From Nitrospirota bacterium (GTDB taxonomy: Bacteria; Nitrospirota; Thermodesulfovibrionia; Thermodesulfovibrionales; SM23-35): a stretch of 64,000 nt of DNA. The notes beneath the pieces were generated by a model. The model was not told the DNA's origin and did not search any database. It saw only the letters and a program-made list of their open reading frames with translations. This document shows positions 1 through 64,000 of this stretch, in pieces (within the stretch, counting starts at the first letter, position 1; each line of letters starts with the position of its first letter). A program made the position numbers and the translations under genes. The stretch lies in the NCBI GenBank assembly GCA_014859105.1, contig JACUUX010000002.1, forward strand, positions 34,118-98,117. Reading direction: 5' to 3'.

Positions 1-503
1 TCACGGAAAAACAGATTGATAGAGGAGATTGCAATAGAAAACCCGAAGACTACAATGAATTGCAGGATCAACAAAACAGGTATCCCTGCAAGCCATATAA
101 GGCTGGGTTTCATACCGTATATGAATAAAAAGACTACTATAACAGGTATTGATAAGATAAAATGCAACATGTCGTTTAAGACTGTAGCAATAACGAGCAC
201 TTCTCTCCGGAAATTTACCTTCTTTATAAGGGATGCGTTTCCTACAAATACTGCTGGAGAGCCATTAACAGAGTTTGAAAACCACTGCCAGGGGAAGAGG
301 CCGGTGATTAAGAACAGAGTATAATTTTCTATAGGTATTCTCATCACAACCTTGAAGGCAATAAAAAAGACCAGGGCAAGGGCAAGCGGATTGGCAATGG
401 ACCAGAGATAGCCCAGGAAACTCCTCTTGTATTTTACTTTCAGTTCTTTCTGTGTCAAAACAACGATCAGGTCCTTATAATATTCAAGTGAACGATTTTT
501 CAT
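1..503 (-). CDS. ABC-2 type (Wzm/TagG-like) polysaccharide-export permease; partial, runs off the left edge
   Basis: My own minus-strand translation from the ATG at 503-501 reads MKNRSLEYYKDLIVVLTQKELKVKYKRSFLGYLWSIANPLALALVFF... This is a typical ABC-2 permease N-terminus followed by hydrophobic helices. The frame stays open to position 1. It is absent from the ORF track because no stop lies in the window. Confidence 0.7.
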   Translation of the reverse strand, partial: MKNRSLEYYKDLIVVLTQKELKVKYKRSFLGYLWSIANPLALALVFFIAFKVVMRIPIENYTLFLITGLFPWQWFSNSVNGSPAVFVGNASLIKKVNFRREVLVIATVLNDMLHFILSIPVIVVFLFIYGMKPSLIWLAGIPVLLILQFIVVFGFSIAISSINLFFR

Positions 504-588
504 TCTTTACATTTTACATTAATTAATAAGTCTTTGAAAAATTTCTTGAGGGCGTAACCCTTCAGTGACGGTGGGGCAGATAAGATGG

Positions 589-672
589 ATTCCGGGCAAG
601 CCGGAATGACACCCGAATGACATATAGAATGACTAATCATTGAATGTTATTACTCCCGCTTGTCGGGGGTCC
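589..672. repeat. Family A palindromic element, two half-arms in swapped order
   Basis: Contains attccgggcaagccggaatgaca (589-611) and tactcccgcttgtcggggg (651-669). These are the same arms as the elements at 3153, 11949 and 18748. Confidence 0.7.
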
Positions 673-968
673 TTTTTTAGTAATGCAACAAAATCATTTC
701 TATGGACACTCTTCACTGAACGAATACTTGAGGGCTATTGGTGGGAGGATTTTAGCTCAGATTATTCATAAAGTTATTGGCAGATACAGTATTTTCGCGG
801 ATTTAAATTCTTTCGAAGAAAGAATTTAAATCGGACCCTGTGGAGTAATTTTTGCTACTACACAGGGGAGAATGAGCGAAAATACTGTATCTGCCAGTAT
901 CTGCAAAATTCATGAAATAAAAGGGTTAACTCTATTAAGCAGACTGATTGTTTATTAAAATCCGCAGA

Positions 969-2996
969 TTATTGCGATTCCAAGCCCTTATCTTTACTTT
1001 CCCCGCTATCCCTGTCTTTCTGATCAATATCTTTTATGAATATGTCTATCTTTTTATCTTTAGTAGTGGCCTTATACCTGTCAATATATTCTGATGTTAT
1101 ATCCTTAGCCTCTTGCTGACTCAGGATAACATGAGGGGTAAGAAGGATGATCAATTCATTTCTGAGGCTCGTGGTTGATGTAGTGCCAAAGAGATAGCCG
1201 AGCACCGGAATCTTGCTAAGAAGTGGAATGCCAGATCTTGTCTTATCGGTATCTTCTCTTATGAGACCACCAATAATGATTGTCTGACCATCCTGTGCAA
1301 CAAGGTTAGTTACAGCCTCTGTCTTATTTATCGTGGAAAGATTCAGATCCGAACTAATTGCTACTGTAGGGCCCAGGGATGAAACCTCCTGTGTGATCTC
1401 GAGAGAAACCAGTCCGCTCTCATTAACCTGTGGCTTTACGTTAAGTATTATTCCTATGTCTTTATACTGAACCGTCCTTTGAGGTGCAACTCCTACTGTC
1501 CCGACAAACTCTCCTGTTATGATGGGAACCTGCTGTCCTACCTGGATCTTTGCCTCACGATTGTCCGATACGAGGATGTGGGGTGATGCTAGAACCTTTA
1601 CTTTTCCCTCCGATGCGAGAGCTTCGATTTTAGCCCTGACAATACCTTTTGCATCAGTAGCCAGGAATGTAAAACCATCTCCCGACAGTAGCCCTGCACT
1701 TTCAGCAGTTATGATCGATGGCCTCTGACCCATCTCACCACTGAGATTAATATCTCTATTAAAGGGTTTTAAGCTTATATTAACATCGGACTTTAAAGAC
1801 CATGCCAATCCAAATCTCAGATCGTCTGACAGGTCGACCCGGGCAATTAATCCCTCAATAACGACCTGCCTTGGTATAATATCTATTTTCATGATTGTCT
1901 CTTCTATGAGAGAGTAATCTTCGGGTGTTGCGAGTACTATTATGCTGTTCGTTATTTCATCGGCAAATATTCTTGTGACCTCGGATACAAGTGTTGTGCC
2001 TCCCTCAGTTCCCATAGAAATGCGTGATTGTGGTGCTGTCGAAGGCTGAGGCATTGTTGATGGTGTGGTCGGAGTTGTTGATGTTCTGGGAGTTGTTGGA
2101 ACAGTCGATGGTTGGGCAGTAGTTGGCCTTGCACCGAGGAAAATCTGCTGGAGCATTTCAGCAACAGTCTTTGCCTTGCTGTTCTGCACCGGATATATGA
2201 AAACCTGCGGCTTTATTTTCTTAAGCTGTTCGCTGTCAAAAAGCTCTATAAGCTGAACAAGCCTTTTCACATTTGCATCGGTATCAACAATTATTATATG
2301 ATTGGTTTTGGGTACATCAACAATAAGGGCATTTGTTGAAAGGAATGGTGTGAGTATCCTTACCATCTCAGAAGATTCAATATATTGAATGGGTACAACC
2401 TGCAGCAATGCCTTGCCGGTTATGAGAATTTTTTCCGCCTGCCTGCCTAATCCAACAGGTGCGGGTTCCTTAGATAATTCGCTTATAGGAATTATCCTGT
2501 AAAGGCCGGATTCCTCCACAATACCGATACCATTAATCCTTAATATAACCTCCATTAATGGAAGGACATCTTCTACCGGAACAGGTGCAACGGACCTGAA
2601 ATTGACCCTGCCTTTTAACTGTGGGTCAATAATATAATTTACTCTGAGGACATCACCGAAAATCGTTTGTATTACTGAAAAGACATCCGCATCATCAAAA
2701 TTGAAACTGACCTCCCCTCGTTTTTTAACCGGCTTCCTGACAGCAGGTAGCCTGACAGGTTCTTCAGCAGGAGGCGAGATCGTTTCCTCAACTGCTTCTT
2801 CTGTTGGCTGAACCTCCGGGAGAATCTGCTCTTCAGGCTCCGGAACCTGTTGCTGGGGCTGTTCCGGAGCAGGCTGCTCTTCAGGTTGTGTTTCAGAAGG
2901 TTCCTGTGCACATAGTAATGGTGTCCCATCAAAAGAAAAAAGATATAAAACTGTCAGACTTAAAATGAATATATAAAGGCTTAATCTTTTAAGCAA
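969..2996 (-). CDS. gspD: Secretin, GspD/PilQ family (type II secretion / type IV pilus outer-membrane channel)
   Basis: 675 aa. N-terminal signal-like helix. N0-like segment FNFDDADVFSVIQTIFGDVLRVNYIIDPQLKGRVNF. Canonical secretin C-terminus NLVAQDGQTIIIGGLIRED...SGIPLLSKIPVLGYLFG...NELIILLTPHVI. Confidence 0.85.
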   Translation of the reverse strand: MLKRLSLYIFILSLTVLYLFSFDGTPLLCAQEPSETQPEEQPAPEQPQQQVPEPEEQILPEVQPTEEAVEETISPPAEEPVRLPAVRKPVKKRGEVSFNFDDADVFSVIQTIFGDVLRVNYIIDPQLKGRVNFRSVAPVPVEDVLPLMEVILRINGIGIVEESGLYRIIPISELSKEPAPVGLGRQAEKILITGKALLQVVPIQYIESSEMVRILTPFLSTNALIVDVPKTNHIIIVDTDANVKRLVQLIELFDSEQLKKIKPQVFIYPVQNSKAKTVAEMLQQIFLGARPTTAQPSTVPTTPRTSTTPTTPSTMPQPSTAPQSRISMGTEGGTTLVSEVTRIFADEITNSIIVLATPEDYSLIEETIMKIDIIPRQVVIEGLIARVDLSDDLRFGLAWSLKSDVNISLKPFNRDINLSGEMGQRPSIITAESAGLLSGDGFTFLATDAKGIVRAKIEALASEGKVKVLASPHILVSDNREAKIQVGQQVPIITGEFVGTVGVAPQRTVQYKDIGIILNVKPQVNESGLVSLEITQEVSSLGPTVAISSDLNLSTINKTEAVTNLVAQDGQTIIIGGLIREDTDKTRSGIPLLSKIPVLGYLFGTTSTTSLRNELIILLTPHVILSQQEAKDITSEYIDRYKATTKDKKIDIFIKDIDQKDRDSGESKDKGLESQ

Positions 2997-3152
2997 AGAG
3001 ACCTCCGCTATAGATTATCGTAAGATAATTTATTTATATATATATGTCAAGATATTGCAATGAATCCTTTAAAAGCGGCTTGAGATATAAGATGGGTGGT
3101 GTTAAGATAAAACGTCTGGATCCCTAACAATATTTACACATGCTATACCAGC

Positions 3153-3222
3153 TGTCATTCCCGCTTGTCGGGAATCTTTCTTTAGCGATTTGAAGAAAGA
3201 TGCCGGACAAGCCGGCATGACA
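3153..3222. repeat. Family A palindromic element
   Basis: tgtcattcccgcttgtcgggaatc..(A/T-rich centre)..gccggacaagccggcatgaca. The two outer arms are inverted repeats, and each arm contains its own small hairpin. Confidence 0.8.
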
Positions 3223-3248
3223 ACAGTGGCGGATGTATTTTCGGGTCA

Positions 3249-4733
3249 ATGACAAAGATATTTACGAACCAGGGGGGATTTCTGGAACTTTATAGCCTTA
3301 CAATCTCGGATATAAGAGAATTACTCAAAAGAAAAGAAATATCAGTTATAGATGTGGTTAATGCAGTTTACAGGAGGATTGATGCAGTTGAAGACAGGAT
3401 AAAAGCATTTATTACAATCACAAAAGAAAAATCCTTAGAAATGGCTGAATCAGCCCAGAAGAATATAAACAATGATAATGCATATCTCTGCGGGGTTCCA
3501 CTTGCCATTAAGGACAATATATGTACAAAAGGTATTCTTACTACATGTGGGTCAAAGATTCTATATAATTTTATCCCCCCTTATGAGAGCACAGTTACTT
3601 CACGTCTGACTGAAAACGGATATGTCCTTATAGGGAAGACAAACCTTGATGAATTTGCGATGGGTTCTTCAACCGAGAACTCGGGTTTTCATACCACAAA
3701 AAATCCATGGGATCTGGAAAGGATTCCGGGAGGTTCAAGTGGAGGTTCGGCAGCTGCAGTTGCTGCTGATGAATGTATTGCTGCCCTCGGCTCGGATACA
3801 GGCGGTTCAATCAGGCAGCCGGCCGCTTTATCCGGTGTTGTAGGGTTCAAGACAACATACGGAAGGGTATCGAGGTATGGACTTATTGCATTTGCCTCGT
3901 CACTCGACCAGATCGGCCCTATAACGAAAAATGTAAGGGATTCAGCAATACTGCTGAATGTTATTTCAGGACATGACGAACTCGATTCAACATCAGCGCC
4001 TTTAACCGTGTCTGACTATACACGGGTTCTGGGACAAGATATAAAAGGCATGAAAATCGGTGTTCCCGGAGAATATTTTATTGAAGGTATGGATAAGGAA
4101 GTAGAAAAAGCGGTAAGAGATGCATTGAAAAAACTTGAATCGCTTGGTGCTATTCCTGTTGAAATATCACTGCCGCATACAGGATATGCTGTTGCTACCT
4201 ATTATGTACTTGCTACCTCAGAGGCTTCTTCTAACCTTGCGCGGTATGACGGAGTCAGGTACGGTCTCAGGATAGAAGGAAAGGATTTGATGGAGATGTA
4301 TATGAATACCAGGTCACAGGGATTCGGCGCTGAAGTCAAAAGGAGAATAATGATCGGAACATATGCTCTTTCTTCAGGGTACTATGAGGCTTACTACAGG
4401 AAGGCACAGCAGGTGAGGACTCTAATAAAGAAGGATTTTGAAGATGCATTTAAAGAAGTGGATGTAATATTAACTCCAACATCACCGACAGCAACATTTA
4501 AAATCGGAGAAAAGACTGCTGAACCTCTTCAGATGTATATTTCAGATATATTTACAATATCTGTGAACCTTGCAGGTGTTCCTGCGATATCGATCCCTTG
4601 TGGTTTCACATCGAATAATCTGCCGATAGGACTACAATTAATAGGAAGCCATTTTGATGAAGAATCTATCTTAAAAGTTGCATATGCATATGAGCAGTCT
4701 ACTGAGTGGCATAAGAGGAAACCGATCTTATAA
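3249..4733 (+). CDS. gatA: Asp-tRNA(Asn)/Glu-tRNA(Gln) amidotransferase subunit A
   Basis: 494 aa. Amidase signature [13 protein letters not shown] and [20 protein letters not shown] motif near the N-terminus. A gatB partner lies in the same window. Confidence 0.95.
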
Positions 4734-4771
4734 TGTTTGACAATTTGTTTAACAAAAAGTAAAATAAAGGT

Positions 4772-4993
4772 ATGAAAATAGTTGCTGTTAGAGTACCAGA
4801 AGAAATTAAAAAAAGGATGAAGGAAGTCCCAGAAGACTGGAGTAAATATCTTAGAGATGCAATCGAAGATCGCATCCGCAAAGAGGATCAGAAAAAACTC
4901 GTCAAGCGGATAGACAGGATTATGAGTGGAGTACCAAGACCTCCAAAAGGTACTGGAGCTAAAAGTATAAGGGAAGACAGGGACAGTGGCTGA
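4772..4993 (+). CDS. Small antitoxin-like protein (VapB-type partner of the downstream PIN gene)
   Basis: 73 aa, basic/acidic (MKIVAVRVPEEIKKRMKEV...). Overlaps the PIN gene start by 8 nt, which is the usual toxin-antitoxin layout. Confidence 0.6.
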   Translation: MKIVAVRVPEEIKKRMKEVPEDWSKYLRDAIEDRIRKEDQKKLVKRIDRIMSGVPRPPKGTGAKSIREDRDSG

Positions 4994-5381
4994 GCTTGTT
5001 ATTGATGCAAGTATACTCAGTGCCTTGTTTCTTAACGAAGAAAGCTCAGAAGAAATTCGAGATGTTGTCCAATCCGAGACAACCCTATACGCTCCGTCAT
5101 TCTGGCGGTTTGAGGTCTCTAATGCTGTATGGAAAACGAGGGAGATACCGTTAAAGACTGCAAAAGACCTCATAGAGATAATATGGCGTTTCCCTGTGTA
5201 TACCAATGAATCAGAGGAGCTCGCTGTTGAAAGCCTATCTATTGCCCGTAAGTATGAAATTACTTTTTATGATTCATTCTATATTGCCATGGCAAAACTT
5301 AGTATGATACCACTTTGGACCACAGATAAGATTCAGGCTAAAGCTGCAGACAAAGCAGGGGTATCTTTATGGGAAAAATGA
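4986..5381 (+). CDS. vapC: PIN-domain ribonuclease toxin (VapC family)
   Basis: 131 aa. Starts LVIDASILSALF with an acidic D near the N-terminus. Has SFYD..YIAMA and a C-terminal TTD. This matches the PIN acidic-residue pattern. Confidence 0.8.
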   Translation: MAELVIDASILSALFLNEESSEEIRDVVQSETTLYAPSFWRFEVSNAVWKTREIPLKTAKDLIEIIWRFPVYTNESEELAVESLSIARKYEITFYDSFYIAMAKLSMIPLWTTDKIQAKAADKAGVSLWEK

Positions 5382-5602
5382 AGATATGGTATGACGAGGA
5401 AGGAGACTATCTTGAGATCGGCTTTGGAAAGAAAAAAGGCTATATGAAAGACATAGGCAATGATATGTGGGAAATGATCGAGGAAGGTAAGGTTACTGGT
5501 ATTTCGATTCTAAATTTCAAGAAAAGACTCAAAAAAGGTAAGTCAGAAGTAAAACTTCCCTTAGAGGTGAGTTTTAAGGAATTGGCAAAAACTGGGAAAT
5601 AG
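5369..5602 (+). CDS. DUF2283-family small protein
   Basis: 77 aa. MKIWYDEEGDYLEIGFGKKKG...GKVTGISILNFKK matches the DUF2283 pattern (Y-D-x-E-x-D-x-L-x-I ... G-I-x-IL). The true start may be the ATG at 5378. Confidence 0.6.
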   Translation: MGKMKIWYDEEGDYLEIGFGKKKGYMKDIGNDMWEMIEEGKVTGISILNFKKRLKKGKSEVKLPLEVSFKELAKTGK

Positions 5603-5694
5603 CAGGGAATTCAGGATGTTGGTTTATGCCTCTCTAAGCAGAAATTCCTGAACGGGGATGAGTAGCCGTAGGCTTCAGCCTGCGAGGATGCATT

Positions 5695-5999
5695 ATGAAA
5701 GAATTATCTAATGAGCAGATTGAAAAGATTTTAGACCTTTTGAAAAAAGGTTCACCCTTCCCAGAGGATTATAGACTAAGCCTCATCAAATACCTTGAGC
5801 AAATCAAAAATTTCATTCTTTTGATACCAAAAAAGAATACGAGATTGTTTGTGCTAATAAAAAGCGTGAGGAGGACATCCTTGCCGAAACAATGGCTGTA
5901 CCTTTTCAGAAGGTAAAGACTTTTGGAAACAATGAAAGGACGCAAGGTATTGTCCTTAGTGACTTAAATTTTAAAACATTAAGGTTTGAGAATGGATAA
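5695..5999 (+). pseudogene. Frameshifted N-terminal remnant of an adenine DNA methyltransferase (type III / IIG-like leader); catalytic core absent
   Basis: Frame 1 reads ...LLKKGSPFPEDYRLSLI... A second frame, open from about 5799, reads ..FDTKKEYEIVCANKKREEDILAETMAVPFQKVKTFGNNE.. Joined, the two resemble the leader of Mod-type methylases. No FxGxG or (D/N)PPY motif follows. Confidence 0.45.
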
Positions 6000-7251
6000 T
6001 GTAGAACAGTTAAACGACCTCGCAAAATATTATAGAGACCTATTATTTTCACTTTCCAGTCAGGTCGGGAAACACTTTGTAGACATCAACGCAGTTTTGC
6101 GTTATGGACTAACTGCTGATCTAAGTCTGTTTGTCCCAGAAATTGAAGAGCTTATTACCAGTGGGACAATTAGTTTCACTATAGACAAGGCTTCGCCTTC
6201 TGTTGTCAATAAAATCATTGAAAAAGCCAACGAAATTGAAGATAAAGAAGAACAAGGTAAAATTTCTGAGGACATTGAAGTAAGTCTTGAGGAGCAAGAA
6301 AGAAAAAATGCATCAGCCATACTTGTAGCTATATATCGAAAACAGGAATTTGACCCCTATAACCGTGAAGTTATCATTGGATTCCCCTTGGTTTCTGGAA
6401 AAGTAGGAAAAAAGAAGTTTTGTGCACCGCTTTTTTACTATAAAGTACACATTGATTTCGACCCTTTGAAAGGCTTAATAACGCTTACTAAGGATTTTGA
6501 AATACCAGCATTAAACTTCCAACTGATAAAACATCTTGTAGAGTCTGATGAAGATATCGAAATGATTCGCCAGCAAATTTTACCGCATCTTTATCGTGAA
6601 GACTTTGGATTATCAACAATTCAAGAGATCATTCAAAGGCTTTCTGAATTGGTTGAGGGTTTCAGGGGATTATCATATTCATCAAAACAATCTTTTTTAA
6701 GAGAAGCATTTGAGCTAAGAGAGACTGCTGGTGCCAACATTCTTAATACTTCCATTATTGTCAACGCAAGGAGAACAAATGCTTATTTGCTTGATGACCT
6801 GGCTCAATTGGCTCAGATAGAAGAAATGGATGATGAAACAATAATAAATACTATTCTGTCAGAACCCGTAGAGATCGAAAATGAAGATATTAAAAATGAT
6901 AAAAATACAAGCGAAAATCAATCACTTCTTTTGTTTCCACTATTGACGTCCGACCTCAAGATTTATGTCGAGCAAACAGAAGACGTAAATCAGTTTGAAT
7001 CACGTTCAGAACCTGCAGAAGGTTTTAAAGAATCTAAGCTTCCTTTTGATGAGAAAGCCTTTTCTGAAAAAAGCATCCAAGAAAAGATAATGGAAATCCT
7101 ATCAGAAGAATCATTACCAGTATGGGCTATAGCTCAAAAACTCACTATTTCAAAGGAAGAAGTGCTTCCTGAGCTTAAAAGACTTTTAGAGATGGAGTGG
7201 GTTATTGAAATATATGAGGACGGGGTTAAAAAATGGAAGGCAATAGATTAG
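5986..7251 (+). CDS. Hypothetical 421-aa protein; N-terminal region possibly helicase-leader-like, C-terminal winged-helix-like
   Basis: Long ORF in a low-GC island. TTG at 5986, or ATG at 5992. The C-terminal about 60 aa (IMEILSEESLPVWAIAQKLTISKEEVLPELKRLLEMEWVIE) looks like a wHTH. No enzymatic motifs seen. Confidence 0.5.
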   Translation: MRMDNVEQLNDLAKYYRDLLFSLSSQVGKHFVDINAVLRYGLTADLSLFVPEIEELITSGTISFTIDKASPSVVNKIIEKANEIEDKEEQGKISEDIEVSLEEQERKNASAILVAIYRKQEFDPYNREVIIGFPLVSGKVGKKKFCAPLFYYKVHIDFDPLKGLITLTKDFEIPALNFQLIKHLVESDEDIEMIRQQILPHLYREDFGLSTIQEIIQRLSELVEGFRGLSYSSKQSFLREAFELRETAGANILNTSIIVNARRTNAYLLDDLAQLAQIEEMDDETIINTILSEPVEIENEDIKNDKNTSENQSLLLFPLLTSDLKIYVEQTEDVNQFESRSEPAEGFKESKLPFDEKAFSEKSIQEKIMEILSEESLPVWAIAQKLTISKEEVLPELKRLLEMEWVIEIYEDGVKKWKAID

Positions 7252-7383
7252 TGTTTGTTACTATCATAAAGTTAAGGCATTAAAAAAGATGTATAGAGAA
7301 TTCAAGTCATGGCTTGAGGCGAGATTAGAAGGATAATTTAAGCATGTTTGAATGGATCATGAAATGATTAAAGAGAGAGCAGA

Positions 7384-8037
7384 ATGAAAAAATTATCAAA
7401 AGTAAATACTTATTCCTCCCTCATCGGTGACCTTACCTCTCTCATTGAGCAAGGACGCAAAGCAGCAGTGCGGTATGTGAATACCGCACTAGTGGCTACT
7501 TACTGGCTGATTGGCAGAAGAATTGTTGAGTATGAGCAGAAGGGCAAAGAAAGGGCGGAATATGGAGAGGTTTTGCTGGAAAGGCTTTCAAAAGACCTAT
7601 CGCCTCAATTTGGTAAGGGGTTTTCCCTTAGAAATCTGAGAAATATGCGCTCTTTTTATCTTTTATTTCCAATTCGGCAGACAGTGTCTGCCGAATCTTC
7701 AAAACCGGGAAATAGGCAGACGCCATCTGCCGAATTATCTGCAATACCTCAGACACCGTCTGAAATTTCCGAGACATTGATTCGGAAATTACCTTTGTCT
7801 TGGTCTCACTACTGTCTTCTTATGCGACTTGACGAACCTTTTAAAAGAGAATTTTATGAAGCAGAGTGCATCCGTGGCAACTGGTCTGTTGTTGAATATG
7901 CACTCGGTGGAATGAGCAATAAGATATTTGCATCAAAGTATAAATTACAACTACCTGATCCTGAAATTTTAAAAGCTGAGATAGAACATGAAAGGCAGAG
8001 ACTTCTGGAAATGGAAATCGTTAAAGATAAAGCTTGA
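7384..8037 (+). CDS. DUF1016 (YhcG-like) protein with an apparent internal deletion of the PD-(D/E)xK nuclease core
   Basis: 217 aa, against about 340-370 aa typical for the family. N-terminal DUF1016 signature [41 protein letters not shown]...GKGFS.RNL.NMR.FY and LSWSHY..L. After NWSV it jumps directly to a tail-like segment. Confidence 0.6.
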
Positions 8038-8044
8038 GGTTAAA

Positions 8045-9505
8045 TTGAGGGATAGAATTTCTATAAAATACGAGGCGATCATCGGGCTTGAAGTTCATGC
8101 TCAGATGCTTACGGAAACAAAGATATTCTGCGGCTGCTCAACAAAATTCGGCTCGGAACCGAATACACAGACATGTCCTGTGTGCATAGGAATGCCGGGC
8201 GTGCTTCCGGTTTTAAATAAAAAAGCTCTTGAATATGCGATAAAAACCGGTCTTGCCATGAATTGCACGATTTCTAAATTCAGCAGGTTTGCAAGAAAAA
8301 ACTATTTTTATCCTGACCTTCCAAAGGGTTATCAGATAAGCCAGTACGAACTTCCGATATGCGAACACGGGAACATAGAAATAGTAGTCAACGGCAATAT
8401 CAGAAAAATAGGTATTACAAGGATTCATATGGAAGAAGACGCAGGTAAAAATATTCATGAAGGCGCGGGTAATTATAGTTTTGTGGATTTAAACAGGGCC
8501 GGCGTTCCATTGATGGAAATTGTTTCAGAGCCGGATATAAGAAGCGCTCGGGAAGCGGTTGAGTATATGAAAAAAATGAGAACCATCCTCCGGTATCTTG
8601 GTGTTTGTGACGGAAACATGGAACAGGGATCTTTGAGGTGCGATGCGAATGTCTCTGTAAGGCCTGTGGGGCAGAAAGAATTTGGAGTTAAGACAGAGTT
8701 GAAAAATATTAATTCTTTCAGGTTTGTGGAAAAGGCTCTCGATTACGAGATAAAGCGACAGATAAAGGTCATTAAAGAAGGCGGGAAGATTCTGCAGGAG
8801 ACGAGGTTATGGGATTCAACTCAGGGGATAACGGAGCCGATGCGCGGGAAGGAAGAAGCTCATGATTACCGCTATTTCCCGGAACCTGACCTTGTGCCTG
8901 TTGTTGTTGATCAAAAATGGATAGACGAGATTAACGCCTCGCTGCCTGAATTACCTGATATAAAAAGGGAAAGGTTTGTTTCAGTATATGGTCTCCCGGA
9001 AAATGATGCAGATTTTTTTACATCCGATAAACCAATTGCAGACTGGTACGAGGAGGCTACAGCATCATATGCCCTGAGCGTTTCAGGGCATAAGGTTGTA
9101 AGCAACTGGGTGAAGGGAGAACTCACACGACTGCTTAATGAGGAGAATAGATCTATCGAGGAATGTCCCCTGAAGCCACTACAGCTCGCAGACATGCTCA
9201 CTCTCATCGACAAAGGCACTATCAGTGGAAAGATTGCCAAGACCGTTTTTGAGGAGATGTATAAAACAGGTAAGGATGCCGAAGTAATAATCAAAGAAAA
9301 AGGACTTGTGCAGATAACCGACGAGGGAGAAATAGAGAAGGCGGTTGATGAGATTATCGCAAAGTACCCGAAAGAAGTTGAACGGTTTAAAGCGGGTGAG
9401 GAAAAGCTCATTGGTTTTTTCATCGGCCAAATCATGAAGGCCACAAAAGGTAAGGCAAACCCTCAGATCGTGAATGAATTACTGAAGAAAAAGCTCTCAA
9501 CATAA
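8045..9505 (+). CDS. gatB: Asp-tRNA(Asn)/Glu-tRNA(Gln) amidotransferase subunit B
   Basis: [41 protein letters not shown] and [10 protein letters not shown]. The GatB/YqeY C-terminal domain is present. I prefer the TTG at 8045, which has GAGG 5-6 nt upstream, over the track start at 7988, which overlaps the DUF1016 ORF. Confidence 0.93.
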
Positions 9506-9634
9506 ACTTGATTTTATATATATCTTTTCTTTAATCTTAAAGTAGTAATAAAATAATTCGCGATTTCTGGCATTCCTGTGAAAACATGAGTCCAGAATTT
9601 TTTAAACCTGATGTATGTAAGGTGGTTGCCAAAA

Positions 9635-9736
9635 TGTCACCCTGAACTTGATTCAGGGTCTAATTCGCCCCAGCGAATCCGATGAGTCGGATAAAAGCAC
9701 TGATTTAGAGATACTGAAACAAGTTCAGCACGACAG
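9635..9736. repeat. Family A-variant palindromic elements
   Basis: Contains tgtcaccctgaacttgattcagggtc and gatactgaaacaagttcagcacgaca, with a third hairpin cgccccagcgaatccgatgagtcgg between them. Confidence 0.6.
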
Positions 9737-9849
9737 ATAATAAGGATTTTCAGCTACTCTAACATAATTCAGGTTAAGATATATTGATAGTTTCCTGCTT
9801 TACAGATATGGAAAGATGTAAAGTAATTTTTAACTTATAACTTAATTCA

Positions 9850-9942
9850 GGAGAGATGCCCGAGAGGCCGAAGGGGCACGACTGGAAATCGTGTGTGGAG
9901 TTAAAAGCTTCACCGTGGGTTCAAATCCCACTCTCTCCGCCA
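9850..9942 (+). tRNA. tRNA-Ser (anticodon GGA), class II with long variable arm, CCA encoded
   Basis: Acceptor GGAGAGA/TCTCTCC. Anticodon loop CTGGAAA. Long variable arm TGGAGTTAAAAGCTTCACC. T-arm GGGTTCAAATCCC. 3' G-CCA. Confidence 0.9.
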
Positions 9943-9945
9943 GAT

Positions 9946-10076
9946 TGTCTTTCTGCAACCCGGAAACGGCCCTGCGCAGCAGGTGGATGTGAACCCCGTC
10001 AGGTCCGGAAGGAAGCAGCGGTAAGCGTTTCAACCTGAGTGCCGGAGGTAGTCGTTTCCGGGCTGCAGAAAGACAA
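9946..10076 (+). ncRNA. ffs: Signal recognition particle RNA (small bacterial 4.5S-type)
   Basis: Contains the conserved domain IV core GTCAGGTCCGGAAGGAAGCAGC. The ends pair (ttgtctttctgcaacccggaaacg / cgtttccgggctgcagaaagacaa). It sits upstream of dnaX, as in many bacteria. Confidence 0.85.
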
Positions 10077-10080
10077 GAAA

Positions 10081-10140
10081 ACAGTCATCAGTCAACAGTC
10101 ATTAAAAAACTATTGACTATTGACCGGTGACCAGTGACTA
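10081..10140. repeat. Family D: inverted arrays of heptad-phased GTCA/TGAC units
   Basis: cagtcat cagtcaa cagtcat - aaaaaac - tattgac tattgac cggtgac cagtgac. A second copy of this type lies at 37042-37106. Confidence 0.7.
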
Positions 10141-10145
10141 TATTT

Positions 10146-11816
10146 ATGAGCTATTTAGTACTTGCAAGAAAATGGAGACCGCAGAGTTTTGATGAGCTGA
10201 TAGGTCAGGAGCCCATAACACGTGTCCTGAAAAATTCTATTGAGCAGGGCAGGATTGCACATGCCTATCTCTTCTCAGGGCCAAGAGGAGTCGGTAAAAC
10301 ATCTACTGCAAGGATACTTGCAAAAGCTTTAAACTGTAAAAACGGTCCAACATCTATGCCATGTGGCATATGCACTTTTTGTACATCGATAACTGACGGT
10401 TCTTCTGTTGACGTGATGGAAATAGACGGGGCATCAAACAACAGCGTAAATGATATAAGAGACCTGCGTGAGAGGGTCAAATATGTGCCTTTGGCCGGAA
10501 GATATAAGGTTTATATAATCGATGAAACCCATATGCTGTCTGATGCTGCCTTTAATGCACTGCTGAAGACACTTGAAGAACCTCCTCCTCATGTAATTTT
10601 TGTCCTTGCAACAACATCTCCTAAAAAAATACCGCCAACGGTACTCTCACGCTGCCAGCATCTGCCTTTTAAAAGGATAGCAAATTCTAAAATAAGAGAG
10701 AGATTAAGAATGATATCAGATGCCGAGGGCATAAATATTTCGTTTTCGGCAATTGAGATGATTGCAAGGGCTGCTGACGGAAGCCTGAGAGATTCACTGA
10801 CTATACTGGATCAAATCTCATCCTTTTCCTCCGATATCAGTGAATCCGATGTAAAAGACCTGCTCGGCATAACAGACTTCGGACTTCTTTCACAACTTGC
10901 CGCAGCTCTGATTGAGGGTAAAAGAGAAGATATAATAAATATTTCAAACGAACTCGCAGAAAAAGGTACTGATATAAGGGCTTTCACAAAAGAACTTATA
11001 CAATTTTTCAGGGATATGCTTGTCGCGAGTGTTGTAAAAAAGCCGGAGGAAATACTTGACAGTGGTAATGAAGAACTGGATATGATTAAAAACATTTTAT
11101 CAAAGACATCCGAGGAGCAACTTACTCTTTTACTCTCTGAATTACTGAAGGCAGAAGTTGATATCAGAAATGCATCGTCTCCTCGCCTTACTTTTGAGAT
11201 GTTACTTTTAAAGACGAGTTTTCTAAGTGAGATCAAACCTGTCAAGGAAATTATAGAAAATATGGAGTCCTTTATAAAGCTCGCTTCAGAGAAAGAAAAT
11301 AATCCCCCCTCACCCCCCTTTAGTAAAGGGGGAATGGGGGGATTTGAAAGGTCACTTTCAGAAGAAACCGGAAGCGTTGGACAGGCATTGCCGGATCAGG
11401 AGACTGAAAATGAGATTCCAGAGCATGTTGCACAGGAATTAAAAGACAAACTCCCGGATGATTTATCAGTCACAGATGATATATTGAACAAAGCTATATC
11501 AAGGCTCGACCCGCCACTTGCATCGAAATTATCAAAGGCCAATTTTAACCTTAATGACAACAAACTGATTATAACCCTCAACGAAGGGTACTCGTTATTT
11601 GCGGATTCCATTAAAAATAATGCAGGTTCTATAGAGAAAATATTTTCAGAAGAATTTAAAAATAATATCAAAATAGAAGTAGAAGTTGCAAAAAAGAAGG
11701 CTGTCCGTAAAAAAGACATTAAGGAAAAAATGCTGACGGAACCGTTGATCAAAGAGGTTCTGGAGCTTTTTGAAGGCAGGATTGTGGATGTGAGGCCGAT
11801 AAAAGACAGTAAGTGA
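10146..11816 (+). CDS. dnaX: DNA polymerase III subunit gamma/tau
   Basis: LARKWRPQSFDELIGQE; Walker A GPRGVGKTS; zinc module CKNGPTSMPCGICTFC; Walker B/DEAD-like IIDETHML; SRC motif. ATG at 10146 preferred over GTG at 10134. Confidence 0.93.
   Translation: MSYLVLARKWRPQSFDELIGQEPITRVLKNSIEQGRIAHAYLFSGPRGVGKTSTARILAKALNCKNGPTSMPCGICTFCTSITDGSSVDVMEIDGASNNSVNDIRDLRERVKYVPLAGRYKVYIIDETHMLSDAAFNALLKTLEEPPPHVIFVLATTSPKKIPPTVLSRCQHLPFKRIANSKIRERLRMISDAEGINISFSAIEMIARAADGSLRDSLTILDQISSFSSDISESDVKDLLGITDFGLLSQLAAALIEGKREDIINISNELAEKGTDIRAFTKELIQFFRDMLVASVVKKPEEILDSGNEELDMIKNILSKTSEEQLTLLLSELLKAEVDIRNASSPRLTFEMLLLKTSFLSEIKPVKEIIENMESFIKLASEKENNPPSPPFSKGGMGGFERSLSEETGSVGQALPDQETENEIPEHVAQELKDKLPDDLSVTDDILNKAISRLDPPLASKLSKANFNLNDNKLIITLNEGYSLFADSIKNNAGSIEKIFSEEFKNNIKIEVEVAKKKAVRKKDIKEKMLTEPLIKEVLELFEGRIVDVRPIKDSK
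11301..11345. repeat. Family B palindromic element lying in frame inside dnaX
   Basis: aatcccccctcacccccctttagtaaagggggaatggggggattt is 45 nt (15 codons) and encodes NPPSPPFSKGGMGGF. Near-identical intergenic copies lie at 18662 and 21246. Confidence 0.8.
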
Positions 11817-11948
11817 ACCCATTATTTGCAAAAATAAGCATATGCAATGACTATAAGGCATTAAAAAGACAGCCTATACATAATATTTTTTTAATGAAGA
11901 AGGAATTAACAAGGAATAAAATATGAATGTACCCCTCATTTCCTTAGT

Positions 11949-12016
11949 TGTTATTCCCGCCTGTCGGGAATCCTTCTTTAAAACGAAGAAAGATTCCGGA
12001 CAAGCCGGAATGACAG
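11949..12016. repeat. Family A palindromic element
   Basis: tgttattcccgcctgtcgggaatccttctttaaaacgaagaaagattccggacaagccggaatgaca. Confidence 0.8.
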
Positions 12017-12075
12017 GGACAAGTTAACCCAAAAATGCATTATTTGGGTTAATGTAAGACATAAAATAACCAAGA

Positions 12076-12423
12076 ATGGAGGATGAGATGTCCAAGAAAA
12101 TGCTGGGAGACATTATGCGCGAGGCACAGAAGCTTCAGAGTGAAATGGCAAGGTTGCAGGAAGAGGCAAAGAAGAAGACTGTGGAGGCAACTGCAGGTGG
12201 TGGTATGGTAACCGTGGTTGCCAATGGAGGAGGAGAAATCATATCAATAAAAATCGAAAAGGAAGTCGTTAATCCGGATGACATCGAGATGCTTCAGGAC
12301 CTCATTATAGCTTCGGTAAATGAAGCTTTGCGGCGTGCACAGGAAATGGTGAACAGCGAGATGTCAAAACTGACCGGAGGCTTACAGCTGCCGGGATTAG
12401 GGGGTTTGGGAAAACTTTTGTAA
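12076..12423 (+). CDS. ybaB: Nucleoid-associated protein YbaB/EbfC
   Basis: 115 aa. [13 protein letters not shown]....[39 protein letters not shown]. Located downstream of dnaX. Confidence 0.9.
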
Positions 12424-12439
12424 TATTCTAAAATATTAT

Positions 12440-12745
12440 ATGGACATTTTTATTACAAACATTACTGAAGAGGAAATAAGAAAAGAAAAAACAAAGGCAC
12501 AGAGATTGAGAAAATCTCAATGGTGGAAAAGGAGATGCGCAAAAGGATTTTGCTATTTCTGCAGGAAGAAAATGTCACCGAAAGAACTTACCATGGATCA
12601 TGTAGTTCCCCTTGTACGGGGAGGAAAATCAATAAAGGGGAACGTGGTACCTGCCTGCAAGGAGTGTAACAACAAAAAGAAATATCTCCTGCCGTTCGAG
12701 TGGGAAGAATACCTTTCAAGATTAAACGCCGAGCTATGGAGTTAA
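12440..12745 (+). CDS. Small HNH endonuclease
   Basis: 101 aa. CYFC...DHVVPLVRGG....NVVPACKECNNKK shows the HNH/zinc-finger pattern. Confidence 0.8.
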   Translation: MDIFITNITEEEIRKEKTKAQRLRKSQWWKRRCAKGFCYFCRKKMSPKELTMDHVVPLVRGGKSIKGNVVPACKECNNKKKYLLPFEWEEYLSRLNAELWS

Positions 12746-12752
12746 AGCAAAG

Positions 12753-14159
12753 TTGTTACCTGACTTTATTAAAAGTATAAACATTACAATCAGAAGACAT
12801 TCAATGCTTTCAGGCGGAGAAAAAGTTATCGTGGGTCTTTCCGGAGGGCCTGATTCAGCCTGTTTACTTTATGTTTTAAATAATCTTAAAGGCAGGTTTA
12901 AACTGACATTAAATGCATTATATATCGACCATGGACTCAGGCCGGAAGAAACGCCTGAAGAAAGCGAATTCTGCAGAAAATTTTGTGAAAGACTCAATGT
13001 ACCTTTTATGACAAAATCTATTGATGTACAAGCTTACGCTAAAAATTATGGAATTAACAAACAGGAAGCAGCAAGACAACTACGTTACCGGGCTTTTGAA
13101 GAAACTGCTTCAGAAATCAAGGCTGACAGGATAGCACTCGGACATACATCAGATGATCAGGCAGAAACACTCCTCATGCGGCTTTTGAGAGGCTCAGGGC
13201 CAACAGGTCTCGCCGGAATACCACCTGTAAGAGGAAATATTATAAGACCACTGATTGACATTGAACGAAAAGATATCGAAAAAATTCTTTATGACAGCAG
13301 TATTGATTTTATCATTGATTCTTCAAATCTGAAAAGAGACTATTTGCGTAATAAAATAAGGCACTCAGTGATGCCCGTGCTTAAGGAATTCAATCCTGAC
13401 ATTATCAAAACTCTTTCAAAGACCGCATCGATCTTCAGGGATGAAGAAAGATATTTCGAGATAATTGTTACAAAGACCCTGATGAAGCTTATAAGCAGAA
13501 AGACCGATAGACGTATTGAATTGTTCCTTACGCCTTTTGAGATTATGGACAGGGTAATAATGAGAAGGGTTTTGAGACGGGCAATAGATGTGACAAGTGG
13601 TCTCCGGGGGATAAGTTTTATACATATAGAGGACATGATCGATCTAATAAAAGAGGGTAACCCCGGTGACAGGCTTTATCTGCCGAAAGTGATAAGGGTA
13701 ATCAAGGAATATTCAACACTCGTTATTACGTCAGAACCCCCTGTTAGATTAGGGAATTATACATTGACGGTACCCGGAGAGACTATTTTGAAAGAAGCAG
13801 GAATCCTGATAAAGGCATCAATAATTGAAGGTGAGGAGATAAAAGAGATAAAAAAGGGCATATCCGGGCTATGGAAGACCACAGCTATACTGGATGCGGA
13901 CAGGATGGTTTTCCCCCTTAGTGTAAGGGCGAGGAAAAATGGTGATTTTTTTTATCCGTATGGTTTTGGAAGGAGAAAAAAGCTACAGGATTTCTTTGTT
14001 GACGGGAAGGTCCCGAGAGATGAGCGTGACAGGGTTCCCCTTCTTATATCCGGAGAGGATATTGTATGGGTTGTCGGGTATAGAGGAGATGAGAGATTTA
14101 AGGTTTTGGAGGGGATAAAGAGGGTTTTGAAATTGGAGATGAAGAAAATTAGAGATTGA
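12753..14159 (+). CDS. tilS: tRNA(Ile)-lysidine synthase
   Basis: PP-loop VGLSGGPDS, followed by ALYIDHGLRPEE and LGHTSDDQAETLLMRLLRGSG. C-terminal TilS domain present. TTG start. Confidence 0.9.
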   Translation: MLPDFIKSINITIRRHSMLSGGEKVIVGLSGGPDSACLLYVLNNLKGRFKLTLNALYIDHGLRPEETPEESEFCRKFCERLNVPFMTKSIDVQAYAKNYGINKQEAARQLRYRAFEETASEIKADRIALGHTSDDQAETLLMRLLRGSGPTGLAGIPPVRGNIIRPLIDIERKDIEKILYDSSIDFIIDSSNLKRDYLRNKIRHSVMPVLKEFNPDIIKTLSKTASIFRDEERYFEIIVTKTLMKLISRKTDRRIELFLTPFEIMDRVIMRRVLRRAIDVTSGLRGISFIHIEDMIDLIKEGNPGDRLYLPKVIRVIKEYSTLVITSEPPVRLGNYTLTVPGETILKEAGILIKASIIEGEEIKEIKKGISGLWKTTAILDADRMVFPLSVRARKNGDFFYPYGFGRRKKLQDFFVDGKVPRDERDRVPLLISGEDIVWVVGYRGDERFKVLEGIKRVLKLEMKKIRD

Positions 14160-14202
14160 CATAGATGATGCAGGTGTATTGTATATTTTACGGAGGTAAA
14201 TT

Positions 14203-15627
14203 TTGTTTAATAGTGTAAGGGTGAGATTTGCACCGAGTCCGACAGGCCACCTTCATATTGGCGGGGCGAGGACAGCCCTTTTCAACTGGCTTTTTGCAAG
14301 ACATAACGATGGGACGTTTTTATTAAGGATTGAAGACACGGACAGGTCACGCTCTACAGCGGAGCACATAAATTCAATAATTGAAGGAATGGAGTGGCTG
14401 AAGATGGACTGGGATGAAGGACCTTACAGACAGACAGACCGGTTTGATATTTACAGAAGTTATGCTGATAAACTTATGAAGGAAGGAAAGGCCTATTACT
14501 GCTATTGTTCGCCTGAGGAACTTGAACAGAGAAGAAAAGAGGCGATATCGCAGGGAAAAACGCCAAAATATGACGGACGTTGCAGAGATTTAAAAGAGCC
14601 TATACCCGACAGAAACCCTTCTATACGTTTCTGGATGCCACAGGAAGGCGAGGTTACAGTAAATGATTTAATCAAGGGTAAAGTCATTTTTGATAATGCT
14701 AACCTCGACGACCTGATTATTGTTAGATCTGATGGAACGCCTACTTATAATTTTACAGTTGTTGTTGATGACGTTGATATGAATATCACGCATGTTATAA
14801 GGGGTGACGACCATCTCAATAACACACCAAAACAAATACATATTTATAACGCCATTGGCTATGAGGTTCCCTTTTTCGCGCATCTTCCGATGATCCTGGG
14901 CTCTGATAAAACAAGACTGAGTAAAAGACACGGAGCAACATCGGTCCTGGCCTATAAAGAAATGGGGTATCTTCCCGATGCGCTGGTGAATTATCTTGTC
15001 AGGCTCGGATGGTCTCATGGTGATCAGGAGATATTTACAAGAGAAGAATTGATTCAATATTTCTCTTGTGAAAATGTCGGGAAATCTTCTGCTGTATTTA
15101 ATCCAGAAAAACTTCTCTGGCTTAACAGTCAATATATTATAAGTTCAAGGCCTGAGGACCTTGCGGAACTTGTTATGCCTTTCCTCATAAAAGAAGGAAT
15201 CATGCTTGAAGGTCGGACTATTGATAAGGAATGGCTTTCGAAGGCAATTAGTACCTTAAAGGAGCGGTCCAAGACCCTTGTAGAACTCGCTAATTCATTG
15301 AAGTATTATATAGCAGATGATATAGAGTATGACCCTAAGGCAAAGGAAAAATTCTTAAATGAAAAGAACCTTCCAAACATGATCGAGCTGAAAAAATTAC
15401 TCGAAAAACTTGATGACTTTATTGCGACTGACATAGAAAAGGTCTTTATCTCTTTTGTTGAAGAAAGTAATATTAAGCTTGGCAACATAGCCCAGCCTGT
15501 CCGTGTCGCAGTGACCGGAAGAACGGAAAGCCCCGGTATATTCGATGTACTCGAAGTTGTCGGCAAGGAAAAGACTCTGAAGAGATTAGAGAAGGCAATA
15601 AGGATGATAGAAACATCGAAGGTTTGA
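14203..15627 (+). CDS. gltX: Glutamyl-tRNA synthetase
   Basis: [23 protein letters not shown] (HIGH motif). KLSKRHG (KMSKS motif). About 474 aa, bacterial GluRS architecture. Confidence 0.93.
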
Positions 15628-15642
15628 GCAAGGAGTTAAAGC

Positions 15643-17340
15643 ATGGCTGAAAACGAGTATAAGCCACAAACCAATTTTATCAGAGAGATAATAAAAGAAG
15701 ATATAAAGAATAGTAAATACGGTGGCAGGGTTCATACACGATTCCCTCCGGAGCCCAACGGCTATCTGCATATCGGTCATGCGAAATCAATCTGTCTTAA
15801 TTTCGGTCTTGCATCTGAATTCGGCGGTCTTTGCAACTTGAGATTTGATGACACAAATCCAACTAAGGAAGAAGTTGAATATGTTGAGTCAATTAAGAAC
15901 GACGTCCGATGGCTCGGTTTTGACTGGGGTGACAGGCTGTTTTATGCCTCCGATTATTTCGACCAGCTATATCAATATGCCGTACAGTTAATCAAGTTTG
16001 GCAATGCTTATGTCTGCGATTTGAGCCCTCAGGAAATCAGAGATTACAGGGGAACTTTAACGGAACCCGGCAAAGAAAGTCCATACCGCAAGCGTTCAGT
16101 CGGGGAAAATCTTGACCTCTTCGAGAGAATGAGGGCCGGTGAGTTTGAAGAGGGGTTCCGTACCCTGAGGGCAAAGATTGATATGAAAGCCGGGAATCTT
16201 AATATGCGGGATCCGGTCATCTACCGCATACTTAAAGCCACGCATCACAGAACCGGTGACAAATGGTGTATCTACCCGATGTACGATTTTGCCCATTGTA
16301 TCTCGGACTCCATTGAACGAATTACCCATTCAATCTGCACAATGGAATTTGAGGACCACCGTCCTCTGTATGACTGGTTCCTTGATCAGTTAGGAATTTA
16401 CCATCCTCAGCAGATTGAATTTGCGCGACTTAATCTGAGTTATACATTACTGAGTAAACGAAAGCTTATAGAATTAGTTGAACGTGGATATGTCAGGGGC
16501 TGGGATGATCCCCGGATGCCCACGCTATCTGGCCTACGCAGACGCGGATATACCACTGAATCAATCAGGGACTTCTGTGAGCGTATAGGGGTTGCTAAAA
16601 GGGAAAGTCTTGTTGACATAGCACTTCTCGAACACTGTCTACGTGAAGACCTGAATAAGAGATCGCCGCGTGTAATGGCTGTTTTGCGTCCTCTTAAAGT
16701 AGTAATCGTCAATTATCCGGATGACCTTTTGGAGGAGATGGAGGCAATAAATAATCCTGAAGACCCGGGGATGGGAACACGAAAGGTGCCTTTCTCACGC
16801 GTAATTTATATTGAAAAAGACGATTTCAGGGAGGAACCTCCAAAAAAATTCTACCGTCTTGCACCCGGTCGAGAGATAAGATTAAGATATGCCTATTTTA
16901 TCAAGTGTGTTGATTTTATCAAGGATGAAAAAACCGGAGAAGTTATCGAATTACATTGCACTTATGATGCTGCAACAAAAGGAGGGGATGCTCCGGACAA
17001 ACGCAAGGTCAAGGCAACGCTTCACTGGATATCTGCTGCGCATGCACTCGAAGCTGAAATAAGGCTTTATGAACATCTATTTACAAAAGAAAATCCCGGT
17101 GATCTTGAAGAGGGACAGGATTTTAAAGTTTATATTAATCCAAACTCTCTGATAACATTAAAATCCTGTTATATTGAACCAACTTTGAGAAATACAGAAC
17201 CAGGAGATTTCTACCAGTTCGAAAGGCTTGGCTATTTTTGTGTAGATCCGGATACTATTAACGGGAAGCTTGTTTTCAATCGTACAGTAACATTAAAAGA
17301 TACCTGGGCAAAGATTGAGAAGATGCAGAAGGGAAAATGA
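15643..17340 (+). CDS. glnS: Glutaminyl-tRNA synthetase
   Basis: [26 protein letters not shown] and LSKRKL (KMSKS). C-terminal beta-barrel anticodon-binding domain. 565 aa. Confidence 0.9.
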
Positions 17341-17382
17341 CTGCATAGTTATTTAACTTTAATGTTAGTTAAAGCTATTATA

Positions 17383-17592
17383 CTGTCATTTCGGATTGTC
17401 CGAAATCCTTCTTTACGATTCCGAACAAGTCGGAATTTTTCTGGATGCCCCGATCGAGTCGGGGCATGACATATAAAAAAGAAGTCATTCCACGGCTTGA
17501 CCGGGGAATCCACCCTTCGACAGGCTCAGGGTGACATTGTCATGGTGAGCTTGTCGAACCATGGATTGCCCGATCGGGGTCGGGCAATGACA
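17383..17592. repeat. Cluster of at least three family A-type palindromic elements
   Basis: ctgtcatttcggattgtccgaaatcc..ttccgaacaagtcggaat; gccccgatcgagtcggggcatgaca; gtcattccacggcttgaccggggaatcc; ttgcccgatcggggtcgggcaatgaca. Confidence 0.8.
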
Positions 17593-17662
17593 GAATAAAA
17601 GATCTTTGAGGATTAATAGCATAATTGTATGCAAATTGTGGACTAAGATAAAAATTTGAAAA

Positions 17663-18658
17663 ATGAGCTATGTATCTGTTATAGGTGCTGGTAGCTGGGG
17701 AACGACACTTGCGTGTCTTCTTTCAGAGAAAGGTTACGATGTAACTTTATGGGTTCATGAAAAAGAACTTGCCGAAGAAATAGATAAAAAAAGGGTAAAC
17801 AGCACCTATCTGCCCGAGATTACAATCCCCGATGATATCAAAGTATTACACAACATCGAAGATGCCTTGAAAAAGGCCCGTTATGTCGTCAATGCTGTTC
17901 CCGCCCAGTATGTAAGAAATGTATTTAAAGACACCGCTCATTACTTATTGGATGAGGCTACAATAATCAGTGTATCAAAAGGCATAGAGAGAGGGACTCT
18001 TTTAACAGTTTCTTATGTCTTAAAGGAACTCTTATCCCATAACATTGCTGCACTTTCGGGGCCGAGTTTTGCAAAAGAAGTCATAAAGAAATTACCCACT
18101 GCAGTAACACTTGCAGCCGAGGATAAAAATACAGGTTATATACTTCAAGAACTTTTTAACATCAATAATTTAAGGGTTTATACACATGACGACATAATTG
18201 GTCTGGAAATAGGCGGGGCTTTGAAAAATGTGATGGCAATAGCAGCAGGTATTTCCGATAGTTTAGGTCTTGGCAATAATGCAAGAGCCTCGCTTATAAC
18301 AAGAGGCCTTGTTGAAATGACAAGGCTTGGAGTTGCCATGGGAGCTAAAGGTAAAACATTTTCGGGACTCAGCGGTATTGGTGACCTTGTACTTACATGC
18401 ACAAGCGATCTCTCAAGAAATTATATGGTAGGAATGAAACTAGGACAGGGGATGAGCCTCAGAGATATCTTAGATCAGACTAAAAGCGTTGCAGAAGGTG
18501 TATCAACCGCAGAGTCAGCATATGAACTTTCGAAAAAATTTAATATTGAAATGCCTATTGTGGAACAGGTTTATAAGGTCATCTATGAGGAAAAAGAGCC
18601 TGTTCAGGCTGTAAAAGAACTTCTGGAACGTTCATTAAAAGCAGAATTTTATGAATAG
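17663..18658 (+). CDS. gpsA: NAD(P)H-dependent glycerol-3-phosphate dehydrogenase
   Basis: N-terminal Rossmann motif VIGAGSWGTTLA. SGPSFAKEV, GGALKNVMAIAAG and GDLVLTC motifs. Confidence 0.93.
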   Translation: MSYVSVIGAGSWGTTLACLLSEKGYDVTLWVHEKELAEEIDKKRVNSTYLPEITIPDDIKVLHNIEDALKKARYVVNAVPAQYVRNVFKDTAHYLLDEATIISVSKGIERGTLLTVSYVLKELLSHNIAALSGPSFAKEVIKKLPTAVTLAAEDKNTGYILQELFNINNLRVYTHDDIIGLEIGGALKNVMAIAAGISDSLGLGNNARASLITRGLVEMTRLGVAMGAKGKTFSGLSGIGDLVLTCTSDLSRNYMVGMKLGQGMSLRDILDQTKSVAEGVSTAESAYELSKKFNIEMPIVEQVYKVIYEEKEPVQAVKELLERSLKAEFYE

Positions 18659-18661
18659 CCC

Positions 18662-18707
18662 TAATCCCCCTCAGTCCCCCTTTAGTGAAGGGGGATTAAG
18701 GGGGATT
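18662..18707. repeat. Family B palindromic element (intergenic copy)
   Basis: taatccccctcagtccccctttagtgaagggggattaagggggattt. Confidence 0.8.
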
Positions 18708-18747
18708 TATTTAGTTACTAAGGCGGTCATAAATAAAGCCACATTTT

Positions 18748-18808
18748 CTGTCATTCCCGCTTGCCGGGAATCCTTCTTAAGAAAGATTCTGGACAAGCCA
18801 GAATGACA
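18748..18808. repeat. Family A palindromic element
   Basis: ctgtcattcccgcttgccgggaatccttcttaagaaagattctggacaagccagaatgaca. Confidence 0.8.
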
Positions 18809-18929
18809 AGAATAAGGTAACCATGTAGCAAGACTACAGAGAGAATATCGAGTTCAAAACTGTCTTGAATTTAGAAATTTTGAATTTAAAATTTGTTTAG
18901 TATTTAGATATTAGATTTTAGGATTTAAA

Positions 18930-19664
18930 ATGGACAGCTCAAAAATCAAAAAAATACTTGAATCAGTAAAGGCAGGGAAATTGAGTATCCAGGCTGCTTT
19001 TAATGATTTAAAACACCTTCCTTATGAAGACCTCCACTTTGCTAAAATTGATCATCACAGGTATTTACGACAGGGTATCCCTGAGGTTATCTTTGCTGAA
19101 GGTAAAAAAATAGAAGATGTACTGAGGGTGGCAGGTTCTATTTATGTAAAAAACAAAAAATTATTAATCACGAGGGCATCTAAAAAAATATATAACAGAT
19201 TAAATATCAAAGATGCAAAATTCTATCCCATGTCCGGAACTATATCAGTAAATAAAGAAAAGAAGAAAACCGGTTATGTATTAATACTTTCTGCGGGGAC
19301 TTCTGATATCCCTGTTGCTGAAGAGGCTTCTGTTACAGCATCATTTCTTGGTAGCCGGGTGGAAACTGTTTATGATGTTGGTGTAGCCGGGATCCACAGG
19401 CTCATGGATACAAAGAAATCGCTTATTTCGGCAAAAGTAATCGTAGTTGTGGCAGGCATGGAAGGTGCCCTTCCATCAGTTGTTGGTGGACTCGTTGATA
19501 AACCAATAATCGGTGTCCCGACATCTGTCGGATACGGGACCAGTTTAGGCGGTCTGACAGCACTATTTGCCATGCTCAACTCATGCGTGCCAGGGATTGC
19601 GGTAATGAACATTGACAACGGCTTCGGAGCCGGTTGCCTTGCACATAAAATAAATGTTTTATAA
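18930..19664 (+). CDS. larB: LarB-type (PurE-like) nickel-pincer cofactor biosynthesis carboxylase/hydrolase
   Basis: 244 aa. N-terminal about 110 aa include KIDHHR..RQGIPEVIFAEGK. The AIR-carboxylase-like domain follows: ILSAGTSDIPVAEEA...VGVAGIHR...VVAGMEGALPSVVGGL...IGVPTSVGYG. Confidence 0.75.
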   Translation: MDSSKIKKILESVKAGKLSIQAAFNDLKHLPYEDLHFAKIDHHRYLRQGIPEVIFAEGKKIEDVLRVAGSIYVKNKKLLITRASKKIYNRLNIKDAKFYPMSGTISVNKEKKKTGYVLILSAGTSDIPVAEEASVTASFLGSRVETVYDVGVAGIHRLMDTKKSLISAKVIVVVAGMEGALPSVVGGLVDKPIIGVPTSVGYGTSLGGLTALFAMLNSCVPGIAVMNIDNGFGAGCLAHKINVL

Positions 19665-19711
19665 AAGGTTGCTAAGTTGACTTTGATTTCAACCGTAATC
19701 TATACTTAATG

Positions 19712-19818
19712 TAAGCCCTGGGGGAGGCTGAAAGGCCTGAGAGGTGCGATACTGTATCGTAATTTTGTCGTACGACCCCGCGAACCTGATACGGATAATG
19801 CCGGCGTAGGGAATGGGA
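19712..19818 (+). promoter_or_regulatory. TPP (THI-box) riboswitch upstream of thiC
   Basis: Conserved CTGAGA at 19737-42. ACCTGATACGGATAATGCCGGCGTAGGGAA at 19784-19813. P1 candidates ccct/aggg. Confidence 0.85.
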
Positions 19819-19826
19819 AGGAACAG

Positions 19827-19856
19827 ACCGTATCCTTCAGGGATACGGTTTTTTTG
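19827..19856 (+). terminator. Intrinsic terminator serving as the riboswitch expression platform
   Basis: accgtatcc-ttcag-ggatacggt followed by tttttttg. Confidence 0.8.
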
Positions 19857-19946
19857 TTTTTTATGAGATGGTGTTGCTTTAATATCTGCAGTTCTTACAG
19901 CAAGAAATATTAAAGAGACCGCAAAGGAATTTATGAGGTTATTAAG

Positions 19947-21233
19947 ATGACAAGAATAGAAGTTACAAAAAAGGGGATTATAACAGATGAAGTAAAGGAA
20001 GTTGCGATTTCTGAGGGAATAAAGCCTGAAAGACTTGCTTCTGACATCGCAAGAGGTGTAACTGTTATTGCCAGAAATCAAATTCATAAAATAAAGCCGA
20101 TCGGCATCGGCAATGGGCTTAGAACAAAAGTAAATGCGAACATAGGAACATCGAAAGACAGGGCTTCTCTCGACGAAGAAATAGATAAACTTGACATTAT
20201 AGTGAAATATGGTGCAGATGCTGTCATGGATCTTTCAACAGGAGGATCAATTAAGGAAATAAGAAGTCTTCTCTTAAGAAAATCTACTATCCCGGTTGGT
20301 ACAGTGCCTATATACGAGGCGGCAATTATGGCTGCTGAAACTCATGGCACAATCTCGAAGATGACGCCTGATGATATTTTCAATATAATAAAGAGTCATG
20401 CTGAAGAAGGTATTGATTTTGTTACAGTCCACTGTGGTGTTACACGTAGAGCTATCGAGCGGCTCAGGGATGAAGGAAGGATCCTTGATATAGTCAGTCG
20501 TGGTGGTTCATTTATTCTCGAATGGATGATATACAACGACAGGGAGAATCCACTTTATGAATATTATGACAGACTCCTTGAGATCGCAGAAAGGTATGAT
20601 TTGACCTTGAGTCTCGGTGACGGACTGCGTCCTGGCTGTCTTGAAGACTCAACAGACAGGAGCCAGATTGAGGAACTATTGACCATCGGGGAATTGAGAG
20701 ACAGGGCACTTGATGAAGGTGTTCAGACAATTATTGAAGGTCCGGGACATGTGCCTTTGAATCAGATAGAATTGAACATTAAAATCCAAAAAGAAATATG
20801 TAAAGGTGCCCCTTTCTATGTGCTTGGTCCTCTTGTAACTGATATTGCCATGGGATATGACCATATAGCGGCAGCTATAGGAGGTGCTATTGCTGGTGCT
20901 GCAGGTGCTGATTTTCTCTGTTATGTTACCCCTGCAGAGCATATAAGGCTTCCGAATATTGAGGATGTAAAAGAAGGGGTTATTGCTTCAAAAATTGCAG
21001 CTCATGCTGCGGATATCGCCAAGGGGGTCATCGGTGCAATTGAGCTTGATAGAGAGATGGCAAGGTGCAGAAAAAAACTTGATTGGAATGGTCAGATTGA
21101 ATTAAGCTTTGATCCTGAAAAAATAAGGAAGTGGCGTTCAGAGGTTCCTCCAGCCGAACAGAATGTTTGCAGTATGTGCGGAGAGTTTTGCGCTATTAAG
21201 ACAGTTGAGAGAGCGTTAAAGAAAAGGAAATAA
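19947..21233 (+). CDS. thiC: Phosphomethylpyrimidine synthase (short-form ThiC)
   Basis: 428 aa. NANIGTS, DAVMDLSTGG, VPIY, FVTVHCG, GDGLRPG and EGPGHVP. C-terminal CSMCGEFCA cluster motif. Confidence 0.93.
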   Translation: MTRIEVTKKGIITDEVKEVAISEGIKPERLASDIARGVTVIARNQIHKIKPIGIGNGLRTKVNANIGTSKDRASLDEEIDKLDIIVKYGADAVMDLSTGGSIKEIRSLLLRKSTIPVGTVPIYEAAIMAAETHGTISKMTPDDIFNIIKSHAEEGIDFVTVHCGVTRRAIERLRDEGRILDIVSRGGSFILEWMIYNDRENPLYEYYDRLLEIAERYDLTLSLGDGLRPGCLEDSTDRSQIEELLTIGELRDRALDEGVQTIIEGPGHVPLNQIELNIKIQKEICKGAPFYVLGPLVTDIAMGYDHIAAAIGGAIAGAAGADFLCYVTPAEHIRLPNIEDVKEGVIASKIAAHAADIAKGVIGAIELDREMARCRKKLDWNGQIELSFDPEKIRKWRSEVPPAEQNVCSMCGEFCAIKTVERALKKRK

Positions 21234-21245
21234 CAATTAATCAGT

Positions 21246-21322
21246 AATCCCCCTACATCCCCCTTTAAAAAAGGGGGAATTTATGAATACCCCTCTTTTA
21301 TAAAGAGGGGCAAGGGGAGATT
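21246..21322. repeat. Family B palindromic element plus a second CCCCTCTTT/AAAGAGGGG hairpin
   Basis: aatccccctacatccccctttaaaaaagggggaatt followed by acccctcttttataaagaggggcaaggggagatt. Confidence 0.75.
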
Positions 21323-21336
21323 ACTAAATTATTTTT

Positions 21337-22098
21337 ATGAAAACAGCGCTAACTATAGCAGGTTCTGACCCCACAGGGGGGGCAGGACTGCAGGCAGATT
21401 TAAAGGTTTTCAGGGCTTACAATATACACGGACTTTCTGTGGTTTCTGCGCTTACCGCACAGAATACAGAAAGTGTTTATTCTATCACTCCAGTTGATAA
21501 GGAGAATATCGAAAAGCAGCTTACAGTACTTCTTTCTGATATAAAACCCGATGCATTCAAAATAGGGATGCTTTATAGCAAATGGGCTGTTGAAACTGTT
21601 TCCGAAAATATAAAGATATATTCACTAAGTAATCTTGTAATCGACCCTGTAAGCGTTTCTTCATCAGGCATAAGTCTTCTTGATAACGGAACATTCGATT
21701 TAATCAAAAACCTCCTCTTCCCTTTCTCGCGGGTAATAACTCCAAATATATACGAATCATCCGTTCTGACCGGGGTTGTTGTTGAGAACGTAGACGGCAT
21801 GGAACAAGCTGCCAGAGCGTTAAAGAAGATGGGGCCGGAGATTGTTGTTATTACCGGAGGACATCTTGATGAAATAGCAATAGATCTCTATTATGATGGT
21901 GAATTTCATCTGCTCGAAAGTGAAAAGATAAAAGGTGAATATCATGGCACCGGATGTGCATTTTCCGCCTCTGTCACAGCACTTCTTGCCCTTGGCCATG
22001 CACCCCTCGAATGTGTCAGAAGGTCGAAAGAATTTGTTAACAATGCGATTAAAAAGGCCTATCATCCCGGCAGGGGGATGAGCCTGCTGAATTTATAA
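21337..22098 (+). CDS. thiD: Hydroxymethylpyrimidine/phosphomethylpyrimidine kinase
   Basis: ALTIAGSDPTGGAGLQADLK, KIGML, VIDPV, ITPN and GTGCAFSA. Confidence 0.92.
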   Translation: MKTALTIAGSDPTGGAGLQADLKVFRAYNIHGLSVVSALTAQNTESVYSITPVDKENIEKQLTVLLSDIKPDAFKIGMLYSKWAVETVSENIKIYSLSNLVIDPVSVSSSGISLLDNGTFDLIKNLLFPFSRVITPNIYESSVLTGVVVENVDGMEQAARALKKMGPEIVVITGGHLDEIAIDLYYDGEFHLLESEKIKGEYHGTGCAFSASVTALLALGHAPLECVRRSKEFVNNAIKKAYHPGRGMSLLNL

Positions 22099-22102
22099 GA
22101 AT

Positions 22103-23467
22103 ATGCCAAAGGTTAAAACCATCTTTCAGTGTCAGGCATGCGGATATATAAGTCCGAAGTGGCTTGGAAGATGTCCTGATTGCGGAGCATGGAACAGTCT
22201 TGTAGAAGAAAAAAGAGAGATCGTTGGACGCCAATCATCGCTCATCTCCTGTAAAAGTAAATCAGAACCGCAGCCTTTAAGCGAAGTTAAAAGACAAAGC
22301 GAGCAAAGGATGTCCACAGAGATGAAAGAGCTTGACAGGGTTCTGGGCGGTGGTGTTGTCCACGGTTCTGTGGTACTGATAGGTGGAGACCCCGGCATAG
22401 GGAAATCTACTTTACTCTTACAGGCGATGGCGGGTCTCTGTAAAAAATATGGCAAAGTGCTTTATGTGTCGGGCGAAGAGTCTTCTGAACAGATTAAAAT
22501 CAGGGCTGATAGATTATCAGTGAATTCTGAGGAGATAATATTACTTTCAGAAACTTCTGTTGAAGGTATTATTAATACAGCATCAAAAATTATCCCTAAA
22601 GTAATGGTCATAGATTCTGTTCAGACTGTATATACCGAAGGGCTTGTTTCTGCACCCGGTTCTGTAAGCCAGGTAAGAGAGGCTGCTGCAAAATTGATGT
22701 TTTTTGCTAAAAAGTCGGATATCCCTGTATTTCTCGTGGGACATGTCACAAAGGAAGGTGCTATAGCCGGGCCACGTGTCCTTGAACATATAGTTGATAC
22801 GGTCCTTTATTTCGAAGGAAACGGAGGGCATTCCTACCGTATACTGAGGACTGTAAAAAACCGATTTGGTTCAGCTAATGAGATAGGGATATTCGAGATG
22901 TCTGACTCGGGACTGCTGGAAGTTGATAATCCGTCAGAATTGTTCCTTCTTGAAAGGCCTCTTAATGTTTCCGGGTCTGTTGTGGTAGCGAGCCTTGAGG
23001 GAACAAGGCCATTAATGGTGGAGATTCAATCGCTCGTATCACAGACAAATTTTGGTATGCCCCGAAGGACATCGATTGGTGTTGACTTTAACAGGGTAAA
23101 CCTTCTCGTGGCAGTGCTTGAAAAAAGGGTAGGCCTTCATCTCGGGGGAATGGATATTTTTGTGAATGTAGTCGGAGGACTGAGGATAATAGAACCAGCT
23201 GTTGACCTTGGTATCATCATTGCAATATCATCTTCTTTAAAGGATACGCCGGTAGATCCGAAAATCTTTGTATTCGGTGAAGTTGGCCTTTCCGGTGAGA
23301 TAAGGGCAGTCACCCAGGCAGAGGCAAGGATAAAAGAGGCATCAAAAATAGGTTTTAAAAAAGCTGTTATGTCAGCCGGCAACTCTGAAAATATAAAGAA
23401 TGACTTCGGACTTGAAATAACAGGAGTACAAAATGTTGAAGACTGTCTTGAGGCTGTTTTTTCTTAG
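22103..23467 (+). CDS. radA: DNA repair protein RadA/Sms
   Basis: Zinc finger CQACGY...CPDCGAWN. Walker A GGDPGIGKSTL. KNRFG motif. Lon-protease-like C-terminal domain. Confidence 0.95.
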   Translation: MPKVKTIFQCQACGYISPKWLGRCPDCGAWNSLVEEKREIVGRQSSLISCKSKSEPQPLSEVKRQSEQRMSTEMKELDRVLGGGVVHGSVVLIGGDPGIGKSTLLLQAMAGLCKKYGKVLYVSGEESSEQIKIRADRLSVNSEEIILLSETSVEGIINTASKIIPKVMVIDSVQTVYTEGLVSAPGSVSQVREAAAKLMFFAKKSDIPVFLVGHVTKEGAIAGPRVLEHIVDTVLYFEGNGGHSYRILRTVKNRFGSANEIGIFEMSDSGLLEVDNPSELFLLERPLNVSGSVVVASLEGTRPLMVEIQSLVSQTNFGMPRRTSIGVDFNRVNLLVAVLEKRVGLHLGGMDIFVNVVGGLRIIEPAVDLGIIIAISSSLKDTPVDPKIFVFGEVGLSGEIRAVTQAEARIKEASKIGFKKAVMSAGNSENIKNDFGLEITGVQNVEDCLEAVFS

Positions 23468-24062
23468 TATTGTCTTTTTTTTATTGTCCTGTGCACCCCG
23501 GAAAGTTGAAATGCCGGTTTACGAAGATATTGATGTGAGAGATGTGATTTATTCAAAAAATAATATCTCAGCGATAGAATCCAGATTTTCGATAACTTTT
23601 GAAAGAGACGATACAGAGTTAAAAGGAGACGGGATTCTGAATGTATCAAGAAATGGCGATCTTAATCTTCGCATATATTCTTTCGGTTTTCTTGCTTTCG
23701 AACTTATATCGGAAAACGGAATCGTAAAGAATACTCCTGCAATCGACAGGAACAAAGCTGCAATATTCGCATATGGCCTGAGGGATTGTTTTTTCTGGTG
23801 GGATCTGAATGATTTCGAAGTAGAGGAGCAGGAGGACAGCTATATTATTCAAAATTTATCAAGAAAGTTATGGGTAAACAGAAAAACGATATCCCCGGTG
23901 AAGCAGATAATTTTTCTGCAGGATGGAAGGAAACTCGATATTTATTATAATGACCCAAGGCAGGAGAATGAAATATGGTATCCTTCGAGAATAAGGATCG
24001 AGCACGCGAGGTCTTCTGTAACTTTAAAAATTAAAGATATATCATTTATCCCTGGTGTTTAA
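23433..24062 (+). CDS. Putative lipoprotein (LolB/DUF4292-like, tentative)
   Basis: Signal peptide with lipobox FFLLSC. 209 aa, beta-rich. The function assignment is only a resemblance. Confidence 0.55.
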   Translation: MLKTVLRLFFLSIVFFLLSCAPRKVEMPVYEDIDVRDVIYSKNNISAIESRFSITFERDDTELKGDGILNVSRNGDLNLRIYSFGFLAFELISENGIVKNTPAIDRNKAAIFAYGLRDCFFWWDLNDFEVEEQEDSYIIQNLSRKLWVNRKTISPVKQIIFLQDGRKLDIYYNDPRQENEIWYPSRIRIEHARSSVTLKIKDISFIPGV

Positions 24063-24866
24063 TCCAAGGTCTACCGCAACAGTCTTTATTGTCGAGCCAT
24101 CTATCGTATTTGATCTTGAAAGGTAACCTTCAAGAAGTGCATTATCACAAACGGTATTAATAAGCCTCGGAACCCCATCTGTATATTGATAGATGAACTC
24201 TATTGCCTCCGGTGAAAATATTTCCTTACCGGAACCTGCAACCTTAAGTCTGTGCTTGATGTAATCTCTCGTGTCTTCTTCGGAGAATTCCTTTAACCTT
24301 ATTTTGACGGCTACCCTCTGCTTTAGTGGTTCATCAAGTGAAAGAACGTCTTCAAGCTCTGGCAGCCCGTAAAAAACGAAATTAAGCAGTTTACCATCAG
24401 TCGACTCCATATTTAAAAGTCCCCTGAATTCCTCCATAATCTCCTTTGAATTCAGCATCTGCACTTCATCTATCATTACTATTGCTTTTTTGCCATCTTC
24501 ATTTATTTCAGCAAGCCGTCTGTAAATCTGGGACAGAAGTTCTACTTTGTCCTCTTTTAATTCTCTGACACCGAGTTGTATTGCGAATTTTCTGAAGAGC
24601 CATTCCGAACTTACACTTGAATGGACTACAACGAGAAGGGCTGCTTCGTATTCATTCTCATCGAGTTCTTCAAGAAACCTTCTTGCAAGGGTTGTCTTGC
24701 CGGTTCCTATTCCACCAATTACAACAGCGAGTCCTTTTCTTGTGTCCACTGCATATTTTAGTTTTACAAGTGAGTCTGAATGCTGGCGGCTGCTATAATA
24801 AAATCGACTGTTAACAACATTAGAGAACGGGTGTTCCTTGAGGCCATAATATTCTAAATAATCCAT
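24042..24866 (-). CDS. ExeA/GspA-like AAA ATPase
   Basis: YYGLKEHPFS....RFYY.S..H...L..L.Y.....G..V..GGIGTGKTTL (Walker A). IDEVQ (Walker B). 274 aa. Confidence 0.8.
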   Translation of the reverse strand: MDYLEYYGLKEHPFSNVVNSRFYYSSRQHSDSLVKLKYAVDTRKGLAVVIGGIGTGKTTLARRFLEELDENEYEAALLVVVHSSVSSEWLFRKFAIQLGVRELKEDKVELLSQIYRRLAEINEDGKKAIVMIDEVQMLNSKEIMEEFRGLLNMESTDGKLLNFVFYGLPELEDVLSLDEPLKQRVAVKIRLKEFSEEDTRDYIKHRLKVAGSGKEIFSPEAIEFIYQYTDGVPRLINTVCDNALLEGYLSRSNTIDGSTIKTVAVDLGLNTRDK

Positions 24867-27143
24867 TTATATGTAGGATACTCTGTCCTTCCTGTCCTTG
24901 GGCTTTTTTTGTTCAGCACTTTCACCGACCATTGCCCTGAGCTGGTTTATCTTATCAGAAACGGCTCTGAATTTGGAATTCCATCCATAAACTTCTGTGT
25001 AATAATCGAGTGCCTCTTTAATATTGCCATTTTTTTCATAGGCCTCAGCAAGGTCGTATTTCATTGCCAGGTAAGATTCCCCTCTGTCTTCCATCTTTGT
25101 AACAGCAGTTTTTAAAACATCGATAGCAAGGGAATAGATGCCCTTTTCTGTATAACATACACCAAGCATATTAGAGGACGAAACGAATTTTTTGGGGTCT
25201 TTTATGGATGACTGGAATTCTCGTATAGCGTCGTCAATCAAGCCCATTTCCTTGTAGGCTATCCCGAGATTGTAATGTGTTTCGTAATCCTCTTCTTCGA
25301 GCTCTTTTTCGAGTCCTTTTTTGAATTCATTGAATATATCCAGAACATCGCTGTCGAGCGCGGGTTCCGCAATCTCTTCTGCCTCCACAAACTCTTCCTG
25401 TGTAATAAAGGGCTCCTCTTTTTCTTCTTTAATCTCTTCGGTTTTTTCTTCAGCCTCTATCATCTGGCCGAGTGAAGCAAGTTTTTGTCTTATTTCCTCA
25501 TTTTCAGGAAAAATGTTTTGCAGCCTTTCTAAAATCTCCCGTGCCTCATCGATCAGCCCCTGCCTTGAATAAAAATCTGCTTCTGCAATTTCTTCACTGT
25601 AATCCTCTATAGACGGCCCTTGGGGGGGGGCAACAGGAATTTCTTCTTCATGAACAGCGGGTATTTCTCTGTCGATCAGCCTGGGGTCTTCGGGAAATAT
25701 CTCATATACTTCTTTGATCATTTGATCACTTTTCTCGATATCTCCAGTTTTTTTATAGAGTTCATCCAGAATCAGACACTCCGAAACTGCCTGTTCTTTT
25801 TCGCCTGTCTTAATGTATAAGGACTTAAGTCTCTGATGGAGGTCTATGTTCTCAGGGTCTTTCAGTTTTAAAGCATCCAGGAGATTCTTTGCATTCTCAT
25901 AAAGTCCATACTTTATATATATGTCTGCATCAGCGATGACTTCATCAATTGTCTTTTCAGCATCTATCGATATAGATTCCAGACCGACTTCTCTCTCGAG
26001 CTCGACCACTTTAGAACTTAACGATTCATCATCAGGTGACATCTTAAATGCTTCTTTATAGCAGTTAAGTGCTTCCCTCTGTTTACCCCTTTCAAAATAG
26101 ATATCTCCGAGAACAGTTAGCTCACGAATTATCTGGGGATGTTCACCGAGTTGCATATAAAGTGAAACGAGCCTTTTCCCTGTTTCGATAGGGTCTACAT
26201 CCTTAAAAGACTCGAGAAGTTCGATAGCATCATCATACTTCTCATCGAGTAAAATTTCATCAAGGACAGGTAAATATTCTGTCCATGCCTTCTCTCTATC
26301 ACCCTCTTTTATGTATATATCGCCAAGAAGCCTTCTTGACTTGAGGTTGGCCGGCTCTATCTCTGTAGCTCTCCTGAGATATTCCCTTGCCTCATCGAAC
26401 CTTTCAGCGATTATATTAATCTCCGCACATCTTATCAGTATATCTAAATCCTCGGGGAATAAATTAACAGCATCTTCAACCTGTTCGGTCGCCTGTTCAA
26501 GATTACCTGTTATCTCATATAAGTTGATGATTCCCATAATAGCCTCTTTTTTTACAGGCTGGATATCAAGTACCTTCCTGAAGTATTCTATGGACTTTTC
26601 TATTTCCTGTTTGTCGACATAGAGATTAGCAATATGGAGGTATTCATTTGCAGCTTCTGACCTCAGACCTTCTTTGATATATACTTCTGCAACCTTATTT
26701 CTTAAAGGAAGATTACCCGGGGACAGGTCAACTATTTTATTGTAAATTTCAAATATTTTTTCTTTTTTGCCTTCTTTGGAAAGACTGTCAGCAGCCGCAA
26801 GATAAAATTTTATTGCATCTTTGATAAGTCCTTTCCCTTCGTTGAGTTCACCGAGAGAGAGTAGTGAGACGGTATCTGAAGATTTTATATTCAGGATTTT
26901 TTTATACAGTGCTAATGCCTTGACAGAAAAACCTTCCTGTCTGAAGATATGTGCTGATTTATGGAATAAATCGATAGCGTTATCCCTGTCTCCCTTTTTG
27001 ATATAAAGGTCTCCGATTGTGTTAAGGGTATTAGCGTCAGGATGTTCCTTAACTAATTTTTCCCACTCGGCGATAGCCTTATCAATCTGCCCGCGGGCGA
27101 GAAATTTCTGAGCTTCTTTTATGATAGCCGCTTTATCTGACAT
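24867..27143 (-). CDS. Large cytoplasmic TPR-repeat protein
   Basis: 758 aa with many 34-residue A..Y...L....P....A...LG..Y repeats. Acidic central linker. No signal peptide. Its stop abuts the ExeA-like start, so the two look like an operon. Confidence 0.8.
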   Translation of the reverse strand: MSDKAAIIKEAQKFLARGQIDKAIAEWEKLVKEHPDANTLNTIGDLYIKKGDRDNAIDLFHKSAHIFRQEGFSVKALALYKKILNIKSSDTVSLLSLGELNEGKGLIKDAIKFYLAAADSLSKEGKKEKIFEIYNKIVDLSPGNLPLRNKVAEVYIKEGLRSEAANEYLHIANLYVDKQEIEKSIEYFRKVLDIQPVKKEAIMGIINLYEITGNLEQATEQVEDAVNLFPEDLDILIRCAEINIIAERFDEAREYLRRATEIEPANLKSRRLLGDIYIKEGDREKAWTEYLPVLDEILLDEKYDDAIELLESFKDVDPIETGKRLVSLYMQLGEHPQIIRELTVLGDIYFERGKQREALNCYKEAFKMSPDDESLSSKVVELEREVGLESISIDAEKTIDEVIADADIYIKYGLYENAKNLLDALKLKDPENIDLHQRLKSLYIKTGEKEQAVSECLILDELYKKTGDIEKSDQMIKEVYEIFPEDPRLIDREIPAVHEEEIPVAPPQGPSIEDYSEEIAEADFYSRQGLIDEAREILERLQNIFPENEEIRQKLASLGQMIEAEEKTEEIKEEKEEPFITQEEFVEAEEIAEPALDSDVLDIFNEFKKGLEKELEEEDYETHYNLGIAYKEMGLIDDAIREFQSSIKDPKKFVSSSNMLGVCYTEKGIYSLAIDVLKTAVTKMEDRGESYLAMKYDLAEAYEKNGNIKEALDYYTEVYGWNSKFRAVSDKINQLRAMVGESAEQKKPKDRKDRVSYI

Positions 27144-27240
27144 TTTGAGTATTATTCAAAGTATCACAATTAGCCGATACTGTCAACAAGACCATGCTTA
27201 TATTTTAGCATTTTAAAGATGAAGTGGATAGCGATAATTT

Positions 27241-27277
27241 TGTCATGCTGCCCTGAATCAAGTTCAGGGATGCTGTA
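27241..27277. repeat. Family A-variant hairpin
   Basis: tgtcatgctgccctgaatcaagttcagggatgctgta. Confidence 0.6.
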
Positions 27278-27387
27278 TCTGCCAATTGTTTACGTACAAA
27301 ATTGTTTTTGTATTGACAAAAATGTAAGGATAATTTTAAAATAAGCATACGGTAACCGATTACCTACAAAAGGATAAATACATAGGA

Positions 27388-28497
27388 ATGTGCAGACTGG
27401 CCGCAATAACATCAAGAAAATACTTTTCACCTCTGGAAAATATCCTTGCCCTTGAGACAATGAAAGAAGGTCACGACGGGTCAGGTCTTGGCCTGACACT
27501 TAAAGACCTCGGTGGCGAATTTGAAGATCTTAAAGGATACCCTATTCTTTCGGGTATATGCTCTAAAGAGGGGGCCAGAACACTCGATGCATTTATGGAT
27601 AAAGCGGGTTTTAAATTGAAACATGTCTGGGCACCAAAAATAAAACTATTAAAAGGCATAACGCCCCGAGATCATTATTTTGCAAGGGTATATGATTATC
27701 CAAAATCATATAAAAACAAAACAATCAAAGAAAAAGAAGATCTCCTGATGAATATGCGCCTTGCACTCAGAAAGATCGGCGAACCTGACGAATCAATTTT
27801 TGTTTTTTCATTCTATCCTGATGTAATCACGCTGAAAGAAGTTGGTGACCCGCTTCAACTTGCCGAATTTTTTAACCTTGATAAAGCCAACCTTAAGGCG
27901 AAAATCATTTTTGCACAGGGCAGGCAGAACACAAACTATACAATCTATCTTTACACATGCCATCCTTTTTTTATACAGGGATATTGTTCCATGACAAATG
28001 GTGAGAACACAGCATTTGTTCCTATAAGGGAATTTTTAATGAGCAGAAAGTTCCCTGGTTATATCGGTTATAACAGTGACAGCGAGGTATTTACTCATAT
28101 CCTTCACTACACAGCACGTCAACTGGGGTTACCGCTGACTTATTATAAGGATGTAATCACACCACTTAAAGAATCAGAAATCAAATTCAGGGGAGACAGG
28201 GAAGCACTGAGATTTCTCAGGCAGTCCCTGAGGCCCCTCTGCATAGACGGGCCCAATGTTGTTATCGGATTTACTCCTGATGGAAGATGTTTCATGGTTC
28301 ATGACTCCAAGAAATTGAGGCCCGGTGTTGTTGGAGGGATAAAGGGTAAATTTGCATTAATGTCTGAGGAATGTGGACTTGACAGAGCAATATCTGAGAG
28401 GGACAGGTCAAAGGACATATTTCCGATGAAATACGATATGGTGATCGTACAACCTCAGGCAGAGGAGGTGGAGGTATGGAATCAGCTACAAAATTAG
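27388..28497 (+). CDS. Glutamate synthase, stand-alone class-II (Ntn) glutamine amidotransferase subunit (archaeal-type GltB domain 1)
   Basis: Starts MC, so Cys2 is the Ntn nucleophile. MCRLAAI...GHDGSGLG. 369 aa. The following genes encode the FMN and GXGXG domains. Confidence 0.75.
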   Translation: MCRLAAITSRKYFSPLENILALETMKEGHDGSGLGLTLKDLGGEFEDLKGYPILSGICSKEGARTLDAFMDKAGFKLKHVWAPKIKLLKGITPRDHYFARVYDYPKSYKNKTIKEKEDLLMNMRLALRKIGEPDESIFVFSFYPDVITLKEVGDPLQLAEFFNLDKANLKAKIIFAQGRQNTNYTIYLYTCHPFFIQGYCSMTNGENTAFVPIREFLMSRKFPGYIGYNSDSEVFTHILHYTARQLGLPLTYYKDVITPLKESEIKFRGDREALRFLRQSLRPLCIDGPNVVIGFTPDGRCFMVHDSKKLRPGVVGGIKGKFALMSEECGLDRAISERDRSKDIFPMKYDMVIVQPQAEEVEVWNQLQN

Positions 28498-30137
28498 ATT
28501 ATAACCATCAACTCTCATTAAAAGAGTTACCGTATATAATCCGCTGGAGAGGGGATAGATGCACGAGTTGTGGCAGATGTACTGCAGTCTGTCCTGTAAA
28601 GGCGATCGAGCCTGCTGTTAAGGTTCATAGGATTGTCCAATCTGAGGGGTTCATTCCCACACCTTCTGCGGTAAGAAAAATCGTACACGTCATTGAACAG
28701 GTAGCGGACCTGGACAGGTATTGCACCGGATGTGGAACCTGTACATTAGTTTGCCCTAATGACGCTATAGAGCCTGAATACAACCCCCATAACAAATTTC
28801 TTTATTTTAAAAACAGGGGTGGTGAAGGATACAAAAGGGGTGGCAGGAGGAACGACCCGTCAATATCAACCCTCGACAGGCTTAAATTTACAAGGATTTC
28901 AATGCTTACGGATCCTGCTCTTGATGCGGGAAGACATGAGTTCCGCGTGAGGACGCTGCTTGGCCGAATCCTTCCACCAGAAGAACTTCCTTTGAAAAGA
29001 GTTAACGGCAAACTCATGGTTGATAAAGAAAGTAGTAAATTTATTCCACCTGTCAGGGAGATATTTCCTATCATAATTGGAAGCATGTCACTTGGTGCAC
29101 TTTCACCCTCCATGTGGGAGGGGCTCGCAATGGGTGTCGCATATCTCAATGAGGTCGAAGGTCTTCCGGTGGTCATGTGCACAGGTGAAGGTGGTGTACC
29201 TCCTCGCCTTTTAAAATCAAAGTATCTCAAATACTTTATAGTCCAGATTGCATCAGGATATTTTGGATGGGATGAAATTATACACGCTATACCTGACATG
29301 GTTGAAGACCCTGCAGGTATTGAAATAAAATACGGGCAGGGGGCAAAGCCGGGTGACGGTGGATTATTGATGGCACAAAAGGTTCTTAAACTGATTGCCG
29401 GTATCCGTGGTGTGCCTCAATTTGTTGACCTTGCGTCACCCCCTACACACCAGACAAAATATTCTATCGAAGAGGCTGTAGCAAAGATGATCCAATCCAT
29501 GTCCATGGCGTGGGGCTTCAGAGTCCCGGTCTATCCGAAAATTTCCGGTACAAAAACAGCAAGGGCAGTCCTTAATAATCTTGCCAGAAACCCATATGCT
29601 GCAGCGCTTTCCATCGACGGAGAAGACGGAGGCACAGGTGCTGCATATAACGTGTCTATGGATAAAATGGGTCACCCCATAGCATCAAACCTGAGGGAAT
29701 GCTATCTCGACCTTGTTAGACAGGGAAAGCAGAATGAACTGCCTCTTATTGCAGCAGGTGGTGTTGCTAAGAAAGGTAATCTGGCTGCTAATGCAGCTGC
29801 TCTCATAATGCTCGGGGCCTCTGCTGTCTCTGTTGGTAAATATATCATGCAGGCAACAGCAAATTGCTTCGGCGATGAATACAATCGCTGCAACCTGTGT
29901 AATACCGGTAAATGTCCAAGGGGTATAACTACACAGGATCCGAAATTATACAGAAGACTCGATTCAGACAAAGTGGCTGAACGTCTTGTTGAAGTCTTCA
30001 AGGCTGCTAATGTGGAGATGAGGAAGATTTTTGCACCAATGGGCAGGAGTACCGAATTGCCGATAGGAATGTCTGATGGATTAAGTATAGATGATAAGGC
30101 AATGGCAGAGAGGTTGGATATTAGTTATGCGTGTTAA
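28476..30137 (+). CDS. Glutamate synthase FMN/central-domain subunit with N-terminal 2x[4Fe-4S] ferredoxin
   Basis: CTSCGRCTAVCP and CTGCGTCTLVCP. GltS FMN-domain motifs GAKPGDGG, SPPTHQ, DGEDGGTGA and AAGG. Confidence 0.8.
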   Translation: MESATKLDYNHQLSLKELPYIIRWRGDRCTSCGRCTAVCPVKAIEPAVKVHRIVQSEGFIPTPSAVRKIVHVIEQVADLDRYCTGCGTCTLVCPNDAIEPEYNPHNKFLYFKNRGGEGYKRGGRRNDPSISTLDRLKFTRISMLTDPALDAGRHEFRVRTLLGRILPPEELPLKRVNGKLMVDKESSKFIPPVREIFPIIIGSMSLGALSPSMWEGLAMGVAYLNEVEGLPVVMCTGEGGVPPRLLKSKYLKYFIVQIASGYFGWDEIIHAIPDMVEDPAGIEIKYGQGAKPGDGGLLMAQKVLKLIAGIRGVPQFVDLASPPTHQTKYSIEEAVAKMIQSMSMAWGFRVPVYPKISGTKTARAVLNNLARNPYAAALSIDGEDGGTGAAYNVSMDKMGHPIASNLRECYLDLVRQGKQNELPLIAAGGVAKKGNLAANAAALIMLGASAVSVGKYIMQATANCFGDEYNRCNLCNTGKCPRGITTQDPKLYRRLDSDKVAERLVEVFKAANVEMRKIFAPMGRSTELPIGMSDGLSIDDKAMAERLDISYAC

Positions 30138-32607
30138 AAAAACAGAAGGCAGAAGTCAGAAATCAGAAGTCAGCCCCCTCACCCACCCCTCCCCCTCGAG
30201 GGGGGAGGGCAAGGGTGGGGGTGTCATCATACGCGGCACGTTAAATAGGACCCGGGTTTCATCCCGTATACTTGAGGAACAGATACAGCAGGCGGTAAGA
30301 GACGGTGCAGGAGAATTGCATATAATAGCAGACGGACAACATGGTATCGGTGGCAGAATCTGGCCGAGGGGAAAGATTATAAAGATAACAGTTGAAGGGC
30401 CTGTTGGCCAGAGGCTCGGAAGCATGGGGATGTTCGGCACAGAGATTCTTGTAAAGGGAAGTGCTTCTGATGATGCTGGCTGGATTAACTGTGGCGCCAG
30501 AATAACCGTTTTGGGAGATGTTACCAACGGCGCCTTTAATGCTGCGGCGCAGGGAATTCTTTATGTTCAGGGAAGCGGTGGTGCAAGATGTGATACAATG
30601 ACAAAACACAACCCGCGTTTTGATCCCCCACAGTCGTGGTATTTCAGAAATGTCGGAGACTCCTTCGCAGAATTTAAAGCAGGTGGCATAGCGGTTGTGT
30701 GCGGTGTTAACCCGAGGAATTCACAAAACATACTCGGATATCGCCCATGTGTTGGGATGGTTGGAGGAACAATCTACTTCAGGGGCCCGATTAAAGAATA
30801 TAGCGAAAGAGACGTTAAACTCCTCGATCTTACGCAACAAGACTGGGAATGGCTTAAGACAAATATAAAACCATATCTTGAGGCTATTGACCGGATGTCA
30901 TACTATGAGGAACTTACCCGTTCACCTGATGAATGGAAAAAATTCATTGCCTATACACCGCAGGAAAAAAGGTCAAGAAGATGGTTCAAGATATCAACCT
31001 CTGACTTCAGAAAAAATTTCAGGGAGAAGGAGGTCGGTGAAGGCGGCATATTTGCACCATATCTGAATCACGAATTCACATTGTTACCTTATATAACAAC
31101 AGGAAAAGACAGGCGTAATAAGCCTGTATGGGCCAACGAGAAATATTCACCACCCTGTGAATATAACTGCCCGACACATATACCGTCTCATAAAAGGGCA
31201 TCACTCATAAGACAGGGCAAACTTTATGAAGCTATTGAATTAGTTCTGCAATACAGTCCTTTACCCGCAACAGTATGCGGACAGATATGTCCAAATTTAT
31301 GCATGCAGAGTTGCACAAGGGGAAAATTCGACAATCCATTGAGCATTAACAAACTGGGAAGTCTGGCATTAAATATTCCGGCTCCGAAGAGAGATGATCC
31401 TACAGGGCATACAATAGCTGTTATCGGAGGAGGACCGGCAGGGTTAAGCGCCTCATGGCAGCTTGCCCTGAAAGGTCATAATATAGGTCTTTACGAAGCC
31501 ACTGATAAGCTTGGCGGAAAACTTGAACTCTGTATACCCAGAGAGCGTCTGCCACAGGAAATACTTCAAAAAGAACTTTCAAGGTTTAGAGAGATGGGCG
31601 TTAATATTTATCTCAATGAAAAAGTAGACCAGAAAAGATTTGAAGAGATTTATAAAAATCATGAAATAGTCATTGTTGCATGCGGAGCTCATAAGCCAAG
31701 GGTTATTCCTTTCTCTGGTTCTGAACATGCTGTTACTGCTTATGACTTCCTCAAAAACGCAAATACAGGTAATCTGCCAGACCTTAAAGGCAGAAAGATT
31801 GTTATCATTGGTGCAGGAAATGTGGGTATGGATGTTGCTTCCCAGGCATATAACTGTGGTGCCGAGTCTGTTATAGCTGTTGATATACAGAAACCGGCAG
31901 CTTTCGGTAAGGAGATGGAAACAGCCGTATCAAAAGGCACACAAATAATCTGGCCCAAGTTTACGGAAAGATACGATAACAATGAAAAGAAACTGTACTT
32001 CAAGGACGGCACATTACTTGATGCGGATCTTGTCATTATTTCAGTGGGTGATATCCCGATACTCGACTTTCTTCCGCCGAGCATACATACAGAGAGAGGA
32101 TGGATAACAGCAAATGAGATCGGACAGACATCTGATGTTAAGGTCTTTGCCATAGGTGATGCTACAGTACCGGGTCTGGTGACACATGCTGTCGGTCAGG
32201 GAAGGATTGCTGCAGAATACGTCCACTATCAGCTCTCAGGAAGGGTTTATAAATATGAGAAGAAGCAGGTGATACCTTATGAAAGGGTTAGGACGGTCTA
32301 CTATGAAGCAGAACACAGAATACAGACCCACCCACCCACCCCTCGAGGGGGGAGGGCAAGGGAGGGGGTGGAGGTCTGGACTCTTGAGTCTGAACTCAGT
32401 AAGAGTGAGGCAGAGAAGTGCATGTCCTGTGGCACATGCCGCGACTGTCATATGTGCGAGATAACCTGTTACTGGGGTGCAATCAAAAGGATTGAACATG
32501 AAAACGGCTCTTACGAGTATGTAGTCGATGACGACAAATGTATTGGTTGCGGCTTTTGCGCAGGCATCTGCCCCTGCGGTGTCTGGGAGATGGTGGAGAA
32601 TATATAA
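30127..32607 (+). CDS. Fusion of the glutamate synthase GXGXG (GltB C-terminal) domain, a GltD-like NAD(P)H oxidoreductase and a C-terminal 2x[4Fe-4S] ferredoxin
   Basis: GQHGIGGRI...GSMGMFG...GDVTNGAFNAAAQGILYVQGSGGAR. GltD Fe-S region CPTHIP...CGQICPNLCMQSC. FAD fold VIGGGPAGLSA. C-terminal CMSCGTCRDC and CIGCGFCAGICP. The ATG at 30127 overlaps the upstream stop. Confidence 0.8.
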   Translation: MRVKKTEGRSQKSEVSPLTHPSPSRGEGKGGGVIIRGTLNRTRVSSRILEEQIQQAVRDGAGELHIIADGQHGIGGRIWPRGKIIKITVEGPVGQRLGSMGMFGTEILVKGSASDDAGWINCGARITVLGDVTNGAFNAAAQGILYVQGSGGARCDTMTKHNPRFDPPQSWYFRNVGDSFAEFKAGGIAVVCGVNPRNSQNILGYRPCVGMVGGTIYFRGPIKEYSERDVKLLDLTQQDWEWLKTNIKPYLEAIDRMSYYEELTRSPDEWKKFIAYTPQEKRSRRWFKISTSDFRKNFREKEVGEGGIFAPYLNHEFTLLPYITTGKDRRNKPVWANEKYSPPCEYNCPTHIPSHKRASLIRQGKLYEAIELVLQYSPLPATVCGQICPNLCMQSCTRGKFDNPLSINKLGSLALNIPAPKRDDPTGHTIAVIGGGPAGLSASWQLALKGHNIGLYEATDKLGGKLELCIPRERLPQEILQKELSRFREMGVNIYLNEKVDQKRFEEIYKNHEIVIVACGAHKPRVIPFSGSEHAVTAYDFLKNANTGNLPDLKGRKIVIIGAGNVGMDVASQAYNCGAESVIAVDIQKPAAFGKEMETAVSKGTQIIWPKFTERYDNNEKKLYFKDGTLLDADLVIISVGDIPILDFLPPSIHTERGWITANEIGQTSDVKVFAIGDATVPGLVTHAVGQGRIAAEYVHYQLSGRVYKYEKKQVIPYERVRTVYYEAEHRIQTHPPTPRGGRAREGVEVWTLESELSKSEAEKCMSCGTCRDCHMCEITCYWGAIKRIEHENGSYEYVVDDDKCIGCGFCAGICPCGVWEMVENI
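30143..30222. repeat. Composite repeat inside the coding 5' end: 4 heptads (cagaagN) plus a family E GC-rich palindrome
   Basis: cagaagg cagaagt cagaaat cagaagt cag + ccccctcacccacccctccccctcgaggggggagggcaagggtgggggtg. Translated as RSQKSEVSPLTHPSPSRGEGKGGG. Confidence 0.8.
32327..32372. repeat. Family E GC-rich palindrome, second in-frame copy in the same gene
   Basis: cccacccacccacccctcgaggggggagggcaagggagggggtgg. Translated as THPPTPRGGRAREGVE, between the GltD-like domain and the terminal ferredoxin. Confidence 0.8.
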
Positions 32608-32612
32608 ACAAA

Positions 32613-32862
32613 GGGGCCAAGGATTCGAGGGTTCGAGGATTCAAGTGAACTGCTCACGAAAACCATATAAGAGGTTGTATTTAGCGTCATTCCCCGACTT
32701 GATCGGGGAATCCAGAAAAAACTGGATTGTCCGGTCAAGCCGGACAATGACAACATATACATTGAATGTGGCAGTGCTTATAAAATTCTTAACAAGAAAC
32801 AGGATTCAAGTTTCTCAATTTCTTAAACCCTTGAATCCTCGACCCCTTGGATCCTCGAATCC
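32613..32862. repeat. Nested composite: family C arms (ggattcgagg/ggattcaag units) flanking a family A element
   Basis: Left arm 32613-32647: ggggccaaggattcgagggttcgaggattcaagt. Family A element 32685-32752. Right arm 32801-32862, inverted: aggattcaag...ccttgaatcctcgaccccttggatcctcgaatcc. Confidence 0.75.
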
Positions 32863-32896
32863 TTCTGATACCTTTTTAAAATGAGATAAAACTTAA

Positions 32897-34414
32897 ATGA
32901 CTCAGTCATTAGCCAGAGAAAATAGAATTCTTTCAGCGCTCCTTGAAGTGAGCAGGGTCATCAATTCCTCGTTCGAGCTTGAGAAAAACCTTTCACGCAC
33001 AATGCGCGTTCTCGGAGACTTTCTTGAAATGGAAAGGGGCTCTGTTTTTCTCCTGAATCATAATACTAAAGAGTTAAAAATCGTTGCCGCTCATGGACTT
33101 ACAAAAGAACAGATAGAAAGGGGTAAATATAGAATCGGAGAAGGTATTGTTGGGAGGGTTATGGAAAAAGGTTCTCCAATGGTCATACCAAATGTAGGCA
33201 ATGAGCCTTTATTTCTTAACAAGACCGGATCAAGACTCGGCAAGGATGGGATTTCTTTCCTCTGTGTCCCGATAAAATTTAAAAGTGATTTCATCGGGGT
33301 CTTGAGCGTAGATAAAATTTTCAAAGATAAAGCCGTGACAATTAATGAAGACATCAGAGTTTTAGAAATATTAGCATCCATAATCGCCCAGTATGTGATT
33401 CTCTGGGAGCATTACAAGGAATCCGAACAGGAGAGGGAAAATCTGAAGCGTGAATTGAAGGGGAAATACAGTCTTCCCAATATTATTGGCTATTCAGATA
33501 GGATGCAGGAAGTATTTGAGGCTGTACGTCTGGTAGCAGATTCAAAGGCTACGGTCATCTTATATGGTGAAAGCGGCACGGGCAAAGAACTTGTGGCTAA
33601 AGCTGTACACTATATGAGTTACAGGTCAAAAGGACCCTTTATTAAATTCAACTGTGCATCAATACCTGAGGGACTTCTTGAGTCCGAACTTTTCGGACAT
33701 GAAAAAGGCGCCTTTACAGGTGCGATATCCACAAGAAAGGGAAAATTCGAACTTGCAAACGGAGGGACGATACTTCTTGATGAATTGGGAGATTTGCCGA
33801 TTAATCTTCAGCCTAAAATATTGCGTGTGCTACAGGAGAGGGAATTTGAGCGTGTTGGTGGAGAGAAGACAATAAAAGTTGACGTCAGACTTATTGCGGC
33901 AACAAGCAGAAACCTTGAAGAACTTGTTTCAAAAGGTAAATTCAGAGAGGATTTATTCTACAGGCTTAATGTCGTCCCGATTTTTATGCCTGCTTTGAGA
34001 GAAAGAAGAGAAGATATACCACTTCTGGTGGAATTTTTTCTGAAACGTTTTAACTCTGAAAACATTAAAGATGTATCACTATCACCCGAAACACTCAGGG
34101 TTCTGATTGATTATAACTGGCCCGGTAATGTAAGGGAACTGGAAAATACAATCGAAAGGCTTGTCGTTATGTCAGGCAGAAACACCATCAAACCCCAGGA
34201 CCTTCCGGTAAATCTGAAATTGTCATCACCCCAGGAGGTTTTACATAAGGAATCATTAAAAGCAGGGATAGAAGATATTGAGAAATCGAGCATTCTCGAT
34301 GCACTTGAGAAAAGTGCGTGGGTTCAGGCAAAGGCAGCAAGGATGTTGGGCCTTACAGCAAGACAGATAGGATATAAGATGAAGAAGTACGGAATAGAAA
34401 TTCTGACTTCCTGA
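32897..34414 (+). CDS. Sigma-54-dependent transcriptional activator with N-terminal GAF domain (NifA-like architecture)
   Basis: GAF region of about 170 aa. AAA+ domain with GESGTGKELVAKAVH, GAFTGA, LDELGDL and RVGG. Fis-type HTH QAKAARMLGLTARQIGYKMKKYGI. Confidence 0.9.
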   Translation: MTQSLARENRILSALLEVSRVINSSFELEKNLSRTMRVLGDFLEMERGSVFLLNHNTKELKIVAAHGLTKEQIERGKYRIGEGIVGRVMEKGSPMVIPNVGNEPLFLNKTGSRLGKDGISFLCVPIKFKSDFIGVLSVDKIFKDKAVTINEDIRVLEILASIIAQYVILWEHYKESEQERENLKRELKGKYSLPNIIGYSDRMQEVFEAVRLVADSKATVILYGESGTGKELVAKAVHYMSYRSKGPFIKFNCASIPEGLLESELFGHEKGAFTGAISTRKGKFELANGGTILLDELGDLPINLQPKILRVLQEREFERVGGEKTIKVDVRLIAATSRNLEELVSKGKFREDLFYRLNVVPIFMPALRERREDIPLLVEFFLKRFNSENIKDVSLSPETLRVLIDYNWPGNVRELENTIERLVVMSGRNTIKPQDLPVNLKLSSPQEVLHKESLKAGIEDIEKSSILDALEKSAWVQAKAARMLGLTARQIGYKMKKYGIEILTS

Positions 34415-34582
34415 TTCCCCCGCAAGAACAATAAGCAAGGCAGCTTTTTTATGCTGTTACCTCCAGAAATTCGGGCTTATCTGACCTATCCAGGATTATT
34501 CACAAACTATGTCCTGTCTATACCCGAGAAAATTTATTCTATTAATTTTCAAAGATTTAAAAAAACATTTAATATCTTTTAT

Positions 34583-34719
34583 TCTGTCATTGCCTGACCC
34601 CGATTGGGCAATCCATTCCACCAATTGTCATGCTCCGACCTGATCGGAGCATCCAGAAAAATAAGGTCTGTATTAGGAGCCTGCCCCGTACTTGATACGG
34701 GAGTCAAGCCGGATAATGA
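34583..34719. repeat. Cluster of family A-type palindromic elements
   Basis: ctgtcattgcctgaccccgattgggcaatcc; ttgtcatgctccgacctgatcggagcatcc; gcctgccccgtacttgatacgggagtcaagccggataatgac. Confidence 0.75.
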
Positions 34720-34776
34720 CGACCATTGGAACAGAGTTCGCCTATGAATAAGATGAGCTATATTCTTTTTTATTGT

Positions 34777-34812
34777 CTTACAAATTTGTAGCATCTTACA
34801 AATTTGTAGCAT
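34777..34812. repeat. Perfect tandem duplication (2 x 18 bp), each unit carrying the palindrome TACAAATTTGTA; candidate operator/UAS
   Basis: cttacaaatttgtagcat cttacaaatttgtagcat. Lies about 140 bp upstream of the porin-amtB-PII-glnA operon start. Confidence 0.6.
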
Positions 34813-34952
34813 TTCTTAAAATATATTTTCTTTTAATTCGGCATGTTACATCTGGCACGATTTTAGATATTTATCAGAAACAGTTGTACTGACAGAGTCC
34901 TTAAAAGAGAATCTCCGGGAGATCGAAAAAGAAGAAATAAAGGAGGACGGGA

Positions 34953-35717
34953 ATGAAAGGTTTAAGAGTTTTAAGTCTGTCTGCGGTCTTAACACTTATA
35001 CTTGCTGTTGGCAGTGTATTTGCTGAGGATATAAAAACATCAGGTTACGCATCGGTTGATATCATGAGCAATTATGTATGGAGAGGGCAGAAACTGAGCA
35101 ATAGCTGGGTAATCCAACCGTCCGTCGGTATTGCCTATGGGGTATTCGGCATCAATATCTGGGCGAATTACGATTCCGATTCAAAGATCGACGAAGGTGA
35201 CGGCCACGGAGAATTCACTGAGACAGATTTAACGCTCAGTTATACACGCTCCGTTGATAGATGGACTTTCGTCGCTGGCTATATATATTATGCGCTCGAT
35301 GGCGCTAATGACACGCAGGAAGCTTATCTGTCGGCGGGATACGATATTCTCCTTAATCCGACGCTCACCTTATATTACGATTTCGACGAGGGAAACGGCG
35401 GATTTGTAGTAGCAGCTATCGGGCATTCCTTCAAGGTTGCCAAAGACGCAAATTGGAATCTCGGTGCGTCTGCAAGCTATAACATCAACAATAAGGTCAT
35501 GGGCTTTGATAAGAACGGAGAGGATTTCAGTAATTTCTACAATGCTGAACTGTCAACGTCGGTCGAAATCCGTCTATGGAAGGCTGTCTCGATATCACCA
35601 AAACTTGCTTACGCTTTTCCTTTGAGCAATGACGCAAAGGAAGCCATTAAGAAGATAAGCGACGACGGCGATAAAGATATCTTTTACGGTGGTGTAAATA
35701 TAACCCTCAGTTTTTAA
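34953..35717 (+). CDS. Outer-membrane beta-barrel, TorF/Gcw_chp-family putative porin
   Basis: Signal peptide ending VFA-ED. SNYVWRGQKLSN.WVIQPS...G...NIWANYD pattern. Alternating beta-strands. C-terminal ...ITLSF. Confidence 0.65.
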   Translation: MKGLRVLSLSAVLTLILAVGSVFAEDIKTSGYASVDIMSNYVWRGQKLSNSWVIQPSVGIAYGVFGINIWANYDSDSKIDEGDGHGEFTETDLTLSYTRSVDRWTFVAGYIYYALDGANDTQEAYLSAGYDILLNPTLTLYYDFDEGNGGFVVAAIGHSFKVAKDANWNLGASASYNINNKVMGFDKNGEDFSNFYNAELSTSVEIRLWKAVSISPKLAYAFPLSNDAKEAIKKISDDGDKDIFYGGVNITLSF

Positions 35718-35729
35718 AGGAGAAAGAAA

Positions 35730-37037
35730 ATGAGAAGGTTTGTCATATTAACGATAATAATCTTGACGTTTATCAGCGGTTTTGCATTTGGCGGGGCAGA
35801 AACGGTTTCTGCTGTGGATGCGGAAGAGCCAGAGATAGATACGGGAGATACGGCATGGATGATAGTTGCAACTGCACTCGTTATGCTTATGACCCTTCCC
35901 GGGCTGGCTCTATTTTACGGAGGTCTGGCAAAACGGAAGGACACTCTCAACACCATGGCCATGTCCTTCGCTACGTACTGTATTGTAAGTTTCCTCTGGA
36001 TCGCCTATGGTTATACATTTGTCTTTGGCCCGGATATTAAAGGGTTTATCGGAGGGACAGAGAAACTGTTCCTCTCGGGCGTCGGAGTCAACAGTCTTTC
36101 GACGACAATCCCTGAATTCATATTCGTTGTTTTTCAGCTCACCTTCGCGGCAATTACCGTTGCGCTTGCAAGCGGTGCGTTTATCGAGAGGATGAAATTT
36201 TCGGCATGGGTTTTCTTTACAGTCCTATGGATGACCTTTGTATACCTTCCGGTTGCGCATTGGGTGTGGGGCGGAGGGTTTCTGGCAAAATTAGGTGCAC
36301 TGGATTTTGCCGGTGGAACGGTCGTTCATATTAATGCAGGTGTTGCCGCCCTTGTCGGCGCGCTGGTTCTAGGCAAGAGGCGAGAAGCAGCTCTTAAACC
36401 GAGCAATTTAACTCTGGTCGTGACAGGCGCAGGTCTTCTATGGTTCGGGTGGTTCGGTTTTAATGCAGGTTCGGCTGTTGCAGCGAACGGACTTGCCGGA
36501 GCAGCTCTTATCAATACCAATATGGCAGCTGCGGTAGCAGCTATATCATGGATGTTTACTGAGTGGATGCATACAAGGAAACCGACTGTTCTCGGCCTTG
36601 CATCGGGGGCGGTCGCAGGTCTCGTTGCAATAACCCCTGCGGCGGGATTCGTAAACATCAGCGGATCTGTCGTCATCGGGATACTTGCAGGTATTTTGCC
36701 TTACTTCTCAGTGGCGACCATAAAGCCGAAACTCGGCTATGATGACTCACTCGATGCCTTTGGTATACACGGGGTTGCAGGAACTTTAGGAGCGATTCTT
36801 ACCGGTATTTTTGCAGACCCTGCAATAAACGATGCGGGTAAAGGACTTTTATATGGGAATCCCGGTCAGCTTATTACACAGCTCATAGCTGCCGGTGTGA
36901 CAATAGTTTATACAGCTATGGTAACTCTTATAATCTTTATTATTATTAAGGCGTTTACAGGTATCAGGGTTGAGGCTGAACATGAAATCACGGGACTAGA
37001 CGAAAGCCAGCACGGAGAAAAAGCTTATAGTTTATAA
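35730..37037 (+). CDS. amtB: Ammonium transporter
   Basis: 435 aa. DTAWM...ALV.LM..PGLALFYGG, FAGG.VVHINAG, GWFGFNAGS and DDSLDAFG.HG..G. Confidence 0.93.
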   Translation: MRRFVILTIIILTFISGFAFGGAETVSAVDAEEPEIDTGDTAWMIVATALVMLMTLPGLALFYGGLAKRKDTLNTMAMSFATYCIVSFLWIAYGYTFVFGPDIKGFIGGTEKLFLSGVGVNSLSTTIPEFIFVVFQLTFAAITVALASGAFIERMKFSAWVFFTVLWMTFVYLPVAHWVWGGGFLAKLGALDFAGGTVVHINAGVAALVGALVLGKRREAALKPSNLTLVVTGAGLLWFGWFGFNAGSAVAANGLAGAALINTNMAAAVAAISWMFTEWMHTRKPTVLGLASGAVAGLVAITPAAGFVNISGSVVIGILAGILPYFSVATIKPKLGYDDSLDAFGIHGVAGTLGAILTGIFADPAINDAGKGLLYGNPGQLITQLIAAGVTIVYTAMVTLIIFIIIKAFTGIRVEAEHEITGLDESQHGEKAYSL

Positions 37038-37041
37038 AAAA

Positions 37042-37106
37042 TGTCATTGAGTCATCAGTCACTGGTCATTATTTTTTGACAATTGACTGATGACTATTGA
37101 CTATTG
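37042..37106. repeat. Family D: inverted arrays of heptad-phased GTCA/TGAC units
   Basis: tgtcat tgagtcat cagtcac tggtcat - tatt - ttttgac aattgac tgatgac tattgac tattga. Same design as 10081-10140. Confidence 0.7.
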
Positions 37107-37113
37107 ATATTAA

Positions 37114-37464
<351 letters not shown>

Positions 37465-37486
37465 AATCCAAAAGGAGGATCATTAA

Positions 37487-38815
37487 ATGGAGAGATTAAG
37501 AGACAAAAAGGATGTACTGGAGTTAATTAAAAAGCATGATGTGAAATTCATCAGGCTATGGTTTGCTGATATTCATGGTCAGCTCAAGAGTTTTGCTGTT
37601 CCCGTAGATGAGCTTGAATATGCTTTTGCAGAGGGAATGGGCTTTGATGGCTCATCTATCAAAGGATTTGCGAGGATCGATGAGAGTGACATGATTGCAA
37701 GGCCAGACGCAACAACCTTTGCAATCCTTCCATGGAGGCCAAAAGAGAAGGCAGTAGCGAGGATGTTCTGTGATATCTATGAACCTGACGGTTCTCCATA
37801 TAAGGGAGACCCCAGGTATATTCTTAAGCTGAACCTCGAAAAGGCAAAACAGAAGGGATTCACATTTTATCTCGGGCCCGAGCTCGAATATTTCTATTTT
37901 AAATCTTCCAAAAATACAGAGACCCTTGATGAAGGTGGTTATTTTGATTATCCCATGGATGCTGCAGAAGACCTTCGCCGTGATACCATACTTGCCCTTG
38001 AATCTATGGGGATAAAGGTAGAGTATTCCCATCACGAGGTCGCCCATTCACAGCATGAGATAGATTTGCGATATGAAGATGCCCTGAAGATGGCCGATAT
38101 AGTTATGACTCACAGATTGGTCGTAAAAGAAATCGCCAAGCAGTATAACGTTTATGCCACTTTTATGCCCAAGCCTATATTCGGACAGAATGGAAGCGGC
38201 ATGCACACTCATCAGTCCCTTTTTAAGGGTAACAAGAATGCCTTTTTTAATTCCAGGGACGAATATTATTTATCAGACACAGGAAAGAAATATATTGCAG
38301 GAATTCTCACGCACATAAAGGAAATAAACCTTGTTCTTAACCAGTGGGTCAATTCTTATAAAAGACTTGTCCCCGGATATGAGGCCCCTGTATATATTTG
38401 CTGGGCGAGACGGAACAGGTCTGCTCTTGTGAGGGTTCCCCTTTACAAACCCGGCAAGGAAAAGGCAACCCGCATAGAGCTGCGTTCACCGGATCCTGCC
38501 TGTAATCCTTATCTTGCCTTTGCATGTATGCTGAATGCAGGACTGACGGGCATCGAGAATGGCTATAAACTACCCGAACCGGTTGAGATGGACGTCTATC
38601 ATCTGTCGGAGGAAGATAGGGTAAAGATGGGAATAGACCATCTCCCCGGGAGTCTCATTGAGGCCATAGAGTACGCTGAAAAGAGCGAAATATTAAGGGG
38701 GACCCTCGGTGACCATATATTTGAGCAGCTTATAGCGAGCAAGAAGATAGAATGGGATAATTACAGAATAAAGATCCACCCTTCTGAAATAGAGTTATAT
38801 CTACCGATTCTTTAA
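37487..38815 (+). CDS. glnA: Glutamine synthetase, type I
   Basis: 442 aa. FADIHG, DGSSI, GPELEYF, SHHEVA.SQHEI, KP..G.NGSGMHTH and RVP...R.ELR.PD...NPYLA. Confidence 0.93.
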   Translation: MERLRDKKDVLELIKKHDVKFIRLWFADIHGQLKSFAVPVDELEYAFAEGMGFDGSSIKGFARIDESDMIARPDATTFAILPWRPKEKAVARMFCDIYEPDGSPYKGDPRYILKLNLEKAKQKGFTFYLGPELEYFYFKSSKNTETLDEGGYFDYPMDAAEDLRRDTILALESMGIKVEYSHHEVAHSQHEIDLRYEDALKMADIVMTHRLVVKEIAKQYNVYATFMPKPIFGQNGSGMHTHQSLFKGNKNAFFNSRDEYYLSDTGKKYIAGILTHIKEINLVLNQWVNSYKRLVPGYEAPVYICWARRNRSALVRVPLYKPGKEKATRIELRSPDPACNPYLAFACMLNAGLTGIENGYKLPEPVEMDVYHLSEEDRVKMGIDHLPGSLIEAIEYAEKSEILRGTLGDHIFEQLIASKKIEWDNYRIKIHPSEIELYLPIL

Positions 38816-38827
38816 GATAAAAATGGG

Positions 38828-38870
38828 CGCAGAGGATTTGAGGGGTCAAGGATTCAAGTAAATTCAAGTA
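38828..38870. repeat. Family C repeat units
   Basis: cgcagaggatttgaggggtcaaggattcaagtaaattcaagta. Confidence 0.6.
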
Positions 38871-38930
38871 AAGATCGAACCCTTTAATCATAGTTCCCTC
38901 TTTAGCAACTATAGGAAGAGGGAAGAGCCA

Positions 38931-39050
38931 ATGATCCTTGACGCCCTCAAGAAAAACGGTTGAATTAATGCAAAGGCAGCAAGGCTGTTAGGGCTTACAG
39001 CAAGACAGATAGGATATAAGATAAAAAAATACGGCATATCACTGCCGGTT
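38931..39050 (+). pseudogene. Relic of a sigma-54 activator C-terminal Fis-type HTH (paralogue of 34290-34414), with an in-frame TGA
   Basis: Reads MILDALKKNG*INAKAARLLGLTARQIGYKIKKYGISLP. A core of about 50 nt (gcaaaggcagcaagg.tgtt.gg.cttacagcaagacagataggatataagat) is nearly identical to 34327-34379. No AAA+ domain lies upstream. Confidence 0.7.
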
Positions 39051-39183
39051 TTTTTATGTTAGTGTTAAGTCTGTAGCTTTCATCAAAAGCAAGACCCCTG
39101 TGTTATAAAATTCCATTTCTCTTAACTTTTTTCCCTATATTTGTTATTGTAATAACAAATATATTTGATTAATCGGTAATAAA

Positions 39184-41469
39184 ATGTCCTTTCTTCTGAA
39201 TGTAAAGCGCTTACTGCTTACCTTAATAGAAAAATACCATCCTTTCACCATTAAGTACTTTAAGGTTCTTGTTGTGATAATAATGACCCTCCTTTTAGGA
39301 GCTGTACTTATTATGGGATGGATGTCTTCAAGTAAGGTTAAAGAAATAGTAACCGAAGATTTCAATGAGCAACAATTACTTGTTGCACGGCATGTAGCAA
39401 CCCAGATAGAAAACAGCATTGATATTTTGAAAAGAGAATTGCTTCTCCTTAGTTTATCACCTTCAATACAATACTTTGAGATACCCTCTTTAAAGGACAG
39501 AATGGAGACAGCCTACTCAAGAATTGCACACATGGGAACTTTAGAAATAAGATTTATCGAAAACAGTACTAAAAAGGTCCATCATGTAATTGAAAATCAT
39601 AAATGTGCCACTGGAGATATATATCCTGAAGATTTGGATTATCTTGAATGGGCAAGAAAAGAAGAGAATAGAGGAGATATCTTTTTAACCCCGCTAACAA
39701 CAGTATCGTATAATGGTCAGTCTGAAAAACCCATAATGAAAATGATCTCACCCGTATGGCAGGTTTCTACCGATGAGGCATATCCTGTGCCACTGAATGA
39801 ATTTTCAGGAGTTTTAGTATTTGTTATTGATTTGAGCCATTTAACCGGAAATATTACTAAAGATATACGTTCAGGAAAAACAGGATACTGCTGGATTATA
39901 GATGGAAATGGTATTTTTCTCTATCATCCTGAGAAGGATTTTGTGGGGAAAAACGCCTTTGAAGTAAGAAAAGGGAAAAACCCTGCAATATCCTTTGAAA
40001 AGATCAATGAGATACAGAGAGATAAGATGCTAAAGGGTGAAGAGGGAACCAGCTGGTATATTTCCGGATGGCATAGGGGAATTGAGGGAGAGATAAGAAA
40101 ATTAATTGCTTTCACACCTTTTAAGCTGGATGAAAAAATTCAAAACAGAATCTGGTCTATAGCTGTTGTTGCACCGGTCAGTGAAGTTAAAGGTACTATT
40201 CATTCCATACATGTCCGGCAATTTTACCTTCAGGCAATAATTATCTTTGTTATTTTATTCGGCGGATTATTTATTAATTTTATGATACTCACATGGTCAA
40301 ATATACTGGAGCAAGAAGTTGCAAAAAAAACGATAGAATTGAAAAAATCAGAACAGCGATATAAATCTCTTGTGGAGAATGCAGAAGATATTATTTTCAC
40401 AGTGGATTATAAAGGAAACTTTCTGTCAATAAATAAATACGGAATAAGATTCTTTAATAGAAAGGTAGAGGAAATCGTTGGAAATAATCTTTCAGAGATT
40501 CTCTCATGGCCTAATGCAGATATGCTTCTTTTGATGATTCAAAAGGTCTTCGATACAAAGGAGAGTAAACAGATAACCCACATGTTTATAATCGGAGACC
40601 GTGAGTACTGGTTCAATACAAACCTGAGAAGGTTATATGACGAACAAGGAAACATTTACGCAGTACTTGGAATCTCAAGAGATATAACCGAAAGAAAACA
40701 TATGGAAGAGTATAGTTATTATACCGAGAAACTTGCATCTATGGGGACCCTGGCTGCAGGTGTGGCACATGAGATAAATAATCCACTCGGAATCATCCTC
40801 GGTTTTACAGACCTTATGTTGGAAAAGGCTACACCTGACTCAGCGGAATATGATATGCTGAAGACTATAGAAAAACAGGGATTGAATGCAAAGAGAGTTG
40901 TCGAAAATCTCCTGGACTTTGCACGGCATAAGGAACATAAGGAGGAATTTATTGATATCAATGAGAATATAGGAACAGTATTGGCAGTCATGGGTAATAC
41001 ACTGCTGCTGAAGAAAATCTCTGTCAATCAAAACCTGCAGGAGGATCTTCCTTCGGTTAAGGCAGACGCACGGGAATTACAGCAGGTCTTTTTTAACGTT
41101 ATAAATAATTCTATTTATGCAATGGAGGGAGGCGGCATATTAACCATAACAACAAGGTCGTTCGATAATAATGAAAAAATTGAGATACGGATCTCTGATA
41201 CTGGTCACGGCATTAAAAAAGAACACAGGATAAGGATTTTTGACCCTCTGTTTACTACAAAAGAAGTTGATAAGGGTACAGGTCTTGGCCTTTCTGTTTC
41301 TTATGGTATCGTAACAAAACATGAGGGTTCGATTAGTTTTGAAACAAAAACAAAAGAAGAATCAGCGGAGACAGGAACAACGTTTATTATTATCTTCCCA
41401 GCCGTTAAAAAATCACGAGTAGAAAATAAAGGAGGGGAAAATGGCAGAAAAGATATTGATAGTAGATGA
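39184..41469 (+). CDS. Sensor histidine kinase (TM - Cache-like periplasmic domain - TM - PAS - HisKA - HATPase)
   Basis: H-box AAGVAHEINNPLGII. N-box FFNVINNSIYAM. G1 ISDTGHGI. G2 GTGLGLSVSYGIV. PAS segment with SRDITERK. The start may lie downstream of 39184. Confidence 0.88.
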   Translation: MSFLLNVKRLLLTLIEKYHPFTIKYFKVLVVIIMTLLLGAVLIMGWMSSSKVKEIVTEDFNEQQLLVARHVATQIENSIDILKRELLLLSLSPSIQYFEIPSLKDRMETAYSRIAHMGTLEIRFIENSTKKVHHVIENHKCATGDIYPEDLDYLEWARKEENRGDIFLTPLTTVSYNGQSEKPIMKMISPVWQVSTDEAYPVPLNEFSGVLVFVIDLSHLTGNITKDIRSGKTGYCWIIDGNGIFLYHPEKDFVGKNAFEVRKGKNPAISFEKINEIQRDKMLKGEEGTSWYISGWHRGIEGEIRKLIAFTPFKLDEKIQNRIWSIAVVAPVSEVKGTIHSIHVRQFYLQAIIIFVILFGGLFINFMILTWSNILEQEVAKKTIELKKSEQRYKSLVENAEDIIFTVDYKGNFLSINKYGIRFFNRKVEEIVGNNLSEILSWPNADMLLLMIQKVFDTKESKQITHMFIIGDREYWFNTNLRRLYDEQGNIYAVLGISRDITERKHMEEYSYYTEKLASMGTLAAGVAHEINNPLGIILGFTDLMLEKATPDSAEYDMLKTIEKQGLNAKRVVENLLDFARHKEHKEEFIDINENIGTVLAVMGNTLLLKKISVNQNLQEDLPSVKADARELQQVFFNVINNSIYAMEGGGILTITTRSFDNNEKIEIRISDTGHGIKKEHRIRIFDPLFTTKEVDKGTGLGLSVSYGIVTKHEGSISFETKTKEESAETGTTFIIIFPAVKKSRVENKGGENGRKDIDSR

Positions 41470-41860
41470 CGAGCCTGACATGTTAAAGCTTTTAAGTATG
41501 ATTATCAGGGAGAAGACACCGTATGAGGTTACTATTACAAATAACCCGCTGGAAGCACTTGATATTGCCAGAAAGGGTGAGATTGACCTTGTAATTGCTG
41601 ATTTGAAGATGCCGGGACTTAATGGAATGGAATTACTCGATGCTATAAAGCGCGTGGTTGAAAATATTCCTGTTATTCTTATAACTGCTTATGGCACAGT
41701 TGAATCTGCTGCAGAAACCATGCAGAAAGGTGGATTCGACTTTATCACGAAACCTTTCAGAAAAGAGCAAATACTATTTACAATTGACAGGGCAATGAAA
41801 TGGATTCAATTACAGAGGGAAAATAAAATGCTGAAAGATCAGTTGAAAAGTAAGACGTAA
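41441..41860 (+). CDS. Receiver-only response regulator with NtrC-type linker
   Basis: KILIVDDEPD, DLVIADLKMPGLNG, ITAYG and KPF. Ends after the coiled linker (LQRENKMLKDQL), where NtrC-family proteins continue into AAA+. Confidence 0.85.
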   Translation: MAEKILIVDDEPDMLKLLSMIIREKTPYEVTITNNPLEALDIARKGEIDLVIADLKMPGLNGMELLDAIKRVVENIPVILITAYGTVESAAETMQKGGFDFITKPFRKEQILFTIDRAMKWIQLQRENKMLKDQLKSKT

Positions 41861-41895
41861 TAATTTATGAATTAAACGGGCTGAATGTACCTTTG

Positions 41896-44448
41896 CTAAG
41901 AAGGAGGAATGTATTTTTTAATGAAATCCTCAATGTACATATCGGTTATGGCATCGTTAAACATGACCATATCAAGTTGTTTTGTATAAGCCGACAATTT
42001 CCCCAATATATCTAATTTATCTTCTATAGTCGCCTTCTTATATTTTGTAAGGCCGGCGTTTATTACATCTTCCTTGACATTTACCCCGAATCCCATTTTT
42101 TTCAAAATCTCCGTTATAAGCCTGACCCGCCTTAATCTCCTGTCAAGGGCTGCTCCACCGCCCTTAAAGAAGAATTTTATGTAATTATCATTTACATTAT
42201 CTCCCGCATAAGCCTCTATCATTGAAAAATGGTAACCAAGGCGTATACTAAAATTCATATAATTCCTTGACACAATACAGAAGCTTTTTTTCCCCATCTC
42301 ATAAAGCTGTTCTTCAGGTACAGAAGCTGAATGTGCAAGCATGCCAAGGAACCCTTTGGCATCCACTGGCCGGGGTTCTGGCCAATTCATACTTTTCATG
42401 CCTTTTAATAATGCGGATAAAGGCATTGAGAGGATATCTTCAGTTGATGCTTTCCCGGGAAGTCCCTTTATACCATCACCGATATCCAGCAAAAGTGCAT
42501 CGACAGGTACTCCGGCTACAAGGGGGATAGCCTTTGTACCCTTAATATCATGATCTTTGCCTATGCTAAACATCTCCTGCATTGCTATTTCATGTGCAAA
42601 GCGGGTTATGTCATGAAAGGTCTTGCAATATTCAGGCTTGAAGTTCTCACCTTCTGGATCTATTAAATTTAGTGGTACTATCTTTTTAAGTGCTTTCCCC
42701 AGTGTTTTGAATAAATGTGTCTCTTTAAAAGATTCTTTCTTCTTAAGGGCATACTCAAGGAGTTCTTCGACTTTACCTTCGTAAATATTGCAGTTAATGG
42801 CATCTACAGTTATCCCCTGCCCGTCTCTTAAAACTCTTGTTGCCACTTCGGTATCCAGAATCGTTGGAACCTGATATTCTCTGGAGAGAGAAGCCATATG
42901 CCCTGTAGCACTCCCCACATCTGTAATAATAGCAGATGCTTTATTCATGACAGTCACATACTTTGGATTGGTATGTTTTACAACAAGTACAGCACCTTCT
43001 GGAAAATCTTTTAAATCCCCCTCATCTTTCAGTATAAATGCCTTGCCATACCCTATGCCCCTGCATGCAATTACACCTTTATCAATAAGGACATTATAAC
43101 CTTGCATTCGTGTAGGGATACAAACAGTTAAAGATTCTTTAATAGTCTTCAATGGCCGGGTCTGCAAAATGTAAACCTTATTATCACTGCCAATAGACCA
43201 TTCGATATCCTGAGGCCCTCCATAGTAGTTCTCTAAATCAAGTGCATACCGTGCCAGCAATCTGATGTGATCATCAGAAGTACATTGTTTTCCCTTCTTT
43301 TCTTCAGGAACCTCAGCCTCTTCAAGCTCTCCAGGCTTTCCACATATAAGCATCTTTTCCTGTTCTGATATCCTTTTATTAATGATAACGCCCTCCGGAT
43401 GTCTTGATACAATATATAAATCAGGTGTTATAGTACCGTCTACAAGCCATTTGCCCAATCCATAAATTGCATTTATGATAATATGATCAACCGATGGATC
43501 GTTCGGATCAGTCGTATACATTACTCCACCTGCCTCAGCATCCACCATACTTAAAACACAAACAGCCATAATCATTTCTGCCTCTGAAAAGCCTTTTGTC
43601 TTGTAGTAAAATATTGCCCTTGGATTGAATAGACTCGCAACAACCTCTTTGTATTTCTGAAGGATTAAATCTCCCGGAACATTGAGATATGTAGCATACT
43701 GCCCTGCAAAACTGAACTCACCGTCTTCACGAATAGCACTGCTTCTCACCGAAACTGTTATTTCTTTATTAATCTTCTGATATAATTTCGAATAGCCATC
43801 TCTGACAGCCTTTTCTAAATCAGAAGGAATATCAGCCTTTTGAACCATATCATATATTTCTTTGCTAACTCTATTAAGTTCTTCCAGTTTCTCTATCCCA
43901 AGCGACGACAGTACATTATTTATTTTTTCAAAAAGCGTATTATGCTCCATAAACCTTTTGAAAGCATATGAACTAATTGCAAAACCTTCTGGTACGGGCA
44001 GATTTACATGACCTTTTACTTCTGCCAGATGAGCACTCTTCCCACCTACAATACCAGCCATCTCATCAGTAATGTTTTCAAAAGGAATACTAAGCTCACT
44101 CACCGGAATCTCAATCTTATATTCCAGTATTTTTTTGATCTCTTTAACAATGTCATTGTGTACTTTGTAAAGAATCGTATATTTATCTTTAGAGAGTGTA
44201 TTCAGATTCTCAATAATGTTCAAAACCCCATCGGCAATCAACATACAGTTTGCATTTATGTAATGTCTGTCAAATAAATATTCACCCGAGAGTTTTTCCT
44301 CCATATCAGCCATGAGCTCAAGAACCTGATTATTTTTTGAAAGAACTTGCTGAAACGAGGAGTACTTGTTTTTTAAGGCATCTCTAAAAACTTCATTCTG
44401 CCTGACTTCTTCAGAGGGTTTTTTAAAAATTTTTGACAAGTTAAACAT
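41896..44448 (-). CDS. PEP-utilising-enzyme family protein (PPDK_N ATP-grasp plus swivelling phosphohistidine domain) with a non-canonical C-terminal domain
   Basis: 850 aa. GGKSAHLAEV and QDIEW...YILQTRP (ATP-grasp). TDVGSATGHMASLSREYQVPT (mobile His domain). The C-terminal about 300 aa lack the TIM-barrel PEP-utilizers_C motifs. Confidence 0.75.
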   Translation of the reverse strand: MFNLSKIFKKPSEEVRQNEVFRDALKNKYSSFQQVLSKNNQVLELMADMEEKLSGEYLFDRHYINANCMLIADGVLNIIENLNTLSKDKYTILYKVHNDIVKEIKKILEYKIEIPVSELSIPFENITDEMAGIVGGKSAHLAEVKGHVNLPVPEGFAISSYAFKRFMEHNTLFEKINNVLSSLGIEKLEELNRVSKEIYDMVQKADIPSDLEKAVRDGYSKLYQKINKEITVSVRSSAIREDGEFSFAGQYATYLNVPGDLILQKYKEVVASLFNPRAIFYYKTKGFSEAEMIMAVCVLSMVDAEAGGVMYTTDPNDPSVDHIIINAIYGLGKWLVDGTITPDLYIVSRHPEGVIINKRISEQEKMLICGKPGELEEAEVPEEKKGKQCTSDDHIRLLARYALDLENYYGGPQDIEWSIGSDNKVYILQTRPLKTIKESLTVCIPTRMQGYNVLIDKGVIACRGIGYGKAFILKDEGDLKDFPEGAVLVVKHTNPKYVTVMNKASAIITDVGSATGHMASLSREYQVPTILDTEVATRVLRDGQGITVDAINCNIYEGKVEELLEYALKKKESFKETHLFKTLGKALKKIVPLNLIDPEGENFKPEYCKTFHDITRFAHEIAMQEMFSIGKDHDIKGTKAIPLVAGVPVDALLLDIGDGIKGLPGKASTEDILSMPLSALLKGMKSMNWPEPRPVDAKGFLGMLAHSASVPEEQLYEMGKKSFCIVSRNYMNFSIRLGYHFSMIEAYAGDNVNDNYIKFFFKGGGAALDRRLRRVRLITEILKKMGFGVNVKEDVINAGLTKYKKATIEDKLDILGKLSAYTKQLDMVMFNDAITDMYIEDFIKKYIPPS

Positions 44449-44551
44449 ATTTAATTATACTCCTTAAAATTTTTCTTGACAACTTTGTTTCATATCATTA
44501 TACTTTTTATGTTTTAAAATAATTATATAATAACATCATAACTTTATTATT

Positions 44552-45289
44552 ATGAGACTTATAGATAGAGAAGATCATCAAAAGCTGTATATGCAGCTTT
44601 ATGAAATTTTAAAGAAAAAGATCGAAAATAACGAATGGCCTGTCGGTTCCCAGATTCCCACTGAACAGGAACTCTGCGAAATGTTCAATGTGAGCAGAGC
44701 CACTGTGAGGACCGCTATTCTGGAGCTTGTCAGGCAGGGGTACCTGAAGAGACAACAGGGCAAGGGAACTTTTATCTATAAAAATGTAGTTGCCGAAGGA
44801 TTGACGATGATTACAAGTCTCAAGGAGTTGATGTTGGAGGGAGGAGAAAACTTTTCTATGAATATACTTGCAAGAACAGTAATGATGCCTGTGGATGGCC
44901 TTCATTTACTGCTCGATATTCCCGAAGACAAGCATATCATTTACATAAAGAGAATGTGGTCAGTTGAAAAAAAATCTGTCATATTACAAGAATCGTATAT
45001 CCCTTACCATATCTGCCCCCTGCTACTTGAAGAAGATATTGAAAATAATTCCTTGCTTGAACTTTTCGAAAAAAAATATGGAATAAAGATTACCAATGTA
45101 AAGAACTTTATGGAAATTGCATATATTAAACCAGATGAAGCCAGGATTCTTGGACAATCAGAGAATTCAGCTGCCTTTCTTTTGAAGCAAAAATTCTATT
45201 CGGGTGACACTCTCATTATGTATTCACGCTCAATAAAAGGACCCAACAGATTTGGTTTTTTCATCGAGCTTCAGAGAAAAGCTGCATAA
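44552..45289 (+). CDS. GntR-family (HutC/UTRA subfamily) transcriptional regulator
   Basis: YMQLYEILKKKI..NEW..GSQIPTEQELCEMFNVSRATVRTAILELVRQGYL.RQQGKGTF. A UTRA-like domain follows. Confidence 0.88.
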   Translation: MRLIDREDHQKLYMQLYEILKKKIENNEWPVGSQIPTEQELCEMFNVSRATVRTAILELVRQGYLKRQQGKGTFIYKNVVAEGLTMITSLKELMLEGGENFSMNILARTVMMPVDGLHLLLDIPEDKHIIYIKRMWSVEKKSVILQESYIPYHICPLLLEEDIENNSLLELFEKKYGIKITNVKNFMEIAYIKPDEARILGQSENSAAFLLKQKFYSGDTLIMYSRSIKGPNRFGFFIELQRKAA

Positions 45290-45303
45290 AAAAGGAGGGA
45301 TTT

Positions 45304-45825
45304 ATGTCAGAAGGTAAGGTTGTAAAGGATTTGATGGTCGGTATTTTTGAGTATCCTCATATCCCATACTGGTTTTCTATTAGCCAGGCTATAAGGATTG
45401 TAAAAGTATCTTTTATCAGCACTCAGAAGTTTCCCCAACCAATGGCAATTCTTGTATTTGATGAAAAGTATAATCTCATGGGTACTTTAACCCTCAGGGA
45501 TATATTAAAGGGACTTGAACCAAGATTTTTACAGCCAACCACAAAGGCCCAGGTTCCCGAAGAAAACGAATCAGGATTGTCTCTTATATGGGATTCCCTT
45601 TTTGACACGAAGGCAAAAGAGATGTCAGAGAAACCCGTAAGCGAGGTTATGGTACCTGCCAAGTATTTTGTTGAACCTGAAGACCCTATTACAAAGGCGG
45701 CGTATCTTATGCTTCGTCATAATCTGATACTACTGCCTGTATTAGAGAACAGGAAGAAATTTATTGGTCTGGTAAGAATGGTTGAGATATTTGACGAAAT
45801 ATCCAGTGCGATCTTGAAAGAATAA
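45304..45825 (+). CDS. CBS-domain pair protein
   Basis: 173 aa with two CBS-like units (VKDLM... and VSEVMVPAKYFVEPEDPITKAAYLMLRHNLILLPVLE). Confidence 0.75.
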   Translation: MSEGKVVKDLMVGIFEYPHIPYWFSISQAIRIVKVSFISTQKFPQPMAILVFDEKYNLMGTLTLRDILKGLEPRFLQPTTKAQVPEENESGLSLIWDSLFDTKAKEMSEKPVSEVMVPAKYFVEPEDPITKAAYLMLRHNLILLPVLENRKKFIGLVRMVEIFDEISSAILKE

Positions 45826-45837
45826 GGAGGCGATAAC

Positions 45838-47355
45838 ATGGCAAAAAAAGAGGAGAAAAGGCCTCAGGGTTTACCGGAACCACCACCTGAAATAACAATT
45901 GCAAAACCAAAAATCGCCTTTAACTGGAAAAGGATATTTTTTATTTTATTGGGTTTGACTTTCTTTTTTGTTTTTTATTATATGCCTCCCCTCCCGGATG
46001 CCGTTGACCCGCTGGGAGAACATTTTCCGCTAAGCAAGGAAGGAAAAGCTGCCCTTGCATTATTTTTGCTCGCCGGTACTTGGTGGGTTTTTGAAGTTGT
46101 GCCTATCGGTGCTACAGGCATTGCCATTGGCGTCTTTCAGGCGCTTTTCCTGATCAGACCCGCCAAAGAAGCATTTCGCAGCTTTTTTGACCCTTCGGTC
46201 TGGTTTATTTTTGGCTCCATTGTTATAGGAATGGTCTTTACAAAGACAGGACTTACAAGGCGGCTTGCCTATAAGATGTTAACGTTTTTGGGTGAAAAAA
46301 CGAGCATGATTTACCTCGGATGCTTTGTGCTTACAGCCTTCCTGACACATCTCATGGCGCACACTGCTGTTGCAGCCACAATGTTTCCTCTCCTGCTTGC
46401 AGTATATTCACTTTACGGTGAAGGTGATAAAGTGACTAAATTCGGGAAGGGTCTTTTTATGGGCATGGCTTATATCGCTGGCGCAGGAAGTATTATCACA
46501 CTTCTCGGCGCAGCACGCGGAGTTGTGGCAATAGGATTTTACAACGAGATAACCGGAAAAAATATAACCTTTTTTGAGCTTACAAAGTACATGTTCATTA
46601 TTGGTTGGCTTATGACTTTTCTTCTGTGGGGTTACATGCTTTTAATTTTTAAGCCTGAAAAAAAGACCATACCCGGCCTCAGGGAAAAATCAAAAAAGCT
46701 TTATAAAGAAATGGGGTCTGTTACAGGAAAAGAAATTTTCGCCGCATTAGTTGTTTTCGGGATAATATTTTTTCTCTCACTACAATCATTCATTCCTTCT
46801 CTGAAGCCATTTGATAAATCAGCTGTTTTACTGGTCGGTACGGTTATATTCTTCCTGACGCGGATTCTTACAATCAAAGACCTCGAAGAAATCCCATGGA
46901 ATATCATACTCCTCTTCGGAGGTGCCATGAGCATCGGATTCTGCCTGTGGGAGACAGGTGCCGCAAAATGGCTGGCTATAAACTGGCTCGTCATGTTCCA
47001 GAAGGCAAACTGGTTTATCTTTATATTAGCCATAGCCTTCTTTGTCATGATAATGACTAACTTCATCATGAACGTTGCCGCGATAGCCATTTCACTTCCT
47101 GTTGCGCTTGTTATAGCACCTTACCTCGGCGTATCAGGCGAAGTAGTGTTATTTGCATCACTGGTTACAGCAGGAATGCCGTTCTTGCTATTAGTAGGCG
47201 CTGCTCCAAATGCAATAGCATATGAATCAAAACAGTTTACAGCTGGACAGTTTTTCCTTACAGGAATACCGGCAAGTATTATTTTAATAGCTGTTGTCGG
47301 ATTTGCTGTTGCCATTATATGGCCATTACTCGGGATGTCGGTTATATTGAAATAA
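45838..47355 (+). CDS. DASS/SLC13-type (ArsB/NhaD superfamily) anion permease
   Basis: 505 aa, about 12-14 hydrophobic helices in an internally repeated architecture. Family assigned by overall resemblance only. Confidence 0.6.
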   Translation: MAKKEEKRPQGLPEPPPEITIAKPKIAFNWKRIFFILLGLTFFFVFYYMPPLPDAVDPLGEHFPLSKEGKAALALFLLAGTWWVFEVVPIGATGIAIGVFQALFLIRPAKEAFRSFFDPSVWFIFGSIVIGMVFTKTGLTRRLAYKMLTFLGEKTSMIYLGCFVLTAFLTHLMAHTAVAATMFPLLLAVYSLYGEGDKVTKFGKGLFMGMAYIAGAGSIITLLGAARGVVAIGFYNEITGKNITFFELTKYMFIIGWLMTFLLWGYMLLIFKPEKKTIPGLREKSKKLYKEMGSVTGKEIFAALVVFGIIFFLSLQSFIPSLKPFDKSAVLLVGTVIFFLTRILTIKDLEEIPWNIILLFGGAMSIGFCLWETGAAKWLAINWLVMFQKANWFIFILAIAFFVMIMTNFIMNVAAIAISLPVALVIAPYLGVSGEVVLFASLVTAGMPFLLLVGAAPNAIAYESKQFTAGQFFLTGIPASIILIAVVGFAVAIIWPLLGMSVILK

Positions 47356-47430
47356 AAAGTTGAGGTCACGACGAAGAGGAAACGGATAATTCAGACTGAC
47401 CTCAACATGATTCTTTTGCAAGGAGGCTTT

Positions 47431-48147
47431 ATGGAGTTTGAAGAAGTTATAAAAAAATATTTTCCTGTTATTTTCAGTGAAGTTGACTTTGTCCGAAAAA
47501 CATATAATGCTCTGAAAGAATTCGGGTTTAATGATGATAACAGCATCGCCTCTGTTTGTCTCTGCAGAGACGAGATTTCGCATACTGTCCGTAGCATTAT
47601 AAAGCATATATGGGGTGAAGCCTTTAATCTCTCAAGCCTTGCAGGAATGTTCACCGCAGGCAAGACAGGGCTGAAGGCCGCTATGCACCATGCCCCGAGA
47701 ATTGACGGCAGGGAACATTATGTATATTACGTGATCCCCCATATTGCAATCAACGAGGAGGGAAAGGTAGGTTTCTGCAAACGCAAGGGGATTAAGGCGA
47801 AATCAAGAGCCTGCGGGGCACTTTGCCTCTTTCTCGACGAACTCTCCAATGGGAAGATCTATATCACAATTGATGAAGAAGATATCGAACAGAGCCTTCT
47901 GAAAAGAAGACTTCTCAGGGAGATACCATATGGCCAGGTCCCTGACCTTCTCGATCTCACGAAAATAACCAGGAAGGTTATTCAGGAAGACCTCGAGAAT
48001 GCCCTTGAAAAGGTGGTCGATACGACAAAGAGTGATTATGCAGTGTTGACAGGAATCCAGATACATGCGCCGGACACAAACTACATATGGCCGGCGGATT
48101 CCTATGTGGTAATAAACGGTAAGAAGCAGGAATTAAAAATAGAATAA
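47431..48147 (+). CDS. LCIB-family (beta/theta-type) carbonic-anhydrase-like protein, putative
   Basis: RBS AGGAGG at 47421-26. 238 aa, soluble. EFGFNDDNSIASVCLCRDEI (C45, D47), VIPHIAI (H104) and SRACGAL (C128). The Cys/His/Cys spacing of 59/24 resembles the LCIB zinc triad as I recall it. Confidence 0.5.
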   Translation: MEFEEVIKKYFPVIFSEVDFVRKTYNALKEFGFNDDNSIASVCLCRDEISHTVRSIIKHIWGEAFNLSSLAGMFTAGKTGLKAAMHHAPRIDGREHYVYYVIPHIAINEEGKVGFCKRKGIKAKSRACGALCLFLDELSNGKIYITIDEEDIEQSLLKRRLLREIPYGQVPDLLDLTKITRKVIQEDLENALEKVVDTTKSDYAVLTGIQIHAPDTNYIWPADSYVVINGKKQELKIE

Positions 48148-48160
48148 AGGGAACAGGGCA

Positions 48161-48652
48161 ATGAGATACGTTTTAACCTTTTCTATTCTTTTTATACACT
48201 GGATAGTATGGTCGGGCATATTCGATGCGTATCATCTTTCCCTCGGCGTTATTTCCTGTGGCATTGTTACGTACACTTCGCACAGCCTTTTATTTGAAAG
48301 GAAAGAATTCAGAGCCGTTCACATAACCGAAGTAATACGCTTCGTCAAATACCTGTGCTGGCTTTTTTACCAGATCATTCTGGCCAATATTCATGTCATG
48401 AGAATTTCACTCAGTCCGAGGATGCTTGACCTGATAGATCCGCAAATAATACGATTCAAAACAAAACTGAAAAAGGATATATCCCTTGTAACCTTTGGCA
48501 ACTCGATTACCCTCACACCGGGTACTATTACCATGGTTGTTGAGGAAGGGTATTATTATGTGCATGCCCTGGATACCAAGGTAGCCGAAGGCCTGCCCGG
48601 AGAAATGGAAGATAGGGTTGCACATATCTTCATGGAGGATCGGAATGGATAA
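48161..48652 (+). CDS. mrpE: Mrp/Mnh antiporter subunit E (MbhA-like)
   Basis: 163 aa. N-terminal FILWIVWSG-type membrane helices. ITLTPGT motif typical of MnhE. Confidence 0.75.
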   Translation: MRYVLTFSILFIHWIVWSGIFDAYHLSLGVISCGIVTYTSHSLLFERKEFRAVHITEVIRFVKYLCWLFYQIILANIHVMRISLSPRMLDLIDPQIIRFKTKLKKDISLVTFGNSITLTPGTITMVVEEGYYYVHALDTKVAEGLPGEMEDRVAHIFMEDRNG

Positions 48653-48911
48653 CTTTTTATTGGGCGTCAGCATATTCCTCAGTGTTCTGGTAATCCTTTC
48701 GCTGTACCGCGCCGTCTTTGGCCCTACAGACATCGACAGGATAGTCGGTGTAGGAGCGGTAGGCACAAAAACACTTGTCATACTGATCCTGATGGGATTT
48801 ATATATAACCGGGTCGATATGTTTATTGATATAGCGCTTCTCTATGCGATTATCAACTTTGTCGGTGGATTACTATTCGCACGATTTTTCATGAGAAAAG
48901 GGGTGTTGTAG
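48645..48911 (+). CDS. mrpF: Mrp/Mnh antiporter subunit F (MbhB-like)
   Basis: LYRAVFGPT..DRIVGVGAVGTK...... matches the MnhF pattern. The ATG at 48645 overlaps the mrpE stop (ATGGATAA). Confidence 0.8.
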   Translation: MDNFLLGVSIFLSVLVILSLYRAVFGPTDIDRIVGVGAVGTKTLVILILMGFIYNRVDMFIDIALLYAIINFVGGLLFARFFMRKGVL

Positions 48912-49271
48912 ATGGCTCTCGTTGCGGTTGTGCTCATTTCAATCGGCGTCTTTTTCATGTTTGCAGGAACGATCGGCTTCCTCCGTTTGCCGGACTTCTA
49001 CACCCGGATGCATTCGACCGGCAAAAGCGATACACTGGGGATGGTCCTCGCATTTACCGGACTTGCCCTCTATAATCTGGACCACGGGTTGACGCTTTCG
49101 AGTTTCCTCGTGAGTCTCAAAATCATGTTCATAGCCATTTTCTGGTTCGTGGGCAGTCCCACGGTAACACATACGATCACACGGGCGGCCTTCAAGTCAA
49201 AGATAGCGCCATGGACAAAGGACGGAAGGCATGTCATTGACTGGCCGCCGGATAAGGGGGGATCAAAATGA
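48912..49271 (+). CDS. mrpG: Mrp/Mnh antiporter subunit G (MbhC-like)
   Basis: GTIGFLRLPDFYTRMHSTGKSDTLG is the MnhG signature. Confidence 0.85.
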   Translation: MALVAVVLISIGVFFMFAGTIGFLRLPDFYTRMHSTGKSDTLGMVLAFTGLALYNLDHGLTLSSFLVSLKIMFIAIFWFVGSPTVTHTITRAAFKSKIAPWTKDGRHVIDWPPDKGGSK

Positions 49272-49513
49272 TCTGGCAACTGGATATAATACTTCTCTTG
49301 CTTGTAGTAATATGTGCTGCTGCTGCCATTACGGTGAAGAACCTTTTCAGTGCGACCGTTCTCTTCGGCGCATTCAGCTTTCTGATGTGCATGTTATGGA
49401 CTGAGATGGGCGCTGTTGATGTTGCCTTCACCGAGGCTGCGGTCGGTGCCGGTGTCAGCACCGCATTCTTTATCGCGGCTATCTTTCAAACTTCAAGGAG
49501 GTCAAGAGATTGA
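49268..49513 (+). CDS. DUF4040 / MbhD-like small membrane subunit (MrpA C-terminal-domain equivalent)
   Basis: 81 aa. ...AVDVAFTEAAVGAGVST... is typical of DUF4040. ATGA overlap with mrpG. Confidence 0.7.
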   Translation: MIWQLDIILLLLVVICAAAAITVKNLFSATVLFGAFSFLMCMLWTEMGAVDVAFTEAAVGAGVSTAFFIAAIFQTSRRSRD

Positions 49514-49782
49514 AATTCATAGCCCTAATCGCAACACTCATGACAGGCGCATTACTGATGTATGCAGAGGCAGACTTCCCGGTCTGGGGTGACCCTGATT
49601 CACCGGCGAGCCTTCATTTATCGCCCCGGTATATCGAGAAGGCTATGGAGGAAACTTCTGTGCCGAATATGGTAACCGCGGTCCTTGCTGATTACAGGGG
49701 GTACGACACAATGTTCGAAACAGCAGTCATTTTCTCGGCAGGGATTGCAGTAGTTATGCTGATAAGGAGGCCGCGGCAATGA
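49510..49782 (+). CDS. MbhE-like small membrane subunit (MnhB-related N-terminal piece)
   Basis: 90 aa. NMVTAVLADYRGYDTMFET motif. TTG start overlapping the upstream stop. Confidence 0.7.
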   Translation: MKFIALIATLMTGALLMYAEADFPVWGDPDSPASLHLSPRYIEKAMEETSVPNMVTAVLADYRGYDTMFETAVIFSAGIAVVMLIRRPRQ

Positions 49783-50231
49783 TCCAGAGGACAGCAAATA
49801 TCATCCCCCGTACCATAGCCAGGATCCTAATCCCGGCGATACAGGTGTTTGGTCTCTATGTCATAGCTCATGGACACGGAAGTCCCGGCGGAGGTTTCCA
49901 GGGAGGCTGCATCCTCGCAGCAAGTTTCATCTTAATGACCATAGCTTACGGCCTTGAAGACACGAAGAGGCGCTTCACCGAAAATATGAACAATATCCTT
50001 TCGAGCCTCGGGGTTTTTATTTATGCGCTGACAGGCTGGATGTGCCTCCTTCTCGGCGCCAATTTCCTGGACTACAGCGCCCTGAGCGCAATCTTGCCGG
50101 CTGATCCCGTGAAGGCGCGGTATCTTGGCATGTTTATTATCGAAGTTGGCGTGGGCATTACAGTAATGGCAGTAATGGTGTCTCTTTTTATTGACCTTGT
50201 TACGGGTGGGAAGCATGGGGAGGGACTTTAA
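49779..50231 (+). CDS. mrpB: Mrp/Mnh antiporter subunit B (MbhF-like)
   Basis: 150 aa. GHGSPGGGFQGG is the MnhB signature. Confidence 0.8.
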   Translation: MIQRTANIIPRTIARILIPAIQVFGLYVIAHGHGSPGGGFQGGCILAASFILMTIAYGLEDTKRRFTENMNNILSSLGVFIYALTGWMCLLLGANFLDYSALSAILPADPVKARYLGMFIIEVGVGITVMAVMVSLFIDLVTGGKHGEGL

Positions 50232-50234
50232 TCC

Positions 50235-50612
50235 ATGGAATTCATAATCAGCAAATACAACTACTGGATGTACATAGTTCTTATGATGATAGGTTTTTAT
50301 GCAATGATCGCAAAGCGCAATCTGGTCAAAAAACTCCTCGGACTGAATATCTTCCAGTGGGCCATTATACTGTTCTACGTATCTACAGGAGTCAAAAAGG
50401 GCGCAACTATTCCCATCATAGAGGGCGGGCACGGCGAATTGGTGCACGCGGTGAACGCCGCTCAATACCTGAATCCTCTTCCGCATGTGCTTATGCTCAC
50501 AGCGATTGTTGTCGGTGTGAGCACCACGGGGGTAGCCCTTGCTCTCATAGTTCTGATTTACCGGAGATTCGGGACAGTGGAAGAGGATGAAATATTAGAG
50601 GCTCTGAAATGA
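50235..50612 (+). CDS. mrpC: Mrp/Mnh antiporter subunit C (NuoK-like, MbhG-like)
   Basis: 125 aa, 3 helices. NLVKKLLGLNIF... LTAIVVGVSTTGVALALIV. Confidence 0.8.
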   Translation: MEFIISKYNYWMYIVLMMIGFYAMIAKRNLVKKLLGLNIFQWAIILFYVSTGVKKGATIPIIEGGHGELVHAVNAAQYLNPLPHVLMLTAIVVGVSTTGVALALIVLIYRRFGTVEEDEILEALK

Positions 50613-52111
50613 TGATGGAACATTTGCCCGCCATTATAATAGTTTTTCCGCTGATAATGGCATTTTTAATCAATGTCGCCGGTTGGTGGTCGAAAAAAGC
50701 GTGTTTCTATATGGCGCTCCTTGCGGTCACAGTGAGCTTTCTCGCTTCTCTCGGGATTCTCAATACTGTTCTGCAGAGCGGTACGATCAGTTACAGGTTC
50801 GGAGGTTGGGAGCCGCCGTGGGGCATAGAATATGTCATCGACCACCTGAACGCTTTCATGCTGGTAATCGTCTCGGGGATTACACTTCCTGTTGTGCTCT
50901 ATTCGAAAAAGAGTATCGAGCAGGAATTGCCCAAGAAAATTCCCCAGTTTTACACCCTTTTTACACTTCTCATGATGGGACTTCTGGGGATAACCATTAC
51001 CGGCGATGCATTCAACCTGTACGTGTTGCTGGAAATTGCATCGATAACAGGCTATGCCCTGATTGGACTGGGGGATGAAAAAGCGCCTCTCGCAAGCTTC
51101 AATTATTTGATCATAGGAACTATCGGCGCTTGTTTCTATCTGCTCGGAGTGGGCTATCTCTACATCATGACGGGTTCACTGAATATGGCTGATCTGGCTC
51201 AGCGGCTGCCGGCGCTTTACTCATCCAATGCGGTTATGGCGGCATTTGCATTCTTTATGGTAGGCATCGCCATCAAGATGGCCTTCTTCCCTCTGCACGT
51301 CTGGCTTCCTGATGCATACTCGCATGCTCCTTCGACAGTAAGTGCATACGTCGCCTGCACGATGACAAAGGTCGGCGCATATGTCATGATCCGGATCATG
51401 TTCACCGTGTTCGAACCTTCTTTTTCAATACAACTGCACCCTGTTACTACCATATTCGGCTGGGTTGCAGCAGCTGCGATGATGTACGGATGTATCCTTG
51501 CCGTTGCACAGAATGACCTGAAGAGGATGCTCTGCTATATCATTATCGCCGAGGTGGGATATATCGTAATGGGCATAAGTGCAGCTAATCGCATGGGATT
51601 CACCGGCGCAGTCCTCCATATCTTAAATGATGCCTTTATGATGGCATGCCTGTTCCTGGTAGTGGGAGCCATATATTATAAAACCGGGGCAAAAACTATT
51701 GGAGAATATCGGGGCCTGTTCAAAAAGATGCCTTTTACCTCGATGAGTTTTGCCGTTGGAGCGCTCTCAGTCGTTGGGGTTCCACCGACGTGCGGTTTCT
51801 TCAGCAAATGGTACCTGGTTTTGGGGACCATAAACGCAGAGCAATGGGTTTTCGCTGCTGCGCTCCTTGCGAGCAGCCTGCTAAGCGCCATTGTGTTTTT
51901 CAGGGTCCTGCAGAATATGTTTTTTGCACCCGCTGCATCTTCTTCTCACGACCAGGGGAGTGAGTCGCATGTTCAGGAGAAGAGGCATGAAGCACCGGGA
52001 AGCATGCTCATCCCGATATTCGTGACGATTGCAGGGATACTCCTGCTTGGTGTTTTCAGCGGTCAGATAATCGAGATGATAATTCAATATACCGTTCCAG
52101 AGGGATTCTGA
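50609..52111 (+). CDS. mrpD: Mrp subunit D / NuoM-N-type antiporter-like subunit, copy 1
   Basis: 500 aa, PF00361-type. LLEIASITGYALI (TM5 Glu). IAIKMAFFPLHVWLPDAYSHAP (TM7 Lys). Confidence 0.85.
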   Translation: MMMEHLPAIIIVFPLIMAFLINVAGWWSKKACFYMALLAVTVSFLASLGILNTVLQSGTISYRFGGWEPPWGIEYVIDHLNAFMLVIVSGITLPVVLYSKKSIEQELPKKIPQFYTLFTLLMMGLLGITITGDAFNLYVLLEIASITGYALIGLGDEKAPLASFNYLIIGTIGACFYLLGVGYLYIMTGSLNMADLAQRLPALYSSNAVMAAFAFFMVGIAIKMAFFPLHVWLPDAYSHAPSTVSAYVACTMTKVGAYVMIRIMFTVFEPSFSIQLHPVTTIFGWVAAAAMMYGCILAVAQNDLKRMLCYIIIAEVGYIVMGISAANRMGFTGAVLHILNDAFMMACLFLVVGAIYYKTGAKTIGEYRGLFKKMPFTSMSFAVGALSVVGVPPTCGFFSKWYLVLGTINAEQWVFAAALLASSLLSAIVFFRVLQNMFFAPAASSSHDQGSESHVQEKRHEAPGSMLIPIFVTIAGILLLGVFSGQIIEMIIQYTVPEGF

Positions 52112-52122
52112 CAGGAGAGGCG

Positions 52123-53634
52123 ATGGAAATCATTCATTCTTCGAGACCGGCTTTAGCAATACTGGTATCTTTGATCGCAGCATTTCTCATCCTTATTACA
52201 GGAGAAAGGTCGAGGAATCTCAGAGAATTCTGGACTATCCTCGCCTCGGTTGTCAAATTTTCGGTCGTCCTTTCGATGGTGCCGTTTATACTGGAAGGCA
52301 AAGTAATCGAATATACCGTTCTCTCAATCTCGCCGGGCCTTTCGGTCCAGTTCAGGGTCGACGCATTGGGAATAATTTTCGGACTGACGGCATCGTTCCT
52401 CTGGATTATTACTTCTTTCTATTCCATAGGATATGTTAGGTCACTGAAAGAGCACGCACAGACAAGATATTTTGTCTGCTTCGCTGTTGCACTGTCTGCA
52501 ACCATGGGCGTTGCATTTTCCGCGAATATGTTTACGACGTTCCTCTTTTATGAAATCATTACCATATGTACGTTTCCGCTTGTTGCACACAAAGAAACTC
52601 CTGAAGCCATACAGGGCGCAAGGAAATATCTGACATATCTTCTGGGCACGTCCATTGCATTTCAGTTATTGGCAGTATTTATGACCTACCATGTTGCCGG
52701 AACCCTGGATTTCAGGTATGAGGGCTTATTGAACGGAGCCCGCGGCAATGCGACCGATATGCTCCTGATAATCATATTCATACTCTACATGGCGGGAATT
52801 ACCAAGGCCGCCATGATGCCGCTCCATGGATGGCTCCCTGCCGCCATGGTCGCACCAACACCGGTCAGCGCACTCCTTCACGCCGTAGCAGTCGTCAAAA
52901 CAGGGGTCTTTGTGGTAGTCAAGGTTGTTCTCCACATTTTCGGGATTAATCTTCTTACTCAGCTCGGCCTCGGCACTGCGCTCGCATATTTCGCTTGCGT
53001 TACCATAGTTGTCGCTTCTGTAATTGCCCTGACGCAGGATAATTTAAAGCGGAGACTCGCCTACTCCACCATAAGTCAACTCTCCTATGTTATTCTCGGA
53101 GTTGCACTCCTGACCCCATCAGGCATTACCGGCAGCATCATGCACATTACTATTCATGCGTTCGGCAAAATAACTCTCTTCTTCACTGCAGGCGCCATAT
53201 ATGTGGCAACACATAAAACAAATGTGAGTGAACTTGACGGGATTGGCAGGCAGATGCCATTCACCATGGGAGCCTTTACCCTGGGCGCTCTTTCCATGAT
53301 AGGGGTACCTCCACTCGGCGGCTTCATCAGTAAATGGTATCTGGCCTTAGGTGCTATCGAAGCTGAACAACTCCCAGTAATTATAGTATTGGCTGCGAGC
53401 ACGCTCCTGAATGCCGGATATTTTTTGCCCATCGTATATGCTGCTTTCTTCAAAGAGCCTGCTCCTGAGCACCATCATAATCCAGGGCAGAAATCAAAGA
53501 TACAGGAAGCTCCTGTACTAATGGTAGTACCACTCGTCCTTACCGGCATTGGGGCATTTGTATTATTTCTTGCACCAACATTTTTTCTTGATATTGCAAG
53601 AATTGCTTTGCATGCAGTCGTAGGAGGAAATTAA
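52123..53634 (+). CDS. mrpD: Mrp subunit D / NuoM-N-type antiporter-like subunit, copy 2
   Basis: 503 aa. FLFYEIITICTFPLV. GITKAAMMPLHGWLPAAMVAPTPVSALLH. Confidence 0.85.
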   Translation: MEIIHSSRPALAILVSLIAAFLILITGERSRNLREFWTILASVVKFSVVLSMVPFILEGKVIEYTVLSISPGLSVQFRVDALGIIFGLTASFLWIITSFYSIGYVRSLKEHAQTRYFVCFAVALSATMGVAFSANMFTTFLFYEIITICTFPLVAHKETPEAIQGARKYLTYLLGTSIAFQLLAVFMTYHVAGTLDFRYEGLLNGARGNATDMLLIIIFILYMAGITKAAMMPLHGWLPAAMVAPTPVSALLHAVAVVKTGVFVVVKVVLHIFGINLLTQLGLGTALAYFACVTIVVASVIALTQDNLKRRLAYSTISQLSYVILGVALLTPSGITGSIMHITIHAFGKITLFFTAGAIYVATHKTNVSELDGIGRQMPFTMGAFTLGALSMIGVPPLGGFISKWYLALGAIEAEQLPVIIVLAASTLLNAGYFLPIVYAAFFKEPAPEHHHNPGQKSKIQEAPVLMVVPLVLTGIGAFVLFLAPTFFLDIARIALHAVVGGN

Positions 53635-53635
53635 G

Positions 53636-53764
53636 ATGCACAAAGAAGAAGGTGCAGAATTAGATGAACTAAAGCATGAAGCAAAACCAGGATATAGAAC
53701 TGTATTTTTTGTTTCGGTTATCGTAGCTGCTGTATATCTTGGTGCAATTTTTTGCTTTGGTTAA
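53636..53764 (+). CDS. 42-aa single-pass membrane peptide (below the ORF-track size cut-off)
   Basis: My translation: MHKEEGAELDELKHEAKPGYRTVFFVSVIVAAVYLGAIFCFG. The ATG lies 1 nt after the mrpD2 stop and is preceded by GGAGGAAA. The next gene starts 11 nt later. Confidence 0.55.
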   Translation: MHKEEGAELDELKHEAKPGYRTVFFVSVIVAAVYLGAIFCFG

Positions 53765-53775
53765 AGGAGTTCTAA

Positions 53776-54018
53776 ATGGGAAAAGAGTATTTTTTTGATA
53801 AGCCCAAGAATGTGAAGAGACTTTTACTGGGGTTTTACATATTCCTTTTCGTGATCTTAATTGCTGAATTTTTTATCCATAAACATATCTTTTTCCGATG
53901 GGAAAGGTATCCCTTCTTCTACGCGATGTTCGGATTCGTAGCCTTTGTCGGATTGATTATCGCAGCAAAATATATTCTGCGCCCTGTTATTAAGAGAAGA
54001 GAGGATTATTATGATTAA
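53776..54018 (+). CDS. 80-aa two-helix membrane protein, unknown family
   Basis: RBS AGGAG at 53765-69. Hydrophobic segments LLLGFYIFLFVILIAEFFI and FFYAMFGFVAFVGLIIAAKYIL. Its end overlaps the next gene by 8 nt. Confidence 0.6.
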   Translation: MGKEYFFDKPKNVKRLLLGFYIFLFVILIAEFFIHKHIFFRWERYPFFYAMFGFVAFVGLIIAAKYILRPVIKRREDYYD

Positions 54019-55843
54019 TACCGTCCCTCCGGCAGCGATATTCATTATAGGGGCATTATTTATCCCACTTTTTAAAGGGAAATTAAAAAGTGTCTACCTT
54101 TTACTCTTACCAATAGTCGGGTTTATAAACCTTATCAATATACCGGAGGGTTCACACTGGGCAATCGGATTTCTCGATTACCAATTGGTTTTTGGTCAAG
54201 TTGACAGACTCAGTCTGTTTTTCGGATACATCTATCACCTCATCTCATTTATCGCTATTCTCTATTCCATCCACGTAAAGGATGACTTTCATCATATGGC
54301 GTCCATCTTTTACGCAGGTGCTGCTATAGGCGTTGTATTTGCGGGAGATTTAATATCACTCTTTATATTCTGGGAGATTATGGCCCTTGCTGCAACATAC
54401 CTCGTATGGGCCCGGAAAACAAAGGAATCATCGGGCGCGGGAATGAGATATCTCCTTGTCCATCTCTTTGGAGGTCTCTGTCTTCTTGCAGGGATAGTAA
54501 TACATGTCTTAGGAACAGGCTCCGTTGAGTTCGGATATTTAGGATTAAATGGGTTAGGAACGCTGCTCATATTCATTGGTTTCGGTATTAATTGCGCATG
54601 GCCCGGTCTCCACGGATGGCTTACTGATGCGTATCCGCAGACAACAGCAACCGGTGCAGTATTTATGTGGACATTTACAACAAAAACAGCCGTTTACGTC
54701 CTTGCACGAGCATACCCCGGCACTGAAATTCTGATCTGGATCGGTGCTATCATGACCGTATTCCCCATATTTTTTGCTGTCGTTGAAAATGACCTGAGAA
54801 GGGTTCTCTCGTACAGCCTTATCAACCAGCTTGGCTACATGGTATGTGGAATCGGCATCGGGACACATCTGTCTCTTAACGGTACGGTGTCTCATGTCTT
54901 CTGTCATATTCTCTACAAGGCCCTTCTTGTCATGTCTATGGGTGCAGTGCTACATCGGACAGGTAAAATCAAGTGCACAGAACTGGGAGGACTTTACAAA
55001 AGTATGCCCTTAACCACCATATTCTGTATCGTTGGTGCTGCATCAATATCTGCATTTCCCCTTTTCAGCGGTTTCATCAGCAAATCGATGGTCGTTGAGG
55101 CATCGGCAACAGGAGGAATGGTAGTGATATGGCTTATGCTCCTTTTTGCCTCAGTTGGCGTCCTTGAACATGCCGGCATCAAGGTGCCTTTTCACGCCTT
55201 TTTCTCACACGACTCGGGAATTCGAACGAAAGAAGCCCCTCTTCATATGCTCATTGCAATGGGAATAACTGCTTTTCTGTGCATCTTTGTCGGTGTGCTC
55301 CCCGGTCCTTTATATAGTCTTCTCCCTTACCCTGTGAACTTCGAGCCATATACGGCATCTCATGTTGTTACGACATTGCAATTACTTAGTTTTGGAGCGC
55401 TTGCCTATATATTTCTACTTTTGTCAGGCATTTTCCCGGCAGAAATGAGGGCTACAAATCTGGATGTTGACTGGTTCTATAGAAAACCAGTTGCTGCCTT
55501 CCTGTGGTTTTGTAATGTTCCTTTAACTGTATTCAGAAATGGCATACAAACCTTCTCGTCCAGAGCTATAAAAGCAATTTCAAAATTTGCTACAGACCCA
55601 CTCATTGTTCCCGAAACAATTTTTAAAGGCATACAACTCGGAGTACTCAAAGCCCTGAGAGGTACACCGGATGAAACCACTCCAAAGATAGCCGCCCTGG
55701 AGTTCGAAATTAACCGGCTCATAAAAATGAAAGAAACGGGAAGGTATTACGGGACTGAAACGCCACGGAGGCCCGTTGGATTAGCTGTCCTCGTTTCTTT
55801 TGCGCTGATATTCTTGTATTTGATCGTTTATATGATCGTATGA
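54011..55843 (+). CDS. NuoL/MrpA-type antiporter-like subunit with a C-terminal lateral-helix-like extension and terminal TM anchor
   Basis: 610 aa. LFIFWEIMALAATYLVW (TM5 Glu). FGINCAWPGLHGWLTDAYP, where Asn replaces the TM7 Lys. C-terminal amphipathic stretch of about 100 aa, then LAVLVSFALIFLYLIVYMIV. Confidence 0.8.
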   Translation: MINTVPPAAIFIIGALFIPLFKGKLKSVYLLLLPIVGFINLINIPEGSHWAIGFLDYQLVFGQVDRLSLFFGYIYHLISFIAILYSIHVKDDFHHMASIFYAGAAIGVVFAGDLISLFIFWEIMALAATYLVWARKTKESSGAGMRYLLVHLFGGLCLLAGIVIHVLGTGSVEFGYLGLNGLGTLLIFIGFGINCAWPGLHGWLTDAYPQTTATGAVFMWTFTTKTAVYVLARAYPGTEILIWIGAIMTVFPIFFAVVENDLRRVLSYSLINQLGYMVCGIGIGTHLSLNGTVSHVFCHILYKALLVMSMGAVLHRTGKIKCTELGGLYKSMPLTTIFCIVGAASISAFPLFSGFISKSMVVEASATGGMVVIWLMLLFASVGVLEHAGIKVPFHAFFSHDSGIRTKEAPLHMLIAMGITAFLCIFVGVLPGPLYSLLPYPVNFEPYTASHVVTTLQLLSFGALAYIFLLLSGIFPAEMRATNLDVDWFYRKPVAAFLWFCNVPLTVFRNGIQTFSSRAIKAISKFATDPLIVPETIFKGIQLGVLKALRGTPDETTPKIAALEFEINRLIKMKETGRYYGTETPRRPVGLAVLVSFALIFLYLIVYMIV

Positions 55844-55970
55844 ACGTCCATTCTGTAGAAGAGCGGTTTTACCCGTAATAGCTTACCAGCAATAAGATAA
55901 TGTGAGGTCGAGGAAGAATTGAACCTATTTGTTCATTATTTATTATAATGTTATTATAAAAGTTGAGCAT

Positions 55971-57728
55971 ATGTCAGAACATAACGAACAACAAGAAGAA
56001 AAAAACAACAAAACTAGGATTTATAAGTTTCTTAGAGTCTTATTCCACCCGCGCGATTTTTTGGGTATTCTGAGCGAAGACCGGTATAAAAGTCTTAAAA
56101 TAAGGATAGTCCTCCTCGATGCTGTACTTTCCCTGCTTCCCCTCTTTATTGTAGTTACGATAAGTTATTTCTGGTTCCAGCAGATATTGAAGGATGATTT
56201 CAAGAATCAACTGAAGTGGGAGCTTGAGAATACCAAACAGTCCATAGAGTTTTTTTTGGAAGAAAGACTCTCCATACTAAGGTTCATCACTTCGACCTAT
56301 ACCTATGAGCAGTTGTCGGATCAAAGGACCCTGTTTGACATTTTCACCAAATTCAAGCGGGAATTCCCCGGCCTTGCCGATATCGGAGTGATAGACGCCA
56401 ATGGTATTCAGCGGACATATTCAGGACCCTATCGCCTGGCTGGAGCGGATTATTCCAATCAGACCTGGTTCAATGAGATTGTCGTCCGCTCTTCCAATTT
56501 AAGCGATGTTTTTATGGGCTTCAGAAAAATACCGCATTTCGCAATCGCGGTAAAAAGGGAAGTCCCGGACAAGGGCACTTTCTGGATTTTGAGGGCCACC
56601 ATTGATATGAAAATATTGCAGAAATATGCTTCAGCCGTCAATATCAGGGAGGATGACGATGTTTTTATTATCAACCGGGAAGGGGTTCTCCAGACCCCTT
56701 CCCGATTCCACGGCAATGTGCTCGAACAATATAAAGAAAATTTTTCCTTCCGCGAGGATAACATATCCATAAAGGAAGCGGGGCAATCAGAAGGCACATG
56801 CGACATATGCGGCTATGCACCTATAAAAAACTCTCCCTGGGTTTTAGTGGCCGTTATCCGGTCAAGTCCTTATGCGAAGATACCTAATATATTCAGAAAC
56901 GAGCTTTTGTTTATAACGATTATCAGTATTTTCTTCAGCATCGCTGTTACAATCGCTCTGGTGCAAACCGTTGTAAACCGGATAAAAAAAGCCGACCAGG
57001 CAAGGGAAGTGGCAATTGCCGAGACCGAGCATGCCAGCAAAATGGCATCGATCGGCAGACTCGCAGCAGGGGTTGCGCACGAAATCAATAATCCCCTTGC
57101 TATTATCAACGAAAAGGCCGGCCTTATGAAAGACATCCTTGAGGGATCCCGGGATCTGCAGCAAAAAAGGGAGAAATTTCTGAGCTTGATCGGCGGGATA
57201 TTCGACAGCGTCAACCGTTGCCGCACTGTCACCCACCGTCTCCTGGGATTTTCGAGGAGGATGGATATCAGCCATGATACGATAGACATAAATGATGCGC
57301 TTAATGAGGTCATCGGGTTTCTGGAGAAAGAGATTATTTACAGAAACATCCGCCTGGATCTTGATCTGAGAAAAGATATTCCAAAGGTTGTGACCGATAA
57401 AGGACAGGTGCAGCAGGTATTCCTGAATATTATTAATAATGCGATCGATGCTGTTCAAGAAAAAGGCCTCATTAAGATTTCTTCATATTCCAAAGATGAG
57501 CATTTCGTCAGAGTATCGATAAAAGACAACGGAAGCGGGATCCCGCGGGATAAACTTAAACATATTTTTGAACCATTCTATACTACAAAAGGGAAAGGAA
57601 CAGGCCTCGGACTCTCTATCTCCTATGGGATAGTTCAGCGGTTGGGAGGATCAATCCATGTGGAAAGCGAAATCAATAAAGGAACGAACTTTTTTGTTGA
57701 TATCCCCATCCGGTCTGAGACTGTGTAA
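55971..57728 (+). CDS. Sensor histidine kinase (TM - Cache-like domain - TM - HisKA - HATPase)
   Basis: H-box AAGVAHEINNPLAII. N-box FLNIINNAIDAV. G1 IKDNGSGIP. G2 GTGLGLSISYGIV. ATG at 55971 preferred over the track start at 55929. Confidence 0.88.
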   Translation: MSEHNEQQEEKNNKTRIYKFLRVLFHPRDFLGILSEDRYKSLKIRIVLLDAVLSLLPLFIVVTISYFWFQQILKDDFKNQLKWELENTKQSIEFFLEERLSILRFITSTYTYEQLSDQRTLFDIFTKFKREFPGLADIGVIDANGIQRTYSGPYRLAGADYSNQTWFNEIVVRSSNLSDVFMGFRKIPHFAIAVKREVPDKGTFWILRATIDMKILQKYASAVNIREDDDVFIINREGVLQTPSRFHGNVLEQYKENFSFREDNISIKEAGQSEGTCDICGYAPIKNSPWVLVAVIRSSPYAKIPNIFRNELLFITIISIFFSIAVTIALVQTVVNRIKKADQAREVAIAETEHASKMASIGRLAAGVAHEINNPLAIINEKAGLMKDILEGSRDLQQKREKFLSLIGGIFDSVNRCRTVTHRLLGFSRRMDISHDTIDINDALNEVIGFLEKEIIYRNIRLDLDLRKDIPKVVTDKGQVQQVFLNIINNAIDAVQEKGLIKISSYSKDEHFVRVSIKDNGSGIPRDKLKHIFEPFYTTKGKGTGLGLSISYGIVQRLGGSIHVESEINKGTNFFVDIPIRSETV

Positions 57729-57739
57729 GGAGGAAAATT

Positions 57740-58117
57740 ATGTCACAAACCAAGGTTTTGCTGGTAGATGACGAAATCGAATTCGTTTCGGCCCTCGCAG
57801 AAAGACTGCAATTGCGCAATTACAATGTAAAAACCGGCCATACCGCCCTAGAAGCAATGGGTTTTATCCATCAGTTCATGCCCGATGTGGTCGTACTCGA
57901 TCTGAAGATACCTGGGATGGACGGCCTGGAGGCACTGAAGACTATCAAAAAATTGGACCCAACTATCGAAGTCATTATGCTGACAGGGCACGGAGATGTC
58001 CACAGCGTGGAAGAAGGGATGAAGAGCGGCGCTTTCGAATACATTATGAAGCCGATCGACATAGGTGAACTGACGTCCAAAATAGATAAGGCGAAAAAGA
58101 AACGAATTAATGTGTAG
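57740..58117 (+). CDS. Receiver-only response regulator
   Basis: 125 aa. VLLVDDE, VVVLDLKIPGMDG, LTGHG and KP. Confidence 0.9.
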   Translation: MSQTKVLLVDDEIEFVSALAERLQLRNYNVKTGHTALEAMGFIHQFMPDVVVLDLKIPGMDGLEALKTIKKLDPTIEVIMLTGHGDVHSVEEGMKSGAFEYIMKPIDIGELTSKIDKAKKKRINV

Positions 58118-58135
58118 CTTTTATGGAGGTAAGGT

Positions 58136-58801
58136 ATGGAGAATAAGAACGAAGAGGATTTGAAAGCCTTGCAACTCCGCTTCGTAGGTAAGGTAATAGC
58201 GGGATTCACCCATGAAATCAAGAATTACCTGGCCATCATTAAAGAATCATCCGGATTGATAGGTGACATGATAAAAATGGGTAAATTGTCTGAAGACGAT
58301 ATTCCCGAATATCTCGACATCATTCAGTCGATCGAGGACCAGATAGGAAAAGCAACAGAACACTTTACACACCTCAACCGGTTCTCTCACAGGATGGATA
58401 CACAGATATCTGCATTTAATCTTAACGAATGCATGGAAGAACTCATTGCCCTCCTGAACAGGTTTGCAAGGCAGAAGAAGATCGTACTCGAAACGGATTT
58501 CCAGCAAGACCTGCCTCCGGTTAAAAGTAATCCTTCGATCCTTCAACTCCTTGTATTCAGTTTTCTTGAGAAGAAAATAGCCGGACTCGAAAAAAACGGC
58601 CGGATTACAGTGCGGACAGGGGCAGTGGATAATGCCGTAGCCGTAAAGATTATCCCGGAGGGAACGTTTGCTGAAGAAGATACCGATGCAGGGATGACGG
58701 CCGATAAAATCCGTGAAAATTTCATAAAACAGTTGGGCGGGAATATCTCGCAGGGAACTGCAAAAGAGACGGTCATTACGCTTCCGGTGCATGGCGTCTG
58801 A
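58136..58801 (+). CDS. Sensor-less HisKA protein with a degenerate ATPase domain (kinase-dead; possible phosphatase or phosphotransfer protein)
   Basis: 221 aa. The H-box is retained (IAGFTHEIKNYLAII). The region aligned to HATPase_c has no N-box Asn, no DxGxG and no GxGxGL (LLVFSFLEKKIAGL..., IIPEGTFAEED). Confidence 0.7.
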   Translation: MENKNEEDLKALQLRFVGKVIAGFTHEIKNYLAIIKESSGLIGDMIKMGKLSEDDIPEYLDIIQSIEDQIGKATEHFTHLNRFSHRMDTQISAFNLNECMEELIALLNRFARQKKIVLETDFQQDLPPVKSNPSILQLLVFSFLEKKIAGLEKNGRITVRTGAVDNAVAVKIIPEGTFAEEDTDAGMTADKIRENFIKQLGGNISQGTAKETVITLPVHGV

Positions 58802-58867
58802 TTTGCCGTAAGGCTTGACAACATCGAGGTTTATTGTTAAATTTAAACAATCCCAAAAAGGATTTTG

Positions 58868-59257
58868 ATGAAACAAAAAGATATCAAAGTGCTGGTCGTC
58901 GACGATGAAGTCGCTTTTGCCAATACACTGGCCCAGCGCTTAAGGATGAGAGATATGGAAGTGGGCACCGCTTATGACGGCGAACAGGCGTTGTCAAAAT
59001 TAAATAAAGAGGCGCCCGACGTCATTATACTGGACCTGAAAATGCCGGGTATGCACGGCATGGATGTCCTTCAGGAGATCAAAGCGGGATATCCCGAAAT
59101 ACAGGTAATCTTGCTGACCGGACACGGCACCGATAGAGATGGGGAAGAAGCCAGGAGACTCGGCGGATTTGATTTCCTGAACAAACCTGCCGACATCGAC
59201 CATCTCGAGTGCAAAATCCGGAAAGCTTTCCAGGAGAAGCTTAAGAGGACTGTATAG
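58868..59257 (+). CDS. Receiver-only response regulator
   Basis: VLVVDDE, VIILDLKMPGMHG, LTGHG and NKP. Confidence 0.9.
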   Translation: MKQKDIKVLVVDDEVAFANTLAQRLRMRDMEVGTAYDGEQALSKLNKEAPDVIILDLKMPGMHGMDVLQEIKAGYPEIQVILLTGHGTDRDGEEARRLGGFDFLNKPADIDHLECKIRKAFQEKLKRTV

Positions 59258-59349
59258 GCTATTGCGCTTGCATAGAAGATGAAATGTGAAACTCGAAGAA
59301 AAGTATGGAAGGACGGACATAACGATCAATATTTAAGAGGAGGATCATA

Positions 59350-59790
59350 ATGACTGAAGAAATTAAAGCGGATGTATTGTTAGTGGATGATGAGGAACAG
59401 TTCCTTAAAGTCCTTTCACAGAGGATGGAGGGACGCGGTCTGAAAGTTGATACTTCTACGAGCGGGGAGGAAGCGCTCGAGAAAGTGAAAGGGAAAGATT
59501 TTGACGCGATTGTACTCGACCTTGCAATGCCCGGCATGAGCGGTATCGAAACCCTGAAGCGCATCAGAAGCGAACACCCCGATTTGCAGATTATAATGCT
59601 GACAGGCCACGGCTCTGTTGAAAAGGGGGTCGAGGCGATAAAGGCCGGAGCGGTAGATTTCCTCGAAAAACCCGCTGATATGAACAAAATTATGGAAAAG
59701 ATATCCGAGGCTAAACGCAAGAGGGTACTTCTGGTTGAGAAAAAGAGAGAAGCACAGGTAAAGGAGATCCTTCAGTCAAAAGGCTGGTAG
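59350..59790 (+). CDS. Receiver-only response regulator
   Basis: VLLVDDE, AIVLDLAMPGMSG, LTGHG and EKP. Short charged C-terminal tail. Confidence 0.9.
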   Translation: MTEEIKADVLLVDDEEQFLKVLSQRMEGRGLKVDTSTSGEEALEKVKGKDFDAIVLDLAMPGMSGIETLKRIRSEHPDLQIIMLTGHGSVEKGVEAIKAGAVDFLEKPADMNKIMEKISEAKRKRVLLVEKKREAQVKEILQSKGW

Positions 59791-59866
59791 CAGCTACGGT
59801 TTGTCCAGTCAATTCCTGAGAATTTATGTAAAAAATAGTTTCCCACGGTCAGATAAATCCGGGAGT

Positions 59867-61087
59867 TTATTTGTTCGCTCTACTTTGCCTTATCTTTTCG
59901 TTCGCTTTTTTAATAGTCTCGCTCAGGACATTCACGTCCACAGGCTTTTCGAGATATGCAAACGCCCCTAACTGCATGCACAATTCCTTGTCCTCCTCGG
60001 AACCGTGTCCCGTAAGAATAATAACCTCGACCCGGGGGTTGGTCTGTTTTACGCGTTTTAAGACCTCGATACCGTCAATCCCCGGCATTTTCAGGTCCAA
60101 AAGCATTACATCGGGTTCTTCTTCTTTTATCATATCAAGGGCAGTTTGACCGTCATATGCGACTACAGAACCTATCTCTCGTAAACGCAATCTTTCGGAC
60201 AATGTTCGGGCAAACTGCCGTTCGTCATCCACGAGGAGCAGTCTGGAAGGCGTTTCAAGGTCGTATTTCCTCACGATATTGGATCGATAAAATTTCTTGC
60301 CTACCTTTGTCTTAACGGATTTAACGCCGACAACTTTTCCGGCAATTGCCTTCAACTCTTCCTCCAGTTTTTTCAGCATAAGCACATGTTTGTTTATTGT
60401 TATAGTCACCGCACCTTCATCAGCCTCCGCAGTAATGAAATGTCCTTTTCTGGCTAATTCGGTTTCAACCCTTGAAGCCAGAATGAAATCCTGAACTGCT
60501 TTTTTGCTGCCCGCAGAAGTTTTGAGAATATCTTTCTTCAGCGTTTCGTCGACTAAATTCGCTATATCCTCCGGTGTCATTTTATGTGTGGGCAAAAGCA
60601 TATCAAACATCGATACATCCCATAGGTCATCTTTTTCCAGGATGCTTTTTGTCCAGGCTGTTCTCTCTTCGTCACTTTTATGGATTAACTTAATGGCTTC
60701 ATTCTCGGGTATGCCGGATGAAGAAGCTATGGAAACCCTGTATTTCATATCGGCGATGAGACAAATCCTGAGAACATGAGAAATTCCCGCCGGCGCCAGG
60801 AGACTGGAAAAACCATTGATAAGGATATTATCTACGCCAAGCGTTTCTGCTACGGCAAGCTTAAGATATGCAATGGAACGTTCTTTTTCACGGGTCAGTT
60901 TATTGAAAATAGTTGTCTTTGCTGAAAATGCTTTAACTAATTTACCTTCAGGAATTTCCGACAATCTTGCGGCTTTTGAAACGATATCGGTGTCTGTAAG
61001 ATATTTGTAGCCTGTTCTCTTAAGAATCTCCTTTGTTACCGATTCTTCATTGCAATAGGTTCCTGCGGATACTGCAATAATAGACAT
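59867..61087 (-). CDS. Three-domain protein: degenerate cytidylate-kinase-like (PF13189-like) domain, BON-like domain, and receiver
   Basis: 406 aa. The N-terminus IIAVSAGTYCNEES sits where family members carry a P-loop-like ISREYGSGG. The middle segment ...ITAEADEGAVTITINKHV....IAGKVVGVKSVKTKV is BON-like. The C-terminus has LLVDDE, VMLLDLKMPGIDG, LTGHG and EKP. Confidence 0.7.
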   Translation of the reverse strand: MSIIAVSAGTYCNEESVTKEILKRTGYKYLTDTDIVSKAARLSEIPEGKLVKAFSAKTTIFNKLTREKERSIAYLKLAVAETLGVDNILINGFSSLLAPAGISHVLRICLIADMKYRVSIASSSGIPENEAIKLIHKSDEERTAWTKSILEKDDLWDVSMFDMLLPTHKMTPEDIANLVDETLKKDILKTSAGSKKAVQDFILASRVETELARKGHFITAEADEGAVTITINKHVLMLKKLEEELKAIAGKVVGVKSVKTKVGKKFYRSNIVRKYDLETPSRLLLVDDERQFARTLSERLRLREIGSVVAYDGQTALDMIKEEEPDVMLLDLKMPGIDGIEVLKRVKQTNPRVEVIILTGHGSEEDKELCMQLGAFAYLEKPVDVNVLSETIKKANEKIRQSRANK

Positions 61088-61111
61088 TTTTCTCCCTCCA
61101 TGAAATAAGTT

Positions 61112-63235
61112 CTAACTCTTACTGCCTGTGAGAAGCGGACATTCTTTCTCGGTAGCCTCTTTATGCGCAATCGGAAATACCTTGTTTATAGCCTGTTCCG
61201 GAGTATTAAAGATATGGTCCTGGCCGATTTTTTCGAGCAGATGGGTCCGCTTAAGGACTTTTAAGACCGACTCGTTCACTCCGCAGAGAGAAATATCCAG
61301 TCCGGCGCTCCTCACGCGGTCTACGAGCAGTGATAAAGTTTCCTCCCCTGATGCATCCATTTCATTAATCCCGTTAGCTACAAAGATGATATGTTTTAAT
61401 TTCTGCTTAGTCTCAATAATTCCCCTGATGCTGTCTTCCAGATAGCTTGCGTTGGCAAAGAACAGCGGTCCTTCAAATTGAACCATGGCTATATGCTCGC
61501 ATTCCTGCAGGCTGTGGGTTTGCACGCAGCGTAGCGACCAGTCTTCGTGTCTTGCCAATAAAGATATTTTTGGTTTCATGCTTTTATATAAGAATACCGA
61601 AATTGACAGCACTACGCCAATCATGATGCCTTTGTCCAGATGGGGGGCAAAGGCCAGGGTTGCGATAAACGATAAGACGGAAATAATCCCGTCATATTTC
61701 TGAGCCTTCCACGCATGAACAAATCCCGAGACGTTCAGCAGGCCGATAACCGCCATCATGATAACTGCCGCCAGGACCGATTGAGGCAAATGGTAAAGAA
61801 GAGGAGTTAAAAACAGCAGCATTATCAATACAGCTATGCTTGTAAAAGCACTTGAAAGCCCTGTAACCGCCCCTGACTGAAAGTTCACTGCCGAACGGGA
61901 AAAAGAACCGGAAACCGGATAGCCTTTCCCTACGGCGCCAAGCATATTTGCCAACCCCTGCCCGATTAATTCCTGATTCGGCTCTAGTCTCTGACCGGTT
62001 TTTCCTGCAAGTGCCTTGGCAATAGATATGGCTTCCATGAAACCAAGCAGGGAAATAATGATGGCATACGGCAGAAGGGATAAAATAGTCTTGAGGTCTA
62101 TAGGCGGAACGGTAAATGAGGGAAGACCTTTCGGAACTACGCCGATAACTGCTCCGCCGCCCATCATACGGACTGAATCTTCCTTTATCGGTTTATTTCC
62201 CACCTTTATCCTCCATATCCTGCCGTCAGGATTTGCATCACCCGGTATTTCACCTTTTAGATAAAATTTCAATGAGCCATCGGGTTGTTTCACACCGGTA
62301 AAAAATAAATTCCGCATCTCTTCTCTTAAAGAAGCTCCTTTTATTTTAAGCTCTTCCATCTTTACATTTGTAACTTCTTCATCCCGTTTTCTATTGAGCA
62401 AATCAATTTTGTTCTTGTTCTTTTTGGCTTCTTCCATCCGGACGGTATTTTCTGTCCGTTCTTTTGCCAGCATCGAAATGTCATCAAGTGTCTTATTAAA
62501 AGTTGTAATAAGTTCCGTTGCTTTTGGAGAATCAATCTTTGCTATATCAACTTTAAAATCATTTTCGAATCCAACCGCCCACGAAATGACGGTAGCAATA
62601 GTCACTGCAACGAGCACGTTCGGGATTCTAGGATTGATTTTCCTCAATACAAACATCATCGCAAAAGCTCCGATACCCATTATAAAGGTAGGCCAGTGAG
62701 TATAATGTAAGGCGGCCTGAACAACCCGAATAATTGTCTCATAGTGGTGCTCGGCTTCATCGACATAAACTCCGAACATCTTTGATAGTTGGGATGTTGC
62801 GATAATAATTGCAGCGCCGTTGGTGAATCCGTTCACAACAGGATGTGAAAGGAAATTGACAACCAGTCCGAGTCTCAAAACACCCAAAAGGAACTGAAAA
62901 GCTCCGACTATGAGAGCCAGCAGAATAGCATATGCTATGAAGCTCTCACTGCCGGCAGTTGCAAGAGGACTTAAAGATGCCGCAGTCATAAGTGAGACAA
63001 CAGCCACCGGCCCTGTTGCAAGTTGCCTGCTCGAGCCAAACAACGCAGCGATCATTGGCGGAAGGAAGGACGCATATAAACCGTAATATGCCGGAAGGCC
63101 GGCCAATTGGGCATAAGCCATAGATTGAGGGATGAGAACCAAAGCCACAGTCAGGCCGGCAAGTGCATCAGCCTTAAATTTCACAAAATTATAACCTTTC
63201 ATCCATTCCAGAAAAGGAAGAACGCGTACCAACAT
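61112..63235 (-). CDS. SulP-family anion transporter with C-terminal STAS domain and an internal insertion of about 130 aa
   Basis: GLTVALVLIPQSMAYAQLAGLP, GPVAVVSL and NGFTNGAAIII. STAS domain VQFEGPLFFANA...MDASG. The insertion covers roughly residues 225-358 (nt about 62162-62563). Confidence 0.85.
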   Translation of the reverse strand: MLVRVLPFLEWMKGYNFVKFKADALAGLTVALVLIPQSMAYAQLAGLPAYYGLYASFLPPMIAALFGSSRQLATGPVAVVSLMTAASLSPLATAGSESFIAYAILLALIVGAFQFLLGVLRLGLVVNFLSHPVVNGFTNGAAIIIATSQLSKMFGVYVDEAEHHYETIIRVVQAALHYTHWPTFIMGIGAFAMMFVLRKINPRIPNVLVAVTIATVISWAVGFENDFKVDIAKIDSPKATELITTFNKTLDDISMLAKERTENTVRMEEAKKNKNKIDLLNRKRDEEVTNVKMEELKIKGASLREEMRNLFFTGVKQPDGSLKFYLKGEIPGDANPDGRIWRIKVGNKPIKEDSVRMMGGGAVIGVVPKGLPSFTVPPIDLKTILSLLPYAIIISLLGFMEAISIAKALAGKTGQRLEPNQELIGQGLANMLGAVGKGYPVSGSFSRSAVNFQSGAVTGLSSAFTSIAVLIMLLFLTPLLYHLPQSVLAAVIMMAVIGLLNVSGFVHAWKAQKYDGIISVLSFIATLAFAPHLDKGIMIGVVLSISVFLYKSMKPKISLLARHEDWSLRCVQTHSLQECEHIAMVQFEGPLFFANASYLEDSIRGIIETKQKLKHIIFVANGINEMDASGEETLSLLVDRVRSAGLDISLCGVNESVLKVLKRTHLLEKIGQDHIFNTPEQAINKVFPIAHKEATEKECPLLTGSKS

Positions 63236-63945
63236 AAAAATAACTCCTTTTATGATCTCATTTTTTATATTGCAGATTGTAAAAAATAAATTTACACAAA
63301 CTCTGAATGATTGGTATTATGCTAATTTCTTTCTTAAATTCGATTTTCTGCCTTGGCAGACAATTTATTTTAAACAAAATAATAATATTATTACAATTTG
63401 ACTTAATTATGATAATATTATAAACTTTGAATAATCCCTCGAGATTTGCCCCATATTCTTATATTCTGGAAACCATAGAAATTCCAGACTATTGCAGACG
63501 AATTTTCCATAACCGGGATAAATATTTTTTTCATAAGAATATAAAGCATTTAAATCAAAAAAAGTATTTTGACTTAAAACTCCTTTGTGCTTTATTCACG
63601 ATTCGCTATGATGATTTTATGAACTGCAAAGTCCATAAAATTTCCTACAAAATTGCATCATTCTACAGAGTTGTAGTATCAACACAATTAATATATCTTT
63701 AAATATCAAAAGGTTATAGCTGGTATGGTTTTAGATATACAGGAAACCAGTGTAAAAATGGGGTTCTTAACAGAAATGGTTTGAAAAATAGAACAGTAAG
63801 AGATCGTGAATGCATTAAAAGAGTGTAACCGGGTCATGTCGAGGGCAGCCTGGAAACTCAGCATAACCGGAAAAATGATCGGATAAAGGATCAGCATCGG
63901 GCTTAAATAAAATTTTATTCTCAAAAAATTTTTTGGAGGAGAAGA

Positions 63946-64000
63946 ATGAAATGTCTAAAGATTTTAATTCTGTCTTTAGTATTAACAATGGTATTTTCAA
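63946..64000 (+). CDS. Start of a secreted or membrane protein; partial, runs off the right edge
   Basis: GGAGGAG at 63935-41, then ATG at 63946. MKCLKILILSLVLTMVFS looks like a signal peptide. Confidence 0.5.
   Translation, partial: MKCLKILILSLVLTMVFS

Follow-up and report, generated by a model that had tools for sequence, protein, structure and literature searches.

In an uncultured Nitrospirota bacterium, the gene for a glutamate synthase fusion protein contains two G/C-rich palindromic segments that are very probably in-frame copies of a small, non-autonomous interspersed repeat, translated as tolerated linkers of the enzyme. The initial annotation had placed two repeat copies in frame inside this gene, and both were found where it put them, within one open frame that spans them (30091/30127..32607). 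All positions refer to the window, the whole 64,000-nt stretch analysed here, which comes from contig JACUUX010000002.1 of GCA_014859105.1, a 3.16-Mb MAG of 148 contigs with 40% GC. The features that bear on the argument are the following.

28476..30137, + strand: upstream gene of 553 aa, ferredoxin plus Glu_synthase (FMN, GltB2-like; Pfam PF01645, E = 7e-61, plus Fer4 families)
30127..32607, + strand: host gene, glutamate synthase fusion of 826 aa, with GXGXG (GltB3-like), GltD-like Fer4_20 and Pyr_redox_2, and a C-terminal 2x[4Fe-4S] ferredoxin (Pfam)
30143..30173, + strand: left heptamer arm of copy 1, CAGAAGT x4.4 with 87% matches (Tandem Repeats Finder), encoding (T)EGRSQKSEV
about 30174..30223, + strand: copy 1, intact four-arm palindrome, CCCCCTCACCC-ACC-CCTCCCCC-TCGA-GGGGGGAGG-GCAA-GGGTGGGGGTG (nhmmer E = 7.7e-14)
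32309..32326, + strand: left heptamer arm of copy 2, CAGAACA CAGAATA CAGA, encoding (E)HRIQ, read from the sequence
about 32327..32370, + strand: copy 2, worn palindrome (nhmmer E = 7.6e-11)
32371..32399, + strand: right heptamer-like arm of copy 2, GAGGTCTGGACTCTTGAGTCTGAACTCAG, encoding EVWTLESELS

The sequence previously noted as common to the two copies consists of an exact 21-nt core, CTCGAGGGGGGAGGGCAAGGG, at 30195-30215 and 32342-32362, embedded in a 32-nt block of 97% identity (30192-30223 and 32339-32370). In shuffled sequence a mean of 0.01 core matches is expected, and two or more matches occurred in 0/100 shuffles. Copy 1 encodes SPLTHPSPSRGEGKGGG, while copy 2 uses the other sense frame, which gives THPPTPRGGRAREGV within the segment peptide ..THPPTPRGGRAREGVE.., and the repeat-encoded peptides quoted in the initial annotation match these. 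Both copies had also been described as hairpin-forming. This holds for copy 1, with an RNA fold of -40.7 kcal/mol (z = -3.1) that reaches -45.9 kcal/mol (z = -4.2) when the heptads are included (88 nt), but not for copy 2, which at -24.9 kcal/mol (z = -0.5) folds no better than shuffles; its C-rich arm has decayed to (CCCA)3CCCC and its G-rich arm is intact (GGGGGGAGGGCAAGGGAGGGGGTG). In a 101-nt fold, the left heptamer arm of copy 2 pairs with 32371-32399. The four cagaagN heptads said to precede copy 1 are present, except that one unit reads CAGAAAT. Neither copy matches an Rfam family. The nearest Rfam signal is a sub-threshold WsnRNA46 hit at 32674-32763, with 28 bits against a cut-off of 65 bits.

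Homologues of the host protein number more than 5000 and carry the annotation NADPH-dependent glutamate synthase beta-subunit-like or FAD-dependent oxidoreductase of Nitrospirota, and comparison of this protein with its orthologues bears directly on whether copy 1 is translated. The ATG of the host gene and the upstream stop codon (30135-30137) overlap by 11 nt (ATGCGTGTTAA), and 37 nt separate that stop from copy 1. Of 119 orthologues, 117 likewise begin at an M[RH][AV]K ATG overlapping the stop codon of the preceding gene; the exceptions are P0072, which is called from the start of the domain, and one partial sequence. A start codon downstream of copy 1 is very unlikely because these 117 orthologues keep both the overlapping ATG and the frame, which upholds the earlier proposal of a start at 30127 with read-through of the repeat. 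Direct reading of the sequence likewise agrees with the earlier observation that no in-frame ATG, GTG or TTG occurs from copy 1 to the TTG of GELH. The N-terminal linker ranges from 0 to 57 aa across orthologues, always in frame and changing in length only in multiples of three, and in the six genes compared as DNA it measures 75-129 nt and is stop-free. An alternative possibility is that copy 1 is an untranslated, intercistronic REP-like hairpin between gltB2 and gltB3, with its G-rich arm (GGAGG / GGGGGTG) acting as ribosome-binding site for a non-canonical start at an ATC or ATA codon in VIIRG. The distance of 37 nt from the upstream stop is a classic intercistronic REP position, the hairpin is very stable (-41 to -46 kcal/mol), ATC and ATA codons directly follow the repeat, and a related G arm seems to hold the start codon of other genes (the DUF559 genes described below). 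Against this reading stand the conserved overlapping ATG and the open linkers that vary by multiples of three; moreover, only P0072 is called from the domain start, the six linkers compared as DNA contain no stop codon, and no alternative start exists in those orthologues whose linker is minimal (MRAKKTAPAVTIHG). An untranslated copy 1 is thus a poor prospect, and translation through the repeat is much the better account of this junction.

In the orthologues, the site of copy 1 is a hypervariable linker without homologous residues, as the proposal of a lineage-specific segment had anticipated. A palindrome-derived peptide occurs in 27 of 120 N-terminal linkers, of which 8 are of the copy 1 type and 19 of a 45-nt C6/G6 type, and in the six genes compared as DNA both palindrome types end at the identical base, just before GT(A)TGTCAYCATACGCGGC. 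Other heptads, such as AGAGCTA and GTCAATA, take the place of the copy 1 heptads in orthologues. Copy 2 lies at residues ~732-748, between Pyr_redox_2 (429-692) and Fer4_7 (770-819), and so in the linker between the GltD-like part and the ferredoxin to which it had been assigned. It is a lineage-specific indel, as had also been predicted, present in 5 of 120 sequences (the query plus P0001, P0002, P0004 and P0005, the four orthologues nearest to it, at 79-86% identity); the remaining 114 orthologues have a short YYDxC-RGDFTP-EQEAxKC linker at this site. The right arm of copy 2 is kept in the four insert-bearing orthologues and missing from the 114 insert-free ones. The insert has four lengths among its five carriers and is in frame in every one, with a further 27-nt insert nested in the loop of copy 2 in P0001; across the five, the G arm is conserved and the C arm is decaying. 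A few ancestral residues are replaced, not simply interrupted, both here and at a second site of the family in AroA. No target-site duplication or clean empty/filled pair was seen at glt copy 2 (query vs P0012) or at AroA (G000 vs G002), where the flanks are too diverged.

These comparisons also weigh on the possibility that the inserts are artefacts of assembly or binning, for instance chimeric joins at repeats. The genome is a MAG in 148 contigs, and short GC-rich repeats can mislead assemblers. Yet the same in-frame inserts occur at the same sites in independent JGI, NCBI, ENA and Logan assemblies, point substitutions distinguish them, a pattern that vertical descent would produce, and the flanks on either side belong to the same conserved gene. 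The chance of an artefact is therefore negligible.

The preferred reading is that of an interspersed repeat that entered the fusion gene twice. Its core would be a G/C-rich unit of ~50 nt, made up of an outer C arm, an inner C arm, a CTCGAG centre, an inner G arm and an outer G arm, which inverted arrays of 7-nt units may optionally flank. One copy would have entered the N-terminal spacer after the stop/start junction and the other the linker before the C-terminal ferredoxin, and the gene would have stayed intact because the arms are stop-free in every frame and both inserts keep the frame. The repeats would then be transcribed and translated as Pro/Ser/Gly-rich linker peptides that are probably disordered. 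Copy 1 appears to be young or well kept, with its strong hairpin, while copy 2 was probably already present in the ancestor of the five-member clade, its hairpin decaying and its frame kept. Copy 2 is tolerated by the protein, and nothing shows that its structure is needed. Peptides predicted to span the junctions of copy 1 are SQKSEVSPLTHPSPSR and GGGVIIR; those of copy 2 would be IQTHPPTPR and EGVEVWTLESELSK. An AlphaFold2 model built on a 39-sequence alignment, which leaves residues 1-31 and 735-769 without secondary structure at a pLDDT near 30, agrees with unstructured inserts, although at a mean pLDDT of 55 and a pTM of 0.46 it is too poor to show surface loops.

The two copies belong to a family that is dispersed through this genome. 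About 21 loci were found at E < 1e-4 (nhmmer, 3.16-Mb genome), and ten of the 21 copies lie in frame in ORFs of more than 350 aa, all ten in sense orientation; eight are read as PSPxRGEGKGGG and two as PPPRGGRAREGV. Besides the glutamate synthase fusion there are eight further hosts, each with Pfam matches on both sides of the insert: EPSP synthase (AroA), LpxK, MnmA, CobB/CbiA, LeuRS, FGAR-AT/PurL, dihydroorotase (PyrC) and a class I/II aminotransferase (CobD-like). Ten in-frame copies in housekeeping genes bear out the earlier suggestion that a process comparable to that of the Rickettsia palindromic elements (RPEs) operates across this genome. The related suggestion, that insertions are tolerated at domain boundaries, fits the linker copies but is too narrow: the copies in AroA, in the LeuRS editing domain, in LpxK and in the PurL N-domain sit inside Pfam domains. 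The AroA site has been reused, with this element in G000 and G005, a C6/G6 palindrome in G001 and G004, and no insert in G002, G003, G006 and G026. When GC-rich hairpins of all families are counted, 72 of 163 fall in ORFs of at least 200 aa.

Beyond this genome, a 37-mer of the element was found in 114 stretches of other genomes, mostly Nitrospirota/Thermodesulfovibrionia, but also Syntrophaceae, Bdellovibrio, Dongiaceae, Acidiferrobacterales and an anammox MAG. Near-identical copies span more than 40 genomes of several phyla, and ACAGAAN / NTTCTGT arms flank the palindrome elsewhere too (e.g., L048). Mis-binning was considered as a source of the cross-phylum matches and rejected on GC content, the contigs ranging from 45 to 67% GC. 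Location and frame were counted for 83 copies in 80 of the 114 stretches: 73 copies (88%) lie in ORFs of at least 200 aa, vs 79% for random positions in the same loci, and after orthologous sites were collapsed (56 events) the frames are distributed 30:7:1 in sense and 10:7:1 in antisense. The exact-match copies thus show no depletion in genes, which is unexpected of an element that is purely selfish.

Several known systems resemble this family in part. Tandem heptanucleotide repeats (STRRs) occur in cyanobacteria, as do small dispersed repeats, which are very small, GC-rich, mutually nesting palindromes. The elements described here combine, in an apparent parallel, tandem 7-nt units (CAGAAGT, ACTCCGA and others) with small GC-rich nesting palindromes; in contrast to STRRs, the heptads form inverted arms round a palindrome and are translated with a 21-nt (7-aa) period, as in RSQKSEV and TPNSELR. 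Set beside MITEs, which have terminal inverted repeats and a target-site duplication, the element is an inverted repeat in its own right, and no duplication is visible at the glt or AroA sites, where the flanks have diverged too far and a few ancestral residues are replaced. The likeness to the BoxC/PIT/TM_ECO family of G/C-rich intrastrand-triplex repeats lies in the succession of C-rich arm, loop, G-rich arm, 3-nt loop and second G-rich arm. When the published TM_ECO pattern was searched with one stem mismatch allowed, copy 1 (window position 30187) fitted CCCTCNCCC-N3-6-GGGNGAGGG-N3-GGGNGAGGG except for a single mismatch in the third arm, and copy 2 failed to match because its 5' arm is too worn. 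Genome-wide there are 19 exact matches, or 35 when up to one mismatch is allowed. With copy 1 as BLAST query, 5,426 E. coli genomes yielded no significant match, and the putative relation to TM_ECO is one of pattern and architecture only. Palindromic four-arm forms have been noted in E. coli (PMC4666352). All 23 TM_ECO copies in E. coli K-12 are intergenic, with no mobility gene found nearby (Holder et al., 2015, PMC4666352), whereas both glt copies and ten of the 21 family members lie in coding sequence.

In its behaviour the family resembles the RPEs, elements of ~100-150 bp known from Rickettsia (Ogata et al., 2000, 2002, according to the summary in PMC10969869). Like these, it consists of palindromic interspersed repeats, many of them in frame in unrelated housekeeping genes and others intergenic, which add a short peptide while the protein is kept. 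Unlike RPEs, the core is ~50 nt (~100 nt with heptamer arms) and very G/C-rich in a genome of 40% GC, a near-identical 37-mer recurs in several phyla, and the design is the three- or four-arm one of BoxC/TM. Because organism (Nitrospirota), size (50-nt core) and composition (G/C runs) all differ, the resemblance is taken as an analogy of behaviour only and no membership is claimed. In the open-access literature, no description was found of these elements in Nitrospirota, nor of a link between DUF559 and BoxC.

Whether such repeats are kept for a function can be asked of both the glt copies and the family. They might act as structured RNA or DNA (hairpin, G-quadruplex or triplex) with an influence on translation, on mRNA stability or on co-translational folding where domains meet, or serve as flexible Pro/Gly linkers. 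The hairpin of copy 1 is intact and strong and begins 48 nt within the coding sequence, just after the upstream cistron, and the G arm of this copy, GGGGGG A GGG CAA GGG A GGGGG, has the four runs of a G-quadruplex motif; the five orthologues with copy 2 conserve its G arm while the C arm decays. The lack of depletion in genes (88% vs 79%), the strong frame bias and the re-occupation of the same loops in different lineages would also fit a function. However, most orthologues work without either insert, copy 2 persists despite its lost hairpin (z = -0.5), and in other lineages that linker is occupied by unrelated palindromes or by heptads, or is empty. Purifying selection against frames that contain Cys, Trp or Leu explains the frame bias just as well, and for TM_ECO Holder et al. 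(PMC4666352) detected neither a stable triplex in vivo nor promoter or terminator activity. Maintenance for a function is therefore unlikely, and repeats of a presumably selfish or neutral nature, with selection on the encoded peptides perhaps behind the bias in frame and orientation, account better for these observations.

It is conceivable, if on balance doubtful, that the four-arm palindrome with the CTCGAG centre is more than tolerated junk and either targets coding DNA or is selectively retained there. Compatible with this are the 88% of copies that lie in long ORFs, the skewed frame, and the reuse of the same loops (the glt N-terminal linker and the AroA turn) by different palindrome families in sister genomes. 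If true, it would imply a structure-directed insertion or replacement that homes to hairpin or heptad sites, possibly driven by DUF559, and a 50-nt unit that spreads horizontally between phyla.

DUF559, a Vsr-like PD-(D/E)XK nuclease, is the leading candidate for the enzyme that mobilises these repeats because three-arm versions of the same repeat bracket DUF559 genes, and it could be the partner with a likelihood somewhat short of even. In relatives, ~25 of 27 strong DUF559 loci show a hairpin with an extra G arm at the 5' end and an extra C arm with a hairpin at the 3' end, and in this genome the DUF559 genes at C100 (97969-98292), C42 and C136 carry the three-arm unit of this family at their 5' end. 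The units on either side of a DUF559 gene resemble each other in design but are not exact inverted repeats. The third G arm at these genes seems to hold a GTG start. Across 41 relatives, the copy numbers of DUF559 and the repeat correlate (Spearman 0.54, p = 3e-4), and a BoxC lies ~170 nt downstream of ycjD in E. coli. Both glt copies are solo, without DUF559 bracketing; no DUF559 gene was detected by tblastn in the 80 loci with CTCGAG-centred copies (539 kb), and four relatives have the repeat without DUF559 (G001 with 4 copies, G016 with 5, G018 with 3 and G036 with 8).

A different mobiliser might be sought in a RAYT or IS200-type Y1 HUH enzyme, as in REP/REPIN systems. REPs are likewise short, GC-rich, imperfect palindromes (PMC4666352) dispersed in tens of copies, in both systems inverted copies of a presumably cognate repeat lie on either side of a protein-coding gene, and five Y1_Tnp matches were found in the genome, of which C138 is strong (E = 1.3e-42). 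The bracketed gene here, however, encodes a Vsr-like PD-(D/E)XK nuclease (PF04480; PDB 3HRL) and not an HUH Y1 transposase. C-run/G-run palindromes flank none of the five Y1_Tnp loci, vs ~25/27 for DUF559, and REPs and REPINs are extragenic, whereas the elements here are largely intragenic. The RAYT hypothesis was rejected on the missing palindrome flanks and is highly improbable.

REP and BoxC elements are taught as extragenic, and here a BoxC-type unit lies in frame at about ten sites of core enzymes. The notion of selfish DNA inside genes, known from Rickettsia, would thereby extend to free-living anaerobes of several phyla. Such repeats would naturally supply disordered linkers and make orthologues vary in length; they inflate the apparent divergence of proteins, mislead the annotation of start codons and domain boundaries, and indicate where enzymes tolerate insertions. 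Should DUF559 prove to be the partner enzyme, it would provide a mechanism for the orphan BoxC/TM repeats of E. coli.

The source genome (G000) is represented by an assembly of 3.16 Mb in 148 contigs with 40.3% GC, in which the window occupies C48:34118-98117, and homologue names place its organism in Nitrospirota/Thermodesulfovibrionales. A single open frame runs across window positions 30091/30127 to 32607, and its product features the Pfam domains GXGXG, Fer4_20, Pyr_redox_2 and a C-terminal Fer4_7. The two GC-rich palindromes that the initial annotation placed in frame within this gene are real, as a 21-nt core, CTCGAGGGGGGAGGGCAAGGG, occurs exactly at 30195 and 32342 (0.01 matches expected), and the block common to both copies spans 32 nt at 97% identity.

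Repeats and host genes in the window
28476-30137: ferredoxin and Glu_synthase (FMN) gene (Pfam), directly 5' of the glutamate synthase (glt) fusion gene and itself preceded by a 369-aa ORF without a Pfam match
30127-32607 (+): glt fusion gene, 826 aa, GXGXG-GltD-ferredoxin
30143-30173: CAGAAGT heptads, 4.4 units (Tandem Repeats Finder)
30174-30223: copy 1
32327-32370: copy 2
32611-32645 and 32830-32864: inverted heptad arrays, GGATTCGAGGGTTCGAGGATTCAAG and its complement, which bracket two GTCATTCC..GGAATCC hairpins (32686-32751)
582-685, 3152-3236, 11949-12029, 17384-17606, 18749-18822, 32686-32751 and 34571-34662: second REP-like hairpin family
11300-11341: palindrome TAATCCCCCCTCACCCCCCTTTAGTAAAGGGGGAATGGGGGG, encoding NNPPSPPFSKGGMGGF, in frame in ORF 10134-11816 (+), a 560-aa DnaX-like protein (DNA polymerase III gamma/tau)

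The heptads described as preceding copy 1 are thus recovered. Both copies had been called hairpin-forming. This holds for copy 1, which folds strongly (-40.7 kcal/mol, z = -3.1; with heptads -45.9, z = -4.2), but not for copy 2, which is worn, its C arm now reading (CCCA)3CCCC, and folds at shuffle level (z = -0.5). The encoded peptides come from different frames (SPLTHPSPSRGEGKGGG in copy 1, THPPTPRGGRAREGV in copy 2).

Translation very likely starts at the ATG at 30127 and would read through copy 1. Among 119 orthologues (71-86% identity), 117 share an M[RHPS][AV]K start whose ATG overlaps the upstream stop (ATGCGTGYTAA); the exceptions are P0072, whose gene call begins at the domain, and P0042, a partial sequence. 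The linker that follows, 0-57 aa long with a median of 31, continues in frame up to the conserved VTIHGxxNGxRVPSRILEEQIQ, and as DNA, in six genes, it measures 75-129 nt, is without stops and is a multiple of three every time. Since an equally variable untranslated spacer would lose frame in two thirds of lineages, translation through copy 1 is taken as very likely, and a non-canonical start downstream of the repeat is highly improbable.

Alignment of the orthologues indicates that copy 2 is lineage-specific. Its segment occurs in just five sequences, namely the query, P0001, P0002, P0004 and P0005, in four lengths that are each in frame, while the other 114 have YYDxC-RGDFTP-EQEAxKCMSC. Across the five carriers the C arm drifts and the G arm is almost constant. 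All five have Glu (YYEAE, window ~32312) where the insert-free orthologues keep the Cys of YYDxC, a conserved motif immediately ahead of the ferredoxin domain. The P0001 gene (locus L036) features a palindrome inside a palindrome, a 27-nt hairpin (..CCCTGCCCGACAGATGGCAGGCGGGCC..) nested in frame in the central loop of copy 2 and adding PLPDRWQAG. The N-terminal linker, compared in 120 sequences, carries the peptide of the copy 1 family (a ~50-nt four-arm palindrome) in 8 and that of another, 45-nt C6/G6 palindrome in 19, the remainder being heptad-type or other low-complexity sequence. At the DNA level both palindromes end at the identical base, just 5' of GT(A)TGTCAYCATACGCGGC, and each type has its own heptads on the 5' side (CAGAAGN, AGAGCTA or GTCAATA).

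The AroA turn between LGVxI and LxIxGKG also varies among relatives, as seen by comparing G000 (C60:51058-51112) with loci L155-L162.

State of the AroA turn in G000 and relatives' genomes
G000 (C60:51058-51112) and G005: family element with ACTCCGA heptads
G001 and G004: 45-nt C6/G6 palindrome
G002, G003, G006 and G026: no insert

This pattern disagrees with taxonomy: G000, G001 and G002 belong to one genus and show three states. The same loops (AroA turn, glt linker) are thus taken by different palindrome families in close relatives. Such re-use may arise because inserts survive mostly in a small number of permissive loops, or existing palindromes and heptads may attract further insertion or replacement. 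Filled/empty comparison at the glt copy 2 and AroA sites, where flanks are too diverged for a clear reading, showed no visible target-site duplication.

In-frame colonisation, as initially proposed, is real genome-wide. An nhmmer profile finds ~21 family loci in G000 at E < 1e-4, and 10 copies lie in frame in ORFs >350 aa, all ten in sense orientation. Their Pfam hosts include EPSP synthase, LpxK, MnmA, CobB/CbiA, LeuRS, PurL/FGAR-AT, dihydroorotase and class I/II aminotransferase, several of the host genes also holding further palindrome-type peptides. The process is not restricted to domain boundaries: the LeuRS copy lies within the editing domain. G/C-rich hairpins in G000 with a stem of at least 8 are strongly polar (163 with the C-rich arm first vs 18 with the G-rich arm first), and 72 of the 163, including the DnaX palindrome, fall in ORFs of at least 200 aa. 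Relatives of the DnaX palindrome at 18662-18703 and 21245-21286 are apparently intergenic. The second REP-like family is moderately GC-rich (TGTCATTCCCGCnnGnCGGGAATC / ..GGAATGACA) and has many copies, all of those examined being intergenic. Between the glt fusion gene and a sigma-54 activator gene, the 290-nt spacer (32608-32896) consists nearly entirely of repeats; in five orthologous loci (L036-L040) the spacer is absent and these genes adjoin or overlap.

Beyond G000, species-representative genomes contain the 37-mer CCCTCCCCCTCGAGGGGGGAGGGYRAGGGWGGGGGTG in 114 stretches, mostly of Nitrospirota and also of Syntrophaceae, Syntrophorhabdus, Bdellovibrio, Dongiaceae, another alphaproteobacterium, Acidiferrobacterales and an anammox MAG. 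Mis-binning of the latter is ruled out by contig GC (45-67% vs 39-43% in Nitrospirota). Counts for 83 copies in 80 of the 114 stretches put 73 in ORFs of at least 200 aa, vs 79% for positions drawn at random within these loci. With orthologous sites collapsed, 56 events in 44 host families remain, divided between sense (PSRGEGxGG 30, PRGGRxREGV 7, LEGGGQGRG 1) and antisense frames (LPPRGGG 10, PLEGEG 7, PPSRGR 1), a distribution far from uniform (chi-square about 62, 5 degrees of freedom). Because an insertion mechanism would be blind to reading frame, we infer selection on the encoded peptide. Full copies read (ACAGAAN)n - palindrome - (NTTCTGT)n (e.g., locus L048), and these heptamer arms account for the heptads beside copies 1 and 2.

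DUF559 is, by association, a candidate partner of the family repeats. On contigs C100, C42, C136, C14, C51 and C7, short three-arm forms immediately precede DUF559 genes or gene fragments, the product matching PF04480 (E = 1.6e-41; closest solved structure 3HRL). Of 27 strong DUF559 loci, about 25 have a C arm-loop-G arm-N3-G arm unit 18-70 nt 5' of the gene and an inverted unit 8-50 nt 3'; E. coli ycjD has such a unit at its end, followed by BoxC some 170 nt further on. DUF559 is patchily distributed in 40 relatives (0-19 copies, frequently broken). Its count correlates with repeat count (rho = 0.54, p = 3e-4), and four genomes have repeats without it. The Y1_Tnp genes of G000 have no flanking palindromes of the DUF559-bracketing type. 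A shared ~26-nt motif, GGTAATGTCAAAAGTTTCATGGAAAA, possibly a promoter or a further repeat, precedes a Y1_Tnp gene (C113, upstream of 1352) and a multi-copy DUF559 unit (C14:31810, C42:142070, C51:9300).

Copy 1 fits the published pattern of TM_ECO/BoxC, G/C-rich repeats of E. coli, with one mismatch, and G000 holds 19 exact matches (CCCTCTCCCCTTGCGGGAGAGGGTTAGGGTGAGGG; e.g., C122:2482, C127:5322, C42:141688, C136:25755). Some of these flank DUF559 genes on the 3' side. However, TM_ECO is always intergenic in E. coli K-12, with no mobility gene close by (Holder et al., PMC4666352), whereas copy 1 is intragenic. In this habit both copies resemble Rickettsia palindromic elements (RPEs), whose hallmark is in-frame colonisation (PMC10969869). 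Rfam holds no family matching either copy, and BLAST of copy 1 against E. coli gave no significant match. The initial reading is supported. Copies 1 and 2 represent a BoxC-type palindrome that has heptamer arms and, in RPE-like fashion, lies in frame. Events of this sort are not unusual in themselves; what appears to be undescribed in the open-access literature is the sequence family, together with its intragenic habit and its spread across lineages. Within the glt fusion gene the copies also form 32-nt direct repeats (30192-30223, 32339-32370) set 2147 nt apart, which is no multiple of three, and recombination between them would remove most of the gene and shift its frame.

Follow-up and report, generated by a model that had tools for sequence, protein, structure and literature searches.

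Does the soluble, carbonic anhydrase-like protein encoded just ahead of an Mrp antiporter cluster serve that cluster as its catalytic partner, in the manner of DAB or CupA, as a preliminary description of this DNA proposed, or does it belong with other neighbours? We followed up this question across the window (the whole stretch of 64,000 nt that was analysed) and in surveys of related loci. Our tentative answer is that the LCIB-type protein forms part of a modular ion-transport cassette that may combine bicarbonate symport, carbonic anhydrase and an Mrp Na+/H+ circuit.

The LCIB-family gene and its metal site

47431-48147, plus strand: LCIB-family (theta/beta-type) carbonic anhydrase, 238 aa, soluble (Pfam, PDB, AF2, Foldseek)

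The ORF is as first described, with AGGAGG at 47421-47426. A second candidate start, an ATG at 47407, lies further upstream; 47431 is the better start because homologues have their N-terminus at the MEFEE-equivalent position. The family assignment, at first only suspected, is borne out: Pfam PF18599 matches with 1.4e-56, Chlamydomonas LCIC (5b5x) and LCIB (5k5w) match with 4.7e-46 and 2.1e-44, and the AF2 model (pLDDT 96.5) superposes on LCIB 5k5w with TM 0.82/0.86 in Foldseek. The residues C45-R-D47-E, H104 and C128 are unchanged across 42 homologues (32-81% identity), among which D47, H87 and R118 are kept as well. In a HMMER alignment to PtLCIB4, after a 13-residue construct offset (set from the S47R and H88A entry names), C45/H104/C128 correspond to C46/H102/C126, which are reportedly the zinc ligands (Jin et al. 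2016). The gene encodes a full LCIB-family beta-carbonic anhydrase of the algal type with an intact metal site, and the protein is presumably active as an enzyme.

In the algal stroma LCIB hydrates CO2, acting as a carbonic anhydrase in vivo (PMC10473226). Recombinant Chlamydomonas LCIB and LCIC, which share Arg46 with the 238-aa protein, lack carbonic anhydrase activity in vitro (PMC5876011), an observation that speaks against the cassette as we propose it.

Upstream genes and the DASS-like permease

41896-44448, minus strand: PEP-synthase-like protein, 850 aa, PPDK_N ATP-grasp plus PEP-utilizers swivel domain (Pfam)
44433-44504, plus strand: two promoter-like sites, TTGACA-17-TATACT, 11/12 matches each, 43 bp apart, 5' of gntR
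44552-45289, plus strand: GntR/HutC-type regulator, GntR HTH plus UTRA effector domain (Pfam, NCBIfam)
45304-45825, plus strand: stand-alone CBS-domain protein, 173 aa (Pfam CBS), 12 nt before the DASS gene
45838-47355, plus strand: divergent DASS/SLC13-like permease, 505 aa (Pfam PF00939, PF03600)
47359-47408, plus strand: within the 75 nt between DASS and LCIB, a perfect inverted repeat of 10 bp, GTTGAGGTCA ... TGACCTCAAC

The same-strand gene string begins with gntR (44552), and the LCIB gene is its fifth member. The two sites 5' of gntR, candidates by consensus match only, are the only strong sigma-70-like plus-strand matches ahead of the string, so the claim that the LCIB gene heads an Mrp operon as its catalytic partner is not supported. 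Judged only by its spacing and by a lack of promoter or terminator sites that fit a consensus, the string is probably co-transcribed and may be controlled by the GntR-family regulator.

The conserved core of the cassette consists of gntR, the stand-alone CBS protein, the divergent DASS-type Na+/anion symporter and the cytoplasmic LCIB-type zinc carbonic anhydrase. We surveyed 80 species genomes centred on LCIB, with an LCIB ORF called in 75 loci: a CBS gene and a DASS-like gene of about 505 aa lie directly upstream of LCIB on the same strand in 48 of the 75, 38 of 80 loci keep gntR ahead of CBS-DASS, and the CBS-permease pair is found in 53 of 80 (gap 9-15 nt); the CBS protein is presumed to be the regulatory partner of the permease. 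The PEP-synthase-like gene, divergent from gntR, adjoins the cassette in at least 27 of 80 LCIB loci. NCBIfam PEP synthase models (score below cut-off) cover only residues 121-575 of its product, matches to PDB PEP synthases are limited to residues ~121-575, and the C-terminal ~275 aa have no match to the canonical PEP/pyruvate-binding domain.

In a second sample, centred on DASS (six long contigs), the gene following the DASS orthologue codes in all six for LCIB or for a remote LCIB-like protein that shares its Cys/Asp/His/His/Arg/Cys set, and the PEP-synthase-like gene is present in five; in the sixth the matching ORF is in two pieces.

The known substrates of DASS carriers are di- and tricarboxylates, sulfate and phosphate. 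The permease of the window scores 188.3 against TIGR00785, under the cut-off of 198.6, and its alignment with VcINDY shows other residues at the carboxylate and Na+ motifs: SNT1 is replaced by A174-H175-T176, the HPin tip SPPN by A-A-R227-G and SNT2 by M411-N412-V413. These AHT, R and MNV residues are found in 46-47 of 47 LCIB-adjoining orthologues, and a second permease subfamily that accompanies LCIB and Mrp retains the same His and Arg. The substrate is probably bicarbonate; we know of no experiment or characterised relative that links this subfamily to it.

The inverted repeat in the spacer folds as RNA at -18.5 kcal/mol (z = -1.97; 10 of 200 shuffles are as stable) and is absent as a conserved element from related loci; it is weak and probably non-functional.

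The Mrp cluster as an optional module

48161-50612, plus strand: Mrp small subunits (Pfam PF01899, PF04066, PF03334, PF13244, PF20501, PF04039, PF00420), namely
48161-48652, plus strand: MrpE
48645-48911, plus strand: MrpF
48912-49271, plus strand: MrpG
49268-49513, plus strand: MbhD
49510-49782, plus strand: MbhE
49779-50231, plus strand: MnhB (MrpB)
50235-50612, plus strand: MrpC/NuoK-like
50609-52111, plus strand: first MrpD-type antiporter-like subunit, 500 aa (PF00361)
52123-53634, plus strand: second MrpD-type antiporter-like subunit, 503 aa (PF00361; NCBIfam NF006236 above cut-off)
53636-53764, plus strand: small membrane ORF, 42 aa
53776-54018, plus strand: small membrane ORF, 80 aa
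54011-55843, plus strand: third antiporter-like subunit, 610 aa, MrpA/NuoL-like (PF00361), last gene of the string

Pfam and NCBIfam agree with the preliminary description that this is a complete Mrp, of 12 genes with three antiporter-like subunits, and gene calls return the same gaps of 0-11 nt or overlaps of 4-8 nt. MbhD and MbhE are counterparts of the C-terminal part of MrpA; E142, K223, H230, K254 and K400 of the first MrpD-type subunit are invariant in the alignment; the 610-aa subunit scores 725 bits against NF009310 (cut-off 564) and has a C-terminal extension with a hydrophobic segment at its end. The 42-aa and 80-aa ORFs have no Pfam match; tblastn finds them in 29 other loci and in 45 loci, respectively, and their position is kept in Mrp clusters of the window's subtype.

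The original proposal had LCIB docked on Mrp, whose three antiporter-like subunits would drive one-way CO2 hydration. In its favour, only 13 nt separate the LCIB stop (48147) from mrpE (48161), with no promoter- or terminator-like consensus site between them. The junction recurs: mrpE directly follows LCIB in the window's order in seven other species genomes, LCIB and mrp genes adjoin on two metagenome contigs, and one Actinomycetota MAG (L066) keeps the linkage despite a changed order, CBS-DASS-Mrp-LCIB; the adjacency is therefore not a one-off. The linkage is sparse: Mrp is tightly linked to LCIB in only 8 of 80 LCIB loci and in none of the six DASS-centred loci. The steady neighbour of LCIB is CBS-DASS. 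A third survey covered 30 loci of the window's Mrp subtype in which 1.5 kb or more of sequence precedes mrpE, and LCIB is nearby in three (adjacent in two; DASS-LCIB-permease-Usp-Mrp in one).

Other observations also count against a docked LCIB. The LCIB-mrpE gap ranges from 13 to 99 nt. The closest LCIB relative (81% identical, 238 aa) has no Mrp nearby, lengths are equal with and without Mrp, and Mrp-linked members occupy at least six separate positions in the LCIB tree, where permease-linked ones lie between them. The 238-aa protein has no hydrophobic segment, and a Pfam search finds no extra domain and no DabA (PF10070) or CupA-type domain or signature; where LCIB occurs in multi-domain proteins, its companions are ankyrin, EF-hand or amine-oxidase domains and in no case a transporter. 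We consider such a machine very improbable.

The slot after LCIB is variable. In other genomes it holds a permease resembling MamN/ArsB/NhaD (NCBIfam), with or without its own CBS/Usp gene, or the 12-gene Mrp, or both; a second permease lies downstream of LCIB in 26 loci of the LCIB-centred survey. Every module of the cassette is optional somewhere: for example, L010 and L021 have LCIB without DASS, and L099 has DASS-Mrp without LCIB.

Alternatively, two independent units might merely abut, LCIB with CBS-DASS on one side and, on the other, a general Na+-resistance operon that repeatedly landed there or was retained without functional coupling. Closely related cassettes do differ in the presence of Mrp, and the remaining Mrp-centred loci, most of the 30, lack LCIB, DASS and CBS-permease genes. 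The similarities of DASS and LCIB are discordant (90% and 57% identity to the window's proteins in L093, 68% and 80% in L009), which shows frequent shuffling. But the junction is found in at least 10 loci on the same strand and in the same position with differing LCIB and DASS types, it is rearranged in another phylum, four Mrp-centred loci join a CBS-permease unit straight to Mrp without LCIB (gntR in three of the four), and the short gap in the window has no promoter-like site. We therefore judge mere abutment improbable.

Inorganic carbon, ion homeostasis and known systems

55971-59790, plus strand: dCache histidine kinase, three single-domain response regulators and a 221-aa protein without family (Pfam)
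59867-63235, minus strand: cytidylate-kinase-like/receiver fusion (406 aa) and SulP-STAS anion carrier (707 aa) (Pfam)

The signalling genes of 55971-59790 are frequent companions of the cassette: 20 LCIB or LCIB-like loci have a relative of the 221-aa protein, and seven have one of the kinase. The DASS and SulP (61112-63235, minus strand) carriers first named as neighbours are both recognized by Pfam, and in a Thermodesulfobacteriota MAG (L174) the set of SulP, cytidylate-kinase-like receiver, dCache kinase and receiver adjoins an LCIB-like gene. The Usp, CBS and two-component genes would suggest a stress or pH role equally well as one in carbon.

Under the cassette reading, the permease, in which a conserved His175 and Arg227 occupy the place of the dicarboxylate SNT motifs, would take up a small anion with Na+, most likely bicarbonate, and the CBS protein may relay a nucleotide signal to its gating. 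LCIB would equilibrate HCO3- + H+ with CO2 in the cytoplasm. Mrp (elsewhere the NhaD-like permease) would move Na+ out and H+ in, closing the Na+ circuit and replacing the proton spent in dehydration, so that inorganic carbon entry would be driven by the proton-motive force. Against this, CO2 raised in the cytoplasm would leak away unless a diffusion barrier kept it in.

The cassette may instead serve Na+/pH homeostasis or stress, with carbon incidental, an alternative that we rate as rather unlikely. Here the permease would return Na+ with another anion, such as sulfate, Mrp or the NhaD-like permease would swap Na+ for H+, and LCIB would merely speed CO2/HCO3- buffering of proton fluxes, as in animal carbonic anhydrase-exchanger 'metabolons'. 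Many two-component genes, besides Usp and CBS, lie beside the cassette. Seven Nitrospira-type loci have a Na_Ca_ex (CAX-like, Ca2+/H+-type) exchanger ahead of LCIB in place of DASS, and the common denominator of LCIB partners would therefore be H+-coupled cation exchange. DASS proteins are candidate sulfate carriers in sulfate reducers (PMC5840216). The hosts include Thermodesulfovibrionales, Thermodesulfobacterium and Desulfobacterales; that many host lineages are sulfate reducers tells against bicarbonate. However, neither SNT motif is present in the permease (in comparison with VcINDY only), and the DASS-LCIB pair is also found in MAGs labelled Aquicultor-type Actinomycetota, Rokubacteria and Acidobacteriota, presumably not sulfate reducers. 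The tight one-to-one pairing of DASS with a carbonic anhydrase, even with the remote CA-like protein as a substitute, points to an anion that is substrate or product of the enzyme rather than to generic buffering. A role in inorganic carbon is the most coherent theme.

We found no published description of such a cassette. Pairing of PF00361 subunits with carbonic anhydrase-like proteins is an established theme (PMC13144422), and a docked LCIB-Mrp complex would have been a fourth independent version of it beside DabAB, CupA-NDH-1 and MpsAB. H+ import by a typical Mrp, however, opposes CO2 hydration instead of pulling it. Recycling of Na+ by Mrp for the DASS symporter, which the preliminary description had offered as its alternative, fits better than a hydration machine. 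That alternative also allowed for a 238-aa protein with no link to carbon; the protein is, however, the partner of the DASS carrier. Mrp is an optional add-on of the cassette and not a CO2-pumping complex around LCIB.

The 238-aa protein and a remote relative

The region around the 238-aa ORF (LCIB, numbered from MEFEE) has the following features, in window positions:

41896-44448, (-), PEP-synthase-like gene (ATP-grasp and swivel-His domain), divergent from the gntR string
44552-45289, (+), gntR
45304-45825, (+), stand-alone CBS gene
45838-47355, (+), DASS-like permease gene (505 aa)
47431-48147, (+), LCIB
48161-55843, (+), 12-gene Mrp cluster, mrpE first

The preliminary description had proposed LCIB as a candidate carbonic anhydrase (CA) heading an antiporter operon, and its account of the ORF, the ribosome-binding site (AGGAGG at 47421-47426), the 13-nt gap to mrpE, the spacing of the 12 genes and the residues was confirmed in every detail. 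The protein is soluble, and a search for a hydrophobic segment found none. The anticipated profile match was obtained: residues 18-227 match Pfam family LCIB_C_CA (PF18599) over profile positions 5-222 of 223, with an E-value of 1.4e-56 and 191.8 bits (cut-off 25). Against solved structures of the family (PDB entries 5k5w, 5b5x and 5b5y, covering Chlamydomonas LCIB/LCIC and diatom PtLCIB3/4), the E-values are 4.7e-46 for LCIC, 2.1e-44 for Chlamydomonas LCIB and ∼1e-13 for PtLCIB4.

C45, H104 and C128 align with residues 59, 115 and 139 of the PtLCIB4 chain, which correspond to C46, H102 and C126 after a 13-residue construct offset (derived from how the mutant entries S47R and H88A are named); we take these three residues to be the zinc triad, the metal-ligand assignment reportedly being that of Jin et al. 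in 2016. In the same alignment, His87 is paired with His88, and Arg46 with Ser47, the residue mutated to Arg. Across 42 homologues (32-81% identity) C45, R46, D47, H104, R118 and C128 do not vary, so that the conservation expected of the Cys/His/Cys positions is indeed found, and E48 and H87 are nearly invariant (H87 is at least 90% conserved). The active-site Asp after the first Cys and the important His and Arg are thus present as D47, H87 and R118; PtLCIB4 His88 and CrLCIB His162/Arg194 are the residues reported as important (PMC5876011). The AlphaFold (AF2) model, built on the alignment of the 42 homologues, has a pLDDT of 96.5, and its top eight PDB matches by Foldseek are all LCIB-family entries (TM 0.75-0.89; 0.82-0.86 for LCIB itself), followed by canonical beta-carbonic anhydrases at TM ∼0.4, which bears out the proposed fold. 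By profile, ligand register and fold, the 238-aa protein is an LCIB-family (PF18599, theta/beta-type) carbonic anhydrase. Interconversion of CO2 and HCO3- is its predicted activity. Algal LCIB works as a CA in vivo according to the part of PMC10473226 that cites Kasili et al. 2023, but recombinant CrLCIB/LCIC, which carry the same Arg46 variant, were inactive in vitro (PMC5876011).

The family is large, with 1333 clusters at 50% identity (E<=1e-3). Ten long LCIB-domain proteins were scanned and contain LCIB in tandem or ankyrin, EF-hand or amine-oxidase domains; none of the ten has a transporter or Mrp domain fused to LCIB, and we therefore dropped domain fusions as a functional clue. LCIB is split into two ORFs at three homologous loci from other genomes or metagenome contigs (L168:8618-9335, L169:8605-9322 and L076; coordinates are locus-internal), probably by assembly frameshift, real pseudogenes being the alternative.

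A second family, annotated as hypothetical proteins (353-386 aa; 40 clusters, mainly from Desulfobacterales/Thermodesulfobacteriota MAGs), has no Pfam match. Profile-profile comparison (hhalign) aligns it with LCIB in register (probability 81.6%, E 1.1e-5): its invariant C52-P-D54-E55, H93, H104, R119 and C129 match C45-R-D47-E48, H87, H104, R118 and C128 of LCIB. All eight significant PDB matches of its predicted structure (Foldseek) are LCIB-family entries. Given the in-register alignment and the LCIB-only structure matches, this unannotated family is, as judged from profiles and a structural model, a remote LCIB homologue. Three of the following four genes occupy the LCIB slot after a DASS-like gene:

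Genes of the LCIB-like family (locus-internal coordinates)
L173, 8649-9797
L171, 2573-3634
L174, 7001-8152
L175, 7001-8161

The permease, the Mrp cluster and the flanking genes

LCIB is counted as the fifth gene of a 17-gene same-strand string, since gntR, CBS and the DASS-like permease gene precede it on the same strand with gaps of 14, 12 and 75 nt. A consensus scan found strong promoter-like matches only upstream of gntR, and neither an internal promoter nor a terminator between DASS, LCIB and mrpE; terminator-like sites are rarer in the string region than in shuffled sequence. In the AT-rich region between gntR and the divergent PEP-synthase-like gene, at 44433-44504, a promoter-like element (TTGACA-17-TATACT) occurs in two nearly identical copies 43 bp apart. 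An inverted repeat (47359-47408) was considered as an attenuator and rejected, as it folds only marginally better than shuffles and lacks conservation. An Rfam scan of the whole window gave nothing beyond three ordinary housekeeping features, each distant from the cluster: tRNA-Ser(GGA) followed by the small SRP RNA at 9850-10061, and a TPP riboswitch at 19710-19830 upstream of thiC (19947-21233).

The PEP-synthase-like protein has ∼120 extra N-terminal residues, and its C-terminal ∼275 aa match no PEP/pyruvate-binding domain. Many loci keep the gene next to the cassette, some of them with two copies. We considered it as a sign of a C4-type CA/PEP cycle and set this aside, because the C-terminal domain is non-canonical and nothing ties the gene to carboxylation.

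The permease matches Pfam Na_sulph_symp (PF00939) above its cut-off (147.9 bits), with CitMHS nearly equal, and scores 188.3 against TIGR00785, below the cut-off of 198.6. Its best solved relatives are VcINDY-type (E 2e-27 to VcINDY), and the alignment, over residues 72-494, implies the two-hairpin architecture of VcINDY/SLC13. Of the two Ser-Asn-Thr motifs and the Na+/carboxylate hairpin tips of VcINDY, however, only the second tip (AAPN) is retained: the first SNT is replaced by A174-H175-T176, the first hairpin tip by A-A-R227-G (225-228) and the second SNT by M411-N412-V413. These AHT, AARG and MNV replacements are kept in 46-47 of the 47 permease orthologues adjoining LCIB, and a second permease subfamily (25% identical), found with LCIB and Mrp, has His and Arg at the equivalent places. 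The permease appears to be a divergent DASS member. With these conserved replacements of the SNT motifs and of the first hairpin tip, a dicarboxylate appears unlikely as its substrate; a small oxyanion is plausible. A sulfate-transporter survey of sulfate reducers gave no subfamily-level match to the permease.

mrpE starts 13 nt after the LCIB stop, and successive genes of the 12-gene cluster lie 0-11 nt apart or overlap by 4-8 nt, in the order MrpE, MrpF, MrpG, MbhD, MbhE, MnhB, MrpC, two MrpD-type subunits, a 42-aa ORF, an 80-aa ORF and a 610-aa MrpA/NuoL-like subunit. The full subunit set (A, as N- and C-terminal parts, B, C, D, E, F and G) is therefore present in one cluster, with matches to PF01899, PF04066, PF03334, PF13244, PF20501, PF04039 and PF00420 and three PF00361 subunits, and two large subunits exceed NCBIfam equivalog cut-offs (NF009310, NF006236). 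In the 500-aa antiporter-like subunit E142, K223, H230, K254 and K400 are invariant in seven orthologues; as in the NuoL/M/N family, these are presumably residues of the ion-path helices. By gene content, the cluster is an Mrp (CPA3) multisubunit antiporter, with predicted Na+/H+ antiport. The two small membrane ORFs between the second MrpD and the 610-aa subunit (53636-53764, 42 aa; 53776-54018, 80 aa) have no family match; they are kept at the same position in 29 and 45 other Mrp loci, respectively, and are probably unrecognised subunits of this Mrp subtype.

After the mrp genes, 55971-63235 encodes a dCache histidine kinase, single-domain response regulators, a 221-aa protein without family assignment, a cytidylate-kinase-like/receiver fusion and a SulP-STAS protein. 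This set is syntenic with L174:1-6651, a stretch of a Thermodesulfobacteriota MAG next to the LCIB-like gene (55% identity for the cytidylate-kinase-like receiver protein). Because Pfam matches the window SulP in two separate segments, the best of them stopping at residue 233 (position 223 of the 380 in the profile), the membrane domain may hold an insertion. SulP (61112-63235) was considered as the main partner and rejected, since it recurs loosely: three loci have ∼31% identical matches at a distance of 7 kb, and L174 is a further case.

Gene neighbourhoods and the link to Mrp

We surveyed gene neighbourhoods from three sides. The LCIB-centred scan (one genome per species, with a profile from 11 closer sequences) collected 80 loci, 75 of them with a called LCIB ORF. 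The hosts are mostly Thermodesulfovibrionales and other Nitrospirota; others are Thermodesulfobacterium isolates, Actinomycetota, Acidobacteriota, Rokubacteria and Desulfobacterales. Two cultured strains, Thermodesulfobacterium thermophilum DSM 1276 and T. hveragerdense DSM 12571, have the DASS-LCIB pair (L055, L057). By protein comparison and ORF clustering, a DASS-like gene of ∼505 aa is the same-strand upstream neighbour in 48 of the 75 loci, and among the 80 loci CBS is found upstream of LCIB/DASS in 53 and gntR in 38. A second permease, resembling MamN/ArsB/NhaD, lies downstream of LCIB in 26 loci, with or without its own CBS. A whole Mrp cluster directly follows LCIB in seven loci, and an Actinomycetota MAG (L066) has the order CBS-DASS-Mrp-LCIB, giving tight LCIB-Mrp linkage in eight of 80 loci; in one Nitrospinota MAG, Mrp is 6.5 kb from a split LCIB. 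The closest LCIB homologue (81% identity, 238 aa) keeps the PPDK-like gene, GntR, CBS, DASS and LCIB, which are followed by CBS and a permease, with no Mrp. In seven Nitrospira/Nitrospirales loci (L077-L078, L080, L082-L084 and L086), Na_Ca_ex, a CAX-like cation/H+ exchanger, is directly upstream of LCIB (∼1 kb) instead of DASS; downstream come a gene for a heavy-metal P-type ATPase and several small membrane ORFs.

For the Mrp-centred survey, metagenomes were scanned with an alignment of the first MrpD, and 30 of the 80 loci found have at least 1.5 kb upstream of mrpE. LCIB is adjacent in two of these 30, the order DASS-LCIB-permease-Usp-Mrp occurs in one, and a CBS-permease unit is joined to Mrp without LCIB in four (three with gntR); in the remaining loci none of LCIB, DASS, CBS-permease or gntR was found near mrpE. 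In the DASS-centred sample (six long contigs with 72-82% identical DASS orthologues), the next gene is LCIB in four and a 353-382-aa hypothetical protein in two, and Mrp lies within 7 kb of the permease gene in none of the six. Because the hypothetical protein is itself distantly related to LCIB, a CA-like protein with the predicted zinc triad follows the permease in all six cases.

Permease and LCIB do not keep pace with each other in sequence identity. Identity to the window DASS is 90% in L093 and 81% in L050/L053, yet the LCIBs of these loci are only 55-57% identical; in L008/L009 the LCIBs are 80-81% identical to that of the window and DASS only 63-68%. Such discordance suggests that the cassette is a mosaic, made up of exchanged modules or of paralogues. 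A gene for a PF05635 '23S rRNA-intervening sequence protein' is found inside the cassette, between DASS/LCIB and the next gene, in three loci (L020:10764-11153, L025 and L038).

The preliminary description had read LCIB and Mrp as a further machine for vectorial CO2 hydration. Like DabAB (DAB), CupA/B-NDH-1MS and MpsAB, the window has a CA-like zinc protein beside PF00361 subunits and an inorganic-carbon theme. But its CA belongs to another family (PF18599, its only family match, and not DabA PF10070 or CupA); no cluster gene has a DabA or CupA/ChpX domain by Pfam; and the partner is a whole Mrp including all small subunits, not one dedicated subunit. The pairing is optional: the predicted recurrence of mrp linkage holds in that Mrp is found at the same position elsewhere, but it is confined to eight of 80 LCIB, three of 30 Mrp and zero of six DASS-centred loci, and in a neighbour-joining tree Mrp-linked LCIBs fall at at least six separate positions among permease-linked ones, i.e. 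they are polyphyletic. We consider a fourth vectorial-CA machine built on Mrp and LCIB very improbable. Since linkage is ∼10% in either direction, LCIBs with and without Mrp do not differ, DabA-/CupA-type domains are absent and such Mrp clusters are mostly found elsewhere, LCIB is, on this genomic evidence, neither a subunit of Mrp nor its obligate partner. Even so, LCIB and Mrp are not together by accident: their linkage occupies the same position in cassettes of different LCIB/DASS types and survives rearrangement in another phylum, and Mrp also joins CBS-permease units without LCIB. In other loci the slot after LCIB is taken by an ArsB/NhaD-like permease.

A proposed modular cassette and its known counterparts

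The simplest account is a modular cassette, with a putative Na+/anion symporter and a cytoplasmic CA as its core and a Na+/H+ exchanger added. Na+ and HCO3- would enter together through the DASS-like permease (bicarbonate being the candidate anion), the CA would turn HCO3- and H+ into CO2 in the cytoplasm, and Mrp would send Na+ out and bring H+ in; with bicarbonate as the anion, the chemistry would close. The chief rival reading is a Na+/pH-stress cassette: the permease would carry another anion (e.g. sulfate), with the CA merely buffering proton fluxes. In its favour are the Usp, CBS and two-component genes, as well as the CAX-LCIB pairs of Nitrospira; against it is the strict pairing of permease and CA. 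More broadly, the His175/Arg227 permeases may be an unrecognised Na+-coupled bicarbonate family that forms, with LCIB or LCIB-like CA, CBS and an exchangeable Mrp or ArsB/NhaD-like module, a pmf-driven inorganic-carbon uptake system widespread in anaerobic subsurface Nitrospirota/Desulfobacterota/Actinomycetota; we put this forward tentatively, as less likely than not.

If true, LCIB, a key and still debated part of the mechanism by which algae concentrate CO2 (the CCM), would descend from a transporter-linked bacterial enzyme. Bacterial LCIBs are numerous (over a thousand 50%-identity clusters) and systematically encoded with ion carriers, which offers a testable setting for the ancestral role. 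Should bicarbonate prove to be the substrate of the permease, the short list of transporters for carbon-capture and crop-CCM engineering would gain a new family, and the permease would show how anaerobic chemolithoautotrophs in bicarbonate-rich groundwater get CO2. The LCIB family, Mrp antiporters, DASS carriers and CA-transporter pairing as a theme are already known. A classification table and reviews list the LCIB/theta-CA family only for diatoms and (green) algae, and our literature search found no paper on LCIB with Mrp in the present sense, with DASS, or in Nitrospirota or Thermodesulfovibrio, and no study on bacterial LCIB homologues or their gene context. The analysis corrects the idea of a fourth 'vectorial CA' on Mrp and uncovers an unannotated LCIB-like family; moderate interest remains in the cassette itself, the unusual permease site and this remote family.

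Compared with Chlamydomonas LCIB/LCIC and PtLCIB3/4, the window protein has the same full-length homology, fold, Cys-His-Cys triad, Asp, His88-equivalent and Arg, and likewise, as in the algal LCIB proteins, an Arg directly after the first Cys. It differs in its bacterial origin and minimal length, the 238-aa domain lacking the N- and C-terminal extensions of the algal proteins; its gene sits in a transporter operon, outside any pyrenoid or LCIB/LCIC hetero-complex context, and its activity is predicted only. The antiporter cluster has all Mrp (CPA3) families in an order like that of the MBH/MBS membrane arm (E-F-G-(A C-terminal part as MbhD/MbhE)-B-C-D), but its antiporter-like subunits number three and it has two additional conserved small membrane ORFs; it lacks a hydrogenase or NuoH-like module and is attached to a transporter-CA cassette.

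SulP carriers fused to or encoded with beta-carbonic anhydrases were reportedly described by Felce and Saier in 2004. These and BicA are the SulP counterparts, and the pairing of a CA with an anion carrier has served to infer bicarbonate transport. A SulP-STAS gene is present in the window neighbourhood and beside the LCIB-like gene of L174, but the tightly paired carrier of the window belongs to the DASS/ion-transporter superfamily, SulP being only loosely linked.

In cyanobacteria, an Mrp-like mnh operon belongs to the regulon (NdhR/CcmR) of the Na+/HCO3- symporter SbtA/SbtB and has been proposed to take care of Na+ extrusion for this symporter (PMC4390856); this is the precedent for the modular-cassette scheme. 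The proposed logic is the same in both: an anion symporter coupled to Na+, a nucleotide-sensing regulator, small and soluble, encoded next to it, and a multisubunit Na+ extruder of the Mrp type. The likeness is without homology, as by Pfam the permease matches only Na_sulph_symp and CitMHS (DASS-like) and the small protein only CBS, not the PII-like SbtB; and unlike its cyanobacterial counterpart, the window operon includes a CA and its hosts are anaerobic, non-photosynthetic bacteria.
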